From assembly GCA_018714925.1 (NCBI GenBank), contig DVMP01000163.1, forward strand, positions 1-49,495: a stretch of DNA of 49,495 nucleotides. Reading direction: 5' to 3'. The position numbers and the translations under genes were made by a program. This document shows positions 1 to 49,495 of this stretch, in pieces. The notes under the pieces are model-generated. The model did not search any database. It had not been told where the DNA came from and was given only the letters and a program-made list of their open reading frames with translations. The DNA comes from Candidatus Allocopromorpha excrementigallinarum. Its GTDB lineage: Bacteria > Bacillota > Clostridia > Peptostreptococcales > Anaerovoracaceae. Within the stretch, counting starts at the first letter, position 1; the number at the start of each line of letters is the position of its first letter.

Positions 1-314
1 ATGCGTGGAAATACAGCCACATAGTGCTGGCTTCTGTAACCTATAACCTGGGCATATATCCTGTAATGCACAATTTCCTTATGGACATGAAGGCCTTAAA
101 TCTGCGAAACAGAACCTTCGCCATTATAGAAAACGGCTCCTGGGCGCCTAAATCAGGAGACCTTATGGAGGAATTCATAAATGAGGAGCTTAAGGATATG
201 ACGGTATTAAACGAGCGTCTTTCAATAGCCTCCTCCATGCTTCCCGACAAGGCGAAGGAGCTAGAGATTCTGGCCGACGCCATAGTGGACTCGGTGAAGG
301 GAATGGAGGAATAA
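1..314 (+). CDS. fprA: FprA-family flavodiiron protein, C-terminal flavodoxin domain (5'-truncated by window edge)
   Basis: Frame is open from position 3 (AWKYSHIVLASVTYN...). ASVTYN and ENGSWAP match the flavodoxin-like FMN-binding loops of A-type flavoproteins. Confidence 0.85.
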   Translation, partial: AWKYSHIVLASVTYNLGIYPVMHNFLMDMKALNLRNRTFAIIENGSWAPKSGDLMEEFINEELKDMTVLNERLSIASSMLPDKAKELEILADAIVDSVKGMEE

Positions 315-333
315 ACCAGTAACAGCAATATTG

Positions 334-362
334 GAGAAGGTCTTAAGGCCTTCTCTTTTTTT
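334..362 (+). terminator. Rho-independent terminator after fprA
   Basis: GAGAAGGTC-ttaa-GGCCTTCTC stem followed by a run of 7 T. Confidence 0.85.
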
Positions 363-447
363 GAAGAAAAGAAAGGTAAATATGTTTGGTCGACACGGAA
401 GCTGATGTTATAATATTATGACATATAGTTGTGCGGGAGGAGCTGTT

Positions 448-1842
448 ATGGCCAGAGAACACGATCTTTCTTATGAGGAATGTCTCATGATACTTGAGCA
501 TATACAGGGACTGGTAGTTATAGACAAAAACGAGAAGGTAAAATACCTGTCCCCGGATATGAAGGAGAGAATTAAAATATTCGGTGATTTCGACGAAGAA
601 ACCTATATAGGAGCAGATATAAATGAGATACACCCTATGAGTAAGATTACTAACGCTCTTAAAGGAAAAAAAGAAGATGCGCTGGTATTTTATATGGCCT
701 CGGGGTTTCCCAATATGGCAAGGGTAAAGCCGCTGATAAAAGACGGCAGGGTGGAAGGCGCTATAGATTATGATCTTCTTAAATCAAGTGACTGGGAAGA
801 GTTTCTTGGAAATATTGAGCAGGCCTCAACAGGAGGCGGTCTGAACATACAGGAAAATCTGGTGGCGCTTATGAACAAATCCCTTGAAAGAAAGGGAGCG
901 AAATACAGTATAGATACAATAATAGGCAGCAGCAGACAGATAGCGGAGCTGAAGCAGGATATAAGAAGGGCGGCATCTTCAGATTCACAGGTTCTTGTCA
1001 GAGGCGAAACAGGCAGCGGAAAGGAGCTTATCGCGAATTCCATACATCATCTGTCCCGCCGTGCAAACGGACCTATGATAGAAGTAAACTGTGCGGCAAT
1101 ACCTGAAACACTAATGGAATCAGAGCTTTTCGGATATGAACCCGGGAGCTTTACGGGAGCCAAAAAAGAGGGGAGCAAGGGCTTTTTTGAAATGGCAGAT
1201 AAAGGGACTCTATTTTTAGACGAGATAGATCATCTTGCGTACCACGTACAGCCGAAGCTGCTCCGAGTTTTACAGGAGGGCGAAGTTGACCGCATAGGAG
1301 GAAGCAAGGTGGAGGTGGATGTAAGAGTTATAGCGGCCACCAATAAGGATATACGAAAAATGGTTGCTGATGGACTGTTTCGTGAAGACCTCTATTACAG
1401 ATTAAATGTAATAAATGTGGAGGCTCCTCCTTTACGTGAGCATAAGGAGGATATACCTCTGCTGGTGGAAAGCCACCTGGAAAAGCTTAACAGGAGAGGA
1501 AAGCATGAAAAAATTCTTGATGAAGAGGTATACGATCTTTTTTACAAATATGACTGGCCGGGGAATACCAGAGAACTGTTTAATCTTCTGGAGCGTGGAT
1601 TCGCCATGTCTGAGAAGGACAGAATAACTGTGAAAGAATTTGAGGAAATGTTCATGGAGATTCTGAAAACCTCCCAGGAAACAGAAGGCAAAACTCTTCA
1701 GACAATAAGAGATGATGCGGAAAAAGAAGCTATAAGGAAAACTCTGGAGTTTTTTAAGGGAAATAAAAGCAAGGCCGCCAACCAGCTTGGAATTACAAGA
1801 AGTAATCTTTATCACAAAATAAATAAGTACGGACTTGAGTGA
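448..1842 (+). CDS. Sigma-54-dependent enhancer-binding activator (PAS-like sensor, AAA+, Fis-type HTH)
   Basis: Walker A GETGSGKE, ESELFG..GSFTGA loop, LFLDEI, FREDLYYRL, WPGN.REL and C-terminal HTH (NKSKAANQLGITRSNLY). Start moved to ATG 448 because GGAGGAG lies at 436-442. Extended -10 TGtTATAAT at 406-414. Confidence 0.95.
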   Translation: MAREHDLSYEECLMILEHIQGLVVIDKNEKVKYLSPDMKERIKIFGDFDEETYIGADINEIHPMSKITNALKGKKEDALVFYMASGFPNMARVKPLIKDGRVEGAIDYDLLKSSDWEEFLGNIEQASTGGGLNIQENLVALMNKSLERKGAKYSIDTIIGSSRQIAELKQDIRRAASSDSQVLVRGETGSGKELIANSIHHLSRRANGPMIEVNCAAIPETLMESELFGYEPGSFTGAKKEGSKGFFEMADKGTLFLDEIDHLAYHVQPKLLRVLQEGEVDRIGGSKVEVDVRVIAATNKDIRKMVADGLFREDLYYRLNVINVEAPPLREHKEDIPLLVESHLEKLNRRGKHEKILDEEVYDLFYKYDWPGNTRELFNLLERGFAMSEKDRITVKEFEEMFMEILKTSQETEGKTLQTIRDDAEKEAIRKTLEFFKGNKSKAANQLGITRSNLYHKINKYGLE

Positions 1843-1861
1843 GATAAGGCTTAAGAGGGTA

Positions 1862-1965
1862 GTGTATTATTTGTTGACACTGTTAATAAATAATACATAT
1901 GGGAAGGCTGTAAAAACAGGGCAATGAATAAAAATGGAAAAAACAGGTGTCTGATTTTTTGACGC
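1862..1965. promoter_or_regulatory. Two candidate upstream activator sequences for the sigma-54 activator
   Basis: GTGTATTATTTGTTGACAC (1862-1880) and GTGTCTGATTTTTTGACGC (1947-1965) are both GTGT-N11-ACRC palindromes, 85 bp apart, upstream of a -24/-12 promoter. Confidence 0.65.
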
Positions 1966-2024
1966 CTGTTTTGCTTTTATTGAAAAGACTCTTGAAATTT
2001 CAAGATCTCCAGAGATCTGTAAAA

Positions 2025-2040
2025 TGGCATGAGTGTTGCT
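2025..2040 (+). promoter_or_regulatory. Sigma-54 (-24/-12) promoter
   Basis: TGGCATGAGTGTTGCT: GG-N10-GC with exact spacing, close to consensus TGGCACG-N4-TTGCW, directly downstream of an activator gene. Confidence 0.92.
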
Positions 2041-2087
2041 AACAAATATAAATGATTTGCAAATCAAAAGAAGAAAGGAGAAATAAC

Positions 2088-3536
2088 ATGGGAGAGGCTA
2101 AAACAAAACTTCACAAAATAAAGGTATATTTATCATACGCGTCAGGGCAGATCCAGGATGGAATACCCTATAACTTTATTAACTACTATCTGCTTATGTT
2201 CATGACAGATATGGCAGGTCTCAGTCCTGCTCTTGCGGGAACTGTATTGTTTATTGCCGTTATATGGGATGCTGTTACAGATCCTACGGTAGGATATATC
2301 TCAGACAATCTGAAAAGCAGAAAGGGCAGGAGGAGGCCGTTTCTTATCGGTTCCATGGTGCCGCTGCTTATATGTATGCTGCTTCTGTTTGCGCCTTTTA
2401 ATATTCCTGACAGTTTTAAGTTCATTTATTACCTCATAGTTACGCTGATGTTCTGGACGGCAAACACCTGTTACAGCATTCCTTTTAACTCATTTGGAGC
2501 GGAAATTGTAACAGATACAAATGAAAGAAATAACATGAAGACCATATGCGGCTTCTTTCTTTATTTCGGCGTCTGGCTCGCTACAGCGGGACCGCAGTTT
2601 GTTCAGTCAATTACGGGGCAGATGGGAATAAGCGAAAAGACCGGCTGGTTTTACGCAGCTCTCTTTATGGGACTGATAGGCTGTATATCTGCGGCCGTCT
2701 GCTGGCGCGCAACAAAGGGAATGGAGGTTTTGCCTGCCGAAGCTGATTCAAGGGAGGCTGAAGGAGAAGAGAAAAAAGGCGTTAAGAAGGCTGTGAAGGG
2801 TATTTATGATACCTATAAAATTCTTTTAAAAACAAGGTCAGTGAGAATAATATGTCTTATGGCTCTCGCCTACAATACATTCTTTGCCATAAAGGCTACC
2901 GGGTTTGTATATCTCATGGATAACAATCTTACTCTTGACGCAGCCATGCAGGCCCTGTTCTGGACTTTGGCGGCGGTGCTCAATTATATTACACTGCCTA
3001 TCCTCAATATTATTTCCAATAAAATAAGCAAGAGAGCTACCTTTATACTTATGTGGGCATTGATGATAGGGTTCGCGGCAGTATTTGCCATAGTACAGAT
3101 AACGTCCTTTGGAGTTCTTATCGGATATCAGGTTATTTACGCCTTTGCCAACGTATGCTTCTGGATAATAGGATATTCTCTGGCTTATGATTGTGTAGAG
3201 GTTGTGGAGTTTCAGCATGGAGAAAATATGAGCGGAAGCATTATAGGACTTTTTACCTTCTGTCAGAAGCTGGGGTACGCTATCGGAGGCTGGGTAGCGG
3301 GAATGGGACTTGCAGTAATAGGATATAACGCCGCACTTGAAGTTCAGTCGGCTCAGGTCCAGGTAGGCATAAATACTCTCCTTACGGCAGTTCCGGGAGT
3401 GTTCCTGCTTATAGGACTGATACTCATGATAAGATTCCCTATAAATCGTGTAAAGCATGGCAGGCTTCTGAAGGCCCTCGCGAAGAAAAAGAACGGAGAG
3501 GAATACTCCACAGAAGGATTTGATGATATATTCTAA
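2088..3536 (+). CDS. MFS transporter, GPH/MelB-like cation symporter family
   Basis: About 12 hydrophobic segments; IWDAVTDPTVGYISD and KSRKGRRRPF are typical GPH motifs. AAGGAG at 2075-2080 supports ATG 2088 rather than 2052. Confidence 0.9.
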   Translation: MGEAKTKLHKIKVYLSYASGQIQDGIPYNFINYYLLMFMTDMAGLSPALAGTVLFIAVIWDAVTDPTVGYISDNLKSRKGRRRPFLIGSMVPLLICMLLLFAPFNIPDSFKFIYYLIVTLMFWTANTCYSIPFNSFGAEIVTDTNERNNMKTICGFFLYFGVWLATAGPQFVQSITGQMGISEKTGWFYAALFMGLIGCISAAVCWRATKGMEVLPAEADSREAEGEEKKGVKKAVKGIYDTYKILLKTRSVRIICLMALAYNTFFAIKATGFVYLMDNNLTLDAAMQALFWTLAAVLNYITLPILNIISNKISKRATFILMWALMIGFAAVFAIVQITSFGVLIGYQVIYAFANVCFWIIGYSLAYDCVEVVEFQHGENMSGSIIGLFTFCQKLGYAIGGWVAGMGLAVIGYNAALEVQSAQVQVGINTLLTAVPGVFLLIGLILMIRFPINRVKHGRLLKALAKKKNGEEYSTEGFDDIF

Positions 3537-3590
3537 CGGCTGCAAGGGGAGAAAGCTTAGGATTTATATGAAAGGAAAGGTGATTTTAAA

Positions 3591-4727
3591 ATGAAGAAAA
3601 GAGCCAGGGATCTGGGTATCCCTTTTGAAGGAATATGCGGAGTCAATAACGCCATTACAGACGTGGAAGGAGTAGAGGTAGGATACACCACTTTAATCAG
3701 GGGAGAGTCCGCGAAAGATACTGCACCTGCGGATGATTTTGCAAGAACAGGTGTTACGGCAGTTCTTCCGAGAGGAAAAAGCAGGAGCGCAGTGTTCGCG
3801 GGAAGACACGATCTCAATGGCAACGGCGAGCTTACGGGAACTCACTGGATAGATGATTCGGGATTTCTTCACGGCCCGATTATGATAACAAATACCCACA
3901 GTGTGGGAGTCGTCAGAGAAGCGGCGTCAAAGTGGATGATAGAGAACAATTATTTTTATCCGCTGATAAAGGACAATAAGGAGGTGCCGGGGATGGCGTT
4001 TTTCTATCCTGTGGTGGGGGAAACCTTTGACGGCGTACTCAACAATATAAACGGATTTAAGATAAAGGAAGAGCATGCCCTTGCTGCTCTCGAAAATGCT
4101 CACGGCGGCCCGGTGGAGGAAGGTAACGTGGGCGGCGGAACGGGAATGAGATGCCATGGCTTCAAGGGAGGAACGGGAACTTCCTCAAGGGTGGTTAAAG
4201 ATATTCCAGGCAAGGAATATACTGTAGGAGTTCTGGTACAGGCAAACCATGGGACCAGAGATGAGTTCAGAATTAAGGGAATTCCCTTTGGAAAGGAAAT
4301 AGCTGGCTTTGAGCAGGAGCTCCCCGGGCTGGCGCCAAAAGCAGGAGACGGATCAATAATAGTTATAGTGGCGACAGACGCGCCGATGATGCCATGGCAG
4401 CTTTCTAAAATGTGTAAAAGAGTTCCTCTGGGCATCGGCAGTCTCGGCTCCGGATGCCAGAATGGTTCGGGAGATATTTTTCTGGCTTTTTCCACAGCCA
4501 ATCCCGGAGCATTCAGCAAAGACACGGTGACAGTTGAAATGCTCTCTGACGAACAGATAGATCCTTTTTACAGAGCTGTTGTTCAGGCAGTGGAAGAGGC
4601 TATTTTAAATGCTATGGTGGCGGCGGAAACTATGGAAGGGAGAAATCTCAATAAAACATATGCCATACCTCACGATCAGATAAAGGCCATACTTAAAAAG
4701 TACGAGGCGCTTTTCAAAAATTGTTAG
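3591..4727 (+). CDS. dmpA: DmpA/BapA-like aminopeptidase (P1 / S58 family, self-cleaving Ntn hydrolase)
   Basis: RARDLGIPF, NAITDV.GVEVG, NGNGELTG, EGNVGGGTGM, autoprocessing site GDG/SIIV, GSGDIFLAFSTAN. Confidence 0.92.
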   Translation: MKKRARDLGIPFEGICGVNNAITDVEGVEVGYTTLIRGESAKDTAPADDFARTGVTAVLPRGKSRSAVFAGRHDLNGNGELTGTHWIDDSGFLHGPIMITNTHSVGVVREAASKWMIENNYFYPLIKDNKEVPGMAFFYPVVGETFDGVLNNINGFKIKEEHALAALENAHGGPVEEGNVGGGTGMRCHGFKGGTGTSSRVVKDIPGKEYTVGVLVQANHGTRDEFRIKGIPFGKEIAGFEQELPGLAPKAGDGSIIVIVATDAPMMPWQLSKMCKRVPLGIGSLGSGCQNGSGDIFLAFSTANPGAFSKDTVTVEMLSDEQIDPFYRAVVQAVEEAILNAMVAAETMEGRNLNKTYAIPHDQIKAILKKYEALFKNC

Positions 4728-4750
4728 CACTCTTTTAAGGTGAGTGCTAA
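4724..4750. promoter_or_regulatory. CIRCE element (HrcA operator) upstream of clpB
   Basis: Perfect TTAGCACTC-N9-GAGTGCTAA. Confidence 0.97.
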
Positions 4751-4757
4751 AAAAGTG

Positions 4758-4786
4758 TTGACTTTCATCTTTGGCAGAGTTAAAAT
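4758..4786 (+). promoter_or_regulatory. SigA-type promoter of clpB
   Basis: TTGACT-17 bp-TAAAAT. Confidence 0.85.
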
Positions 4787-4868
4787 ATATTCAGGTAATG
4801 GGATAAAAGGGAAATTTTTATCAAAAAATACCTGATATGAATTTTGAACAAATCGGAGGTGAGTGATC

Positions 4869-7466
4869 ATGAATATAGATAAATATACTGAAAACGCCCA
4901 GGGAGCTATAATAGACTGCCAGAATATAGCAATAGAGGAAGGACATCAGCAGATAGACGGAGAACATCTCCATCTGGCCCTTCTCATGCAGAAGGATGGT
5001 CTGATTCCCAAGCTTCTTAAGTTCATGGGAGTCAACACGGGAGAGATGATAGGAGCCCTGGAGGCTGAAATCGACAAGCTTCCAAAGGTGTCGGGAAGCG
5101 CTGAGTCGATGTATTCCACAAGAAGACTTCAGCAGATATTCTTAAACGCCGAGAAAAAGGCGGAGAAGATGAAGGATGAGTATGTGAGCGTTGAGCATCT
5201 TTATATGGCTCTTCTCGATGAGAGAAACACGCCTTCAGCGGCCCTGCTGAAAAAATACGGAATAACAAGGGATAAATTCCTGGATGCTCTCAATAAAGTA
5301 AGAGGGAACCAGAGAGTTACCAGCCAGAACCCTGAGGAAAACTACGACGCTTTAAATAAATACGGAAGAGATCTGGTGGAAATGGCCAGAGACGGAAAGC
5401 TGGATCCTGTAATAGGAAGGGACGGCGAAATAAGACATACCATACAGATACTTTCCAGGAGAACAAAAAACAACCCTGTTCTTATAGGAGAACCGGGAGT
5501 GGGAAAAACAGCCGTGGTTGAAGGTCTGGCTCAGAGAATACTCAACGGAGACGTACCGGAGGGACTTAAGGACAAGACCATATTCGCCCTCGATATGGGC
5601 GCGCTTATAGCGGGAGCCAAGTTCAGAGGAGAATTTGAGGAGAGACTTAAGGCTGTTCTCAATGAAATAGAAAAATCCGAAGGAAGGATAATACTCTTTA
5701 TAGATGAGATTCACAACATAGTGGGAGCCGGCAAGAGCGAAGGAGCCATGGACGCCGGAAACCTGCTCAAGCCTAAGCTGGCGAGAGGCGAGCTTCACTG
5801 CATAGGAGCGACGACCCTTGACGAGTACAGAAAGTACATTGAAAAGGACGCGGCTCTTGAAAGAAGATTCCAGAAGGTAATGGTTGATCAGCCTACTGTT
5901 GAGGATACCATATCCATACTGCGAGGTCTTAAGGAGCGATTTGAGATACATCACGGAGTAAGGATAACAGACGGCGCCCTTATAGCCTGCGCGACTCTTT
6001 CCGACCGGTATATAAGCGACAGGTTTCTGCCTGACAAGGCCATAGATCTTATGGACGAGGCCGCCGCCAGAATAAGGACGGAAATAGACAGTATGCCTTC
6101 AGAGCTCGATGAAATATCGAGAAAGATAATGCAGCTTGAAATAGAGAAACAGGCTCTTGGCAAGGAAACCGACGCCGGCTCAAAGGCAAGACTGGCAACC
6201 TTGGAAAAGGAGCTTTCCCATTTAAAGGATGAGAGCAACTCCATGAGAGCTCAGTGGGAGGGAGAAAAGAAGGCCATAACCCAGTCAAAGGCCCTCAAGC
6301 AGCAGATTGAAGACGTAAAGCATCAGATGGAAGAGGCTGAAAGAAATTACGATCTTGAAAAGCTGGCTCAGCTTAAATACGGAACTCTGCCGGAGCTTGA
6401 GAAAAAGCTTGAGGAGGAAAAGCAAAAGGCCGACGAGACAGACGGCAAGGAAGGAAGACTTCTTAAGGAGGAGGTAACTGAAGAGGAAATCGCCGAGGTA
6501 ATATCCGGCTGGACGGGAATACCTGTAAGCAAGCTGGTCGAAAGCGAAAGAGAAAAGCTTCTGAGGCTTCCTGAAATACTGCACAAGCGTGTCATAGGAC
6601 AGGAAGAGGGAGTTGAGGCTGTGGCCGAAGCCGTCCTGAGAGCGAGAGCAGGACTCAAGGATGAGAACAGACCGATAGGATCCTTTATTTTCCTGGGGCC
6701 TACGGGAGTGGGAAAGACAGAGCTGGCAAAGGCTCTTTCAGAAGCCCTCTTTGATTCCGAAAAGAACATGATACGTATAGATATGTCCGAATACATGGAA
6801 AAGCACTCAGTGTCCAGACTTGTGGGAGCGCCTCCGGGATACGTGGGGTACGATGAAGGCGGACAGCTTACAGAGGCTGTCAGAAGAAAGCCTTACAGCG
6901 TAATACTATTTGACGAGATAGAAAAGGCCCATCCCGACGTATTTAATATACTCCTTCAGCTTCTTGACGACGGAAGGCTGACTGACAACCAGGGAAGAAC
7001 AGTTGACTTTAAAAACACCATAGTAATAATGACCTCCAACATAGGAAGCAACTACCTTATAGACGGTATCAGCAAGGACGGCACAGTAAGCCCTGAGGTT
7101 AAACAGAAGGTAGAGGATGAGACAAAGAAATACTTCAGGCCTGAGTTCCTCAACAGAATAGACGAGATAGTAGTATTCTCGCCTCTTACAGAGGACCAGA
7201 TAGTCAAGATAATAGACATATCCATGAAGGATATAGAAAAGCGTCTTGAAGAGAGAAACATAACCCTTACCCTTACGGATAAGGCCAAGAAATACATCGC
7301 CGGTGAAAGCTACGACGCCGCTTACGGAGCAAGACCCGTTAAGAGATTCCTCCAGCGTAACGTGGAGACAGAGCTGGCGGGAGAGCTTATAAAGGGTACT
7401 GTAAAGGACGGAGACGATGTTATAATAGACAGCGACGGAGAAAAGCTGACATATTCAGCAAAGTAG
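4869..7466 (+). CDS. clpB: ATP-dependent chaperone ClpB
   Basis: Two AAA+ modules ([16 protein letters not shown]), N-terminal Clp repeats, long coiled-coil M-domain, [18 protein letters not shown] at 4855-4860 favours ATG 4869. Confidence 0.97.
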
Positions 7467-7472
7467 AACTAA

Positions 7473-7525
7473 AGGAGCAGCCGCATTAACGAATAAAAAG
7501 CGTTAGTGCGGCTGCTCCTATTTTT
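7473..7525. terminator. Long-stem terminator, probably bidirectional, between clpB and the convergent gene
   Basis: AGGAGCAGCCGCATTAACG / CGTTAGTGCGGCTGCTCCT 19-bp stem followed by ATTTTT. Confidence 0.9.
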
Positions 7526-7540
7526 GTTTCCTGATTTTAC

Positions 7541-8074
7541 TCAGCTGAGCTTCATGTTGTCCATTCCCCTGTTTTTGATTCGGTGTATGTAGAAGTTGAT
7601 GATAAGGGTATATATATAGTCGTACAGCGTTAAAATCACTACTCCACCTATAATAAGCACGGCCACAGGCGCGTTAGGGAGGTCGATCCCTGCAAACAGC
7701 AGCTCCCTGAAGCCCAGAAGCCCCGCGCACATTACGGCGGCGAAGAAAAGAACCTTTACGGTTATCTGAAGCACAGCCTTAGGCAGCTTTTCTATGTAGA
7801 ACTTGAGAATACCGTAATATCCGAAGAAAAACACGTAAGGCAGAGCCGCCACCTTATTGGGAACGAGAATAAGTCCCAGTATGGAGGCCCCGGCGAAGAG
7901 TATGAGTCCGCCCCTTACATCGGTTTCAAGAATCATTACAGCCGTAAACAGAGAGCTTATGGCAAAGAGAGTGAGTTCTATTCCCGGCACTATGGAACCG
8001 GCGAACATAAAGACTATGGTAAGGGCAAGGCATATACCGCCCAGAGCCAGCCTGGAAGTTTTCGTCTGTTTCAA
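7541..8074 (-). CDS. Integral membrane protein of unknown function (about 5-6 TM)
   Basis: Almost entirely hydrophobic; TTG start with AAGGAG 6 nt upstream. Confidence 0.8.
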   Translation of the reverse strand: MKQTKTSRLALGGICLALTIVFMFAGSIVPGIELTLFAISSLFTAVMILETDVRGGLILFAGASILGLILVPNKVAALPYVFFFGYYGILKFYIEKLPKAVLQITVKVLFFAAVMCAGLLGFRELLFAGIDLPNAPVAVLIIGGVVILTLYDYIYTLIINFYIHRIKNRGMDNMKLS

Positions 8075-8147
8075 TTTACACTCCTTTTACAGTTAACTAA
8101 AGAGAAAGCCGCCTGTATAGGGCAGCGGCTTAAGCTTTTCGTGATCC

Positions 8148-8699
8148 TTATATGGCGTCGCAGCAGCAGTCAAAGCATATGTAGCACTGAAGAGCCTGGC
8201 AGCACATGTCGTCGTTTCTGCCGTAGCCTCTGCCGTAAGCCTGATTCTGGTATTGTCCGCCCATATTTATAATACGCCCGTAGGCCTGACTGTATTCTAT
8301 GTTGTTGGGATCCATGCTGGTAGCTGTCTGAAGCTTGTTTACGGCATCGTCATACCAGCCCTTTCTGTAGGAAAGCATACCGGACAGGAAGAACCATTCC
8401 GCGCTTCGGTCCCGTGTGCTGTTGAGTATTTTTTCGGCTGCTCTGAGATTACCGGAATCTATATGTCTTCTTACCTGAGCGTAGTCGGCTGATCCCACGC
8501 CTCCTCCGCTTCGGCCCTGTCCCTTCATGAGCATATCGTAGGCTTCGTTAATCTCCTGAAGCTTTTCCTCAGCCAGGTCCGAAAGAGGATTGTTCTGATA
8601 GCGATCGGGATGATACTTTTTAACAAGCTCCTTATAGGCTTTCTTTATTTCTTCTTCGGAGGCTCCTTCGGAGACTCCCAGCACTTCATATGGATTCAT
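8148..8699 (-). CDS. J-domain co-chaperone with TPR-like repeat and Cys-rich C-terminus
   Basis: NPYEVLG...KKYHPD J-domain; [17 protein letters not shown]...[11 protein letters not shown]-like segment; tail [18 protein letters not shown]. Start overlaps the upstream gene by 14 nt. Confidence 0.92.
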
Positions 8700-9624
8700 C
8701 TGCTTCTCCTTTTTCTTTTATGGATATGACCTCTTCGGTTTTCCTGTTCATGCCGAAATAGATCACATTCTCTATTATACCTTTATTTTTCCTAATATCA
8801 AGTAGCCCGGCGCATTTGCCCGTCATAGCCAGACTCTGAAAGAGATTGAACCTTAAAGGCTCCTCTATGCGGGCTCTGAATTCCTCGGCAGATTCCTTAT
8901 CCCTTTCGTAGCGGAAGCGGAAAAGAAGGGGATTATACGCTCCTGATTCTATGTTTTCCTCAATATCATCGGCGGCGTCTATAAGATATATCCATTTTCC
9001 CATGTGGTATCCCAGCTTTGCCAGAAGCTGAGCCGAGGTGAGATCCTCCTCCCGGGAAACCGAGCGCCAGTCTTCATAGGAGGCGTCGCCGTACAAAGTT
9101 TTTATGCCGAAAACGAAAAGGGTTTCCATTATCATGGAAAAGGCTTCCGCCGCCGCGTCGAGGCTGGGACAGTTTTCCCTTTCGAGAAGAGAAAGCTCCT
9201 TCAGCCGTGTCTCTACGGAGCTGCAGAGCTGAGGGTATTTTTTCAGGAGCTTTCTGCGAAGACGTCTGAAGGCCAGTGAAGCGGCCCTGGCTGAAAATTT
9301 CCCCTCATCCTTTACATCGTCAAGGATCTTGTACCATGCCAGAATAAGCATTACGTCAGCGGCGTAATCTATGGCTTTGTTTCTTATTACGGTTTTTTTC
9401 TGTATGTGATGGGCGATGCAGTGCTCCTGAGAAGGCAGGTCGGGCTCCCTGTCGAGAGACGCCAGGGTAAGAGCAAGAAAGGCGGCGTCGTAGCTTAAAA
9501 CCATCCGCGGTATCTGGCCGTACCTTTTTCCGATGGATTTGCAGATCCCGCAGTAATATCCGCAGTACACCTCGTATTCCCGAACCTTAAGTTCGCCCTT
9601 GTCTATTTTCACATAACCAAGCAT
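8686..9624 (-). CDS. DUF5685-family protein
   Basis: N-terminus MLGYVK...[30 protein letters not shown] and YLIDAADD...YNPL, recognised from memory of this family. Confidence 0.8.
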
Positions 9625-9630
9625 AGGACA

Positions 9631-9659
9631 AGAGTACCATAAAAGAATGATTATTTCAA
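9631..9659 (-). promoter_or_regulatory. SigA-type promoter for the DUF5685 gene (predicts a leaderless transcript)
   Basis: Minus strand TTGAAA-17 bp-TACTCT with TG extension; -10 ends 6 nt before ATG 9624; no Shine-Dalgarno. Confidence 0.65.
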
Positions 9660-9742
9660 ATGGAGAAAGGTGAAGATTTGCTGAAAGCTCAGCGTTTCTC
9701 CACCTTTTCTCAAGGGTTATACTATTGTTTGGTAATTTCTTT

Positions 9743-11761
9743 TTATTTCTTCACTATTCCGTAGTAAAGTCTGGCCGTAAGCTTGTAGACGATAACATAT
9801 AGAACAGCGAAGGCCAGGAAGGTTCCCGCGGTGCACAGGGCGAAAAGCTTCATATTGAAGAAGTTCAGCAGCATGAGGATTCTGAATATAAACGGGAAGG
9901 CAAAGGCCACATGCACACCTGCCGTTATTAGAGGCAGGAAGAATACTGTGAGCACCTGAGAGTTTATGGTGCGCTTTACCTCTCTGTGGCTCATTCCCAC
10001 GTTCTGAAGGATTTCAAAGCGCTTCTTGTCTTCGTAGCCCTCTGTTATCTGCTTGTAATACATTATCAATATGGCCGCCATGGTGAAGAGGAGGCTAAGG
10101 AATGTTCCCAGGAAGTAAAGGCCTGAGAAGGTATCGTGAAAGCTGTCCTCCTGGGCGGTACGGCACTCAATGGTTCCATGAAAGCCCTTTGTGTCTATAA
10201 GGTTTTCAAGCTGCGGCAGCGTGTTTTCATAGGCCGCCATTATATTATCCCTGTTTTCCTCACTATCTCCCTTTACATCAGCCATGTAATCTATGACTAT
10301 ATCGCTGGCGTTTTCTCCGTATGAAGCCGCGTTGGCTTCATAAAGCTCTTCTATTACAGACATATCCTTTACAACTATGAAATAGCTGTTGGTTATGTTG
10401 GCGGCAGCGCTGCCGTTTTTCATAAAGGAGCTGAGAGTGTTTTTTATTTTAAAGCTACAGTCGAATATTTCAAGCTCATCCTCTTTGACCTCCTGTCTGT
10501 TGGAGTATACCAGTATTTCTCCCTCATTGAGAACCTGGTGCATGTTCATGCAGGTGTTGTAATCCTCCAGAGGAACGAATACCAGATTCATAAGTCTGTT
10601 ATAGGCGTCAAAGGAGGAGAGTCCTTCGTAGCGGGAGGTGTCTGTAACCATTTCACTGCCTTCCTTTACAGCAGATATGGTAAGGCTCCTGTATCGCGTC
10701 TGATTTTCCATCTCAAGCCCCTCACGGGCAAAGGCGTCCTCCGTTATTTTTACGGCCTCGTCAAAGTTAGGCTCGTCAGCCTGAGCGGATACGCATATTT
10801 CGCTGGGATATCTGTTCATTATAGACTCCTGCATTCCCGCGTATATTGATATGGTGGCGGAAACAGTTACCAGCACCATGGTGGAAAGAATGCATATGTT
10901 GGCCAGTCCGACGGCGTTTCGCTTCATCCTGTACATCATCCCGGATACGCTGACAAAGTGCTTTGATTTATAGTAGTAATTCCTGTTTTTCTTAAGCAGC
11001 TTCAGCAGAGCGATACTGCCGGCCGTAAAAAGCATATAGGTGCCGACGATTACCAGGCCTACGGCTCCGAAAAAGTAGGCGAAGGCTGAAACGGGATTTT
11101 CGGTGGTAATGGCTATAATATAGCCGGCGGCAAGGCAGGCTGCTCCGAGAACCGCCAGCGCCCACTTGGCTTTAGGCTCCTTTTCTCCAGCCGACTCGCT
11201 CCGGAGAAGCTCCACCGGCTTGGCTCCTCTGATATGTCTCACTGAGTTGAGGAATATCAGCAGAAATATAGCTCCGAAGAGAATGAGAGAGGAGAATATT
11301 CCCACCGCCGATACGTAGAACCCCATAGGGATGGAAGCGCCCAGCATCTTCAGTATTATTAGATACATCAGCTTGTCCAGCACTATACCCGCTCCTATGC
11401 CCAGAGCCATGGAGACTATAAAGGTATAGAGGGTCTCAAAGCCTATAATCTTGCTTATGTGTCTCTTTTCAAGGCCCAGTATGTTGTAGAGGCCGAATTC
11501 TCTGGTACGCCGTTTCATCAGGAAGCTGTTTATATAAAACAGGAATATTACGGCAAAGAGCGCCACTATCCACTGACCGATGCTCATATAGGACTGTATC
11601 ATTTCTCCTCCCCAGAGATTTGAAAGTCCGCTGTTTCCGGCAAGAGAGCTTACAATGTAGAACATGGCTATGGTTATGATACATGATATTATATAGGGAA
11701 TATAGGTCTTTCGGCTGCTCTTCATGTTTGTAAAGGCCATTCCCGGATAAAGCTTAACCAT
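9743..11761 (-). CDS. ABC transporter permease, BceB/FtsX-like (antimicrobial peptide resistance type)
   Basis: FLFYINSFLMKRRTREFGLYNILGL, about 10 TM with a large extracellular loop, YYKQITEG.EDKKRF. Start set at ATG 11761 (MVKLYPG), overlapping the ATPase stop. Confidence 0.92.
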   Translation of the reverse strand: MVKLYPGMAFTNMKSSRKTYIPYIISCIITIAMFYIVSSLAGNSGLSNLWGGEMIQSYMSIGQWIVALFAVIFLFYINSFLMKRRTREFGLYNILGLEKRHISKIIGFETLYTFIVSMALGIGAGIVLDKLMYLIILKMLGASIPMGFYVSAVGIFSSLILFGAIFLLIFLNSVRHIRGAKPVELLRSESAGEKEPKAKWALAVLGAACLAAGYIIAITTENPVSAFAYFFGAVGLVIVGTYMLFTAGSIALLKLLKKNRNYYYKSKHFVSVSGMMYRMKRNAVGLANICILSTMVLVTVSATISIYAGMQESIMNRYPSEICVSAQADEPNFDEAVKITEDAFAREGLEMENQTRYRSLTISAVKEGSEMVTDTSRYEGLSSFDAYNRLMNLVFVPLEDYNTCMNMHQVLNEGEILVYSNRQEVKEDELEIFDCSFKIKNTLSSFMKNGSAAANITNSYFIVVKDMSVIEELYEANAASYGENASDIVIDYMADVKGDSEENRDNIMAAYENTLPQLENLIDTKGFHGTIECRTAQEDSFHDTFSGLYFLGTFLSLLFTMAAILIMYYKQITEGYEDKKRFEILQNVGMSHREVKRTINSQVLTVFFLPLITAGVHVAFAFPFIFRILMLLNFFNMKLFALCTAGTFLAFAVLYVIVYKLTARLYYGIVKK

Positions 11762-12521
11762 TGAAACCACCACCAGTCGCCATAGCAGTGAGTGTATCGG
11801 ATATTTTCTGGAACATAGCCTCATTGGTGGAGGTGCCTCTGTACAGCTGATGGAAAATGGTTCCGTCACTGATAAAGAGAACTCTTCCGGCGTGACTGGC
11901 AGCCTTTACAGAGTGGGTTACCATTATTATGGTCTGACCGTCACGGTTTATATCACTGAAGAGCCTTAAAAGATCATCGGCAGCCCTTGAATCCAGAGCT
12001 CCTGTAGGCTCGTCGGCAAGGACAAGCTTTGGAGAGGTTATCAGGGCTCTGGCTATAGCGGCTCTCTGCTTCTGTCCTCCGGAAACCTCGTATGGATATT
12101 TGTAAAGTATATCGGATATACCCAGCTTGGCTGCCAGAGGCTTTAGGAGCTTGTTCATCTCCTGATACTTTTTGCCTGATAAAACGAGAGGCAGAAATAT
12201 ATTGTCCATAAGGTTAAAGGTGTCCAGAAGGTTGAAATCCTGGAACACGAAGCCCAGATTGTTTCTCCTGAAGGCGGAGATCTGCTTTTCGCTTATGGTG
12301 GTTATATCCTTTCCTTCAAGGAGCACCTGTCCTCTTGTAGGCTTGTCAAGGGCGGCCAGTATATTCAGCAGAGTAGTTTTTCCCGAGCCTGATTCACCCA
12401 TTACAGCCACATATTCGCCCTCTTCAACGGAAAAGCTTACATTGCTGAGGGCCTGGACGCTGCTGCCCCCAAACCGTGTGGTGTATATTTTTTTAAGATT
12501 TTTGACTTCTAAAACAGCCAT
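11754..12521 (-). CDS. ABC transporter ATP-binding protein, BceA-like
   Basis: GESGSGKT, VSGGQKQR, LADEPTGALD, MVTH. Confidence 0.95.
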   Translation of the reverse strand: MAVLEVKNLKKIYTTRFGGSSVQALSNVSFSVEEGEYVAVMGESGSGKTTLLNILAALDKPTRGQVLLEGKDITTISEKQISAFRRNNLGFVFQDFNLLDTFNLMDNIFLPLVLSGKKYQEMNKLLKPLAAKLGISDILYKYPYEVSGGQKQRAAIARALITSPKLVLADEPTGALDSRAADDLLRLFSDINRDGQTIIMVTHSVKAASHAGRVLFISDGTIFHQLYRGTSTNEAMFQKISDTLTAMATGGGFNG

Positions 12522-12635
12522 TTTTCATTCCTCCTTAAGTCATAAGGCCAAGGCGTGCCGCGGCGCTTGCGCCTTTCCCCTTTTTTCTGACAGGAAAATG
12601 ATATCAAAGAAAAAAAGACAGTGCCATAGATCTGT

Positions 12636-12671
12636 CTTTCATAACAGCAGTAAATCTTTCAGTTTTGAAAG
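12636..12671. promoter_or_regulatory. Candidate response-regulator operator upstream of the ABC genes
   Basis: Perfect palindrome CTTTCA-N4-TGAAAG (12656-12671) plus an extra CTTTCA half-site at 12636-12641; geometry matches BceR-type CTTACA-N4-TGTAAG boxes. Confidence 0.6.
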
Positions 12672-12679
12672 GTTGGAAT

Positions 12680-13681
12680 CTATTCCCTTACCATACGGCG
12701 TCTTGACAGGTCTATGAAAACCCTGGTGCCCCGGCCGGGAGCCGACTCTATTTTCATGGTGTGGGAAAGGCGTTTAAGTATTTCTTTGCACAGGTAGAGC
12801 CCGAGTCCCGTTGATTTTTTATCTGTGCGTCCGTTGTATCCTGTGAAGCCCTTTTCCCCAAGCCTCGATATATCCTCGGGGGCGATGCCTATGCCGGTAT
12901 CTTCTATAACAAGAGTCTGAGGCTGAACCGCGTATATGGAAATAGAACCCTTTTTCGTATATTTAAGAGAATTGGAAAGTATTTGCTCTATGACAAACTG
13001 AAGCCATTTTTCGTCTGTTACGGCATTTATATCCATGGGGGCTATATTTACCTTTATTTTTTTCGCTATAAAGAGAGGCGCGTACTTTCTTACAGCCTGT
13101 CGCACAATGGTGAGGACGGAATATTCTTTAAACACATAGTCTGTGGTCTCAGATTCAAGGCGTACATAGGAAAGAGCCATTTCAACGTACTGCTCGATTT
13201 TAAAAAGCTCTGCGCCCAGGGGAGAGTTTCTTTCCTCTTCAGTCATGAGAAGGCGCATGGCCGATATAGGCACCTTTACCTGATGAACCCACATGGTGTA
13301 GTAATCGGACATATAGCTTTTGGCCTCTTCGTTTTCCGAGATAAGCCGGTTCTGGGCGGAAAAGAGATCATAGAGAAGCTTCTGATAATCCGACTCAATG
13401 GGATTTGCCGGCTCGGGAAGACCGTTTAAGGTTATTCCTATGGTTTTGTCTATGAGCATTAGTGTTCTGTGTCTTGAGAAAAATCGTATGAAGTCCACAA
13501 AGACGGCCACAAAGCCGAGGCAGGCGCAGAGCAGGGAAGCGTATATGACAGCGTCCTGAGACAGACTGTAGAGATTGAAGATAAAGGCGAAAATGAGAAC
13601 AAAGGATAAAAAGAGGGCGAAAACCCCCAGCCTGCTTTTTATATATAGAAGGATGCATTGTCCCGCGGATTTGATTTTCAT
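12680..13681 (-). CDS. Intramembrane-sensing histidine kinase, BceS-like
   Basis: Two closely spaced N-terminal TMs, WVHQVKVP H-box, EQILSNSLKY, DTGIGI, STGLGLYL. Confidence 0.93.
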   Translation of the reverse strand: MKIKSAGQCILLYIKSRLGVFALFLSFVLIFAFIFNLYSLSQDAVIYASLLCACLGFVAVFVDFIRFFSRHRTLMLIDKTIGITLNGLPEPANPIESDYQKLLYDLFSAQNRLISENEEAKSYMSDYYTMWVHQVKVPISAMRLLMTEEERNSPLGAELFKIEQYVEMALSYVRLESETTDYVFKEYSVLTIVRQAVRKYAPLFIAKKIKVNIAPMDINAVTDEKWLQFVIEQILSNSLKYTKKGSISIYAVQPQTLVIEDTGIGIAPEDISRLGEKGFTGYNGRTDKKSTGLGLYLCKEILKRLSHTMKIESAPGRGTRVFIDLSRRRMVRE

Positions 13682-14352
13682 TCTATAATATAACCTAAGC
13701 CTTTCTTTGTTTTTATAAGGTCGTCTATCCCTATGGAGGCGAGGGTTTTACGGAGCCTTGTCACGTTAACGGAGAGTGTGTTTTCATCAACAAAGGAGTC
13801 GGTTTCCCAAAGCTTGTTCATAAGGGTATCCCTTGAAACCGTGCGGCCTTTGTTTTCCAGCAGCGTGGAGAGTATTCTGTTCTCGTTTTTTGAAAGCTCG
13901 GCCTTTTTGTCGCCAAAGGTAACGGTCGCGGCCGAGGAATTGAGAAGAACGCCTCTGTGCTGGAAGATTCCCGAGTGGGAGGCGTTAAAGTCATAGGATC
14001 GTCTAAGGAGAGCGTGAACCTTGGTGAGGAGCAGATCCATGTCAAAGGGCTTTGTGACAAAATCGTCGGCTCCCATATTTATGGCCATGATTATATTCAT
14101 GTGATCCCCGGCAGAGGAAATGAACATTACAGGCACCTTTGATATTTTCCTTATCTCCTCGCACCAGTGGTAGCCGTTGAAAAAAGGAAGGGATATATCC
14201 ATGAGGACAAGCTGAGGATCCCATGCTATAAACTGTGCGACGACATCTCTGAAGTCATCGCACAGACGTGCCTCAAAGCCCCAGCTTTCAAGGCGGCGGG
14301 CTATTTCTTTCCCTATAACCTCATCATCTTCAACAATAAAAATCCTGTACAT
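13678..14352 (-). CDS. OmpR-family response regulator, BceR-like
   Basis: IVEDD, LMDISLPFFNGYHWC, GADDFVTKPF, winged helix NTLSVNVTRLRK. 4-nt overlap with the kinase gene. Confidence 0.95.
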   Translation of the reverse strand: MYRIFIVEDDEVIGKEIARRLESWGFEARLCDDFRDVVAQFIAWDPQLVLMDISLPFFNGYHWCEEIRKISKVPVMFISSAGDHMNIIMAINMGADDFVTKPFDMDLLLTKVHALLRRSYDFNASHSGIFQHRGVLLNSSAATVTFGDKKAELSKNENRILSTLLENKGRTVSRDTLMNKLWETDSFVDENTLSVNVTRLRKTLASIGIDDLIKTKKGLGYIIE

Positions 14353-14373
14353 GGTAAACAAATCCTTTCTCTG

Positions 14374-15549
14374 TCAGCCTAAAAGCCTGATATAAAGCTC
14401 AAGCCCCGCCGCAAGTATATCCTCGTCAAAGTCAAAATCGCTGCTGTGGAGAGGAATGCCTGTCCCTGTACCAAGAATGAAAAATACGGCGGGAGCGTAA
14501 AGTCCGTAAAAGGAAAAGTCCTCTGATATCATGAGAGGAAGCTCCATTTCCTCATAGGAAGGAAGGGCCTCAAGTACAGGATGGATTTCTCTGTAAAGCT
14601 CCCTGTTATTAACAACAGGCGGATAGCCGCTGCTGTGAGTAAACTCCACCTGACAGCCGTATTCAGCCTCTATCCGGCGGCAGCAGCTTCTTATGAGATC
14701 TGTTATCTCCTTAAAATCCTCGTCGCTGAAGGCTCTCACAGTGCCCAGTATGTGGGAGTAATCGGAAACCACATTTCTGGCGTAGCCGCTTTCCATTTTT
14801 CCGAAGTGGATCAGAGTTCTTTCATCGGGAGCTGCAGGGGGAGCCGTCGGTATATCTCCTGTCCCCCGGGGAAAGTGGGGTATGGCTCCCGGTCTTTGAG
14901 AATGCTCCGTATATATGCTTCTTATGAGGGAGGCGCTTATATAAAGGGCGTCATTCCCCTCATAGGGAGCGGTTCCGTGAGCGGCCTTTCCGCGGATGTG
15001 CAGGTTTATTTCCGCGGATCTGGGCATAAAGGCTCCGGGCTTTGAAGCTATGACCGATTTTTCCTTAAAGGGCCACAGGTGAATTCCAAAAACTCTTGTT
15101 ACATTATACTTTTCCAGTATTCCTGTTCTGCATATTTCCTCGGCGCCGCCCAGGGTCTCCTCGGCGGGCTGGAATATTAGAAGCACATTGTGATTGAGAC
15201 CGGCGCGGCTGTTCACGTATTCTCCAAGGGCAAGGGTCATGGCCATGTGGCCGTCGTGACCGCAGGCGTGCATCCTTCCTCTGTGGAGAGACACATATTC
15301 GCATATATTTTTTTCTTCTATGGGGAGCCCGTCCATGTCTGAACGAAAGGCAAAGGTGTCCTTCTGTCCCATGTCGAAGAAAGCGCATATTCCGGAGCCG
15401 CACATGAAGGTCAGAGAGCAGTCGAGGCTTTCGAGCACCGAAAGAAGATATTTTTTCGTTTCCGGCAGCTCCCTGTCCAGCTCAGGTATCATATGGAGGC
15501 TTCTTCTGTGCCGCCTGAGCTTTGATATATATAGCGCCTGATTTTCCAT
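14374..15549 (-). CDS. M20D-family amidohydrolase
   Basis: LH..PEL, FRSDMDGLPI, MHACGHDGH, FQPAEE, GIHLWP, SEDFSFY, PLHS..FDFDE. Confidence 0.92.
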   Translation of the reverse strand: MENQALYISKLRRHRRSLHMIPELDRELPETKKYLLSVLESLDCSLTFMCGSGICAFFDMGQKDTFAFRSDMDGLPIEEKNICEYVSLHRGRMHACGHDGHMAMTLALGEYVNSRAGLNHNVLLIFQPAEETLGGAEEICRTGILEKYNVTRVFGIHLWPFKEKSVIASKPGAFMPRSAEINLHIRGKAAHGTAPYEGNDALYISASLIRSIYTEHSQRPGAIPHFPRGTGDIPTAPPAAPDERTLIHFGKMESGYARNVVSDYSHILGTVRAFSDEDFKEITDLIRSCCRRIEAEYGCQVEFTHSSGYPPVVNNRELYREIHPVLEALPSYEEMELPLMISEDFSFYGLYAPAVFFILGTGTGIPLHSSDFDFDEDILAAGLELYIRLLG

Positions 15550-15639
15550 AGTTTTTCACAGTCCTTTGCATTTTTTCTTAATAATACCATATGAAAAACG
15601 CCATGGCAAATAAGCCGGCAATGAAGTATAATCATAAAT

Positions 15640-17007
15640 ATGATGAAGCTTACGGAAAGACCTGAAAAGATCATATTGGAAATTCTGGAAAAGGCAGGAT
15701 ATGAGGCTTATTTCGCCGGAGGCTGTGTAAGGGAATGCTTTTCGGGGGAGACAGCGGGCGCAGGGGATATAGATATTGCCACCAATGCTCTTCCGGAGGA
15801 GGTAAAAAAGACTTTCGGAGGATGGAAAACAGTCGATACAGGCATAGCCCACGGCACGGTAACGGTAATAATGCCCGAGGACAGAGGCCGTGCCGAAATA
15901 ACCACCTACAGAAGCGACGGCGTATACGGAGACTGCCGCCATCCCGATAAGGTGGAGTTTATAGGCTCTCTTAAGGAGGATCTGAGGCGGAGAGACTTTA
16001 CCATGAACGCCATGGCCATGGACATAAGAGGACGGCTGGAGGATCCTTTCGGAGGAAGGGACGATATTAAAGGAAAAACTGTAAGGGCAGTAGGAGACGC
16101 GGGAGAGCGGTTTCGAGAAGACGGACTGAGAATAATGCGGGCCGTGAGATTTTCTTCTGTTCTGGGCTTTTCACTGGAGGAAAAAACAGAAAGGGCTGCC
16201 TTTGAAAACAGGAAGCTTCTCAGCAGGATCTCCGCGGAAAGGCTCTTTTCGGAGTTCAGAAAGACTGTGACGGGAAAAGACGCCGGAAAAGCGGTGAGAA
16301 AGTATACGGATATTATAGGAGTGTTCATGCCGGAGCTGGAAGCCATGAAGGGCTTTGATCAGAGGAGCCGGTACCACAGATACGATGTTCTGGAGCATTG
16401 TATAAGAGCCATGGAGGCAGTGGAGACTACAGAGAAAAACAGAGAGTACATGAAGCTGGCGGCTCTGCTCCACGATATAGGAAAGCCACAGACATACTGT
16501 CATGAGGACCTGGGAAGAGGACATTTTCAGGGGCACGGGGAAAAGGGAGGAGAAATGGTGAAAATACTCCTGCGAAGAATGAAGGTCGACGCCTTTACAA
16601 CGGAGAGAGTGAGCCTCCTTGTGAGAAACCATGACCTTATGTTTCACAGAAACGAAAGACTTATTAAGGAGCTGATGAGAAAATTTACTCCCGGCATACT
16701 TCTTGAAATACTGGCCGTTAAAAAGGCTGATAACATAGCCACGGGAAACGCCAGCGGACCTCTTCTTGAAAAGTTTGATGAGGTTGGGCGGATGATAGAG
16801 GAAATCACAGCCGGAGGAGACTGCTACAGTCTTGATCAGATGGCTCTCAAGGGTGATGATATAAAGGCGATTGGAGTAAAAGAGGGGCCTCTTGTGGGAA
16901 GACTGCTGGAGGAGCTTCTGGAAAAGGTAATTGACGGCGAGCTGCCCAATGAAAAAAGCAGCCTCACAGAGGCTGCCCAAGGGCTGTATAAAGCATTAAA
17001 GCAGTAG
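15640..17007 (+). CDS. cca: CCA-adding tRNA nucleotidyltransferase with HD domain
   Basis: GGCVR...DIDIAT, EITTYR, DLRRRDFTMNAMA, RFREDGLRIMRAVRF, ISAER, LLHDIGKP. Confidence 0.92.
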   Translation: MMKLTERPEKIILEILEKAGYEAYFAGGCVRECFSGETAGAGDIDIATNALPEEVKKTFGGWKTVDTGIAHGTVTVIMPEDRGRAEITTYRSDGVYGDCRHPDKVEFIGSLKEDLRRRDFTMNAMAMDIRGRLEDPFGGRDDIKGKTVRAVGDAGERFREDGLRIMRAVRFSSVLGFSLEEKTERAAFENRKLLSRISAERLFSEFRKTVTGKDAGKAVRKYTDIIGVFMPELEAMKGFDQRSRYHRYDVLEHCIRAMEAVETTEKNREYMKLAALLHDIGKPQTYCHEDLGRGHFQGHGEKGGEMVKILLRRMKVDAFTTERVSLLVRNHDLMFHRNERLIKELMRKFTPGILLEILAVKKADNIATGNASGPLLEKFDEVGRMIEEITAGGDCYSLDQMALKGDDIKAIGVKEGPLVGRLLEELLEKVIDGELPNEKSSLTEAAQGLYKALKQ

Positions 17008-18201
17008 CTATATACCTATTTTAAGAAGCTCGATAAACTGCTTCGCGGTTCTCGGGCTTCTTCCGTTTTTTCTTATGGCGTGAGCCTCGGCCCTTCTGAA
17101 GAGCTCATGGTCATCCATCTCTATGCCGTATTCACGGGCCAGAGCTTTTACAATGGACAGGTATTCCTCCTTGTCAGGCTTCTGGAAGGTAATGGCAAGT
17201 CCGAATCTCGCCGCGAGACTCATGGTCTCCTGCATGGTGTCGTTTAAATGAAGCTCATCCCCCGCTCTGTCGGCAAAGGTTTCCTTAACCAGGTGTCTTC
17301 TGTTGCTGGTGGCGTATATGACGCAGTTGTCGCCGCAGCCTGAGATGCTTCCTTCGAGGGTGGCCTTAAGAGCAGAGAAATTGTCATCGTTACCCGAAAA
17401 GCTGAGATCATCTATAAAGAGGATAAATTTAAGAGGATTGGAGGACAGCTCCTCCATGAGAGCCGGTATCTGATACAGCTGGTTTTTTTTCACCTCTATT
17501 ATTCTGAGACCCTCTGGAGCAAAATGAGCTGCCACAGCCTTTACAGAGGAGCTTTTTCCTGTGCCGGCGTCTCCGTAGAGAAGCATGTTGCTGGCGCCTG
17601 TGCCGTCAATAAGGGCACGGGTGTTTTTTATTATGAGACTCCTTTCCCTTTCGTAGCCGAAAAGGCTTTCAAGGGGCTGAAAGTCAGGATGAGCCACAGG
17701 TACTATGCTGCCCTGATCCACTCTGAAAAAGGAGTACCTGGCGTATATACCGTAGCCGGTGCGTCCGATGCTTTCCAGCTTTTCCGCGAAATCACGGTGA
17801 AGGTCTGAGGCTTCCGTGCGCCAGGAGGGAAGATATCCGTCATAATCAATGGCATCCGCCGCATCCTGGGAGGAAAAAGCGCATACATTCTGAAGGATGT
17901 CTATCTCCCGGCGGGCGGCCTCATCAGCCTCTCTGTCCGTAGGGCGCCCGGAGGCCTTTTCCTTTACGTAGAAATTATCGTCCTCCATTACCCTGCTCTT
18001 TACATACTCTGTAAGGCTGGCGGTGTGGGGCAGCAGCGCCGCCGCAAAGGAGCCCCAGGCCGCCACGGCGGCTTCCGTGTCATTTGCGCACAGGGCCTTC
18101 AGAAGCCTTCGAAGCTTCCTGATTACAGGGTCCTTTTTTATCTGGGAAAATACAGCCAGAGAATCCAGCTGCAGCTTAAGCTTGTAAAATCTGTCGTTCA
18201 T
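17008..18201 (-). CDS. DUF815-type AAA+ ATPase
   Basis: NMLLYGDAGTGKSS, KFILFIDDLSF, LKATLEG, YATSNRRHL, SLAARFGL, GRSPRTA.QF. Confidence 0.88.
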   Translation of the reverse strand: MNDRFYKLKLQLDSLAVFSQIKKDPVIRKLRRLLKALCANDTEAAVAAWGSFAAALLPHTASLTEYVKSRVMEDDNFYVKEKASGRPTDREADEAARREIDILQNVCAFSSQDAADAIDYDGYLPSWRTEASDLHRDFAEKLESIGRTGYGIYARYSFFRVDQGSIVPVAHPDFQPLESLFGYERERSLIIKNTRALIDGTGASNMLLYGDAGTGKSSSVKAVAAHFAPEGLRIIEVKKNQLYQIPALMEELSSNPLKFILFIDDLSFSGNDDNFSALKATLEGSISGCGDNCVIYATSNRRHLVKETFADRAGDELHLNDTMQETMSLAARFGLAITFQKPDKEEYLSIVKALAREYGIEMDDHELFRRAEAHAIRKNGRSPRTAKQFIELLKIGI

Positions 18202-18317
18202 GGTGTTTTCTCCTGTTCTGATCTATAACAGTTATTATAATACCTAAAAAGGGATTTGTCTTGGGAAAATAACGACGATATGATAAAATCATAGGGTAGT
18301 AATGAAAGGACGCTGAT

Positions 18318-19022
18318 ATGAGACTTAACAAATATATCGCATCCGCCGGCGTATGCAGCAGAAGAAAGGCGGACGAGCTTATAGTAAACGGCAATGTTAA
18401 AATAAACGGAGCCGTAGTAAAGGAGCTTGGCTACGACGTAAAGGAGGGGGAGACCGTATCCGTAAACGGCAGGAGAATAGAGGCCTCCGCCCCAAAGGTC
18501 TACATTGCCCTCAACAAGCCCGAGGGATATATTACCTCCATGAATGATGAAATGGACAGAGCCACAGTGGCTCAGCTGGTAGCCGATATTCCGGAAAGGC
18601 TTTTTCCCGTGGGAAGACTCGACTATAATACATCGGGGCTTCTCCTTATGACCAACGACGGGGATCTGACCTATACTCTAACCCATCCCAAGCACGAGGT
18701 TTATAAAACCTATGTGGCAAAGGTAAAAGGAATCATGTCAGACGCAAGAATAGGAAAGCTGAGAAGGGGCGTTGACATAGGAGGCTTTGTCACTTCCCCG
18801 GCCAAGGTGAGGGTGGTCAGGCAGATGAAAACCTACGCTGTGGTGGAAATAAAAATACACGAGGGAAAGAACAGGCAGGTGAGAAAAATGTTCGCCGCCG
18901 TGGGAAGCAGGGTCATAGAGCTTAAGAGGACAGCCATAGGAGATATAAGGCTGGGAAGGCTCATGGAGGGCCATTACAGAAAGCTGACCGGGGAAGAGAT
19001 AAATTATCTTAAAGGGCTTTAG
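18318..19022 (+). CDS. rluB: rRNA pseudouridine synthase, RsuA/RluB family
   Basis: S4 domain MRLNKYIA..GVCSRRKAD, catalytic GRLD, EGKNRQVRKMF. Confidence 0.9.
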   Translation: MRLNKYIASAGVCSRRKADELIVNGNVKINGAVVKELGYDVKEGETVSVNGRRIEASAPKVYIALNKPEGYITSMNDEMDRATVAQLVADIPERLFPVGRLDYNTSGLLLMTNDGDLTYTLTHPKHEVYKTYVAKVKGIMSDARIGKLRRGVDIGGFVTSPAKVRVVRQMKTYAVVEIKIHEGKNRQVRKMFAAVGSRVIELKRTAIGDIRLGRLMEGHYRKLTGEEINYLKGL

Positions 19023-19116
19023 GAACAACTATGAAAGCCTAATAACAGAATACCCATGTCAAAGGAAAGACTCCTTTCATATTATGTATTATACCAATGT
19101 GAAAGGAGTTTTTATT

Positions 19117-19377
19117 TTGAACTGCAATAAAAGCCTCTCAGGAGGCGTAACAATATACTGCGGAGAATGCGGCGACGGCCCTTCCTCCGGCTATCCATGC
19201 TGCCCGGTTCAGGGAAGCCCCATACCGCGCACCTGCGACTTTGAAACATGGCCTCTGGCCATGGCATACGTTCCCATGCAGCCATGGGAGCAGACCTATG
19301 ATCCGGCGGGAGCCTTAAAGGCGGGTACTCTTTTCCCAAGGCTTGACCTGCCCTTTGCGGGAGGTGGAGTGCTATGA
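19117..19377 (+). CDS. cotJA: Spore coat-associated protein CotJA
   Basis: PLAMAYVPMQPW...Y....AL..GTLFP.LDLP. AAAGGAG at 19102-19108 supports TTG 19117. Confidence 0.85.
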   Translation: MNCNKSLSGGVTIYCGECGDGPSSGYPCCPVQGSPIPRTCDFETWPLAMAYVPMQPWEQTYDPAGALKAGTLFPRLDLPFAGGGVL

Positions 19378-19628
19378 CGCCGAAAACAGAGCTTCTTAGA
19401 AGGATACAGCAGCTGGGCTTTACTGTAACAGAGCTGGGACTGTATCTTGACAGCCAGCCCTCAAGCCCGCAGGCCATGGGTATGCTGCGTACCGCCCGGG
19501 CCGAGTATCTGGCAGCCAGAAAGGAATACGAGGATAATTACGGCCCGCTGGATATAACGGGAGTGAACACTGAAAGGGACGGATGGTCCTGGATAAAGGG
19601 CCCGTGGCCCTGGGAAGGAGAGGATTAG
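19374..19628 (+). CDS. cotJB: Spore coat protein CotJB
   Basis: F...EL.LYLD..P, YE..YGPL, WSWIKGPWPWE; ATGA overlap with cotJA. Confidence 0.93.
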   Translation: MTPKTELLRRIQQLGFTVTELGLYLDSQPSSPQAMGMLRTARAEYLAARKEYEDNYGPLDITGVNTERDGWSWIKGPWPWEGED

Positions 19629-19631
19629 ATT

Positions 19632-20228
19632 ATGTGGACTTACGAAAAGAGACTGGAATACCCGGTGAACATTAAAAATCCCAATCCTGCCACAGCAAAG
19701 TTTATCATAAGCCAGGTGGGAGGACCCGACGGCGAGCTCGGGGCTTCCCAGAGATATCTTTCCCAGAGATATTCCATGCCCTACGATGAGGTGAAGGCGG
19801 CTCTGACCGATATAGGTACAGAGGAGCTGGCTCATCTTGAAATGGTAAGCGCCATAATACACCAGCTTACAAGGAATATGACCATAGAGCAGGTTAAGGA
19901 AGCGGGCTTTGAAGCTTATTTTGTTGACCATACGGCAGGGGTTTATCCTCAGGCCGCGGCGGGAGTCCCCTTTAACGCTCTGGCCTTTGCTTCAAAGGGA
20001 GACGCCGTAACGGATCTTACTGAAGATATGGCAGCGGAGCAAAAGGCGAGAACCACCTATGACAATATTCTGAGAATGGTGGACGATCCCGATGTCATCG
20101 ATCCCATAAGATATCTGAGAGAAAGGGAAATCGTTCATTTTCAGAGATTCGGCGAGGCTTTGAGAAACGTACAGGACAATCTCAATTCAAACAACTTCTA
20201 TGCTGTAAATCCGGAGTTTGACCTGTAA
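19632..20228 (+). CDS. cotJC: CotJC manganese catalase-family protein
   Basis: MWTYEKRLEYPV, GGPDGEL, DIGTEELAHLE, REREIVHFQRFGE. Confidence 0.95.
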   Translation: MWTYEKRLEYPVNIKNPNPATAKFIISQVGGPDGELGASQRYLSQRYSMPYDEVKAALTDIGTEELAHLEMVSAIIHQLTRNMTIEQVKEAGFEAYFVDHTAGVYPQAAAGVPFNALAFASKGDAVTDLTEDMAAEQKARTTYDNILRMVDDPDVIDPIRYLREREIVHFQRFGEALRNVQDNLNSNNFYAVNPEFDL

Positions 20229-20250
20229 ACCGGATATTTTCCGCGATGTG

Positions 20251-20291
20251 GAAAGGCAGGGCAGGCGCAAGACGCGTCTGCCTTGCCTTTC
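20251..20291. terminator. Hairpin between convergent cotJC and the PucR-family gene
   Basis: GAAAGGCAGGGCAGGCGC / GCGTCTGCCTTGCCTTTC 18-bp stem with G-U pairs. Confidence 0.75.
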
Positions 20292-21876
20292 AGTTCAGAA
20301 GCCTGTGGAGAGCGATGGCATAGTAGAGTCTTATGTTGTCGGGCATCTTGTTATGATTGTATCCGAGGCGGTTGTCTATAACGCTGAGACGGTACTTGAC
20401 GGTGTTTTTATGGACGTGAAGAAGGGCGGCGGTCTGAGTGATGCTGCAGCCGGTGTCCAGCATATAGGCCCCGGCTGTAGCCACGGCGTCCCAGTCCTCG
20501 GTGGCGGCGGCAAGTCTGTTTAAAATGAGAGTGTACGGGGCGATGAAATCCTCTCCCCGGGCTATGAGATCGCGGCATTCTCCGGCAAAACGTATGTCAC
20601 CGCCGCTGAACCACCGGCGAGTGGGAAATATTCTTCTGGCGTCCTCGAGATACTGGTTGTTTTTCAGGAAGGCTTCGCGGACCTCTGTTGTATTCTGCAG
20701 GTCGCTGAATCTTGACAGCGTGGCGGAAAGTCCCAGAGAAGAAATCTCGGTGAGGAAGCTTTCCACCTGCTGCAGGGCTTCCCTTTCCGAATATGGAGTG
20801 CTGGAAAAAATAAGGAGCTTGTCCTCGTAGACATCTGAAAAAACTATATCCGAGCAGCTTTTTAGATAGCCGCAGAAAACCCGGGACTGCTCTCTGAGAA
20901 GCTCTGCTGTATGCTCATCTCCCGAAACAACCCACATCTCATGTATCTGGGAGATATCAATGTGGAAGATATCAGCGAGCCGGTGCATTTTAAGAGGGTC
21001 ATCCTGTATTATGGACCGGATAAGCTCTCTGACGGCTACAGCGCCATGGCCCTTTCCCCATATGTTTACACATATTCTGACTATGTCGGCAGCCTGGCTT
21101 CTGAGGATTCGGCTGAGAGGACCGCCTCCTTTTATTATGTAAAGACGCATGGGGCTGTCGCTGTCCGGGATTACAGGAAGGGAATAAACGCTGCAGCCGG
21201 GCATGAAGCTCTCGAGGATGCTGGTATCCTCAGGCGACCTGTAGAGCCTCGGAAGACAGGAAAGAAGCTCCTTTTCCACACTTTGAGGCCATGGGGCTAT
21301 GTTGAGAGTATTGTGGGAATTGTCTGTAAGAATCACCGATGACATAATGTCGTCGCTTATCATTCTGAGAACGGTGCTTATGGTTCTCTGATGCTCAGGA
21401 AGCCGGGAGACCCGGGCCAGTATATCGGAAGCGATAAATTCGTTTTTCGACCTGTCGTTAAATATATATTCCATAACATCGCTTATTACTTCACCGTAGC
21501 GGAGATTCCTGTAGGGAGGCATCTGAATAAGGACAAAGTCAAGGTCATTGGCCAGGTCGATGAGACGTTTGTCCACACGGGGCATGTACACTCCCACATA
21601 AAACAGTATAAGACCGACCTCCCCGCCCTCCGCCAGCCTTTTTATATTTGCGTACTGCTTTTCCACATCCTCGGTGCAGTTGAGAAAGCCGGTTATGACT
21701 ATCTCGCTGCCGAAAAATTCTCCTTGTCTGAAGAGACCATCCACAAGAAGAGAAGGATCTACGGCCTCAAGGACCGATATGGAGGAAACGATACGGCTCA
21801 GACCTCGCTTTCCCGCTATAACCTCAGCGTTTCTCAGAGACGGCAGCTTTAAAATATCAGAGACAGTGACACTCAT
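20290..21876 (-). CDS. PucR-family transcriptional regulator
   Basis: N-terminal PucR sensor (VTVSDIL.LPSL..AEVIAG..GL.R.V) and C-terminal HTH (SITQTAALLHVHKNTVKYRL). Divergent from the permease operon. Confidence 0.93.
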   Translation of the reverse strand: MSVTVSDILKLPSLRNAEVIAGKRGLSRIVSSISVLEAVDPSLLVDGLFRQGEFFGSEIVITGFLNCTEDVEKQYANIKRLAEGGEVGLILFYVGVYMPRVDKRLIDLANDLDFVLIQMPPYRNLRYGEVISDVMEYIFNDRSKNEFIASDILARVSRLPEHQRTISTVLRMISDDIMSSVILTDNSHNTLNIAPWPQSVEKELLSCLPRLYRSPEDTSILESFMPGCSVYSLPVIPDSDSPMRLYIIKGGGPLSRILRSQAADIVRICVNIWGKGHGAVAVRELIRSIIQDDPLKMHRLADIFHIDISQIHEMWVVSGDEHTAELLREQSRVFCGYLKSCSDIVFSDVYEDKLLIFSSTPYSEREALQQVESFLTEISSLGLSATLSRFSDLQNTTEVREAFLKNNQYLEDARRIFPTRRWFSGGDIRFAGECRDLIARGEDFIAPYTLILNRLAAATEDWDAVATAGAYMLDTGCSITQTAALLHVHKNTVKYRLSVIDNRLGYNHNKMPDNIRLYYAIALHRLLN

Positions 21877-21931
21877 ATACTTCTCCTTTTTAAATACAGA
21901 TCACTTACTTTATCTCATATATTTTAAAACA

Positions 21932-21984
21932 ATTTGGCCTAAAGGACAAATATATTCGCGATAATTTCTGCCTGTAAGACAGTT
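21932..21984. promoter_or_regulatory. Candidate PucR-family operator pair
   Basis: ATTTGGCCTAAAGGACAAAT (imperfect palindrome) and a weaker copy TTTCTGCCTGTAAGACAGTT 33 bp downstream, next to a promoter with -10 TAGAAT (22006-22011) and a poor -35. Confidence 0.5.
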
Positions 21985-22053
21985 AAAATTTATCCGCCGG
22001 GAAGATAGAATTTTTTCATATCATTAACGAGCTGTTTTGTAGGAGGAAAATCT

Positions 22054-23382
22054 ATGGGAGAAAACAAAAACAATACCGGTCAGGATAAGGGAATATCCCA
22101 GATACAGGCCCATGAGAAGAGAGGGTGGCCGGGAATCGCCTTTATATGGATAGGGACGATGATATGCATTCCCATGCTCATGGTGGGAGGCATATTCGCG
22201 GAAACCCTTACGGTTCCGTCGATTTTAGGAGTTACGGTGGCAGGCTTTGCCGTCTGCTGCCTTCTTATGGTGCTGGGAGGTATCGTGGGAAGCGATCTGG
22301 GGCTTAACTCCTCCATGACATCCACGAGAGCCTTCGGTATGACGGGAGCCAACTTTACCATGGCTCTGGTGGTGTTTATCGCTGAAGCGGGCTGGTTCGC
22401 GGTGCAGACAGCTACCTGCGCGGTGGCCTTTAATACTCTCCTTGAAATGTCGGGAGTGACCTTTCCCTTCTGGGCCTCATGTACTCTCTGGGGAGCGGTA
22501 ATGTGTATAACGGCCGTCTACGGGGTAAGGTGGATGACAATACTTAACTATGTGGCTGTGCCTCTTCTGCTGATTCTTTGTGTTTACGGGGCCGTTCACT
22601 CCATAAACGAAGCGGGCTGGAGCGCCATAAGCGATACCGTGACCTCCAATACAATGGCCATACCTGCGGCCATCTCAACGGTTATCGGGCTTTTTGCCCT
22701 TGGAGCCACATGTAATTCGGATTATACACGCTACTGCAAGTCAAGAGGAGATGTGGTAAAAGCCACTGTGCTGGGAGTTCTGCCTGCCGCCACCATTATG
22801 ATAATGGTGGGAGCCATAATGGCTCTGGGTACGGGAAATTATGATGTAACAGCCATGTTCGCGGGACTGGGTCTTCCTGTGGTGTCCATGCTGGTGCTTG
22901 TTCTCGCCACGTGGACAACAAATACGGGAAACGCGTACATGTCAGGGCTTGCCGCCTGCAAAATGTTTTCGGTAAAGGACAGATACAGGCCGGCGGTTAC
23001 TATGGTTGTCGGCGTTCTGGGAATCATTATGGCTGTAATGGGCCTGGCGGATGTTCTTAACACCTACATAAGCATTATAGGGGCTGTCGTTCCTCCTATA
23101 ATGGGAATTATAATAGCCGATTACTGGGTAATATGCAGGGGAAAGGCGGAAAACTGGAAGCCTGTGAGAGGAATAAACTGGATCGGCATAATTGCCTGGA
23201 TATGCGGAGGAGGCTTTGCTCTCATAGAGACTCTCGGCATACTGACAGTCTTCAGTCCGGCTCTTGACGGGGTGGTCATTGCCTTCGCGGCCTATGTGGT
23301 GTTTTACAGGCTGCTGGGAAACACGGCCCTGGCTGGAAAGGGAGAAATGACCATAGAAGAGGCAACGGCGTCGGCCAGGTAG
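22054..23382 (+). CDS. NCS1 / cytosine permease (CodB-like) transporter
   Basis: About 12 TM; GWFAVQ, DYTRY, LATWTTNTGNAY, PPIMGIIIADYW. Confidence 0.92.
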   Translation: MGENKNNTGQDKGISQIQAHEKRGWPGIAFIWIGTMICIPMLMVGGIFAETLTVPSILGVTVAGFAVCCLLMVLGGIVGSDLGLNSSMTSTRAFGMTGANFTMALVVFIAEAGWFAVQTATCAVAFNTLLEMSGVTFPFWASCTLWGAVMCITAVYGVRWMTILNYVAVPLLLILCVYGAVHSINEAGWSAISDTVTSNTMAIPAAISTVIGLFALGATCNSDYTRYCKSRGDVVKATVLGVLPAATIMIMVGAIMALGTGNYDVTAMFAGLGLPVVSMLVLVLATWTTNTGNAYMSGLAACKMFSVKDRYRPAVTMVVGVLGIIMAVMGLADVLNTYISIIGAVVPPIMGIIIADYWVICRGKAENWKPVRGINWIGIIAWICGGGFALIETLGILTVFSPALDGVVIAFAAYVVFYRLLGNTALAGKGEMTIEEATASAR

Positions 23383-23433
23383 AGGACAGTGAGGCAGAGT
23401 ACATAAAGTATACAGTTAAGAAAGGAAAAGCAT

Positions 23434-24534
23434 ATGCGTAAAATAGATCTGAAGGATATAGAGGATATAGCTCTTGGAGCGGCTCTTCTCGGCGCGGGAG
23501 GCGGAGGAGATCCATACATAGGAAAGCTGGTAGCCATGGGCGCTGTAAAGGAATGCGGTCCTGTTACCATGCTGGATCCCCAGGAGGTTCCCGATGAAGA
23601 GCTGGTGGTGCCCATAGCAATGATGGGAGCGCCTACGGTTCTTGCGGAGAAAGCGGTGGGAGAAAGGGAGTATGAAACCCTGTTTCACATGGTATCGCGT
23701 TTTTTCGGAAGAGAAATTTACGCCTTTCTTCCAATAGAGGCGGGAGGAGTGAATTCGATGCTTCCCATTGCGGCCTGCGCCAGAATGGGAGTTCCTCTGG
23801 TGGATGCCGACGGAATGGGGAGGGCTTTTCCGGAGCTTCAGATGGTAACCTTCACCATAGGCGGAATAAATGCCTCGCCTATGGCTCTCACAGACGAAAA
23901 GGGAAACTGCGTAATATTTGAAACTGTAACAAACAAATGGACAGAGGAACTGGCCAGAGCTGTTACCATGAGCTGCGGCGGAGCGGTTTCCGTGGCCCTT
24001 TATCCTATGACGGGAAAGCAGATGAAGGAGTATGCCGTAAAGAATATAGTTACACGAAGCCAGCGGCTGGGAGAAGCCATAAGAACCGTAAAGGACTGCG
24101 GGGAAAAGACTCCCGAGGAGCACTTTATGGAGTTTTCGGAAAGCTATAAGCTTTTTAAAGGAAAGATATCCGATGTTTTAAGGGAGACGAGAGGAGCCTT
24201 TAACCTGGGAAAGGTCATGCTGGAGGGAATGGGAGAATACAAGGGAAAGGAGGCGTATGTGGAGTTTCAGAACGAGAATCTGCTGGCCTGTGTGGATGGC
24301 GAGATACTGGCGACGGTTCCGGATCTCATATGTATTGTGGATGCGGAAACCTTTGTGCCTGTGACTACAGACGCCCTCAAATACGGAAAGCGCGTATATG
24401 TAACGGGACTGAAATGCTTTGAAATGTGGAGAAGCCCTGAAGGCCTGGAGCTGGTGGGTCCGAAATATTTCGGCTGCGATACGGACTATATTCCCGTAGA
24501 GGAAAGATACAAAGGAGGAGTGAAAAATGTATAG
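23434..24534 (+). CDS. DUF917-family protein
   Basis: LLGAGGGGDPY, MMGAP, EAGGVN, DADGMGRAFPELQM, QNENL, VPDLI. Confidence 0.9.
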   Translation: MRKIDLKDIEDIALGAALLGAGGGGDPYIGKLVAMGAVKECGPVTMLDPQEVPDEELVVPIAMMGAPTVLAEKAVGEREYETLFHMVSRFFGREIYAFLPIEAGGVNSMLPIAACARMGVPLVDADGMGRAFPELQMVTFTIGGINASPMALTDEKGNCVIFETVTNKWTEELARAVTMSCGGAVSVALYPMTGKQMKEYAVKNIVTRSQRLGEAIRTVKDCGEKTPEEHFMEFSESYKLFKGKISDVLRETRGAFNLGKVMLEGMGEYKGKEAYVEFQNENLLACVDGEILATVPDLICIVDAETFVPVTTDALKYGKRVYVTGLKCFEMWRSPEGLELVGPKYFGCDTDYIPVEERYKGGVKNV

Positions 24535-26077
24535 GCTGGGAATAGATGTGGGAGGAACCAATACGGACGCGGTTCTCATAGATGAAAATATGAAGGTGGC
24601 GGCAGAGGTTAAAAGACCCACATCGGAGGATATTTACGAGGGCATTGTGGACGCCATAAAAACCATACTGGCAAAATCAGGAACCGACCCCTCCTCCATA
24701 CGTCAGGCCATGCTGGGAACCACTCAATGCACCAACGCTATTGTGGAAAGAAAGAACCTCGCCTCAGTAGCCCTCCTCAGAATCGGCGCTCCGGCAACAC
24801 TGGGAGTACCTCCTATGACAGACTGGGATGACGACATAAGGTCGGCGGTAACAGCGGAAAAAATAATCGGCGGCGGATACGAGTATGACGGAAAGGAGCT
24901 TGCGCCTCTTGACGAAGATGCGGCGAGGAGCTTTTTCAGGGAGATAAAGGGAAAGGTCGAAGCTATAGCTGTTTCATGTGTCTTTTCCACCATAAGAAAC
25001 GAGCAGGAGACAAGAGCGGCGGAAATATGCCGTCAGGAGCTGGGAGAGGAGGTGCATGTTTCTCTGTCCGGTGAGATAGGGTCCATGGGACTTATAGAAA
25101 GAGAGAACGCGGCCATACTGAACGCCGCTCTCTTCCGTGTGGCTGAAAGCTTTACCGGCGGCTTCGCCAAATCCCTGGAGGAAATGGGGATCACAGGAGC
25201 CGATGTGTATCTTTCCCAGAATGACGGCACTCTTATGACTATGGAGCAGGCCCGCAGATATCCTGTGCTGACCATTGCCTGCGGTCCGACAAACTCCATA
25301 AGAGGAGCCGGCTATCTTTCAAAGATGAAGAACGCTCTTGTAGTGGATGTAGGCGGGACCACCACAGATCTGGGAGTAATTCAGAAGGGATTTCCCCGGG
25401 AATCCAGTATCGCTGTGACAATAGGAGGAGTAAGGACGAATTTCAGAATGCCTGATGTAATAACCATAGGTCTGGGAGGAGGCTCCATAGTGAGACGGAC
25501 GCCTGACGGCAGAGTGACGGTGGGTCCGGACAGCGTCGGCTATAAAATAACGGAGAAGGCTCTGATCTTCGGAGGAGACGTTATTACGGCGACAGATATA
25601 GCGGTACGCCTGGGAATGGCTCAGCTGGGAGACAGCGGGAAGGTGGCCCATATACCCCGGGAGTTTGCCGTTAAGGCCATGGAGGAAATAAAGTCCATGG
25701 CAGAGGACGCCATAGACGCCATGAAGGTATCGGGGGATGATGTGGACGTTATACTTGTAGGGGGAGGATCTGTAATACTTCCGGAAAAGCTGGCGGGGGC
25801 CTCCTCCGTGAAAAAACCGGACTTCTTTGGAACCGCCAACGCCATAGGCTCAGCTATTTCAAAGGTGAGCGGCACCTTTGAAAAGCTCGTTGACTACAAT
25901 AAGGTGCCGCGGGAGGAAGCTCTTGAAAGAGCCAGAGCAGAGGCCGTTGAAATGGCTGTGGAGGCCGGAGCTCTGAGAGAGACCGTGGAAATAATAGACG
26001 CGGAAGACGTTCCTCTGGCATATTACGCCGGCAATACCAACAGGGTAAAGGTAAAGGCGGCAGGTGATCTTTATTAA
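24527..26077 (+). CDS. Hydantoinase A / oxoprolinase N-terminal-type ATPase (HyuA-like)
   Basis: GIDVGGTNTDAV, ERENAAILNA, GPTNSIRGA, DVGGTTTD, GLGGGS, ANAIG. 8-nt overlap with the DUF917 gene. Confidence 0.92.
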   Translation: MYRLGIDVGGTNTDAVLIDENMKVAAEVKRPTSEDIYEGIVDAIKTILAKSGTDPSSIRQAMLGTTQCTNAIVERKNLASVALLRIGAPATLGVPPMTDWDDDIRSAVTAEKIIGGGYEYDGKELAPLDEDAARSFFREIKGKVEAIAVSCVFSTIRNEQETRAAEICRQELGEEVHVSLSGEIGSMGLIERENAAILNAALFRVAESFTGGFAKSLEEMGITGADVYLSQNDGTLMTMEQARRYPVLTIACGPTNSIRGAGYLSKMKNALVVDVGGTTTDLGVIQKGFPRESSIAVTIGGVRTNFRMPDVITIGLGGGSIVRRTPDGRVTVGPDSVGYKITEKALIFGGDVITATDIAVRLGMAQLGDSGKVAHIPREFAVKAMEEIKSMAEDAIDAMKVSGDDVDVILVGGGSVILPEKLAGASSVKKPDFFGTANAIGSAISKVSGTFEKLVDYNKVPREEALERARAEAVEMAVEAGALRETVEIIDAEDVPLAYYAGNTNRVKVKAAGDLY

Positions 26078-26102
26078 AAGCAAATATGTACTCGGGGCTT
26101 TG

Positions 26103-26143
26103 TCCGGCAGATTTGTGTTTTATTTACCTTCTGCCGGATTTTT
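26103..26143 (+). terminator. Probable terminator after the hydantoinase-like operon
   Basis: TCCGGCAG...CTGCCGGA stem with a long loop, followed by TTTTT. Confidence 0.55.
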
Positions 26144-26206
26144 CTTGCGAAAAATCCCCGATGGGGTTATGCTGGTAATATGAAAATCCAAAAAAAGGAG
26201 TATGAA

Positions 26207-27592
26207 ATGGAAAGAAAGACAGCGTGGAAAAAATATATGGAAAAGGGCCTCCAAGAGGTATTTGACTTCTGCGAAGGATACAGAAGCTTTATAAGCAGAT
26301 GCAAAACCGAACGTGAGTGTGTGGAGGCTGTGACTGAAAGAGCCGAAAGCCTCGGGTACAGAAGCCTTGAGGAGGTAATGGAACGCGGAGAGTCTCTTAA
26401 GGAGGGAGACAAGGTTTACGCGACGGCCATGAATAAGATAATGGCACTTTTTCATATAGGAAAAGAAGGCTTTGAAGGGGGAATGAACATACTGGGAGCC
26501 CATATTGATTCTCCCAGACTGGACCTTAAGCAGAATCCCCTGTATGAAGATACGGATCTGGCCATGATGGACACTCATTACTACGGAGGAGTGAAAAAAT
26601 ACCAGTGGGTAGCAAGACCCATGGCCCTTCACGGCGTAGTGGTGAAAAAGGATGGATCATCTGTAAAGGTGGTAATAGGAGAAAGGGAGGAGGACCCTGT
26701 AGTGGGTGTTTCAGACCTTTTAATACATCTTTCGGCTGATCAGCTTCAGAAAAAAGGCGCCAAGGTGGTAGAGGGAGAAGACCTTAACATACTGGCGGGA
26801 AGTATGCCCCTTGAAGGCGAGGAGAAGGAGGCTGTAAAGAAAAATATACTTAATATCCTCAGGGAAAAATACGGAATGGAAGAAGCGGATTTTCAGTCTG
26901 CGGAGTTTGAAGCGGTTCCGGCGGGAGCCGCGAGAGACTACGGTATTGACAGAAGCATGATAATAGGCTATGGGCAGGATGACAGAGTGTGCGCCTATCC
27001 GTCGGCCGAGGCGCTATTCGCTCTTTCTGAGACTCCGGCGAAAACATGCGTCTGCCTGCTGGTTGATAAAGAGGAGATAGGAAGCGTGGGAGCTACGGGA
27101 ATGCAGTCCCGCTTCTTTGAAAACACTGTTGCCGAGGTAATGGACAGAGCGGGCTGCTACAGCGAGCTTTCTCTGAGAAGAGCCCTCAGCCGGTCAAGAG
27201 TCCTTTCCTCTGACGTAAGCGCCGCATTTGACCCTAACTATCCGTCGGTTATGGAAAAAAACAACTGCGCCTATTTCGGAAAGGGACTTACCTTTAACAA
27301 GTACACTGGGGCCAGGGGAAAATCAGGATCCAACGACGCCAATCCCGAGTATATAGCAAAGCTGAGAAAAATACTTGATGACAGGGATATATGCTACCAG
27401 ACTTCAGAGCTTGGAAAGGTTGATCAGGGCGGCGGAGGAACAATAGCCTATATACTGGCAAACTACGGTATGGAGGTAATAGACAGCGGAATAGCCGTTC
27501 AGAATATGCACGCCCCTTACGAGGTGGCCAGCAAGGTGGATATATATGAGGCGAGACTGGCGTACGAAGCCTTTCTCAGAGAAATGAAATAA
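26207..27592 (+). CDS. apeA: M18-family aminopeptidase (ApeA-like)
   Basis: GAHIDSPRLDLK, HYYGG.KKYQW, GQDDRVC, DKEEIGS, GGGGTIA, MHAPYE. AAGGAG supports ATG 26207. Promoter TTGCGA-17-TATGCT at 26145-26173. Confidence 0.9.
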   Translation: MERKTAWKKYMEKGLQEVFDFCEGYRSFISRCKTERECVEAVTERAESLGYRSLEEVMERGESLKEGDKVYATAMNKIMALFHIGKEGFEGGMNILGAHIDSPRLDLKQNPLYEDTDLAMMDTHYYGGVKKYQWVARPMALHGVVVKKDGSSVKVVIGEREEDPVVGVSDLLIHLSADQLQKKGAKVVEGEDLNILAGSMPLEGEEKEAVKKNILNILREKYGMEEADFQSAEFEAVPAGAARDYGIDRSMIIGYGQDDRVCAYPSAEALFALSETPAKTCVCLLVDKEEIGSVGATGMQSRFFENTVAEVMDRAGCYSELSLRRALSRSRVLSSDVSAAFDPNYPSVMEKNNCAYFGKGLTFNKYTGARGKSGSNDANPEYIAKLRKILDDRDICYQTSELGKVDQGGGGTIAYILANYGMEVIDSGIAVQNMHAPYEVASKVDIYEARLAYEAFLREMK

Positions 27593-27610
27593 AGACAGGA
27601 GGAAAAAGCA

Positions 27611-27994
27611 ATGGCAGATATAACAAAGATATACACTTCAAAGGCCCCTGACGCGATAGGACCTTACTCCCAGGCGGTGACAGCGGGAGGAATGGTTTTT
27701 ACCTCAGGGCAGATACCTGTTGATCCGGAAACAGGGGAAATAGACGGAAAGGATATAAAGACTCAGGCCTGCAGGGTAATGAAAAATCTGGCGGCTGTTC
27801 TCAAGGAGGCGGGAACGTCTCCTGAAAAGGCGGTGAAGACCACATGCTTTCTCAGAGACATGGATGACTTCGCCGATTTTAACCAGGTGTACGCCGAGTT
27901 CTTTACGGAAAAACCGGCTCGTTCATGTGTCGCCGTAAAAACTCTCCCAAAGGATGTTTTGTGCGAGGTGGAGGTCATAGCCCTGAAAGACTGA
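27611..27994 (+). CDS. ridA: RidA-family enamine/imine deaminase
   Basis: AP.AIGPYSQA, SGQIP, FNQVYAEFF, PARSCVAV..LPK...EVEVIA. Confidence 0.95.
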   Translation: MADITKIYTSKAPDAIGPYSQAVTAGGMVFTSGQIPVDPETGEIDGKDIKTQACRVMKNLAAVLKEAGTSPEKAVKTTCFLRDMDDFADFNQVYAEFFTEKPARSCVAVKTLPKDVLCEVEVIALKD

Positions 27995-28010
27995 GACGGG
28001 AGCGAGGCAT

Positions 28011-28328
28011 ATGGAAGAGATAAAGAGGATATTGAGAGATTTTAACGAGGCCCGAGACTGGGAAAAATTTCATACTCCCGAAAATCTGGCAAAGTCAGTA
28101 GCAATAGAAGCGGGAGAGCTTTTAGAATGCTTTCAGTGGGGAAGCGAGGCTGACAGGAGTAAAGTGAGCGACGAGATCGCCGACGTTATGTCCTACTGCA
28201 TCATGCTGGCTGACAAGCTTGATTTAAATCTCAAGGAAGTGATCCTCAGAAAAATAAAAAAGAACGAAGAAAAATACCCTGTGGAAAAGTGCAGGGGAAT
28301 CAGCAAAAAGTATAATGAGCTCCCATGA
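28011..28328 (+). CDS. MazG-like nucleotide pyrophosphohydrolase (dCTP pyrophosphatase type)
   Basis: RDWEKFHTPENLA.S..IEAGELLE.FQW, DEIADV, KNEEKYPVEK. Confidence 0.92.
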   Translation: MEEIKRILRDFNEARDWEKFHTPENLAKSVAIEAGELLECFQWGSEADRSKVSDEIADVMSYCIMLADKLDLNLKEVILRKIKKNEEKYPVEKCRGISKKYNELP

Positions 28329-28388
28329 GGATAAAACAGCTGTGCTATGATCAGAAAGACGTAATTACATGACGGAAAGGGGTTTTCC

Positions 28389-31100
28389 ATGGGAAACACA
28401 CCTGAAAACAAAATAATACATGGAAAAGAAAGCCGGGAAAAGAATATCGTCATAGGCATTCTCGCCCACGTGGACAGCGGCAAAACCACTCTTTCGGAAG
28501 CTCTCCTTTATAAAACGGGAGTCATAAAAAAGCAGGGAAGAGTAGATCATGGGGATGCCTTTTTTGATACAGACAGCCAGGAGAGGGAAAGGGGCATAAC
28601 CATATTCTCAAAGCAGGCGGTGATGAAATATAACGGGATGCGAATTACGCTTTTTGATACTCCCGGTCATGTGGATTTTTCCGCTGAAACGGAGAGAACC
28701 CTGGAGGTTCTTGATTACGCCGTACTGGCAGTAAGCGGAAGAGACGGAGTGCAGGGCCATACGGCGACACTGTGGAAGCTTTTGGAAAGATATCGTGTGC
28801 CGGTTTTCATATTTGTAAACAAAATGGATATGGAAGGAACTGACAGAAATGCTCTGAGCCGGGAGCTGGCGGAAAGTCTTGACCAGGGCTGTCTGGACTT
28901 TTCGGGATATACAGAAGGAAAGACCTCTAAAGAGCTTATAGAAAAGCTGGCTCTCTGCGATGAAAGGCTCCTTGAGGAGTATCTTGGAAAGGGAAGCGTG
29001 AGCAGAGAGGCCGCGGCCAGGGCTGTAGCGGAGAGAAAGGTATTTCCGTGCTTTTTCGGATCCGCCCTCAGACTTGAGGGCGTAGATGAGCTTCTTGAAG
29101 GACTTGACTGTCTGACAGAGGGCAAAACCTACGGCAGGGATTTCGGAGCCAGAGTTTATAAAATAACAAGGGATGAAAGAAACACACGTCTTACCCATAT
29201 GAAAATAACGGGAGGAACTCTCCGGGTAAAGGATGTGGTATCTGCGACGGGGAAAGAGGAGGAAGGAGAAAAGGCAGAACAGATAAGGATATATTCGGGA
29301 GAAAAATACGAGACGGCGGAATCGGTTTCAGCAGGAGATATATGCGCTGTCGCGGGACTTAAAAAGACTTGTGCCGGTCAGAGGCTGGGAAAGGAAGGAA
29401 GTGCGCATAAAAGGACCGGGAAAAGCCCTGTTCTCCAGCCGGCCCTTGTTTACAGGGTGCTGCTTTCCGAGGGAGCGGATGTCCATGAGAGCTTTCTCAG
29501 AATAAAGGAGCTTGAAGAGGAGGATCCGCTGCTTCAGGCCGTATGGGACAGACAGACAGAGGAAATACAGCTTAGGCTCATGGGACCTGTGCAGCTTGAG
29601 ATACTGAAGAAAATCTTCAGAGAAAGATTTGATCTGGAGCTGGACTTTGGGGAAGGCTCCATAGCCTATAAGGAAACTATAAGAAAGCCTGTCATAGGGT
29701 CGGGACATTTTGAGCCTCTCAGGCATTACGCGGAGGTGCACCTTCTTATGGAGCCGGCAGAGAGAGGGAAGGGCCTCATATTTGACTCGGCGTGCAGTGA
29801 GGATGAGCTGGACAGGAACTGGCAGCGTCTCATAATGACTCATCTGAGGGAGAAGGAGCATACGGGAGTCCTTACAGGTTCTCCTGTAACGGATATAAAG
29901 ATAACTCTGGTAGCGGGACGAGCCCATTTAAAGCATACTGAAGGCGGCGATTTCAGACAGGCTGTGTACAGGGCGGTGAGACAGGGACTCAGAAAGGCGG
30001 AGTCGGTTCTTCTGGAGCCCTGGTACAGCTTCACACTGAAAATTCCGGCAGAAGCTGCGGGAAGAGCCATGTCGGATATAGGCAAAATGAGCGGCGAGTT
30101 TACGGAGCCTGAGATAAAGGAGGCGGCAGCTCTGATACGGGGAAGAGCTCCCGTGAAGGAGATGAAGGATTATTCCGTGGAGGTAAGCTCATATACAAAG
30201 GGGAGGGGAAGTCTTTCGCTGATCTTTGACGGCTATGAAGAATGCCATGACAGCGAAAGGGTTATAGAGGAGACAGGATACGATCCCGATAAGGATGGAG
30301 AAAATCCGGCGGATTCCATTTTCTGCAGAGGCGGAGCGGGAGTTTCCGTAAAGTGGAACGAAGCGGGAAAGTACTTTCACATAGACGGCGAAAAATATCT
30401 GAAGGGCCGGAAGTCTACGGCGGATGGAAAAAATGAAAACAGCCGTAATCAAAGAAGGCTTACCAAGGAAGAGGAAAAGGAGCTTGACCGCATCTTTGAA
30501 ATGACCTCCGGAAGGAATAAGAAGAAAAAGACCTTTGTTCCCAAAAAGACAATACTTTCCTCGGAAGAAAAGAAAAAAACAGAGCCAAAGTCCGCGAGAG
30601 TCCTTGAAGAGTACCTGCTGGTAGACGGATATAATATAATATTCGCGTGGAAACAGCTTAAGGAGCTGGCGGCGGTAAACATGGACTCGGCCCGCCAGGC
30701 TCTCATAGATATTCTCGCCAACTATCAGGGCTACAGAAAATGCAGGCTCATAGTGGTCTTTGACGCCTACAGGGTCAAGGGCGGAGAAAGGCATAAGGAA
30801 AAGCAGGGAGATATAGACATAATATACACCAGGGAGGCGGAGACTGCAGACATGTACATAGAAAGGACGGCCCATGAAAAGAGCCGCGATTTTCATGTGC
30901 GGGTAGCCACCTCCGACAGACTTGAACAGATGATAATTTTCGGAAGCGGCGCTTTTAAGGTGTCGGCCGACGAGTTTCAGGCGGAGGTGGAAGCCGCCGG
31001 CGCAGAGATATCGAGACTTCTTGAGGAATACAGCAGAAAAACGGCTGAAGAAGGAAAGAACAGAATAATTCTTCCGGAAAGGAAGGAAGAGAAAAAGTAA
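28389..31100 (+). CDS. Tet/EF-G-like translational GTPase fused to a C-terminal NYN (YacP/Rae1-type) RNase domain
   Basis: G1 AHVDSGKTT, G2 RGITI, G3 DTPGH, G4 NKMD, EF-G-like domains II-V, Lys-rich linker, then LLVDGYNIIFAW, IVVFDAY, ETADMYIE, VATSDRLEQ. Confidence 0.9.
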   Translation: MGNTPENKIIHGKESREKNIVIGILAHVDSGKTTLSEALLYKTGVIKKQGRVDHGDAFFDTDSQERERGITIFSKQAVMKYNGMRITLFDTPGHVDFSAETERTLEVLDYAVLAVSGRDGVQGHTATLWKLLERYRVPVFIFVNKMDMEGTDRNALSRELAESLDQGCLDFSGYTEGKTSKELIEKLALCDERLLEEYLGKGSVSREAAARAVAERKVFPCFFGSALRLEGVDELLEGLDCLTEGKTYGRDFGARVYKITRDERNTRLTHMKITGGTLRVKDVVSATGKEEEGEKAEQIRIYSGEKYETAESVSAGDICAVAGLKKTCAGQRLGKEGSAHKRTGKSPVLQPALVYRVLLSEGADVHESFLRIKELEEEDPLLQAVWDRQTEEIQLRLMGPVQLEILKKIFRERFDLELDFGEGSIAYKETIRKPVIGSGHFEPLRHYAEVHLLMEPAERGKGLIFDSACSEDELDRNWQRLIMTHLREKEHTGVLTGSPVTDIKITLVAGRAHLKHTEGGDFRQAVYRAVRQGLRKAESVLLEPWYSFTLKIPAEAAGRAMSDIGKMSGEFTEPEIKEAAALIRGRAPVKEMKDYSVEVSSYTKGRGSLSLIFDGYEECHDSERVIEETGYDPDKDGENPADSIFCRGGAGVSVKWNEAGKYFHIDGEKYLKGRKSTADGKNENSRNQRRLTKEEEKELDRIFEMTSGRNKKKKTFVPKKTILSSEEKKKTEPKSARVLEEYLLVDGYNIIFAWKQLKELAAVNMDSARQALIDILANYQGYRKCRLIVVFDAYRVKGGERHKEKQGDIDIIYTREAETADMYIERTAHEKSRDFHVRVATSDRLEQMIIFGSGAFKVSADEFQAEVEAAGAEISRLLEEYSRKTAEEGKNRIILPERKEEKK

Positions 31101-31128
31101 AAGCCCATATTATTGATTCCCTGACACC

Positions 31129-31157
31129 TTGACACCCAGACGCGGCAACAGTATAAT
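31129..31157 (+). promoter_or_regulatory. Consensus SigA promoter of the riboswitch-ribU transcript
   Basis: TTGACA-17 bp-TATAAT. Confidence 0.93.
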
Positions 31158-31171
31158 GTACTGGATGGAAG

Positions 31172-31310
31172 ATCTGTTTCAGGGCGAGGTGAAAGTCCTC
31201 ACCGGCGGTGATGAGCCAGCGCTCAAAGTCCGCGAACCCTGCTTATAAAGCGGGGCTGAACGGGTGAGAATCCCGTACCGACGGTTACAGTCCGGATGGA
31301 AGAAACGAGA
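31172..31310 (+). ncRNA. FMN riboswitch (RFN element)
   Basis: TTCAGGGCGAGGTGAAAGTCCTCACCGGCGGT...AGTCCGCGA...GGTGAGAATCCCGTACCGACGGTTACAGTCCGGATGGAAGAA follows the RFN consensus; lies upstream of an ECF S-component gene. Confidence 0.96.
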
Positions 31311-31343
31311 AAATATTCCCCATTTTAAGACGGGTATTTCCTG

Positions 31344-31374
31344 AGCCTTGGAAAAGCTTTCCGGGGCTTTTATT
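31344..31374 (+). terminator. Terminator of the riboswitch expression platform
   Basis: AGCCTTGGAAA-agc-TTTCCGGGGCT followed by TTTATT. Confidence 0.8.
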
Positions 31375-31445
31375 ATGAGAAGAACTCCGTCTCCTGACAG
31401 ATTCCCGAGACAATCTATACTTTAAACTTCGAGGAGGAATTTGAA

Positions 31446-32000
31446 ATGAATCAGAAAACGGTGAGACTTGCTAAGATGGGAATGCTGGTGGCGGTGTCAA
31501 TAGTACTTGTGTACTTTGTGCATTTTCCCATATTTCCCGCTGTAGCATTTCTTGAATACGACCCTGCCGACATTCCGATACTTATGGGAACATTTGCCTT
31601 CGGCCCTTTAGCCGGAATACTTCTTACGGTGGTAACCTCTGTGGTTCAGGGAGTCACCGTCAGCGCGGCCAGCGGCGTATACGGCATAATAATGCATATA
31701 ATAGCCACAAGCGTATTCGTGCTGGTGGCGGGAATAATATACAAGAAGAACAAAACAAAGAAGGGCGCGGTAATTTCTCTTATCTGCGGAATATTTGCCA
31801 TGGTCATAGTAATGATAGGAGCCAATATGGTTATAACTCCGCTGTTTATGGGAGTTCCGGCGCAGGTGGTATGGGATCTCATGCCTTTTATAGCCGGATT
31901 TAACGCCATAAAAGCGGGAATAAACGGATTCGTAACATTTCTGCTTTATAAGAGAATATCGGGATTTCTCCACGGGGATACCGTCTCAAAGGCTGCCTGA
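31446..32000 (+). CDS. ribU: ECF transporter S component, riboflavin-specific by context
   Basis: FPIFP...FL.YDPADIP...FAFGP..G, FN.IK motif, about 6 TM; FMN riboswitch upstream. Confidence 0.9.
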   Translation: MNQKTVRLAKMGMLVAVSIVLVYFVHFPIFPAVAFLEYDPADIPILMGTFAFGPLAGILLTVVTSVVQGVTVSAASGVYGIIMHIIATSVFVLVAGIIYKKNKTKKGAVISLICGIFAMVIVMIGANMVITPLFMGVPAQVVWDLMPFIAGFNAIKAGINGFVTFLLYKRISGFLHGDTVSKAA

Positions 32001-32026
32001 GAAAAAACACAACAAAGGGACTGATT

Positions 32027-32067
32027 ATGCCGCTTAAGGGAGATGGCCTGTTCTTGAGCGGCATTTT
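32027..32067 (+). terminator. Terminator after ribU, overlapping the tsaE -35 box
   Basis: ATGCCGCTTAAG / CTTGAGCGGCAT stem followed by TTT. Confidence 0.65.
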
Positions 32068-32091
32068 GATTTGTGTTATACTACATAAGTT

Positions 32092-32517
32092 ATGAAAGAG
32101 AAAATATTCAGAGTGAAAAATCAGGAAGAAACTGAAGCCCTGGCCCAAAGCCTTGCTCAAATGGCGGCGCCGGGTATGGTTATAGCCATGAGGGGAGATC
32201 TGGGGACGGGAAAAACAACCTTTACCAAGGCGTTTGCTAAAGGTCTCGGTATAGAGGAAACGGTGACCAGTCCGACCTTTAATATTGTAAAGGAATACAG
32301 GGGAGGAAGGATTCCTCTGTATCATTTTGACGTTTACAGAATAGACGATCCTGAGGAAATGTACGAGCTGGGGTACGAGGAATACTTTTACGGAGACGGA
32401 GTCTGCGCAGTAGAGTGGGCGGAGAAAATAGGAGAGCTTATTCCCGAAGATGCCGTGAGAATACACATATCCTACGGTGAAAAAGAAGGAGAACGCATAT
32501 ACAGATGTATATTTTAG
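32092..32517 (+). CDS. tsaE: tRNA t6A biosynthesis ATPase TsaE
   Basis: GDLGTGKTTF, VTSPTF, HFDVYR, VEWA. Confidence 0.96.
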   Translation: MKEKIFRVKNQEETEALAQSLAQMAAPGMVIAMRGDLGTGKTTFTKAFAKGLGIEETVTSPTFNIVKEYRGGRIPLYHFDVYRIDDPEEMYELGYEEYFYGDGVCAVEWAEKIGELIPEDAVRIHISYGEKEGERIYRCIF

Positions 32518-33248
32518 CTTTTGAAACAACAGGAGCCTTCGCGTCAGCGGCTCTGGCCGATGAAAAGGGAGTAATATCATACGTTCAGGGGAAGGACAGA
32601 TTTTCCCACCTTCAGAATCTTATGCCTCAGACAGAGCAGGTGATCCATGAGGGGGGAATTACCCTGAAGGAGCTGGCAGCCATAGCGGTATCAAAGGGAC
32701 CGGGCTCCTTTACGGGAATAAGAATAGGAGTGTCTTCGGCAAGAGCCCTGTCTCAGGCGCTTGATATTCCATGTGTGGGAGTTTCAAGTCTGGAGGCGCT
32801 GGCTTTAAACGCCGCCGCTGCCGCGGAGGAAGGAGCGCTCATATGTCCTGTGCTTGACGCCAGAAGAAGTCAGGTCTACGGAGGCGGATACCTTATAAAG
32901 GATGGTTTCCCCGAGGAAATAATAAAGGCGGCCCCTTACACTATAGAGGAGTTTATGGGGAAGGTCGCCGAATATGATCGAATATTGATGTTAGGCGATG
33001 GAACCGATGCCTGCGGGGAAATAATAGAAAAACTCAGGCCCGCGGGAAGAGAGACGGCAAAAGAAGCCGTAAGATATCAGAAGGCTGATTCTGTGGCGCG
33101 TCTGGCTCTTAAAATATTCAGGGAGGAAGGCGGAGTTCCTTACGGAAGGCTTCAGCCTGAATATATGCGCGTGGCGGAAGCGGAAAGACGTCTGGCGGAG
33201 AAGAGAAAGGCTCAGGGAAAAGGCGCCTTGCAGAAAGAGGAGAAATGA
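32505..33248 (+). CDS. tsaB: tRNA t6A biosynthesis protein TsaB
   Basis: ILAFETT, GPGSFTGIRIG, LDARR.QVY, PEYMR. Confidence 0.95.
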   Translation: MYILAFETTGAFASAALADEKGVISYVQGKDRFSHLQNLMPQTEQVIHEGGITLKELAAIAVSKGPGSFTGIRIGVSSARALSQALDIPCVGVSSLEALALNAAAAAEEGALICPVLDARRSQVYGGGYLIKDGFPEEIIKAAPYTIEEFMGKVAEYDRILMLGDGTDACGEIIEKLRPAGRETAKEAVRYQKADSVARLALKIFREEGGVPYGRLQPEYMRVAEAERRLAEKRKAQGKGALQKEEK

Positions 33249-33252
33249 TCAT

Positions 33253-33708
33253 ATGGCTGATATGATAATAAGACAGGCGGATGTCGGAGACGCGGAAGCC
33301 ATTTATCAGATAGAAAGACTGTGCTTTCCCGACCCCTGGAGCAGAGACTCGCTCATATACGAGCTGGGGGAAAACCCCAGAGCCTTTTATATAGTGGCGG
33401 TCCTTGATGAAAAGGTGGTAGGCTACGCGGGTATGTGGTGGATAGAGGATGAAGGCCACATAACAAATGTGGCGGTTATGCCGGGCTACAGAAACAGAAA
33501 AATCGGACAGGGAATAGTGGACGTTATGCTGGATTTTACATCAGGGGAAGGAATACGCCATCATACTCTCGAGGTGCGCCGTTCAAATGAAGCCGCTATA
33601 AAGCTTTATGAAAAAATGGGATTCAGAACAGAGGGAGTCCGCAGAGGCTATTACCTTAATAATGGGGAGGACGCCCTCATAATGTGGAGGCACGGACAGT
33701 CTGACTGA
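33253..33708 (+). CDS. rimI: Ribosomal protein S18 alanine N-acetyltransferase
   Basis: IE..CF..PWS, EGHITNVAV, TLEVR.SN..A..LY, R.GYY...GEDALIMW. Confidence 0.93.
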   Translation: MADMIIRQADVGDAEAIYQIERLCFPDPWSRDSLIYELGENPRAFYIVAVLDEKVVGYAGMWWIEDEGHITNVAVMPGYRNRKIGQGIVDVMLDFTSGEGIRHHTLEVRRSNEAAIKLYEKMGFRTEGVRRGYYLNNGEDALIMWRHGQSD

Positions 33709-33783
33709 ATAAAAAGCTTTCCTTCCACAGATAATACTTTTAAGACACCGGAAAAAGTATAGAGCTGTCAGCGGGAGGAAAGT

Positions 33784-33960
33784 ATGGATAAAAAAGCAGG
33801 AGACAATATGAATTTCGTCTCTACAGGATGCAGGAAATTTGCCAGAAGGCACGATTTTACTCTTTTCAGCATGAGCGATTACACTTCCTGTGAAAACTGC
33901 AGACATCTGAACGGAGAAAATCAATGTGAGAAAATGCTGGAAGAAGGACGGAAAAAATGA
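33784..33960 (+). CDS. 58-aa four-cysteine small protein (absent from the supplied ORF track)
   Basis: GGAGG at 33774-33778, ATG 33784, translation MDKKAGDNMNFVSTGCRKFARRHDFTLFSMSDYTSCENCRHLNGENQCEKMLEEGRKK; its TGA overlaps the tsaD ATG (ATGA 33957-33960). A second in-frame ATG at 33808 also has an AGGAG. Confidence 0.75.
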   Translation: MDKKAGDNMNFVSTGCRKFARRHDFTLFSMSDYTSCENCRHLNGENQCEKMLEEGRKK

Positions 33961-34976
33961 AGGAAAACAGGGAGCTTATAACACTTGCCATAGAATCCAG
34001 CTGTGACGAGACAGCGTGCGCCGTGTTAAGGGGAGGACGGGAAGTCCTCTCCAGCGTCATCTCGTCTCAGACAGAGATACATAAACAGTACGGAGGCGTG
34101 GTCCCTGAGATTGCCTCAAGGCATCATCTTACCAATATAAACGCCGTTGTTGACGAGGCTCTCCGCAGGGGAGGAATATCCCTTGGGGAGGCTGATATAA
34201 TAGGTGTTACATACGGGCCCGGTCTTGTGGGAGCCCTTCTTATAGGACTGGCTACGGCTAAGGCTTATGCCCTGGCTATGGGAAAGCCTCTTGTGGGAGT
34301 GCATCATATACACGGACATATATGCGCCAACTACATAGAACACAGAGATCTTGAGCCTCCGTTTCTGGCTCTGGTAATATCGGGAGGCCATACCAATATA
34401 GTAGAGGTAACGGGATATAATCAGTGCCGTGTACTGGGGTCAACAAGAGACGACGCGGCGGGAGAGGCCTTTGACAAGGTTGCCAGAGTGCTGGGGCTGG
34501 GATATCCCGGAGGCCCTCTCATAGACAGGCTGGCAAGGGAAGGAGATCCGAGAAGGGTGGAGTTTAAAAGGGTATTTCTGGAAAAGGGAAGCCTTGACTT
34601 CAGCTTCAGCGGTATAAAAACAGGAGTCCTCAATTATATAAATTCGGAAAAGCAGGCGGGACGCGAAATAAACAGAGCTGATGTAGCCGCGGGATTCCAG
34701 GCCGCGGTTCTGGAGGTTATAGTTGCCAAGACTGTATCGGCAGCCGTTAATATGAAAAAGGACAAAATAGTTCTGGCGGGAGGAGTCGCCGCCAACAGCA
34801 GGCTGAGAGAAATGTTTGAGGAGGAATGCGGCGGGAAGGGGCTGAGGCTTTTTTACCCGTCTCCCGTGCTGTGCACGGATAACGCCGCCATGATAGGCTG
34901 CGCGGCCTATTATAAATATACGGCGGGAGAAACAGATGACCTGACCCTGGATGCCATACCTGACCTTAAGCTTTAA
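33957..34976 (+). CDS. tsaD: tRNA t6A threonylcarbamoyltransferase TsaD
   Basis: LAIESSCDET, GGVVPEIASRHH, HHIHGH, SGGHT, DDAAGEAFDK, CTDNAAMI. Confidence 0.97.
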   Translation: MKENRELITLAIESSCDETACAVLRGGREVLSSVISSQTEIHKQYGGVVPEIASRHHLTNINAVVDEALRRGGISLGEADIIGVTYGPGLVGALLIGLATAKAYALAMGKPLVGVHHIHGHICANYIEHRDLEPPFLALVISGGHTNIVEVTGYNQCRVLGSTRDDAAGEAFDKVARVLGLGYPGGPLIDRLAREGDPRRVEFKRVFLEKGSLDFSFSGIKTGVLNYINSEKQAGREINRADVAAGFQAAVLEVIVAKTVSAAVNMKKDKIVLAGGVAANSRLREMFEEECGGKGLRLFYPSPVLCTDNAAMIGCAAYYKYTAGETDDLTLDAIPDLKL

Positions 34977-34987
34977 AGGGAGAATAT

Positions 34988-36946
34988 ATGATAGTATTAT
35001 CAGCGAAGGATTTGACAAAGACATATGGAACAGATGTTATACTGAAGGGGGTCTCCTTTCATATTAACAGAGGAGACAGAGTAGGAATAATAGGGGTAAA
35101 CGGGGCAGGCAAGACCACCCTTCTTAAGATGCTTACAGGAGAGATTAGCTGCGAGGAGGGGGAATTTTTCGTTTCTGCCGGTACGCGAATAGGATATCTT
35201 AAGCAGGATGGAGGCTTTGATTCGGAAAAGACGGTAATAGAGGAAGCGGAAGGCATCTTCTCCCATCTGGCTGCCATGGAGTCTGAGATGGAGGAGCTTC
35301 TCAGAGGGACCGAGGACCTTTCAGAGGAGGAAAGCAGAGAAAGGGCGGAGCGATACGACCTTGTTCACGAGAGATACAAAGACGGGGGAGGATATACATA
35401 TAAAAGCGAAATAAGAGGAATCCTTTCAAGCATGGCCTTTGACGAAGCTGACCTGGGAAAGAGGATATCATCTCTCAGCGGCGGGGAGAAGACGCGGCTG
35501 GCTTTAGCGTGTCTGCTTCTGAAAAAGCCGGATCTTCTTTTACTTGACGAGCCTACCAATCATCTGGATATAGGAACTCTAAAGTGGCTGGAGCAGTATC
35601 TCAAAGGGTACAGGGGCACTATGGTTCTCGTGTCTCATGACAGGTATTTTCTTAACGAGACCGTTACCAGGATATTTGAGATAGAAAACCACAGGCTCAG
35701 CGTATATGAAGGAAGCTATACCTTTTACGCCTCTGAAAGAAAGAAACGGCGGGAAGCTGAGCTGAGGAAATACGAAAAGCAGCAGAGGGAAATCCATCGC
35801 CAGGAGGATATAATAAGGCGTTTCAAGGAGAGAGGCACCGAAAAGCTGGCCAAAAGAGCGGCCTCCAGAGAAAAACGCCTGGCAGCCATGGAGATTATGG
35901 AAAGGCCGGAGGGAGAGAGAGGAAAAATGAAGCTCTCCTTCAGAGAAAATTTCAAAAGCGGACAGGATGTTCTGCTGGCGGAAAACATTTCAAAGAGCTT
36001 CGGACGCGGAGCACAAAGAAGGAAGCTGTTTGAAAACGCCGATCTTGATATAAAGCGTGGAGAAAGGGTATGTATAGTAGGAGCCAACGGCATAGGAAAG
36101 ACAACCCTTCTCAGGATACTGACGGAGGAGATTGCCGCTGATACGGGCCGTATTAAAATAGGCCACAACGTGCAGATAGGATACTATGATCAGGGGCAGC
36201 AGCGTCTGAACGGCTCAAATACTGTTATAGAGGAGCTGCAGGACGCCTACAGGCTTTACAGCGAGACGGAGCTCAGGAATATACTGGGGAGATTTCTGTT
36301 CAGAGGTGAGTCGGTCTTTCTTAAGGTGGGAGATCTCAGCGGAGGAGAAAAAGCCCGGCTGGCTCTTCTCAAGCTGATGCTTTCGGGAGCAAACCTTCTT
36401 TTGCTCGACGAGCCTACCAACCATCTTGATATAGAGTCAAAGGAGGTCTTTGAAGAGGCTCTTCTGGAATTTCCGGGCACCAGCATTATAGTTTCTCACG
36501 ACAGATATTTCCTTAACAGAATACCTACAAGAATAGCGGAGCTTACTTCTGAAGGGATAAGAAATTATCTGGGAAAATACGATTACTACGAAGAAAAAAG
36601 ACAGCAGACGGAGTCGGGAAAGAAATATCTCAGGCAGATGGCGGAGGAAACAAAATCAGCCTCGGGAAAAAAGGAGGATGATTACGGAGAGGGACTTTCG
36701 GCTGCCGAGAGACGAAGACTGCAGAAGGAAAGAGAGGCAGAGGAGAGACGCCTGAGAAGAAGGAAGGAGGCCCTTGAAGAGGAAATAGAAAGCCTTGAAA
36801 GAGACATAAAAAATCTGGAGGAGCAGGTCTCTCTCCAGGAGAACATGACTGATCATGTAAAGCTTGCTGAAATAAGCGGAGCTCTGGAGAAAAAAAGGAA
36901 AACACTGGAAGAAAAGTACGAAAATTGGCTTCAGCTGCAGGAATAA
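34988..36946 (+). CDS. ABC-F ribosome-associated ATPase (YdiF-like)
   Basis: Two ABC domains (GVNGAGKT / GANGIGKT, LSGGEK, DEPTNHLD twice), no TM, C-terminal coiled coil; position after tsaD as for Bacillus ydiF. Confidence 0.93.
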   Translation: MIVLSAKDLTKTYGTDVILKGVSFHINRGDRVGIIGVNGAGKTTLLKMLTGEISCEEGEFFVSAGTRIGYLKQDGGFDSEKTVIEEAEGIFSHLAAMESEMEELLRGTEDLSEEESRERAERYDLVHERYKDGGGYTYKSEIRGILSSMAFDEADLGKRISSLSGGEKTRLALACLLLKKPDLLLLDEPTNHLDIGTLKWLEQYLKGYRGTMVLVSHDRYFLNETVTRIFEIENHRLSVYEGSYTFYASERKKRREAELRKYEKQQREIHRQEDIIRRFKERGTEKLAKRAASREKRLAAMEIMERPEGERGKMKLSFRENFKSGQDVLLAENISKSFGRGAQRRKLFENADLDIKRGERVCIVGANGIGKTTLLRILTEEIAADTGRIKIGHNVQIGYYDQGQQRLNGSNTVIEELQDAYRLYSETELRNILGRFLFRGESVFLKVGDLSGGEKARLALLKLMLSGANLLLLDEPTNHLDIESKEVFEEALLEFPGTSIIVSHDRYFLNRIPTRIAELTSEGIRNYLGKYDYYEEKRQQTESGKKYLRQMAEETKSASGKKEDDYGEGLSAAERRRLQKEREAEERRLRRRKEALEEEIESLERDIKNLEEQVSLQENMTDHVKLAEISGALEKKRKTLEEKYENWLQLQE

Positions 36947-36961
36947 AATTCTTAAAAACTA

Positions 36962-36990
36962 TTGCATAAAGGTAATAGGTACTCTATAAT
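36962..36990 (+). promoter_or_regulatory. SigA promoter of acpP-rex
   Basis: TTGCAT-17 bp-TATAAT. Confidence 0.8.
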
Positions 36991-37070
36991 AAGTGGGAAG
37001 TTATCAAGGCGGAGCCTTGATTTAAGCAACTCTGTAAAGAACTTGATAATGTGTATAATGGAGGTATATC

Positions 37071-37298
37071 ATGACATTAGAAAAGATCAAAGGAATAATC
37101 GCGGAGCAGTTAGGAGTAGAAGAGGATGCGGTAAAAATGGAAACTCATCTCATGAAGGATCTTGAGGCGGATTCATTGGATGCCGTTGAAATTATAATGG
37201 CTATAGAAGATGAATTCGACATTGAAGTTCCTGATGAAGACGCTGAGAAGTTCCAGACCGTAAGCGACATTGTAAGCTACGTGGAAGGCAAGCTGTAG
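37071..37298 (+). CDS. acpP: Acyl carrier protein
   Basis: [20 protein letters not shown] phosphopantetheine site; GGAGGT RBS. Confidence 0.96.
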
Positions 37299-37363
37299 AG
37301 CGCCTCAGACGGAAGTCTTAAAAGTAATAAAATAAATATCATCAAAGAAAGAAGAATCGGGGA

Positions 37364-38008
37364 ATGAAGAGACAGGCAAAGATTTCTAACGCTGTAATAA
37401 AACGATTGCCTAGATACAGGAGATATCTGAAAGAGTTACAGAAAAAAGGAGTCGATAAAATTTCTTCAAACGAATTCAGCAATCTCATAGGCTATACAGC
37501 ATCACAGATAAGACAGGATCTGAATAATTTCGGCGGGTTCGGACAGCAGGGCTACGGATACAGCGTGGACAGCCTTTACAAGGAAATAAGCGCCATATTG
37601 GGGCTGGACAGGCAGTATAAGATGGTCATAGTTGGCGCCGGCAATCTCGGTCAGGCCATAGCCAACCATACCTATTACTATAAAGCAGGCTTTGTTGTAT
37701 GCGGGATTTTTGAGATAAATCCAAGACTTATCGGCATCAGAATAAATGATATAGAGGTAATGGACTATGAGAATGTGGTGGAGTATGTAGAAGAAAATGA
37801 CATTGATATAGGCGTAATATGCACCACTAAGGAGGCTGCCCAGGAGGTAGCCGACAAGCTGTGCTTCGCAGGGGTAAAGGGCCTCTGGAACTTTGCGCCT
37901 GTAGATATAGAAACGCCTAATCATGTGGCTATCGAAAATGTGCATCTCAGTGACAGTCTCCACTCTCTGGCATATCACATGAACAGACTGAATGAGGAAA
38001 AAAACTGA
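37364..38008 (+). CDS. rex: Redox-sensing repressor Rex
   Basis: RLPRY.RYL, ASQIRQDL..FG.FGQQGYGY, VGAGNLGQA, WNFAP. Confidence 0.96.
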   Translation: MKRQAKISNAVIKRLPRYRRYLKELQKKGVDKISSNEFSNLIGYTASQIRQDLNNFGGFGQQGYGYSVDSLYKEISAILGLDRQYKMVIVGAGNLGQAIANHTYYYKAGFVVCGIFEINPRLIGIRINDIEVMDYENVVEYVEENDIDIGVICTTKEAAQEVADKLCFAGVKGLWNFAPVDIETPNHVAIENVHLSDSLHSLAYHMNRLNEEKN

Positions 38009-38029
38009 ATAGAGATTAAGAACAAATTA

Positions 38030-38062
38030 AATAACCGTTTCATAAAGGATGAAACGGTTATT
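38030..38062. terminator. Hairpin between convergent rex and ferredoxin genes
   Basis: AATAACCGTTTCAT-aaagg-ATGAAACGGTTATT, a perfect 14-bp inverted repeat. Confidence 0.75.
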
Positions 38063-38099
38063 AATTATAAATCACTTTTTAATTTATAATGTGTTCTCC

Positions 38100-38273
38100 C
38101 TAGTCCTCAGGTACCGGAGCGTCAACAGGACATGCACCTGCACAGGCGCCGCAGTCGATGCACTTATCGGCTTCGATAACGTACATGCTGTCTCCGGCAG
38201 AGATGGCATCAGTAGGACATTCGTCAGCACATGCGCCACAGTTGATGCATGAATCCTTTATAACATAAGCCAT
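38100..38273 (-). CDS. fdx: Clostridial 2[4Fe-4S] ferredoxin
   Basis: MAYVI..CINCGACADECP...CIDCGACAGACP. AAGGAGGT RBS supports ATG 38273. Promoter TTGAAT-17-TATAAT at 38342-38314 on the minus strand. Confidence 0.96.
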   Translation of the reverse strand: MAYVIKDSCINCGACADECPTDAISAGDSMYVIEADKCIDCGACAGACPVDAPVPED

Positions 38274-38343
38274 GATATTACCTCCTTTAATATTATCATT
38301 AAACGACACGTTGATTATAACAAACCTTAATGAGGAATTCAAG

Positions 38344-39150
38344 ATGAAAGTTTACGCGCTCATAGGGAAAAGCGGCACGGGAAAAAGTTTTCAGGCCGTA
38401 AATCTCTGTAAAGAATTGAACATTGAAAGCATAATAGACGACGGCCTGTTTATATGCAGGAACAAGGTTATGGCAGGTGTGTCCGCCAAGCGTCAGCCCA
38501 CCAAGGTGGGAGCGGTGAAGACCGCGCTCTTCACCAGAGATGAACATATGGAAGAGGTGAAGGAGTCCATAAGGAAGATAAAGCCCTCCTCCATATTGGT
38601 AATAGGCACCTCGGACGGCATGGTGGATAAAATCGTAAAGCGTCTTGAGCTGCCCAGAATAATAAAGCGCATATACATAGAAGAAATAACCACTGAGACT
38701 GAGCGGGCCATTGCCAGAAAGCAGCGCTATGAGATGGGACAGCATGTTATCCCGGCCCCTACATTTCAACTGAAGCGCCAGTTTTCGGGATATTTTATGA
38801 CGCCTGTGAGGATGCTCCTGAGAGAGCTGGGATCATGGAAGGACATATCGGAAAAATCCGTGGTAAGGCCTACCTACAGCTACCTTGGAGACTATAAAAT
38901 ATCGGAAAAGGTAATGGCGGATATAGTGGAATGCGTTAAAAGAGAGCACGGAGACGTGGCGGAAATCGGCAGAGTGGCCATATCGCCCGTTCAGGAGGGA
39001 ATTGATATATACATATCGGCTAATTTCAAATACGCGGCGGATCTGCCTCTGAGAGCGAAAGAATTTCAAAAGGACGCGGCGAAAAAAATAGAGGAAATGA
39101 CGGCCTTTAATGTGAACCGGCTGGACCTTGAAGTGAGAGATATAGTGTAG
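38344..39150 (+). CDS. Uncharacterised P-loop protein with an Asp23/Gls24-like C-terminal domain
   Basis: N-terminal GKSGTGKS and IIDDGL; C-terminal G.Y.ISE.V..DI...FQ....KIEEMTAFNV..LDLEV resembles Asp23. GAGGA RBS supports ATG 38344. Confidence 0.75.
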   Translation: MKVYALIGKSGTGKSFQAVNLCKELNIESIIDDGLFICRNKVMAGVSAKRQPTKVGAVKTALFTRDEHMEEVKESIRKIKPSSILVIGTSDGMVDKIVKRLELPRIIKRIYIEEITTETERAIARKQRYEMGQHVIPAPTFQLKRQFSGYFMTPVRMLLRELGSWKDISEKSVVRPTYSYLGDYKISEKVMADIVECVKREHGDVAEIGRVAISPVQEGIDIYISANFKYAADLPLRAKEFQKDAAKKIEEMTAFNVNRLDLEVRDIV

Positions 39151-39183
39151 ATAAAAACGATAAAAATTCATCAGGAAAAAGAC

Positions 39184-40071
39184 ATGAAAGCAGAAGAAAA
39201 AAGAGGATATACGGAAATAGAAGGAGTAAGGGATTTCAACTGCGACCAGATATTCGACTGCGGTCAGTGCTTCAGATGGGAAAAAAACCATCAGGGAGGC
39301 TATAGTGGAGCGGCCTTTGGAAGAGTTGTCAGCGTATATTACGACGCTCCCGGGGAGCTCCTCAGAATATACGGGGCTGATTTAGAGGACTTTGAGAAGA
39401 TATGGAAGAAATATTTTGATCTTGAGAGAGATTATTCAGCTATAAAAAAGAAGCTCTCAGAAAGAGATGAGGTCATAAGAAGGGCCATAGCCTACGGAGA
39501 GGGTATAAGAATTCTCAATCAGGAAAAATGGGAGACACTCATATCCTTTATCATATCTCAGAACAACAATATACCCAGAATAAAAAAGTGTATAAATTCT
39601 CTGGCGGAAAATTTCGGGGAAAAGGCGGGCGAAGCCGACGGAAAAGAGTATTTCAGCCTTCCGTCTCCTCAACGGCTGGCGTCTCTCACAGTGGAGGATC
39701 TGTCTGTGTGCAGACTGGGATACAGGGCAAAATATCTTGTTGAAACAGCGCGGAAGGCGGCTGAGGAAGGGAGAGAAAGCCTTGACAGACTGGGAAGCGA
39801 TAAGGTGTCCAGACAGGAGGCCTTTGACGCTCTCAGACAGTACTGCGGCGTCGGACCAAAGGTGGCAAACTGTATACTTCTCTTCTCCATGGGAAAATTC
39901 GACAGCTTCCCTATAGACGTTTGGGTAAAAAAGGTTATGAACAGACTTTACGGCATAGATGAAAGCAGAGTAAAGGAAATGGCGGATTTCGCGGAGAGGA
40001 CCTTCGGTGAATACGGAGGGATTGCCCAGCAGTATCTTTTCTACTACATAACCCACTCTAAAGAATTATAA
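39184..40071 (+). CDS. ogg: 8-oxoguanine DNA glycosylase/AP lyase
   Basis: FDCGQCFRW, FIISQNNNIPRI, LGYRAKY, HhH GVGPKVA, FPIDVWV, G.AQQYLF. Confidence 0.93.
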   Translation: MKAEEKRGYTEIEGVRDFNCDQIFDCGQCFRWEKNHQGGYSGAAFGRVVSVYYDAPGELLRIYGADLEDFEKIWKKYFDLERDYSAIKKKLSERDEVIRRAIAYGEGIRILNQEKWETLISFIISQNNNIPRIKKCINSLAENFGEKAGEADGKEYFSLPSPQRLASLTVEDLSVCRLGYRAKYLVETARKAAEEGRESLDRLGSDKVSRQEAFDALRQYCGVGPKVANCILLFSMGKFDSFPIDVWVKKVMNRLYGIDESRVKEMADFAERTFGEYGGIAQQYLFYYITHSKEL

Positions 40072-40089
40072 AAAAACTCAAAAAACCTA

Positions 40090-40149
40090 TTGACAAAAGC
40101 CGGAAATGGCTGTAAATTATAGTTAGCACTCAGAATAAATGAGTGCTAA
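40090..40149 (+). promoter_or_regulatory. SigA promoter and CIRCE operator of groESL
   Basis: TTGACA-17-TAAATT (40090-40118), then perfect TTAGCACTC-N9-GAGTGCTAA (40123-40149). Confidence 0.96.
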
Positions 40150-40230
40150 CAAAGAGCGAAAAGGGAGCGAGCGCTCCTGTATGCGGATCGGTGTAAAACG
40201 GATTCGCGCTGTTAAAATAATATAGAATAA

Positions 40231-42184
<1,954 letters not shown>

Positions 42185-42222
42185 CCATTTTCCCGAAAGA
42201 CGGTTTAAAAAGTAAAAATGTG

Positions 42223-42260
42223 AAAAATCCGATCGGTTCATTCTCCGATCGGATTTTTTT
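42223..42260 (+). terminator. groESL terminator
   Basis: AAAAATCCGATCGG / CCGATCGGATTTTT stem with a T run. Confidence 0.92.
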
Positions 42261-42394
42261 GTGAAGACAGATAATCAGAAAGCCGCGCCCATAATTTTGT
42301 TGAGATTCTGTACTTTTTCATATAGAATTATAATAGAAAAAACGGAGCCCTTTGAAGGCGCCGGCAGGTCTTGCGTTAAAATCGGGAGGAGAAC

Positions 42395-43162
42395 ATGGCG
42401 GAGGATAAGAACAGTGTACAGTCAGTGGAAAGAGCCCTGGACATAATAGAAGCGGTTGGAACTGATCAGAGAGGTATGGGGCTTACGGAAATAGCCGAGA
42501 AGGCGGGGCTGCACAAAAGCACTGCCTACAGAATAACGGCGACTCTGGTGGAGAGAGGATATCTCATGAAGACAGAGGAGGGCAGGTACAGAATAGGATT
42601 GAAATATATTGAGGTGGCCAGCTGTTTTATAACGGGACTTGAGCTGCAGACAGAAGCGCGTCCTTACGTTGCTGAGGTGGCATCCCATCTGGGACTCACC
42701 TCGTACCTGGGAATACTGGATGGGGACAAGGTGGTATATATTGAAAAAATGGATGGAATCTCCTCTATGAGGATGTTTTTAAATATAGGGCAGAAGGTAA
42801 ACGCCTACTGCTCCTCCCTTGGCAAATGCCTTCTTTCCAATTTCTCAAAGCTTGAGATAGACGATATAATGAAGGACTGCAGCTTTATAAAATTCACGCC
42901 CAACACTATCTCAAGCCTGGAGGAGCTTCACAGGGAAATAGCAAAAGTCAGAAGCAGAGGCTGGGCTATGGATGATGGAGAATACGAAAAGGGCCACAGA
43001 TGTATCGGAGCTCCTATTTATGACTACAGAGGCGATATAATAGCGGCCATCAGCGCCAGCGGCGATAAACACGTGCTGACAGATGACAGAATTGAAGAGG
43101 TGGCCGGTTATGTGGTTAAGAAGGCAAAGGAAATATCAAAGACAATGGGGTATATAGAATGA
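42395..43162 (+). CDS. IclR-family transcriptional regulator
   Basis: VQSVERALDI, LTEIA...GLHKSTAYR, SSLGKCLL, RG(W)AMDDGE, CIGAPI. Promoter TTGAGA-17-TAGAAT at 42300-42328. Confidence 0.95.
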   Translation: MAEDKNSVQSVERALDIIEAVGTDQRGMGLTEIAEKAGLHKSTAYRITATLVERGYLMKTEEGRYRIGLKYIEVASCFITGLELQTEARPYVAEVASHLGLTSYLGILDGDKVVYIEKMDGISSMRMFLNIGQKVNAYCSSLGKCLLSNFSKLEIDDIMKDCSFIKFTPNTISSLEELHREIAKVRSRGWAMDDGEYEKGHRCIGAPIYDYRGDIIAAISASGDKHVLTDDRIEEVAGYVVKKAKEISKTMGYIE

Positions 43163-43189
43163 GCAGAGCGGATCTTTTCAGCAGACAGT

Positions 43190-43232
43190 AAGAGGGACTG
43201 TCCGTCAGAATTTGTGACGGACAGTCCCTCTT
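43190..43232. terminator. Long perfect hairpin between the convergent IclR and ALDH genes
   Basis: AAGAGGGACTGTCCGTCA / TGACGGACAGTCCCTCTT 18-bp stem, 7-nt loop. Confidence 0.75.
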
Positions 43233-43253
43233 GAATCTATGGCTGAATTTTGC

Positions 43254-44687
43254 CTAGTCTACAATGTTTTTCAGAATTATGTTCTTTACTCGGGTCATTT
43301 CGTTGAAGGTGGACATAACTCCCTCTGTTCCTATGCCGCTGTGCTTCCAGCCTCCGAAAGGAAGCTCAAAAGGTCTGAAGAAGCTGGCTCCGTTAATTAC
43401 AGCGCCACCTGCTTCCATAGCGCGTGCCACCTTAAAGGCCCGCTTCTGATCTCTTGTAAATACACAGCTTGAAAGTCCGAATATGGAGTTGTTGGCGATT
43501 TCTATGGCCTCCTCGTCAGTGTCGAAGCCTATAATAGGAACAACAGGGCCGAAGATTTCCATATCCTTGGCAACATCGGCAGTCTTAGGAACGTCTGTAA
43601 TAACAGTAGGCTCGTAGAAGGCTCCGTTTCTCTTTCCTCCGAGGATTATCCTTCCTCCCTGGTCAACTGTATGCTGGACTTCCTTTTCAACCTTTATGGC
43701 CGCCTTTTCATTTATAAGGCAGGATATTTCGGTATCCTCCTCCTTAGGATCTCCCATCTTAAGCTGCTTGATTCTCGCTACAGCTTTTTGGGCAAACTCG
43801 TCCTTGAGGGAATTGTGTACCAGGAATCTCTTGCTGGCGCAGCATACCTGGCCTGTATTGTACATACGTCCCCATATCATCTCTTCTACAGCAAGGTCAA
43901 CGTCTCCGTCATCGAGGAGTATAAAGGCATCGTTTCCGCCAAGCTCCAGAGCTGTGTGAGTGAGGTTTTCAGCAGCTATCTTAGCCGTGCCGATACCTAC
44001 CTCCGTGCTTCCCGTAAGTGTCACAAGATGTACTCGCGGATCTGAAACAGCGGCATCCTTAACAGCTCCAGGAGCTGTCACGCACTGTACAACTCCGTCG
44101 GGAACACCGGCCTCTGTAAGCATCTCTGTCAGTTTCATAAGAGTAAGAGGATTGTCCGACGAAGGGAGAACAATGGCCGCGTTGCCCATCATAAGCGCCG
44201 GAGCAACCTTCTGATCGTAAAGGTCACAAGGGAAGTTAAATGGGATTATGCAGGCTACGACACCTATAGGCTCTCTGGTTACAAGCTGCATGTGATGCGC
44301 CTGACCTGCCTCTGTTCCCGGAGGGATTATGGTCCCGTAGTAGTGCTTGGCGTGCTCTATAAATCCTGAAAACCCTGCTTTGATGTTGCCGATTTCAGCT
44401 CGGGCTTCTCTTATAGGCTTGCCGTTTTCGGCGCAGAGTGTCTGAGCCAGGGATTCCTTGTTTTCCTCGACTATGTCGATGAATCTGTAGAGTATTTCGG
44501 CTTTTTCGGAAATAGGAACCTTAGCCCATATTTTCTGTCCCTTTACCGCAGCCGTTACAGCTATATCTATATCCTCGGCGGTTGCCTTTGGAACACTGTC
44601 GATAACCTCTCCTGTAGCAGGAGCGATAACGTCGAAGGTTTCCTTGCTCACGCTGTCAACTTTTTTTCCGTCGATTATCATTTTCAT
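43254..44687 (-). CDS. Aldehyde dehydrogenase family protein
   Basis: PFNFP, TGSTEVG, LELGGND, GQVCCA, EIFGPV, PFGGWKHSGIG.EG. Confidence 0.95.
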   Translation of the reverse strand: MKMIIDGKKVDSVSKETFDVIAPATGEVIDSVPKATAEDIDIAVTAAVKGQKIWAKVPISEKAEILYRFIDIVEENKESLAQTLCAENGKPIREARAEIGNIKAGFSGFIEHAKHYYGTIIPPGTEAGQAHHMQLVTREPIGVVACIIPFNFPCDLYDQKVAPALMMGNAAIVLPSSDNPLTLMKLTEMLTEAGVPDGVVQCVTAPGAVKDAAVSDPRVHLVTLTGSTEVGIGTAKIAAENLTHTALELGGNDAFILLDDGDVDLAVEEMIWGRMYNTGQVCCASKRFLVHNSLKDEFAQKAVARIKQLKMGDPKEEDTEISCLINEKAAIKVEKEVQHTVDQGGRIILGGKRNGAFYEPTVITDVPKTADVAKDMEIFGPVVPIIGFDTDEEAIEIANNSIFGLSSCVFTRDQKRAFKVARAMEAGGAVINGASFFRPFELPFGGWKHSGIGTEGVMSTFNEMTRVKNIILKNIVD

Positions 44688-44742
44688 GGTGTATCTCCTT
44701 TCCTTTTTACCTTATGATTAAGCTGCCTTCCATCTGGGGAAA

Positions 44743-45909
44743 TTATTCTCCAAAGGCAGTAAACGAAAGCATAAGACCTCCGCATGTGTTATTGCCGTCG
44801 TCTTCGTATCCGTATTCGCCGAAGGTGAATTCAACGATGAAAGGAATGTCTCCAACGGCCTTTTTAACCTGCTGGGCAACCTCGTCTATTCTGCTGTCGA
44901 TGCCGGCTCTCCTGCCTCCGCAGTGAACCAGATGGAGACCTGCGATAGGACCGTTGATTTTCTTCTTTAATTCCTCTAAGGCAGCGCCTACAGATTCGAT
45001 AAGCTCGTCAACAGAAGCTTCCATCTGAACAACGGCGGTGTTTACAGCCAGATTGTTTCCTATAGCCATGGAGCCGTCTTCATTGCCGTTCATAGGGTGC
45101 CTTATGGCGACCAGATCTCCCAGTCTGTCCTTTACGCCGAGAGGCTTGCATATGGCATAGGAAAGCAGATTGCCTCCTGCTACATCCTCGGCCGAAGCGC
45201 CTGTCCACTCACGGTACTGATCAATGGCCTTCTTTCCGTTAATCTCAACGAGAGTACGGTCTCCGTCTATTTTTGTAATTATTCCGGCGTTGGCGGTTTC
45301 GTGATAAGCTCCTGTAAACTTGTTGGCAAAAGCCTTGTCGGTGTAGAAGAAGGCTACCGACACTCCCTCAGGAGCCACCATGGAATCTGTATAGATGAGC
45401 CATTCTCCGGTAATGGTATTGTCCGCTGCGCTTCCTCCGAAGAACGGAACTCTGCCGATAACTTCAGTTATGCCCTTCAGGTAATATTCCTCTTCTCCTG
45501 AAGGAGCCGACATATAGAAGTAGTCGGGAGCGCAGTCCTTGCCGGCGTCTTCCATGGCCTTTACGGCAACCTTGTGTCCTGTTTCTCTGGCTGTGCCTTC
45601 CTTTGGCATTCCGTATACGCCTACGGTGAGATCGGGATCTGAAAGAGCCATTATTCCCCCAAAGCCGTCCTCACTGGAAATATATCCGTCCTGGGTGATA
45701 ATTCCCGTAAAGGAAGTATTGCCGATAAGAGGAACACCGGGGAGCTCTTCAGCTATTCCCGCGAGAAATTCCTTCTGATCGTACTGAACACCGCTGTATA
45801 CGAAGGCCATTTTCATATCCTTTAAGTTGTCTTTTACCTGAGCGGCAGCTTCTTTTCCGGCTGCTTTGGCGTTAGGGTTAACGCTTGTTCCTGTTTTAAC
45901 TTTCAACAT
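44743..45909 (-). CDS. Stand-alone FIST-domain protein (FIST_N + FIST_C)
   Basis: VPLIGNTS..G, PFFGGSAAD, TLVEINGKKA, HCGGRR, FTFGE, consistent with FIST architecture. GGAGG RBS supports ATG 45909 (MLKVKTG). Confidence 0.8.
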   Translation of the reverse strand: MLKVKTGTSVNPNAKAAGKEAAAQVKDNLKDMKMAFVYSGVQYDQKEFLAGIAEELPGVPLIGNTSFTGIITQDGYISSEDGFGGIMALSDPDLTVGVYGMPKEGTARETGHKVAVKAMEDAGKDCAPDYFYMSAPSGEEEYYLKGITEVIGRVPFFGGSAADNTITGEWLIYTDSMVAPEGVSVAFFYTDKAFANKFTGAYHETANAGIITKIDGDRTLVEINGKKAIDQYREWTGASAEDVAGGNLLSYAICKPLGVKDRLGDLVAIRHPMNGNEDGSMAIGNNLAVNTAVVQMEASVDELIESVGAALEELKKKINGPIAGLHLVHCGGRRAGIDSRIDEVAQQVKKAVGDIPFIVEFTFGEYGYEDDGNNTCGGLMLSFTAFGE

Positions 45910-46002
45910 TTGCTTTCCCTCCTTATCAGATTTACCAGGCAAAATAGAAATACATAAATTTGTCATCCTTGTTTGAATATCACTTCTTTGCTTTTCGATT
46001 TT

Positions 46003-46031
46003 ATAATAATTCTGAAAACTATAATAGTCAA
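46003..46031 (-). promoter_or_regulatory. SigA promoter of the FIST-ALDH operon
   Basis: Minus strand TTGACT-17 bp-TATTAT. Confidence 0.75.
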
Positions 46032-46056
46032 CAGGGGGAGTTTTGCTATATAAAAA

Positions 46057-46079
46057 GCTGTTTCATAATACGGAACAGC
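46057..46079. promoter_or_regulatory. Candidate IclR operator
   Basis: GCTGTTTCATAATACGGAACAGC imperfect palindrome; core GTTTCATAATACGGAAC fits the IclR-family pattern GKTYCRYWWWRYGRAMC. Confidence 0.75.
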
Positions 46080-46164
46080 CCTTTTTTGAAACCTGAGAAG
46101 CTTGTTTATTCAGATGTGAAAGAAAAGTCTGTGAAAGGGTAAAATAATCGGCTTCAGGAGATAT

Positions 46165-46193
46165 TTGACATGTAAAACAGAAGAAAATATGGT
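46165..46193 (+). promoter_or_regulatory. SigA promoter of guaB-guaA
   Basis: TTGACA-17 bp-TATGGT. Confidence 0.65.
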
Positions 46194-46282
46194 ATTATAA
46201 TTTTATATTTGATTATTGCTCAGGTTTGTATTAATATAAGTAACAAATTTACATATGAGAAAGACAGGAACAGGAGGTAGAA

Positions 46283-47791
46283 ATGGCACAAATTTTCGAT
46301 GAACCATCAAGAACATTTAATGAATATCTGCTGGTACCGGGATACTCCGGCACGGAGTGCAGGACAGACAACGTTTCCCTGAAGACTCCGGTAATAAAAT
46401 TCAGAAAGGGAGAAGAACCGGCTCTTAAAATGAATATTCCATTGGTTTCGGCAATAATGCAGGCGGTTTCAGACGACAAGCTGGCTGTTGCCCTGGCCAA
46501 GGAAGGAGGAATTTCCTTTATATACGGGTCCCAGTCTGTGGAAAAGCAGGTTGAAATGGTAAAAAGAGTAAAGGACCATAAGGCCGGATTTGTTACAAGC
46601 GACGCTAACATAAGACCTGACCAGACTCTGGCTGATCTTCTGGCTCTTAAGGAGAGAACCGGACATTCCACTACAGCCGTTACAGAGGACGGAACCGCCG
46701 AGGGGAAGATGCTGGGTCTTGTAACAAGCAGAGACTACAGAATCAGCAGAATGTCTCCTGATGAAAAGGTACGCGATTTCATGACGCCTTTTGATAAGCT
46801 CATATGTGCCAGTGAAGGAGTCACCCTTTCCGAAGCAAACGACATATTATGGGACAATAAGCTCAACGCTCTTCCCATAATAGATGATAATCGGAGACTG
46901 GTGGCCTTTGTTTTCAGAAAGGACTACGACACTCACAAGGCTTATCCCGATGAGCTTTTGGACGATAAAAAGAGATATATGACGGGAGCGGGAGTCAACA
47001 CGAGAGATTACGAGGAGAGAATTCCGGCGCTGGTTGACGCCGGCGCGGATGTACTCTGTATAGATTCTTCGGAGGGCTTTACGGAATGGCAGAAGATAAC
47101 CCTTGATTTTGTAAGAAAAAAGTATGGAGATTCAGTTAAAATCGGCGCGGGAAACGTGGTGGACAGAGACGGCTTCAACTTTCTGGCGGAAGCCGGCGCG
47201 GATTTTGTAAAGGTAGGAATCGGAGGAGGCTCTATCTGTATAACAAGAGAGCAGAAGGGCATAGGAAGAGGACAGGCCTCAGCTGTAATCGAGGTAGCCA
47301 AGGCCAGAGACGAATACTATGAAAGAACGGGAATATATGTGCCGATCTGTTCCGACGGTGGCATTGTCTACGATTATCATATGACCCTGGCTCTTGCCAT
47401 GGGCGCTGATTTTATAATGCTGGGCAGGTACTTTTCAAGGTTCGACGAATCGCCGACAGCAAAGCTTACCATTAACGGCAGCTATGTGAAGGAGTATTGG
47501 GGAGAAGGATCGAACCGTGCCAGAAACTGGCAGAGATATGATATGGGAGGAGACAGCAAGCTGTCCTTTGAGGAAGGCGTTGATTCCTATGTGCCTTACG
47601 CGGGCCCTCTCAGCGATAATGTACGCCAGTCTCTGCAGAAGGTAAAATCCACCATGTGCAACTGCGGAGTTCTCACTATCCCTGAGCTTCAGAAAAACGC
47701 CAAGCTTACAGTGGTTTCGGCCACCAGTATAGTAGAGGGCGGCGCTCACGATGTTATTCTGAGAGATACTTCAGGCAGCAACAACAGATAG
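46283..47791 (+). CDS. guaB: IMP dehydrogenase
   Basis: [11 protein letters not shown] pair, [18 protein letters not shown] (catalytic Cys), SDGGI, YWGEGS, EEGV. Confidence 0.96.
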
Positions 47792-47801
47792 GAGAGCTGA
47801 T

Positions 47802-49370
47802 ATGGAACATGAAAAGATTATAGTAATGGACTTCGGAGGCCAGTACAATCAGCTGATCGCCAGACGGGTAAGAGAGTGCGGAGTTTACTGCGAGGTTCAT
47901 CCTTATACCATGACTATGGAGGAGATAAAGGCGGCCGCTCCCAAGGGTATAATTTTTACTGGAGGTCCCAACAGCGTTTACAGTCAGGAATCTCCGAGAT
48001 ATTCAGAGGATATATATGAGATGGGCATTCCTGTTCTGGGAATATGCTACGGTGCTCAGCTTATGGCCTATCAGCTTGGAGGAAGGGTGGAAACCGCCCC
48101 TGTCAGCGAATACGGAAGAACGGAAGTGGACATAGACGATAAGGGAGGCCTGTTCAGGGACGTGTCCGACAGAACCATATGCTGGATGAGCCATACGGAT
48201 TATATAAGCGAGACGCCGGAGGGCTTTGTAGTGACAGCCCACACACCTGTGTGTCCTGTGGCGGCTATGGAAAACAGGGATAAAAGACTTTACGCTCTGC
48301 AGCTTCATCCTGAGGTAATGCACACAGCGGAAGGCTCAAAGATGCTGGAAGCCTTTGTAAAGGATGTTTGCGGCTGCAGCGGAGACTGGCAGATGGGCTC
48401 CTTCGTAGAGGATACCATAAAAGCGATGAAGGAAAAGGTGGGAGACGGAAAGGTACTCTGCGCTCTTTCAGGGGGCGTGGATTCGTCGGTAGCCGCCGTG
48501 CTTCTTTCAAAGGCTGTGGGAAAGCAGCTCACCTGCGTTTTTGTAGACCACGGACTGCTCCGCAAAAACGAGGGAGATGAGGTTGAGGCTGTGTTCGGAC
48601 CTGACGGGCCATATGATCTGAATTTCATAAGGGTTAACGCACAGCAGAGGTTTTACGACAGGCTTGAGGGGGTGACAGAGCCTGAAAGGAAGAGGAAGAT
48701 TATAGGCGAGGAATTTATCCGTGTATTTGAAGAAGAGGCGAAAAAGATAGGCTCCGTTGACTTCCTGGTCCAGGGAACCATATATCCAGATGTAATAGAG
48801 TCGGGTCTTGGGAAATCCGCGGTAATAAAGAGTCATCACAATGTGGGCGGTCTGCCTGATCACGTTGATTTTAAGGAGATAGTGGAGCCTCTCCGTATGC
48901 TCTTTAAGGATGAGGTGAGAAGGGCCGGACTTGAGCTTGGAATTCCTGATTATCTTGTGTACAGACAGCCGTTCCCAGGTCCGGGACTTGGTATAAGAAT
49001 AATCGGCGAAGTCACGGAGGAAAAGGTGAAGATCGTCCAGGATGCCGACGCCATCTACAGAGAGGAAATCGCCGCGGCAATGGAGGACGGCCTTATTCCA
49101 AGGTACGGTGAGGAAGGAACCCCGGGGCAGTACTTCGCTGCCCTTACCAATATGAGAAGCGTAGGCGTTATGGGAGATTTCAGAACCTATGATTACGCCG
49201 TTGCTCTGCGGGCGGTGCTGACCTCGGACTTTATGACCGCCGAAGCGGCTCCGCTCCCGTGGGAGGTGCTCCAGAAGGTAACCACCAGAATCGTCAACGA
49301 GGTTAAGCACGTTAACAGAGTGGTCTACGACTGCACCGGAAAACCGCCGGGAACGATTGAGTTTGAGTGA
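47802..49370 (+). CDS. guaA: GMP synthase (glutamine-hydrolysing)
   Basis: [47 protein letters not shown]-like [18 protein letters not shown]. Confidence 0.98.
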
Positions 49371-49495
49371 TGAAATTGGATTTAGAAAGCTAGTGTTTAT
49401 GCGGGTTGCAAGCAAATTTGTTTAGGCGCTGGCAACGATTTGGCAACATTTTCAACATCACGCACTAAATAATTACATCAATGGCATAAGAAAAA
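49356..49495. mobile_element. Possible attachment site / end of an element integrated at the guaA 3' end
   Basis: No terminator after guaA; tandem TGGCAAC repeats (49430, 49441) and a degenerate third copy resemble integrase arm sites; guaA 3' ends are known integration hotspots. No integrase is visible inside the window. Confidence 0.45.

What the first reader, a model, noticed from the sequence alone, without database searches (positions are those of the whole stretch)
28389..31100. Tet/EF-G-like GTPase fused to a Rae1/YacP RNase: candidate single-chain ribosome rescue or mRNA surveillance factor
Seen: intact G1-G4 motifs, EF-G-like domains, a Lys-rich linker, and from about 30610 an NYN domain with its acidic motifs (VDGYN, VFDA, TAD, TSD). 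The domain IV tip reads AHLKHTEGGDFR (about 29922-29957), whereas TetM/TetO have YSPVSTPADFR and EF-G has YHDVDSS. Known: the YSPVST loop is central to tetracycline release, and B. subtilis Rae1 (YacP) cleaves mRNA in a ribosome-dependent way. Inference: not a tetracycline-resistance protein, although pipelines would probably label it so, but a GTPase that docks on stalled ribosomes and delivers an endonuclease. I believe the architecture is present in databases, but I know of no functional characterisation.
Basis: partly seen in the sequence, partly recalled or inferred. Interest (0 to 1): 0.8.

Follow-up and report, generated by a model that had tools for sequence, protein, structure and literature searches.

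The report
Ribosome GTPase fusion replaces Rae1 nuclease
This intact gene joins an EF-G-like GTPase to a Rae1-type RNase domain and, in the gut Clostridia that carry it, takes the place of the usual stand-alone rae1 gene, so it likely cuts mRNA at stalled ribosomes and is probably not the tetracycline-resistance protein databases often call it.

Summary
In detail: one intact 903-aa ORF with EF-G-like domains I-V, a family-specific C-terminal extension, a flexible linker and a NYN_YacP domain carrying all four Rae1 aspartates. It is no artefact: 120 of 120 listed homologues are fused and contigs from two studies span the junction. The architecture is in print (Atkinson 2015; Matelska 2017); I found no test of it, and this scan noted it before in other genomes. 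Added here: the fusion displaces rae1. This genome's rlmB-sigH slot is intact but empty. None of 300 Clostridia genomes had both forms (about 114 fused, 83 stand-alone). Fused NYN domains form one clade apart from this order's own Rae1. The GTPase fails Tet cut-offs, lacks the Tet loop and lies outside the Tet clade. Best reading: GTPase-tethered Rae1 cutting mRNA at stalled or collided ribosomes (0.55). Against it: unfused GTPases occur independently of Rae1, and TetM tolerates loop changes.

The parts
28389..31100 (+). Whole ORF, 903 aa: EF-G-like translational GTPase fused to a Rae1/YacP NYN domain
   Evidence: AlphaFold2 model mean pLDDT 91.1
28443..29108 (+). G domain (residues 19-240); K32, T71, H94, K145 and D147 all kept in 113 of 113 fused homologues
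29145..29651 (+). EF-G-like domains II and III (residues 253-421)
29655..30002 (+). Domain IV (423-538), the most conserved part of the GTPase; loops GHFEPLRHYAE (29703-29735) and AHLKHTEGGDFR (29922-29957)
   Evidence: 79% mean identity in 35 near homologues against 62% for the G domain
30006..30254 (+). Domain V (EFG_C, 540-622)
30243..30383 (+). Family-specific C-terminal extension (619-665): helix plus beta-hairpin with conserved C619, C646 and H664 (each 108 of 113) and H648 (94 of 113; Gly in this copy); also present in unfused relatives; a metal site is possible (inference)
30384..30608 (+). Flexible charged linker (666-740), 64-143 residues in 113 homologues, with one conserved helix (693-707; 30465-30509)
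30615..31061 (+). NYN_YacP (Rae1-type) domain (743-891); D746, D792, D821, D843 align with B. subtilis Rae1 D7, D53, D81, D104 and are invariant in 113 of 113

Best explanation
This protein is the genome's only detected Rae1-type nuclease, carried on an intact EF-G-like GTPase, and it likely binds stalled or collided ribosomes through the GTPase and would cut the mRNA with the tethered NYN domain. Shown: architecture, intact catalytic residues of both parts, loss of stand-alone rae1 from its normal slot, mutual exclusion of the two forms, one clade of fused NYN domains. [quoted passage not shown] The GTPase would have taken over targeting from Rae1's basic C-terminal tail, which most fused copies have lost. 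I put the NYN domain doing Rae1's job at about 0.75, and the GTPase gating or delivering it at about 0.55.
For: Only one PF05991 match in the own genome, the fusion. On contig C22 the order is cysS-mrnC-thyA-folA-rlmB-sigH, with the rlmB stop overlapping the sigH start (mrnC, thyA and folA partly by homology and position). All 9 stand-alone loci from the same order read rlmB-rae1-sigH. Of 300 Clostridia genomes scored, 197 have NYN_YacP and none has both forms over the cut-off; about 31 are expected if independent, though kin are not independent. rlmB loci of 31 fusion-bearing genomes: 0 have a NYN gene nearby, and 13 run straight into sigH with a gap of at most 342 nt; 26 of 29 stand-alone loci read rlmB-rae1-sigH. 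Both states occur within single families (f18, f28, f32) and within this order. NYN tree: 40 fused plus 1 stand-alone in one clade (99/92), apart from this order's own Rae1 proteins, which suggests repeated displacement. Four aspartates and five GTPase residues invariant in 113 of 113. Basic tail motif in 19 of 27 stand-alone against 4 of 113 fused (looser pattern 20 of 27 against 16 of 113). tmRNA and SmpB present. Rae1 acts on collided ribosomes and feeds trans-translation (PMC13622287, 10.64898/2026.10.09.757949, PMC12407103).
Against: No activity was measured. The GTPase exists without NYN and shows no link to Rae1: in 6 of 83 genomes with stand-alone Rae1 and 8 of 103 without any, Fisher p = 1. 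Five Bifidobacterium, Collinsella and Lactobacillaceae copies nest inside the fused clade without NYN, so the GTPase has a job of its own. B. subtilis Rae1 works without a fused GTPase, and its mapped cut lies away from the A site. 103 of 300 genomes lack NYN_YacP altogether, so empty rlmB-sigH slots also arise by plain loss: 4 of 5 same-genus assemblies without a NYN hit show one too. Neighbouring genes give no support: 393 ORFs in 353 clusters. 28 of the 83 'stand-alone' genomes are inferred (NYN hit, no family GTPase), and 92 'fused' calls rest mostly on frame length.
Confidence: 0.55

Rival explanations
1. Two jobs on one chain. The NYN domain is an ordinary Rae1 that rides along, and the GTPase does a separate A-site job (clearing or unjamming the decoding site); the fusion is kept because it co-localises both on ribosomes, with no mechanistic coupling.
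For: Unfused family GTPases of about 650 aa are basal and widespread (Paenibacillus, Cohnella, Intestinibacter), occur independently of Rae1, and NYN was lost again in at least one clade. The linker is long, variable and low-confidence in the model. Redundancy alone would explain loss of rae1.
Against: Most fused copies lost the basic tail kept by stand-alone Rae1. A conserved linker helix (motif in 71 of 113) and a minimum linker length of 64 suggest a geometric constraint. The fusion is kept intact in about 111 of 300 genomes, with 3 broken or split.
Confidence: 0.22
2. A divergent ribosomal protection protein against tetracycline or another A-site drug, with the RNase clearing drug-stalled mRNAs (the idea raised by Atkinson 2015).
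For: Best NCBIfam hit is tet_protect (427 bits); the G' region and overall length are Tet-like; loop III has TetO's length and keeps DFR; TetM tolerates a triple alanine change in this loop (PMC4750697); trees suggest horizontal spread.
Against: Below every Tet cut-off (775-1425 bits); about 30% identity to Tet(O)/Tet(W)/Tet(36); Lys at the Pro509 position in 110 of 113; own clade apart from the Tet proteins; single copy with no mobile-element gene among the window's scanned ORFs; GC3 of the GTPase part (0.51) matches its neighbours (0.49-0.53); mutual exclusion with a housekeeping RNase is not expected of a resistance gene.
Confidence: 0.1
3. A ribosome maturation or disposal factor: the GTPase tests the factor-binding site of immature or damaged 70S and the NYN domain cuts rRNA or tRNA.
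For: rRNA/tRNA processing was proposed from gene context for NYN_YacP and rRNA RNase activity for these clostridial proteins (PMC5499597, PMC4342817). EF-G paralogues such as EFL1/Ria1 proofread ribosomes (recalled).
Against: Those proposals predate the mapping of Rae1 to mRNA; all mapped Rae1 targets in the papers read are mRNAs. The fused domain descends from canonical Rae1.
Confidence: 0.08
4. The GTPase delivers the nuclease into the A site itself and cleavage is RelE-like, unlike B. subtilis Rae1.
For: Rae1 was first modelled into the A site (PMC10351889); the GTPase binds next to it; the Rae1 tail is lost.
Against: Domain IV would fill the A site while the GTPase is bound (inference from TetM and EF-G); the A-site model was replaced by tail-end cleavage; a long tether would not be needed.
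Confidence: 0.05

Closest known systems
Clostridial Tet/TetM-like-NYN_YacP fusion proteins (Atkinson 2015, PMC4342817; Matelska et al. 2017, PMC5499597; passages read)
   Same: Same architecture and taxa. Both papers leave function open.
   Different: They report ten clostridiales species or 'some Clostridia' and frame it as possible tetracycline resistance. Here it is in about 111 of 300 sampled Clostridia, lies outside the Tet clade and excludes stand-alone rae1. I did not read their supplementary accession lists.
Rae1/YacP of Bacillus subtilis (PF05991; PDB 5MQ8, 5MQ9)
   Same: Domain match E 3e-30 over residues 3-154; catalytic D7 and D81 and the other two aspartates kept; one copy per genome.
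   Different: Fused to a 665-residue GTPase; outside the rlmB-sigH operon; basic C-terminal tail mostly lost.
Tet(M)/Tet(O)/Tet(W)/TetB(P) ribosomal protection proteins
   Same: EF-G-like domains I-V, intact GTPase, loop III of the same length ending in DFR.
   Different: About 30% identity, below NCBIfam cut-offs, different loop I and loop III, different C-terminal extension, separate clade, extra nuclease, chromosomal single copy.
SmrB (E. coli) and MutS2/RqcU (B. subtilis) collision factors (PMC10897456, passages read)
   Same: Collision-site factors; MutS2 is an NTPase joined by a flexible loop to a domain that sits on the mRNA between collided ribosomes.
   Different: SMR fold, not NYN; MutS2 is an ATPase that splits ribosomes without cutting mRNA; no translational GTPase. 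This genome also has a MutS2 match.

Membership tests
Tet ribosomal protection proteins (TetM/O/W/36/B(P)) | EF-G-like domains I-V with intact GTPase motifs | tested here: met
Tet ribosomal protection proteins (TetM/O/W/36/B(P)) | Score over NCBIfam tet_protect cut-offs | tested here: not met
   427 against 775 bits (NF012153); 281 against 1100 (NF033148); 312 against 900 (Otr(A))
Tet ribosomal protection proteins (TetM/O/W/36/B(P)) | Loop III SP-x-STPADFR with the Pro509 equivalent | tested here: not met
   AHLKHTEGGDFR, Lys at that position in 110 of 113; 4 of 4 named Tet proteins keep SP-x-STP
Tet ribosomal protection proteins (TetM/O/W/36/B(P)) | Branches within the Tet clade | tested here: not met
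   separate clades at 100 and 98-100 support in two trees; quick and FastTree methods, few Tet rows
Tet ribosomal protection proteins (TetM/O/W/36/B(P)) | Confers tetracycline resistance by GTP-dependent drug release | not testable with these tools
   needs MIC and release assays
Rae1/YacP (NYN_YacP) | PF05991 over cut-off with the DGYN motif | tested here: met
   164.9 against 24.6 bits
Rae1/YacP (NYN_YacP) | Catalytic D7 and D81 plus D53 and D104 | tested here: met
   D746, D821, D792, D843 by alignment to 5MQ9; 113 of 113; D7N D81N is the catalytic mutant in PMC10351889
Rae1/YacP (NYN_YacP) | Single-domain protein of about 170 aa in the rlmB-rae1-sigH operon | tested here: not met
   fused and elsewhere; slot empty
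Rae1/YacP (NYN_YacP) | Basic C-terminal tail (LEKxR-type) of clostridial stand-alone Rae1 | tested here: not met
   absent here; 4 of 113 fused against 19 of 27 stand-alone
Rae1/YacP (NYN_YacP) | Translation-dependent mRNA cleavage upstream of stalled ribosomes | not testable with these tools
   needs in vitro translation-cleavage or 5'-end sequencing
Elongation factor G (FusA) | TIGR00484 cut-off, EF-G domain IV loops, EF-G clade | tested here: not met
   315 against 659 bits; loops differ; separate clade
Clostridial TetM-like-NYN_YacP fusion (Atkinson 2015; Matelska 2017) | Tet-like GTPase fused to C-terminal NYN_YacP in Clostridia | tested here: met
Clostridial TetM-like-NYN_YacP fusion (Atkinson 2015; Matelska 2017) | Orthology to the accessions listed in those papers' supplements | not tested
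   supplements not opened

The most novel reading that the evidence does not exclude
A distinct, unstudied family of translational GTPases captured Rae1 once and has repeatedly displaced the ancestral rae1 gene across gut Clostridia, making it the main collision nuclease of over a third of them: a GTP-gated A-site sensor that reads the state of the decoding centre and licenses mRNA cleavage at the collision interface, a bacterial no-go-decay factor in one chain.
Probability: 0.4. Interest if true: 0.85.

Novelty: new member of a known kind. Interest (0 to 1): 0.62.

Why it matters
How Rae1 finds stalled or collided ribosomes is open: a 2026 preprint states that no ribosome-bound structure exists because binding is transient (PMC13622287, Discussion). 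A natural GTPase fusion could be locked on the ribosome with a non-hydrolysable GTP analogue or a switch II His mutant, which would make the question directly testable. If the reading holds, it adds a GTP-gated rescue factor in major gut families (Lachnospiraceae, Oscillospiraceae, Anaerovoracaceae), it means surveys that count Rae1 presence merge two architectures, and it flags a common chromosomal gene that is often labelled as tetracycline resistance (7 of 11 named homologues). The unfused 650-aa GTPase is itself an unexplained translation factor.

Tried and rejected
Assembly artefact: rejected. rae1 missing only because the assembly is 91% complete: rejected, since the slot is assembled and empty. 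My recollection that TetB(P) lacks the SPxSTP loop was wrong: the fetched TetB(P) has it. Obligate partnership of unfused GTPase and stand-alone Rae1: not supported. Conserved neighbours: none; 63 of 69 loci parsed, largest cluster a MATE transporter in 7 loci; only 12 neighbour representatives were scanned against Pfam, so mobile genes nearby are not excluded. Second PF05991 matches in G060 and G278 were weak, below cut-off. Complex prediction of NYN (735-895) with domains IV-V, extension and linker helix (425-712): no verdict, score 0.17 under the 0.32 mark. Fold search with domain V plus extension returned domain V matches; the extension was barely tested, so nothing is claimed on its fold. 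No RNA holder listed, so nothing on expression; run X18 is probably DNA. Rows left out: G132 not scored; L011 and L079 missed by my motif filter for the NYN tree; L145 and L156 are cut by contig ends; some 'unfused' representatives may be fragments; two rows I labelled RPP there (L019, the Agrobacterium Otr(A)-like CDS) are unverified. Paper searches that found no functional study of the fusion or of the unfused GTPase; term searches in three recent Rae1 papers found no mention of Clostridia, TetM or GTPase. The TetO and TetM structure papers and the 2017 Rae1 paper were not held, and most subscription journals are outside the library, so a study may have been missed. A recalled claim that bL9 blocks EF-G on the collided ribosome was not confirmed and is not used.
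Full report
Observation. The window holds one ORF at 28389-31100 (+), 903 aa. Pfam finds GTP_EFTU, EF-G domains II to V and NYN_YacP, each over its cut-off. AlphaFold2 on a 113-row alignment gives mean pLDDT 91.1, with low confidence only in parts of the linker (685-691, 707-724, 730-733); Foldseek's top matches are EF-G structures. The fusion is real: the 120 best of 7,988 scored homologues all carry both the GTPase and the NYN family, and contigs from two studies cross the junction without gaps, one of which may be this DNA's source.

Anatomy. Five GTPase residues and four NYN aspartates are invariant in 113 of 113 fused homologues. D746 and D821 align with B. subtilis Rae1 D7 and D81, the residues of the catalytic mutant (PMC10351889, passages). 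Domain IV is the most conserved GTPase part, also among the 35 homologues picked by the full-length search (79% against 62% for the G domain), with near-invariant loops GHFEPLRHYAE and AHLKHTEGGDFR. After domain V comes a 47-residue extension with conserved C619, C646, H648 (Gly here) and H664, shared with unfused relatives and unlike the Tet C-terminus; a metal site is my inference. The linker is 64-143 residues long and holds one conserved helix. The basic tail of stand-alone Rae1 is in 19 of 27 stand-alone and 4 of 113 fused proteins.

It is not a Tet protein by membership. It scores 427 bits against a 775 cut-off for the general protection-protein model and is below all others. It is about 30% identical to Tet(O), Tet(W) and Tet(36). 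Four of four named Tet proteins, TetB(P) included, keep SP-x-STPADFR; this family has Lys at the position of TetM Pro509, which contacts C1054 (PMC8161019, passages), in 110 of 113. Two trees place the family, fused and unfused, in its own clade apart from Tet proteins and EF-G. This lowers membership, not the possibility of drug protection: a TetM S508A/P509A/V510A mutant is active (PMC4750697, passages) and the loop here has TetO's length.

It replaces rae1. The own genome (91% complete) has one PF05991 match, the fusion. The normal rae1 slot is assembled and empty: rlmB's stop overlaps sigH's start on contig C22, whereas 9 of 9 stand-alone loci from the same order read rlmB-rae1-sigH. Among 40 relatives, the genus matches are fused (19 of 24 have a match, one split over two contigs) and 15 of 16 genomes of other families in the order are stand-alone. 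Of 300 Clostridia genomes, 197 match; of the 150 rows listed, 92 lie in frames of 700 aa or more, 55 in frames of at most 220 aa and 3 in between. Of the 47 unlisted, 19 have the family GTPase in 857-937-aa frames and 28 do not. Only two genomes had a second match, both below cut-off. So 0 of 300 have both forms, against about 31 under independence, a figure that overstates the case because kin are not independent. In a phylum sample, 83 of 151 match and each has one match. At the rlmB locus of 31 fusion-bearing genomes that I chose across families, none has a NYN gene, 13 run into sigH within 342 nt and 18 show no sigH in the stretch; 26 of 29 stand-alone loci keep rlmB-rae1-sigH. In the NYN tree, 40 fused domains and one stand-alone copy (G259, next to rlmB, in a genome that also has an unfused GTPase) form one clade at 99/92, while this order's and family f18's stand-alone proteins lie in the other clade. 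The fused group alone is not resolved as a clade (support 11/0). One origin of the fusion followed by spread and repeated loss of the resident rae1 is the simplest reading; I ran no formal reconciliation.

Results against a tight coupling. The unfused GTPase is found in 6 of 83 genomes with stand-alone Rae1 and 8 of 103 with none (p = 1). Basal unfused forms occur in Paenibacillus, Cohnella and Intestinibacter, and five Bifidobacterium, Collinsella and Lactobacillaceae copies nest in the fused clade without NYN. A third of sampled Clostridia lack NYN_YacP. Neighbours are not conserved. In the window the gene follows an M18 aminopeptidase, a Rid protein and a MazG-like gene, precedes an FMN riboswitch with its own consensus promoter, and no mobile-element gene was found among the ORFs scanned.

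Mechanism. [quoted passage not shown] The most likely role of the fusion is the same cut, with the GTPase supplying ribosome binding and timing. Docking at the factor site, probing of the A site by domain IV, reach by the linker and release on hydrolysis are all inferred. A 64-residue minimum linker could span about 200 Angstrom if extended (arithmetic at about 3.5 Angstrom per residue, less the helix); I had no ribosome coordinates to measure the distance. tmRNA, SmpB, MutS2 and an RqcH-family gene are present in the genome. Confidence 0.55; passenger fusion 0.22; drug protection 0.10; rRNA/tRNA role 0.08; A-site cleavage 0.05.

What is known. Atkinson 2015 notes the fusion in ten clostridiales species and suggests RNase-linked resistance (PMC4342817, passages); Matelska et al. 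2017 note it and call the role unclear (PMC5499597, passages). I found no functional study (searches; library limits apply; supplements not read). The scan's own index shows look-alike stretches in 106 genomes and eight earlier notes with the same reading; these are not independent support, and I had found both papers before that call. Verdict: a new member of a catalogued, apparently untested architecture. The displacement of rae1 is the strongest indirect evidence for function and makes the protein a good handle on how Rae1 is recruited. Interest 0.62.

Noticed in passing
window 31129-32000 (+): Perfect sigma-70 consensus promoter (31129-31157), FMN riboswitch (31171-31311, RF00050, 107.7 bits), terminator-like hairpin (31343-31369) and an ECF S-component gene (31446-32000): an ordinary riboflavin-uptake unit, separate from the fusion.
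   Followed up: partly
G000 whole assembly; C125:5404-7311, C22:1-145: No canonical fusA found by tblastn; the best EF-G match is an EF-G2-like protein on C125, and tuf is cut at the end of C22. Likely an assembly gap, not tested.
   Followed up: partly
L062:1674-3011 (G000 C22): thyA and folA are inserted between mrnC and rlmB in the cysS operon of this genome.
   Followed up: no
L055:1527-3917 (Ligilactobacillus salivarius megaplasmid record): Unfused family GTPase, annotated as TetM family, lies divergently next to a second rpsN (S14) and a 'metal homeostasis protein'; its loop III has drifted to ASNVHTVGGDFR. With the Cys/His extension this hints at a zinc link; untested.
   Followed up: no
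L017 and L049 (genome G259): A genome with an unfused family GTPase and a stand-alone Rae1 beside rlmB whose sequence groups with the fused NYN domains: a possible pre-fusion state or a fission.
   Followed up: partly
L052 (G301), G144, G321: Three genomes have the fusion in shorter or split frames (618, 351 with 588, 355 aa); broken or at contig ends, not examined.
   Followed up: no
L129 and L175: Fused genes in records titled Alloprevotella and Barnesiella (Bacteroidota bins) branch among clostridial copies: transfer or bin contamination.
   Followed up: no
window 32092-38008 (+): tsaE-tsaB-rimI-tsaD, an ABC-F ATPase and rex follow downstream, a usual Bacillota gene order (tsaB, rimI and tsaD named from sequence by recall).
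   Followed up: no
window 20290-26077: PucR-type regulator divergent from a cytosine/purine permease, an S-Me-THD-like protein and a hydantoinase/oxoprolinase gene: a small catabolic unit of unknown substrate.
   Followed up: no
window 38272-39150 (+): 292-aa ORF with an N-terminal P-loop-like motif and no Pfam match at E 1e-8, between a small ferredoxin-like ORF and an 8-oxoguanine glycosylase.
   Followed up: no
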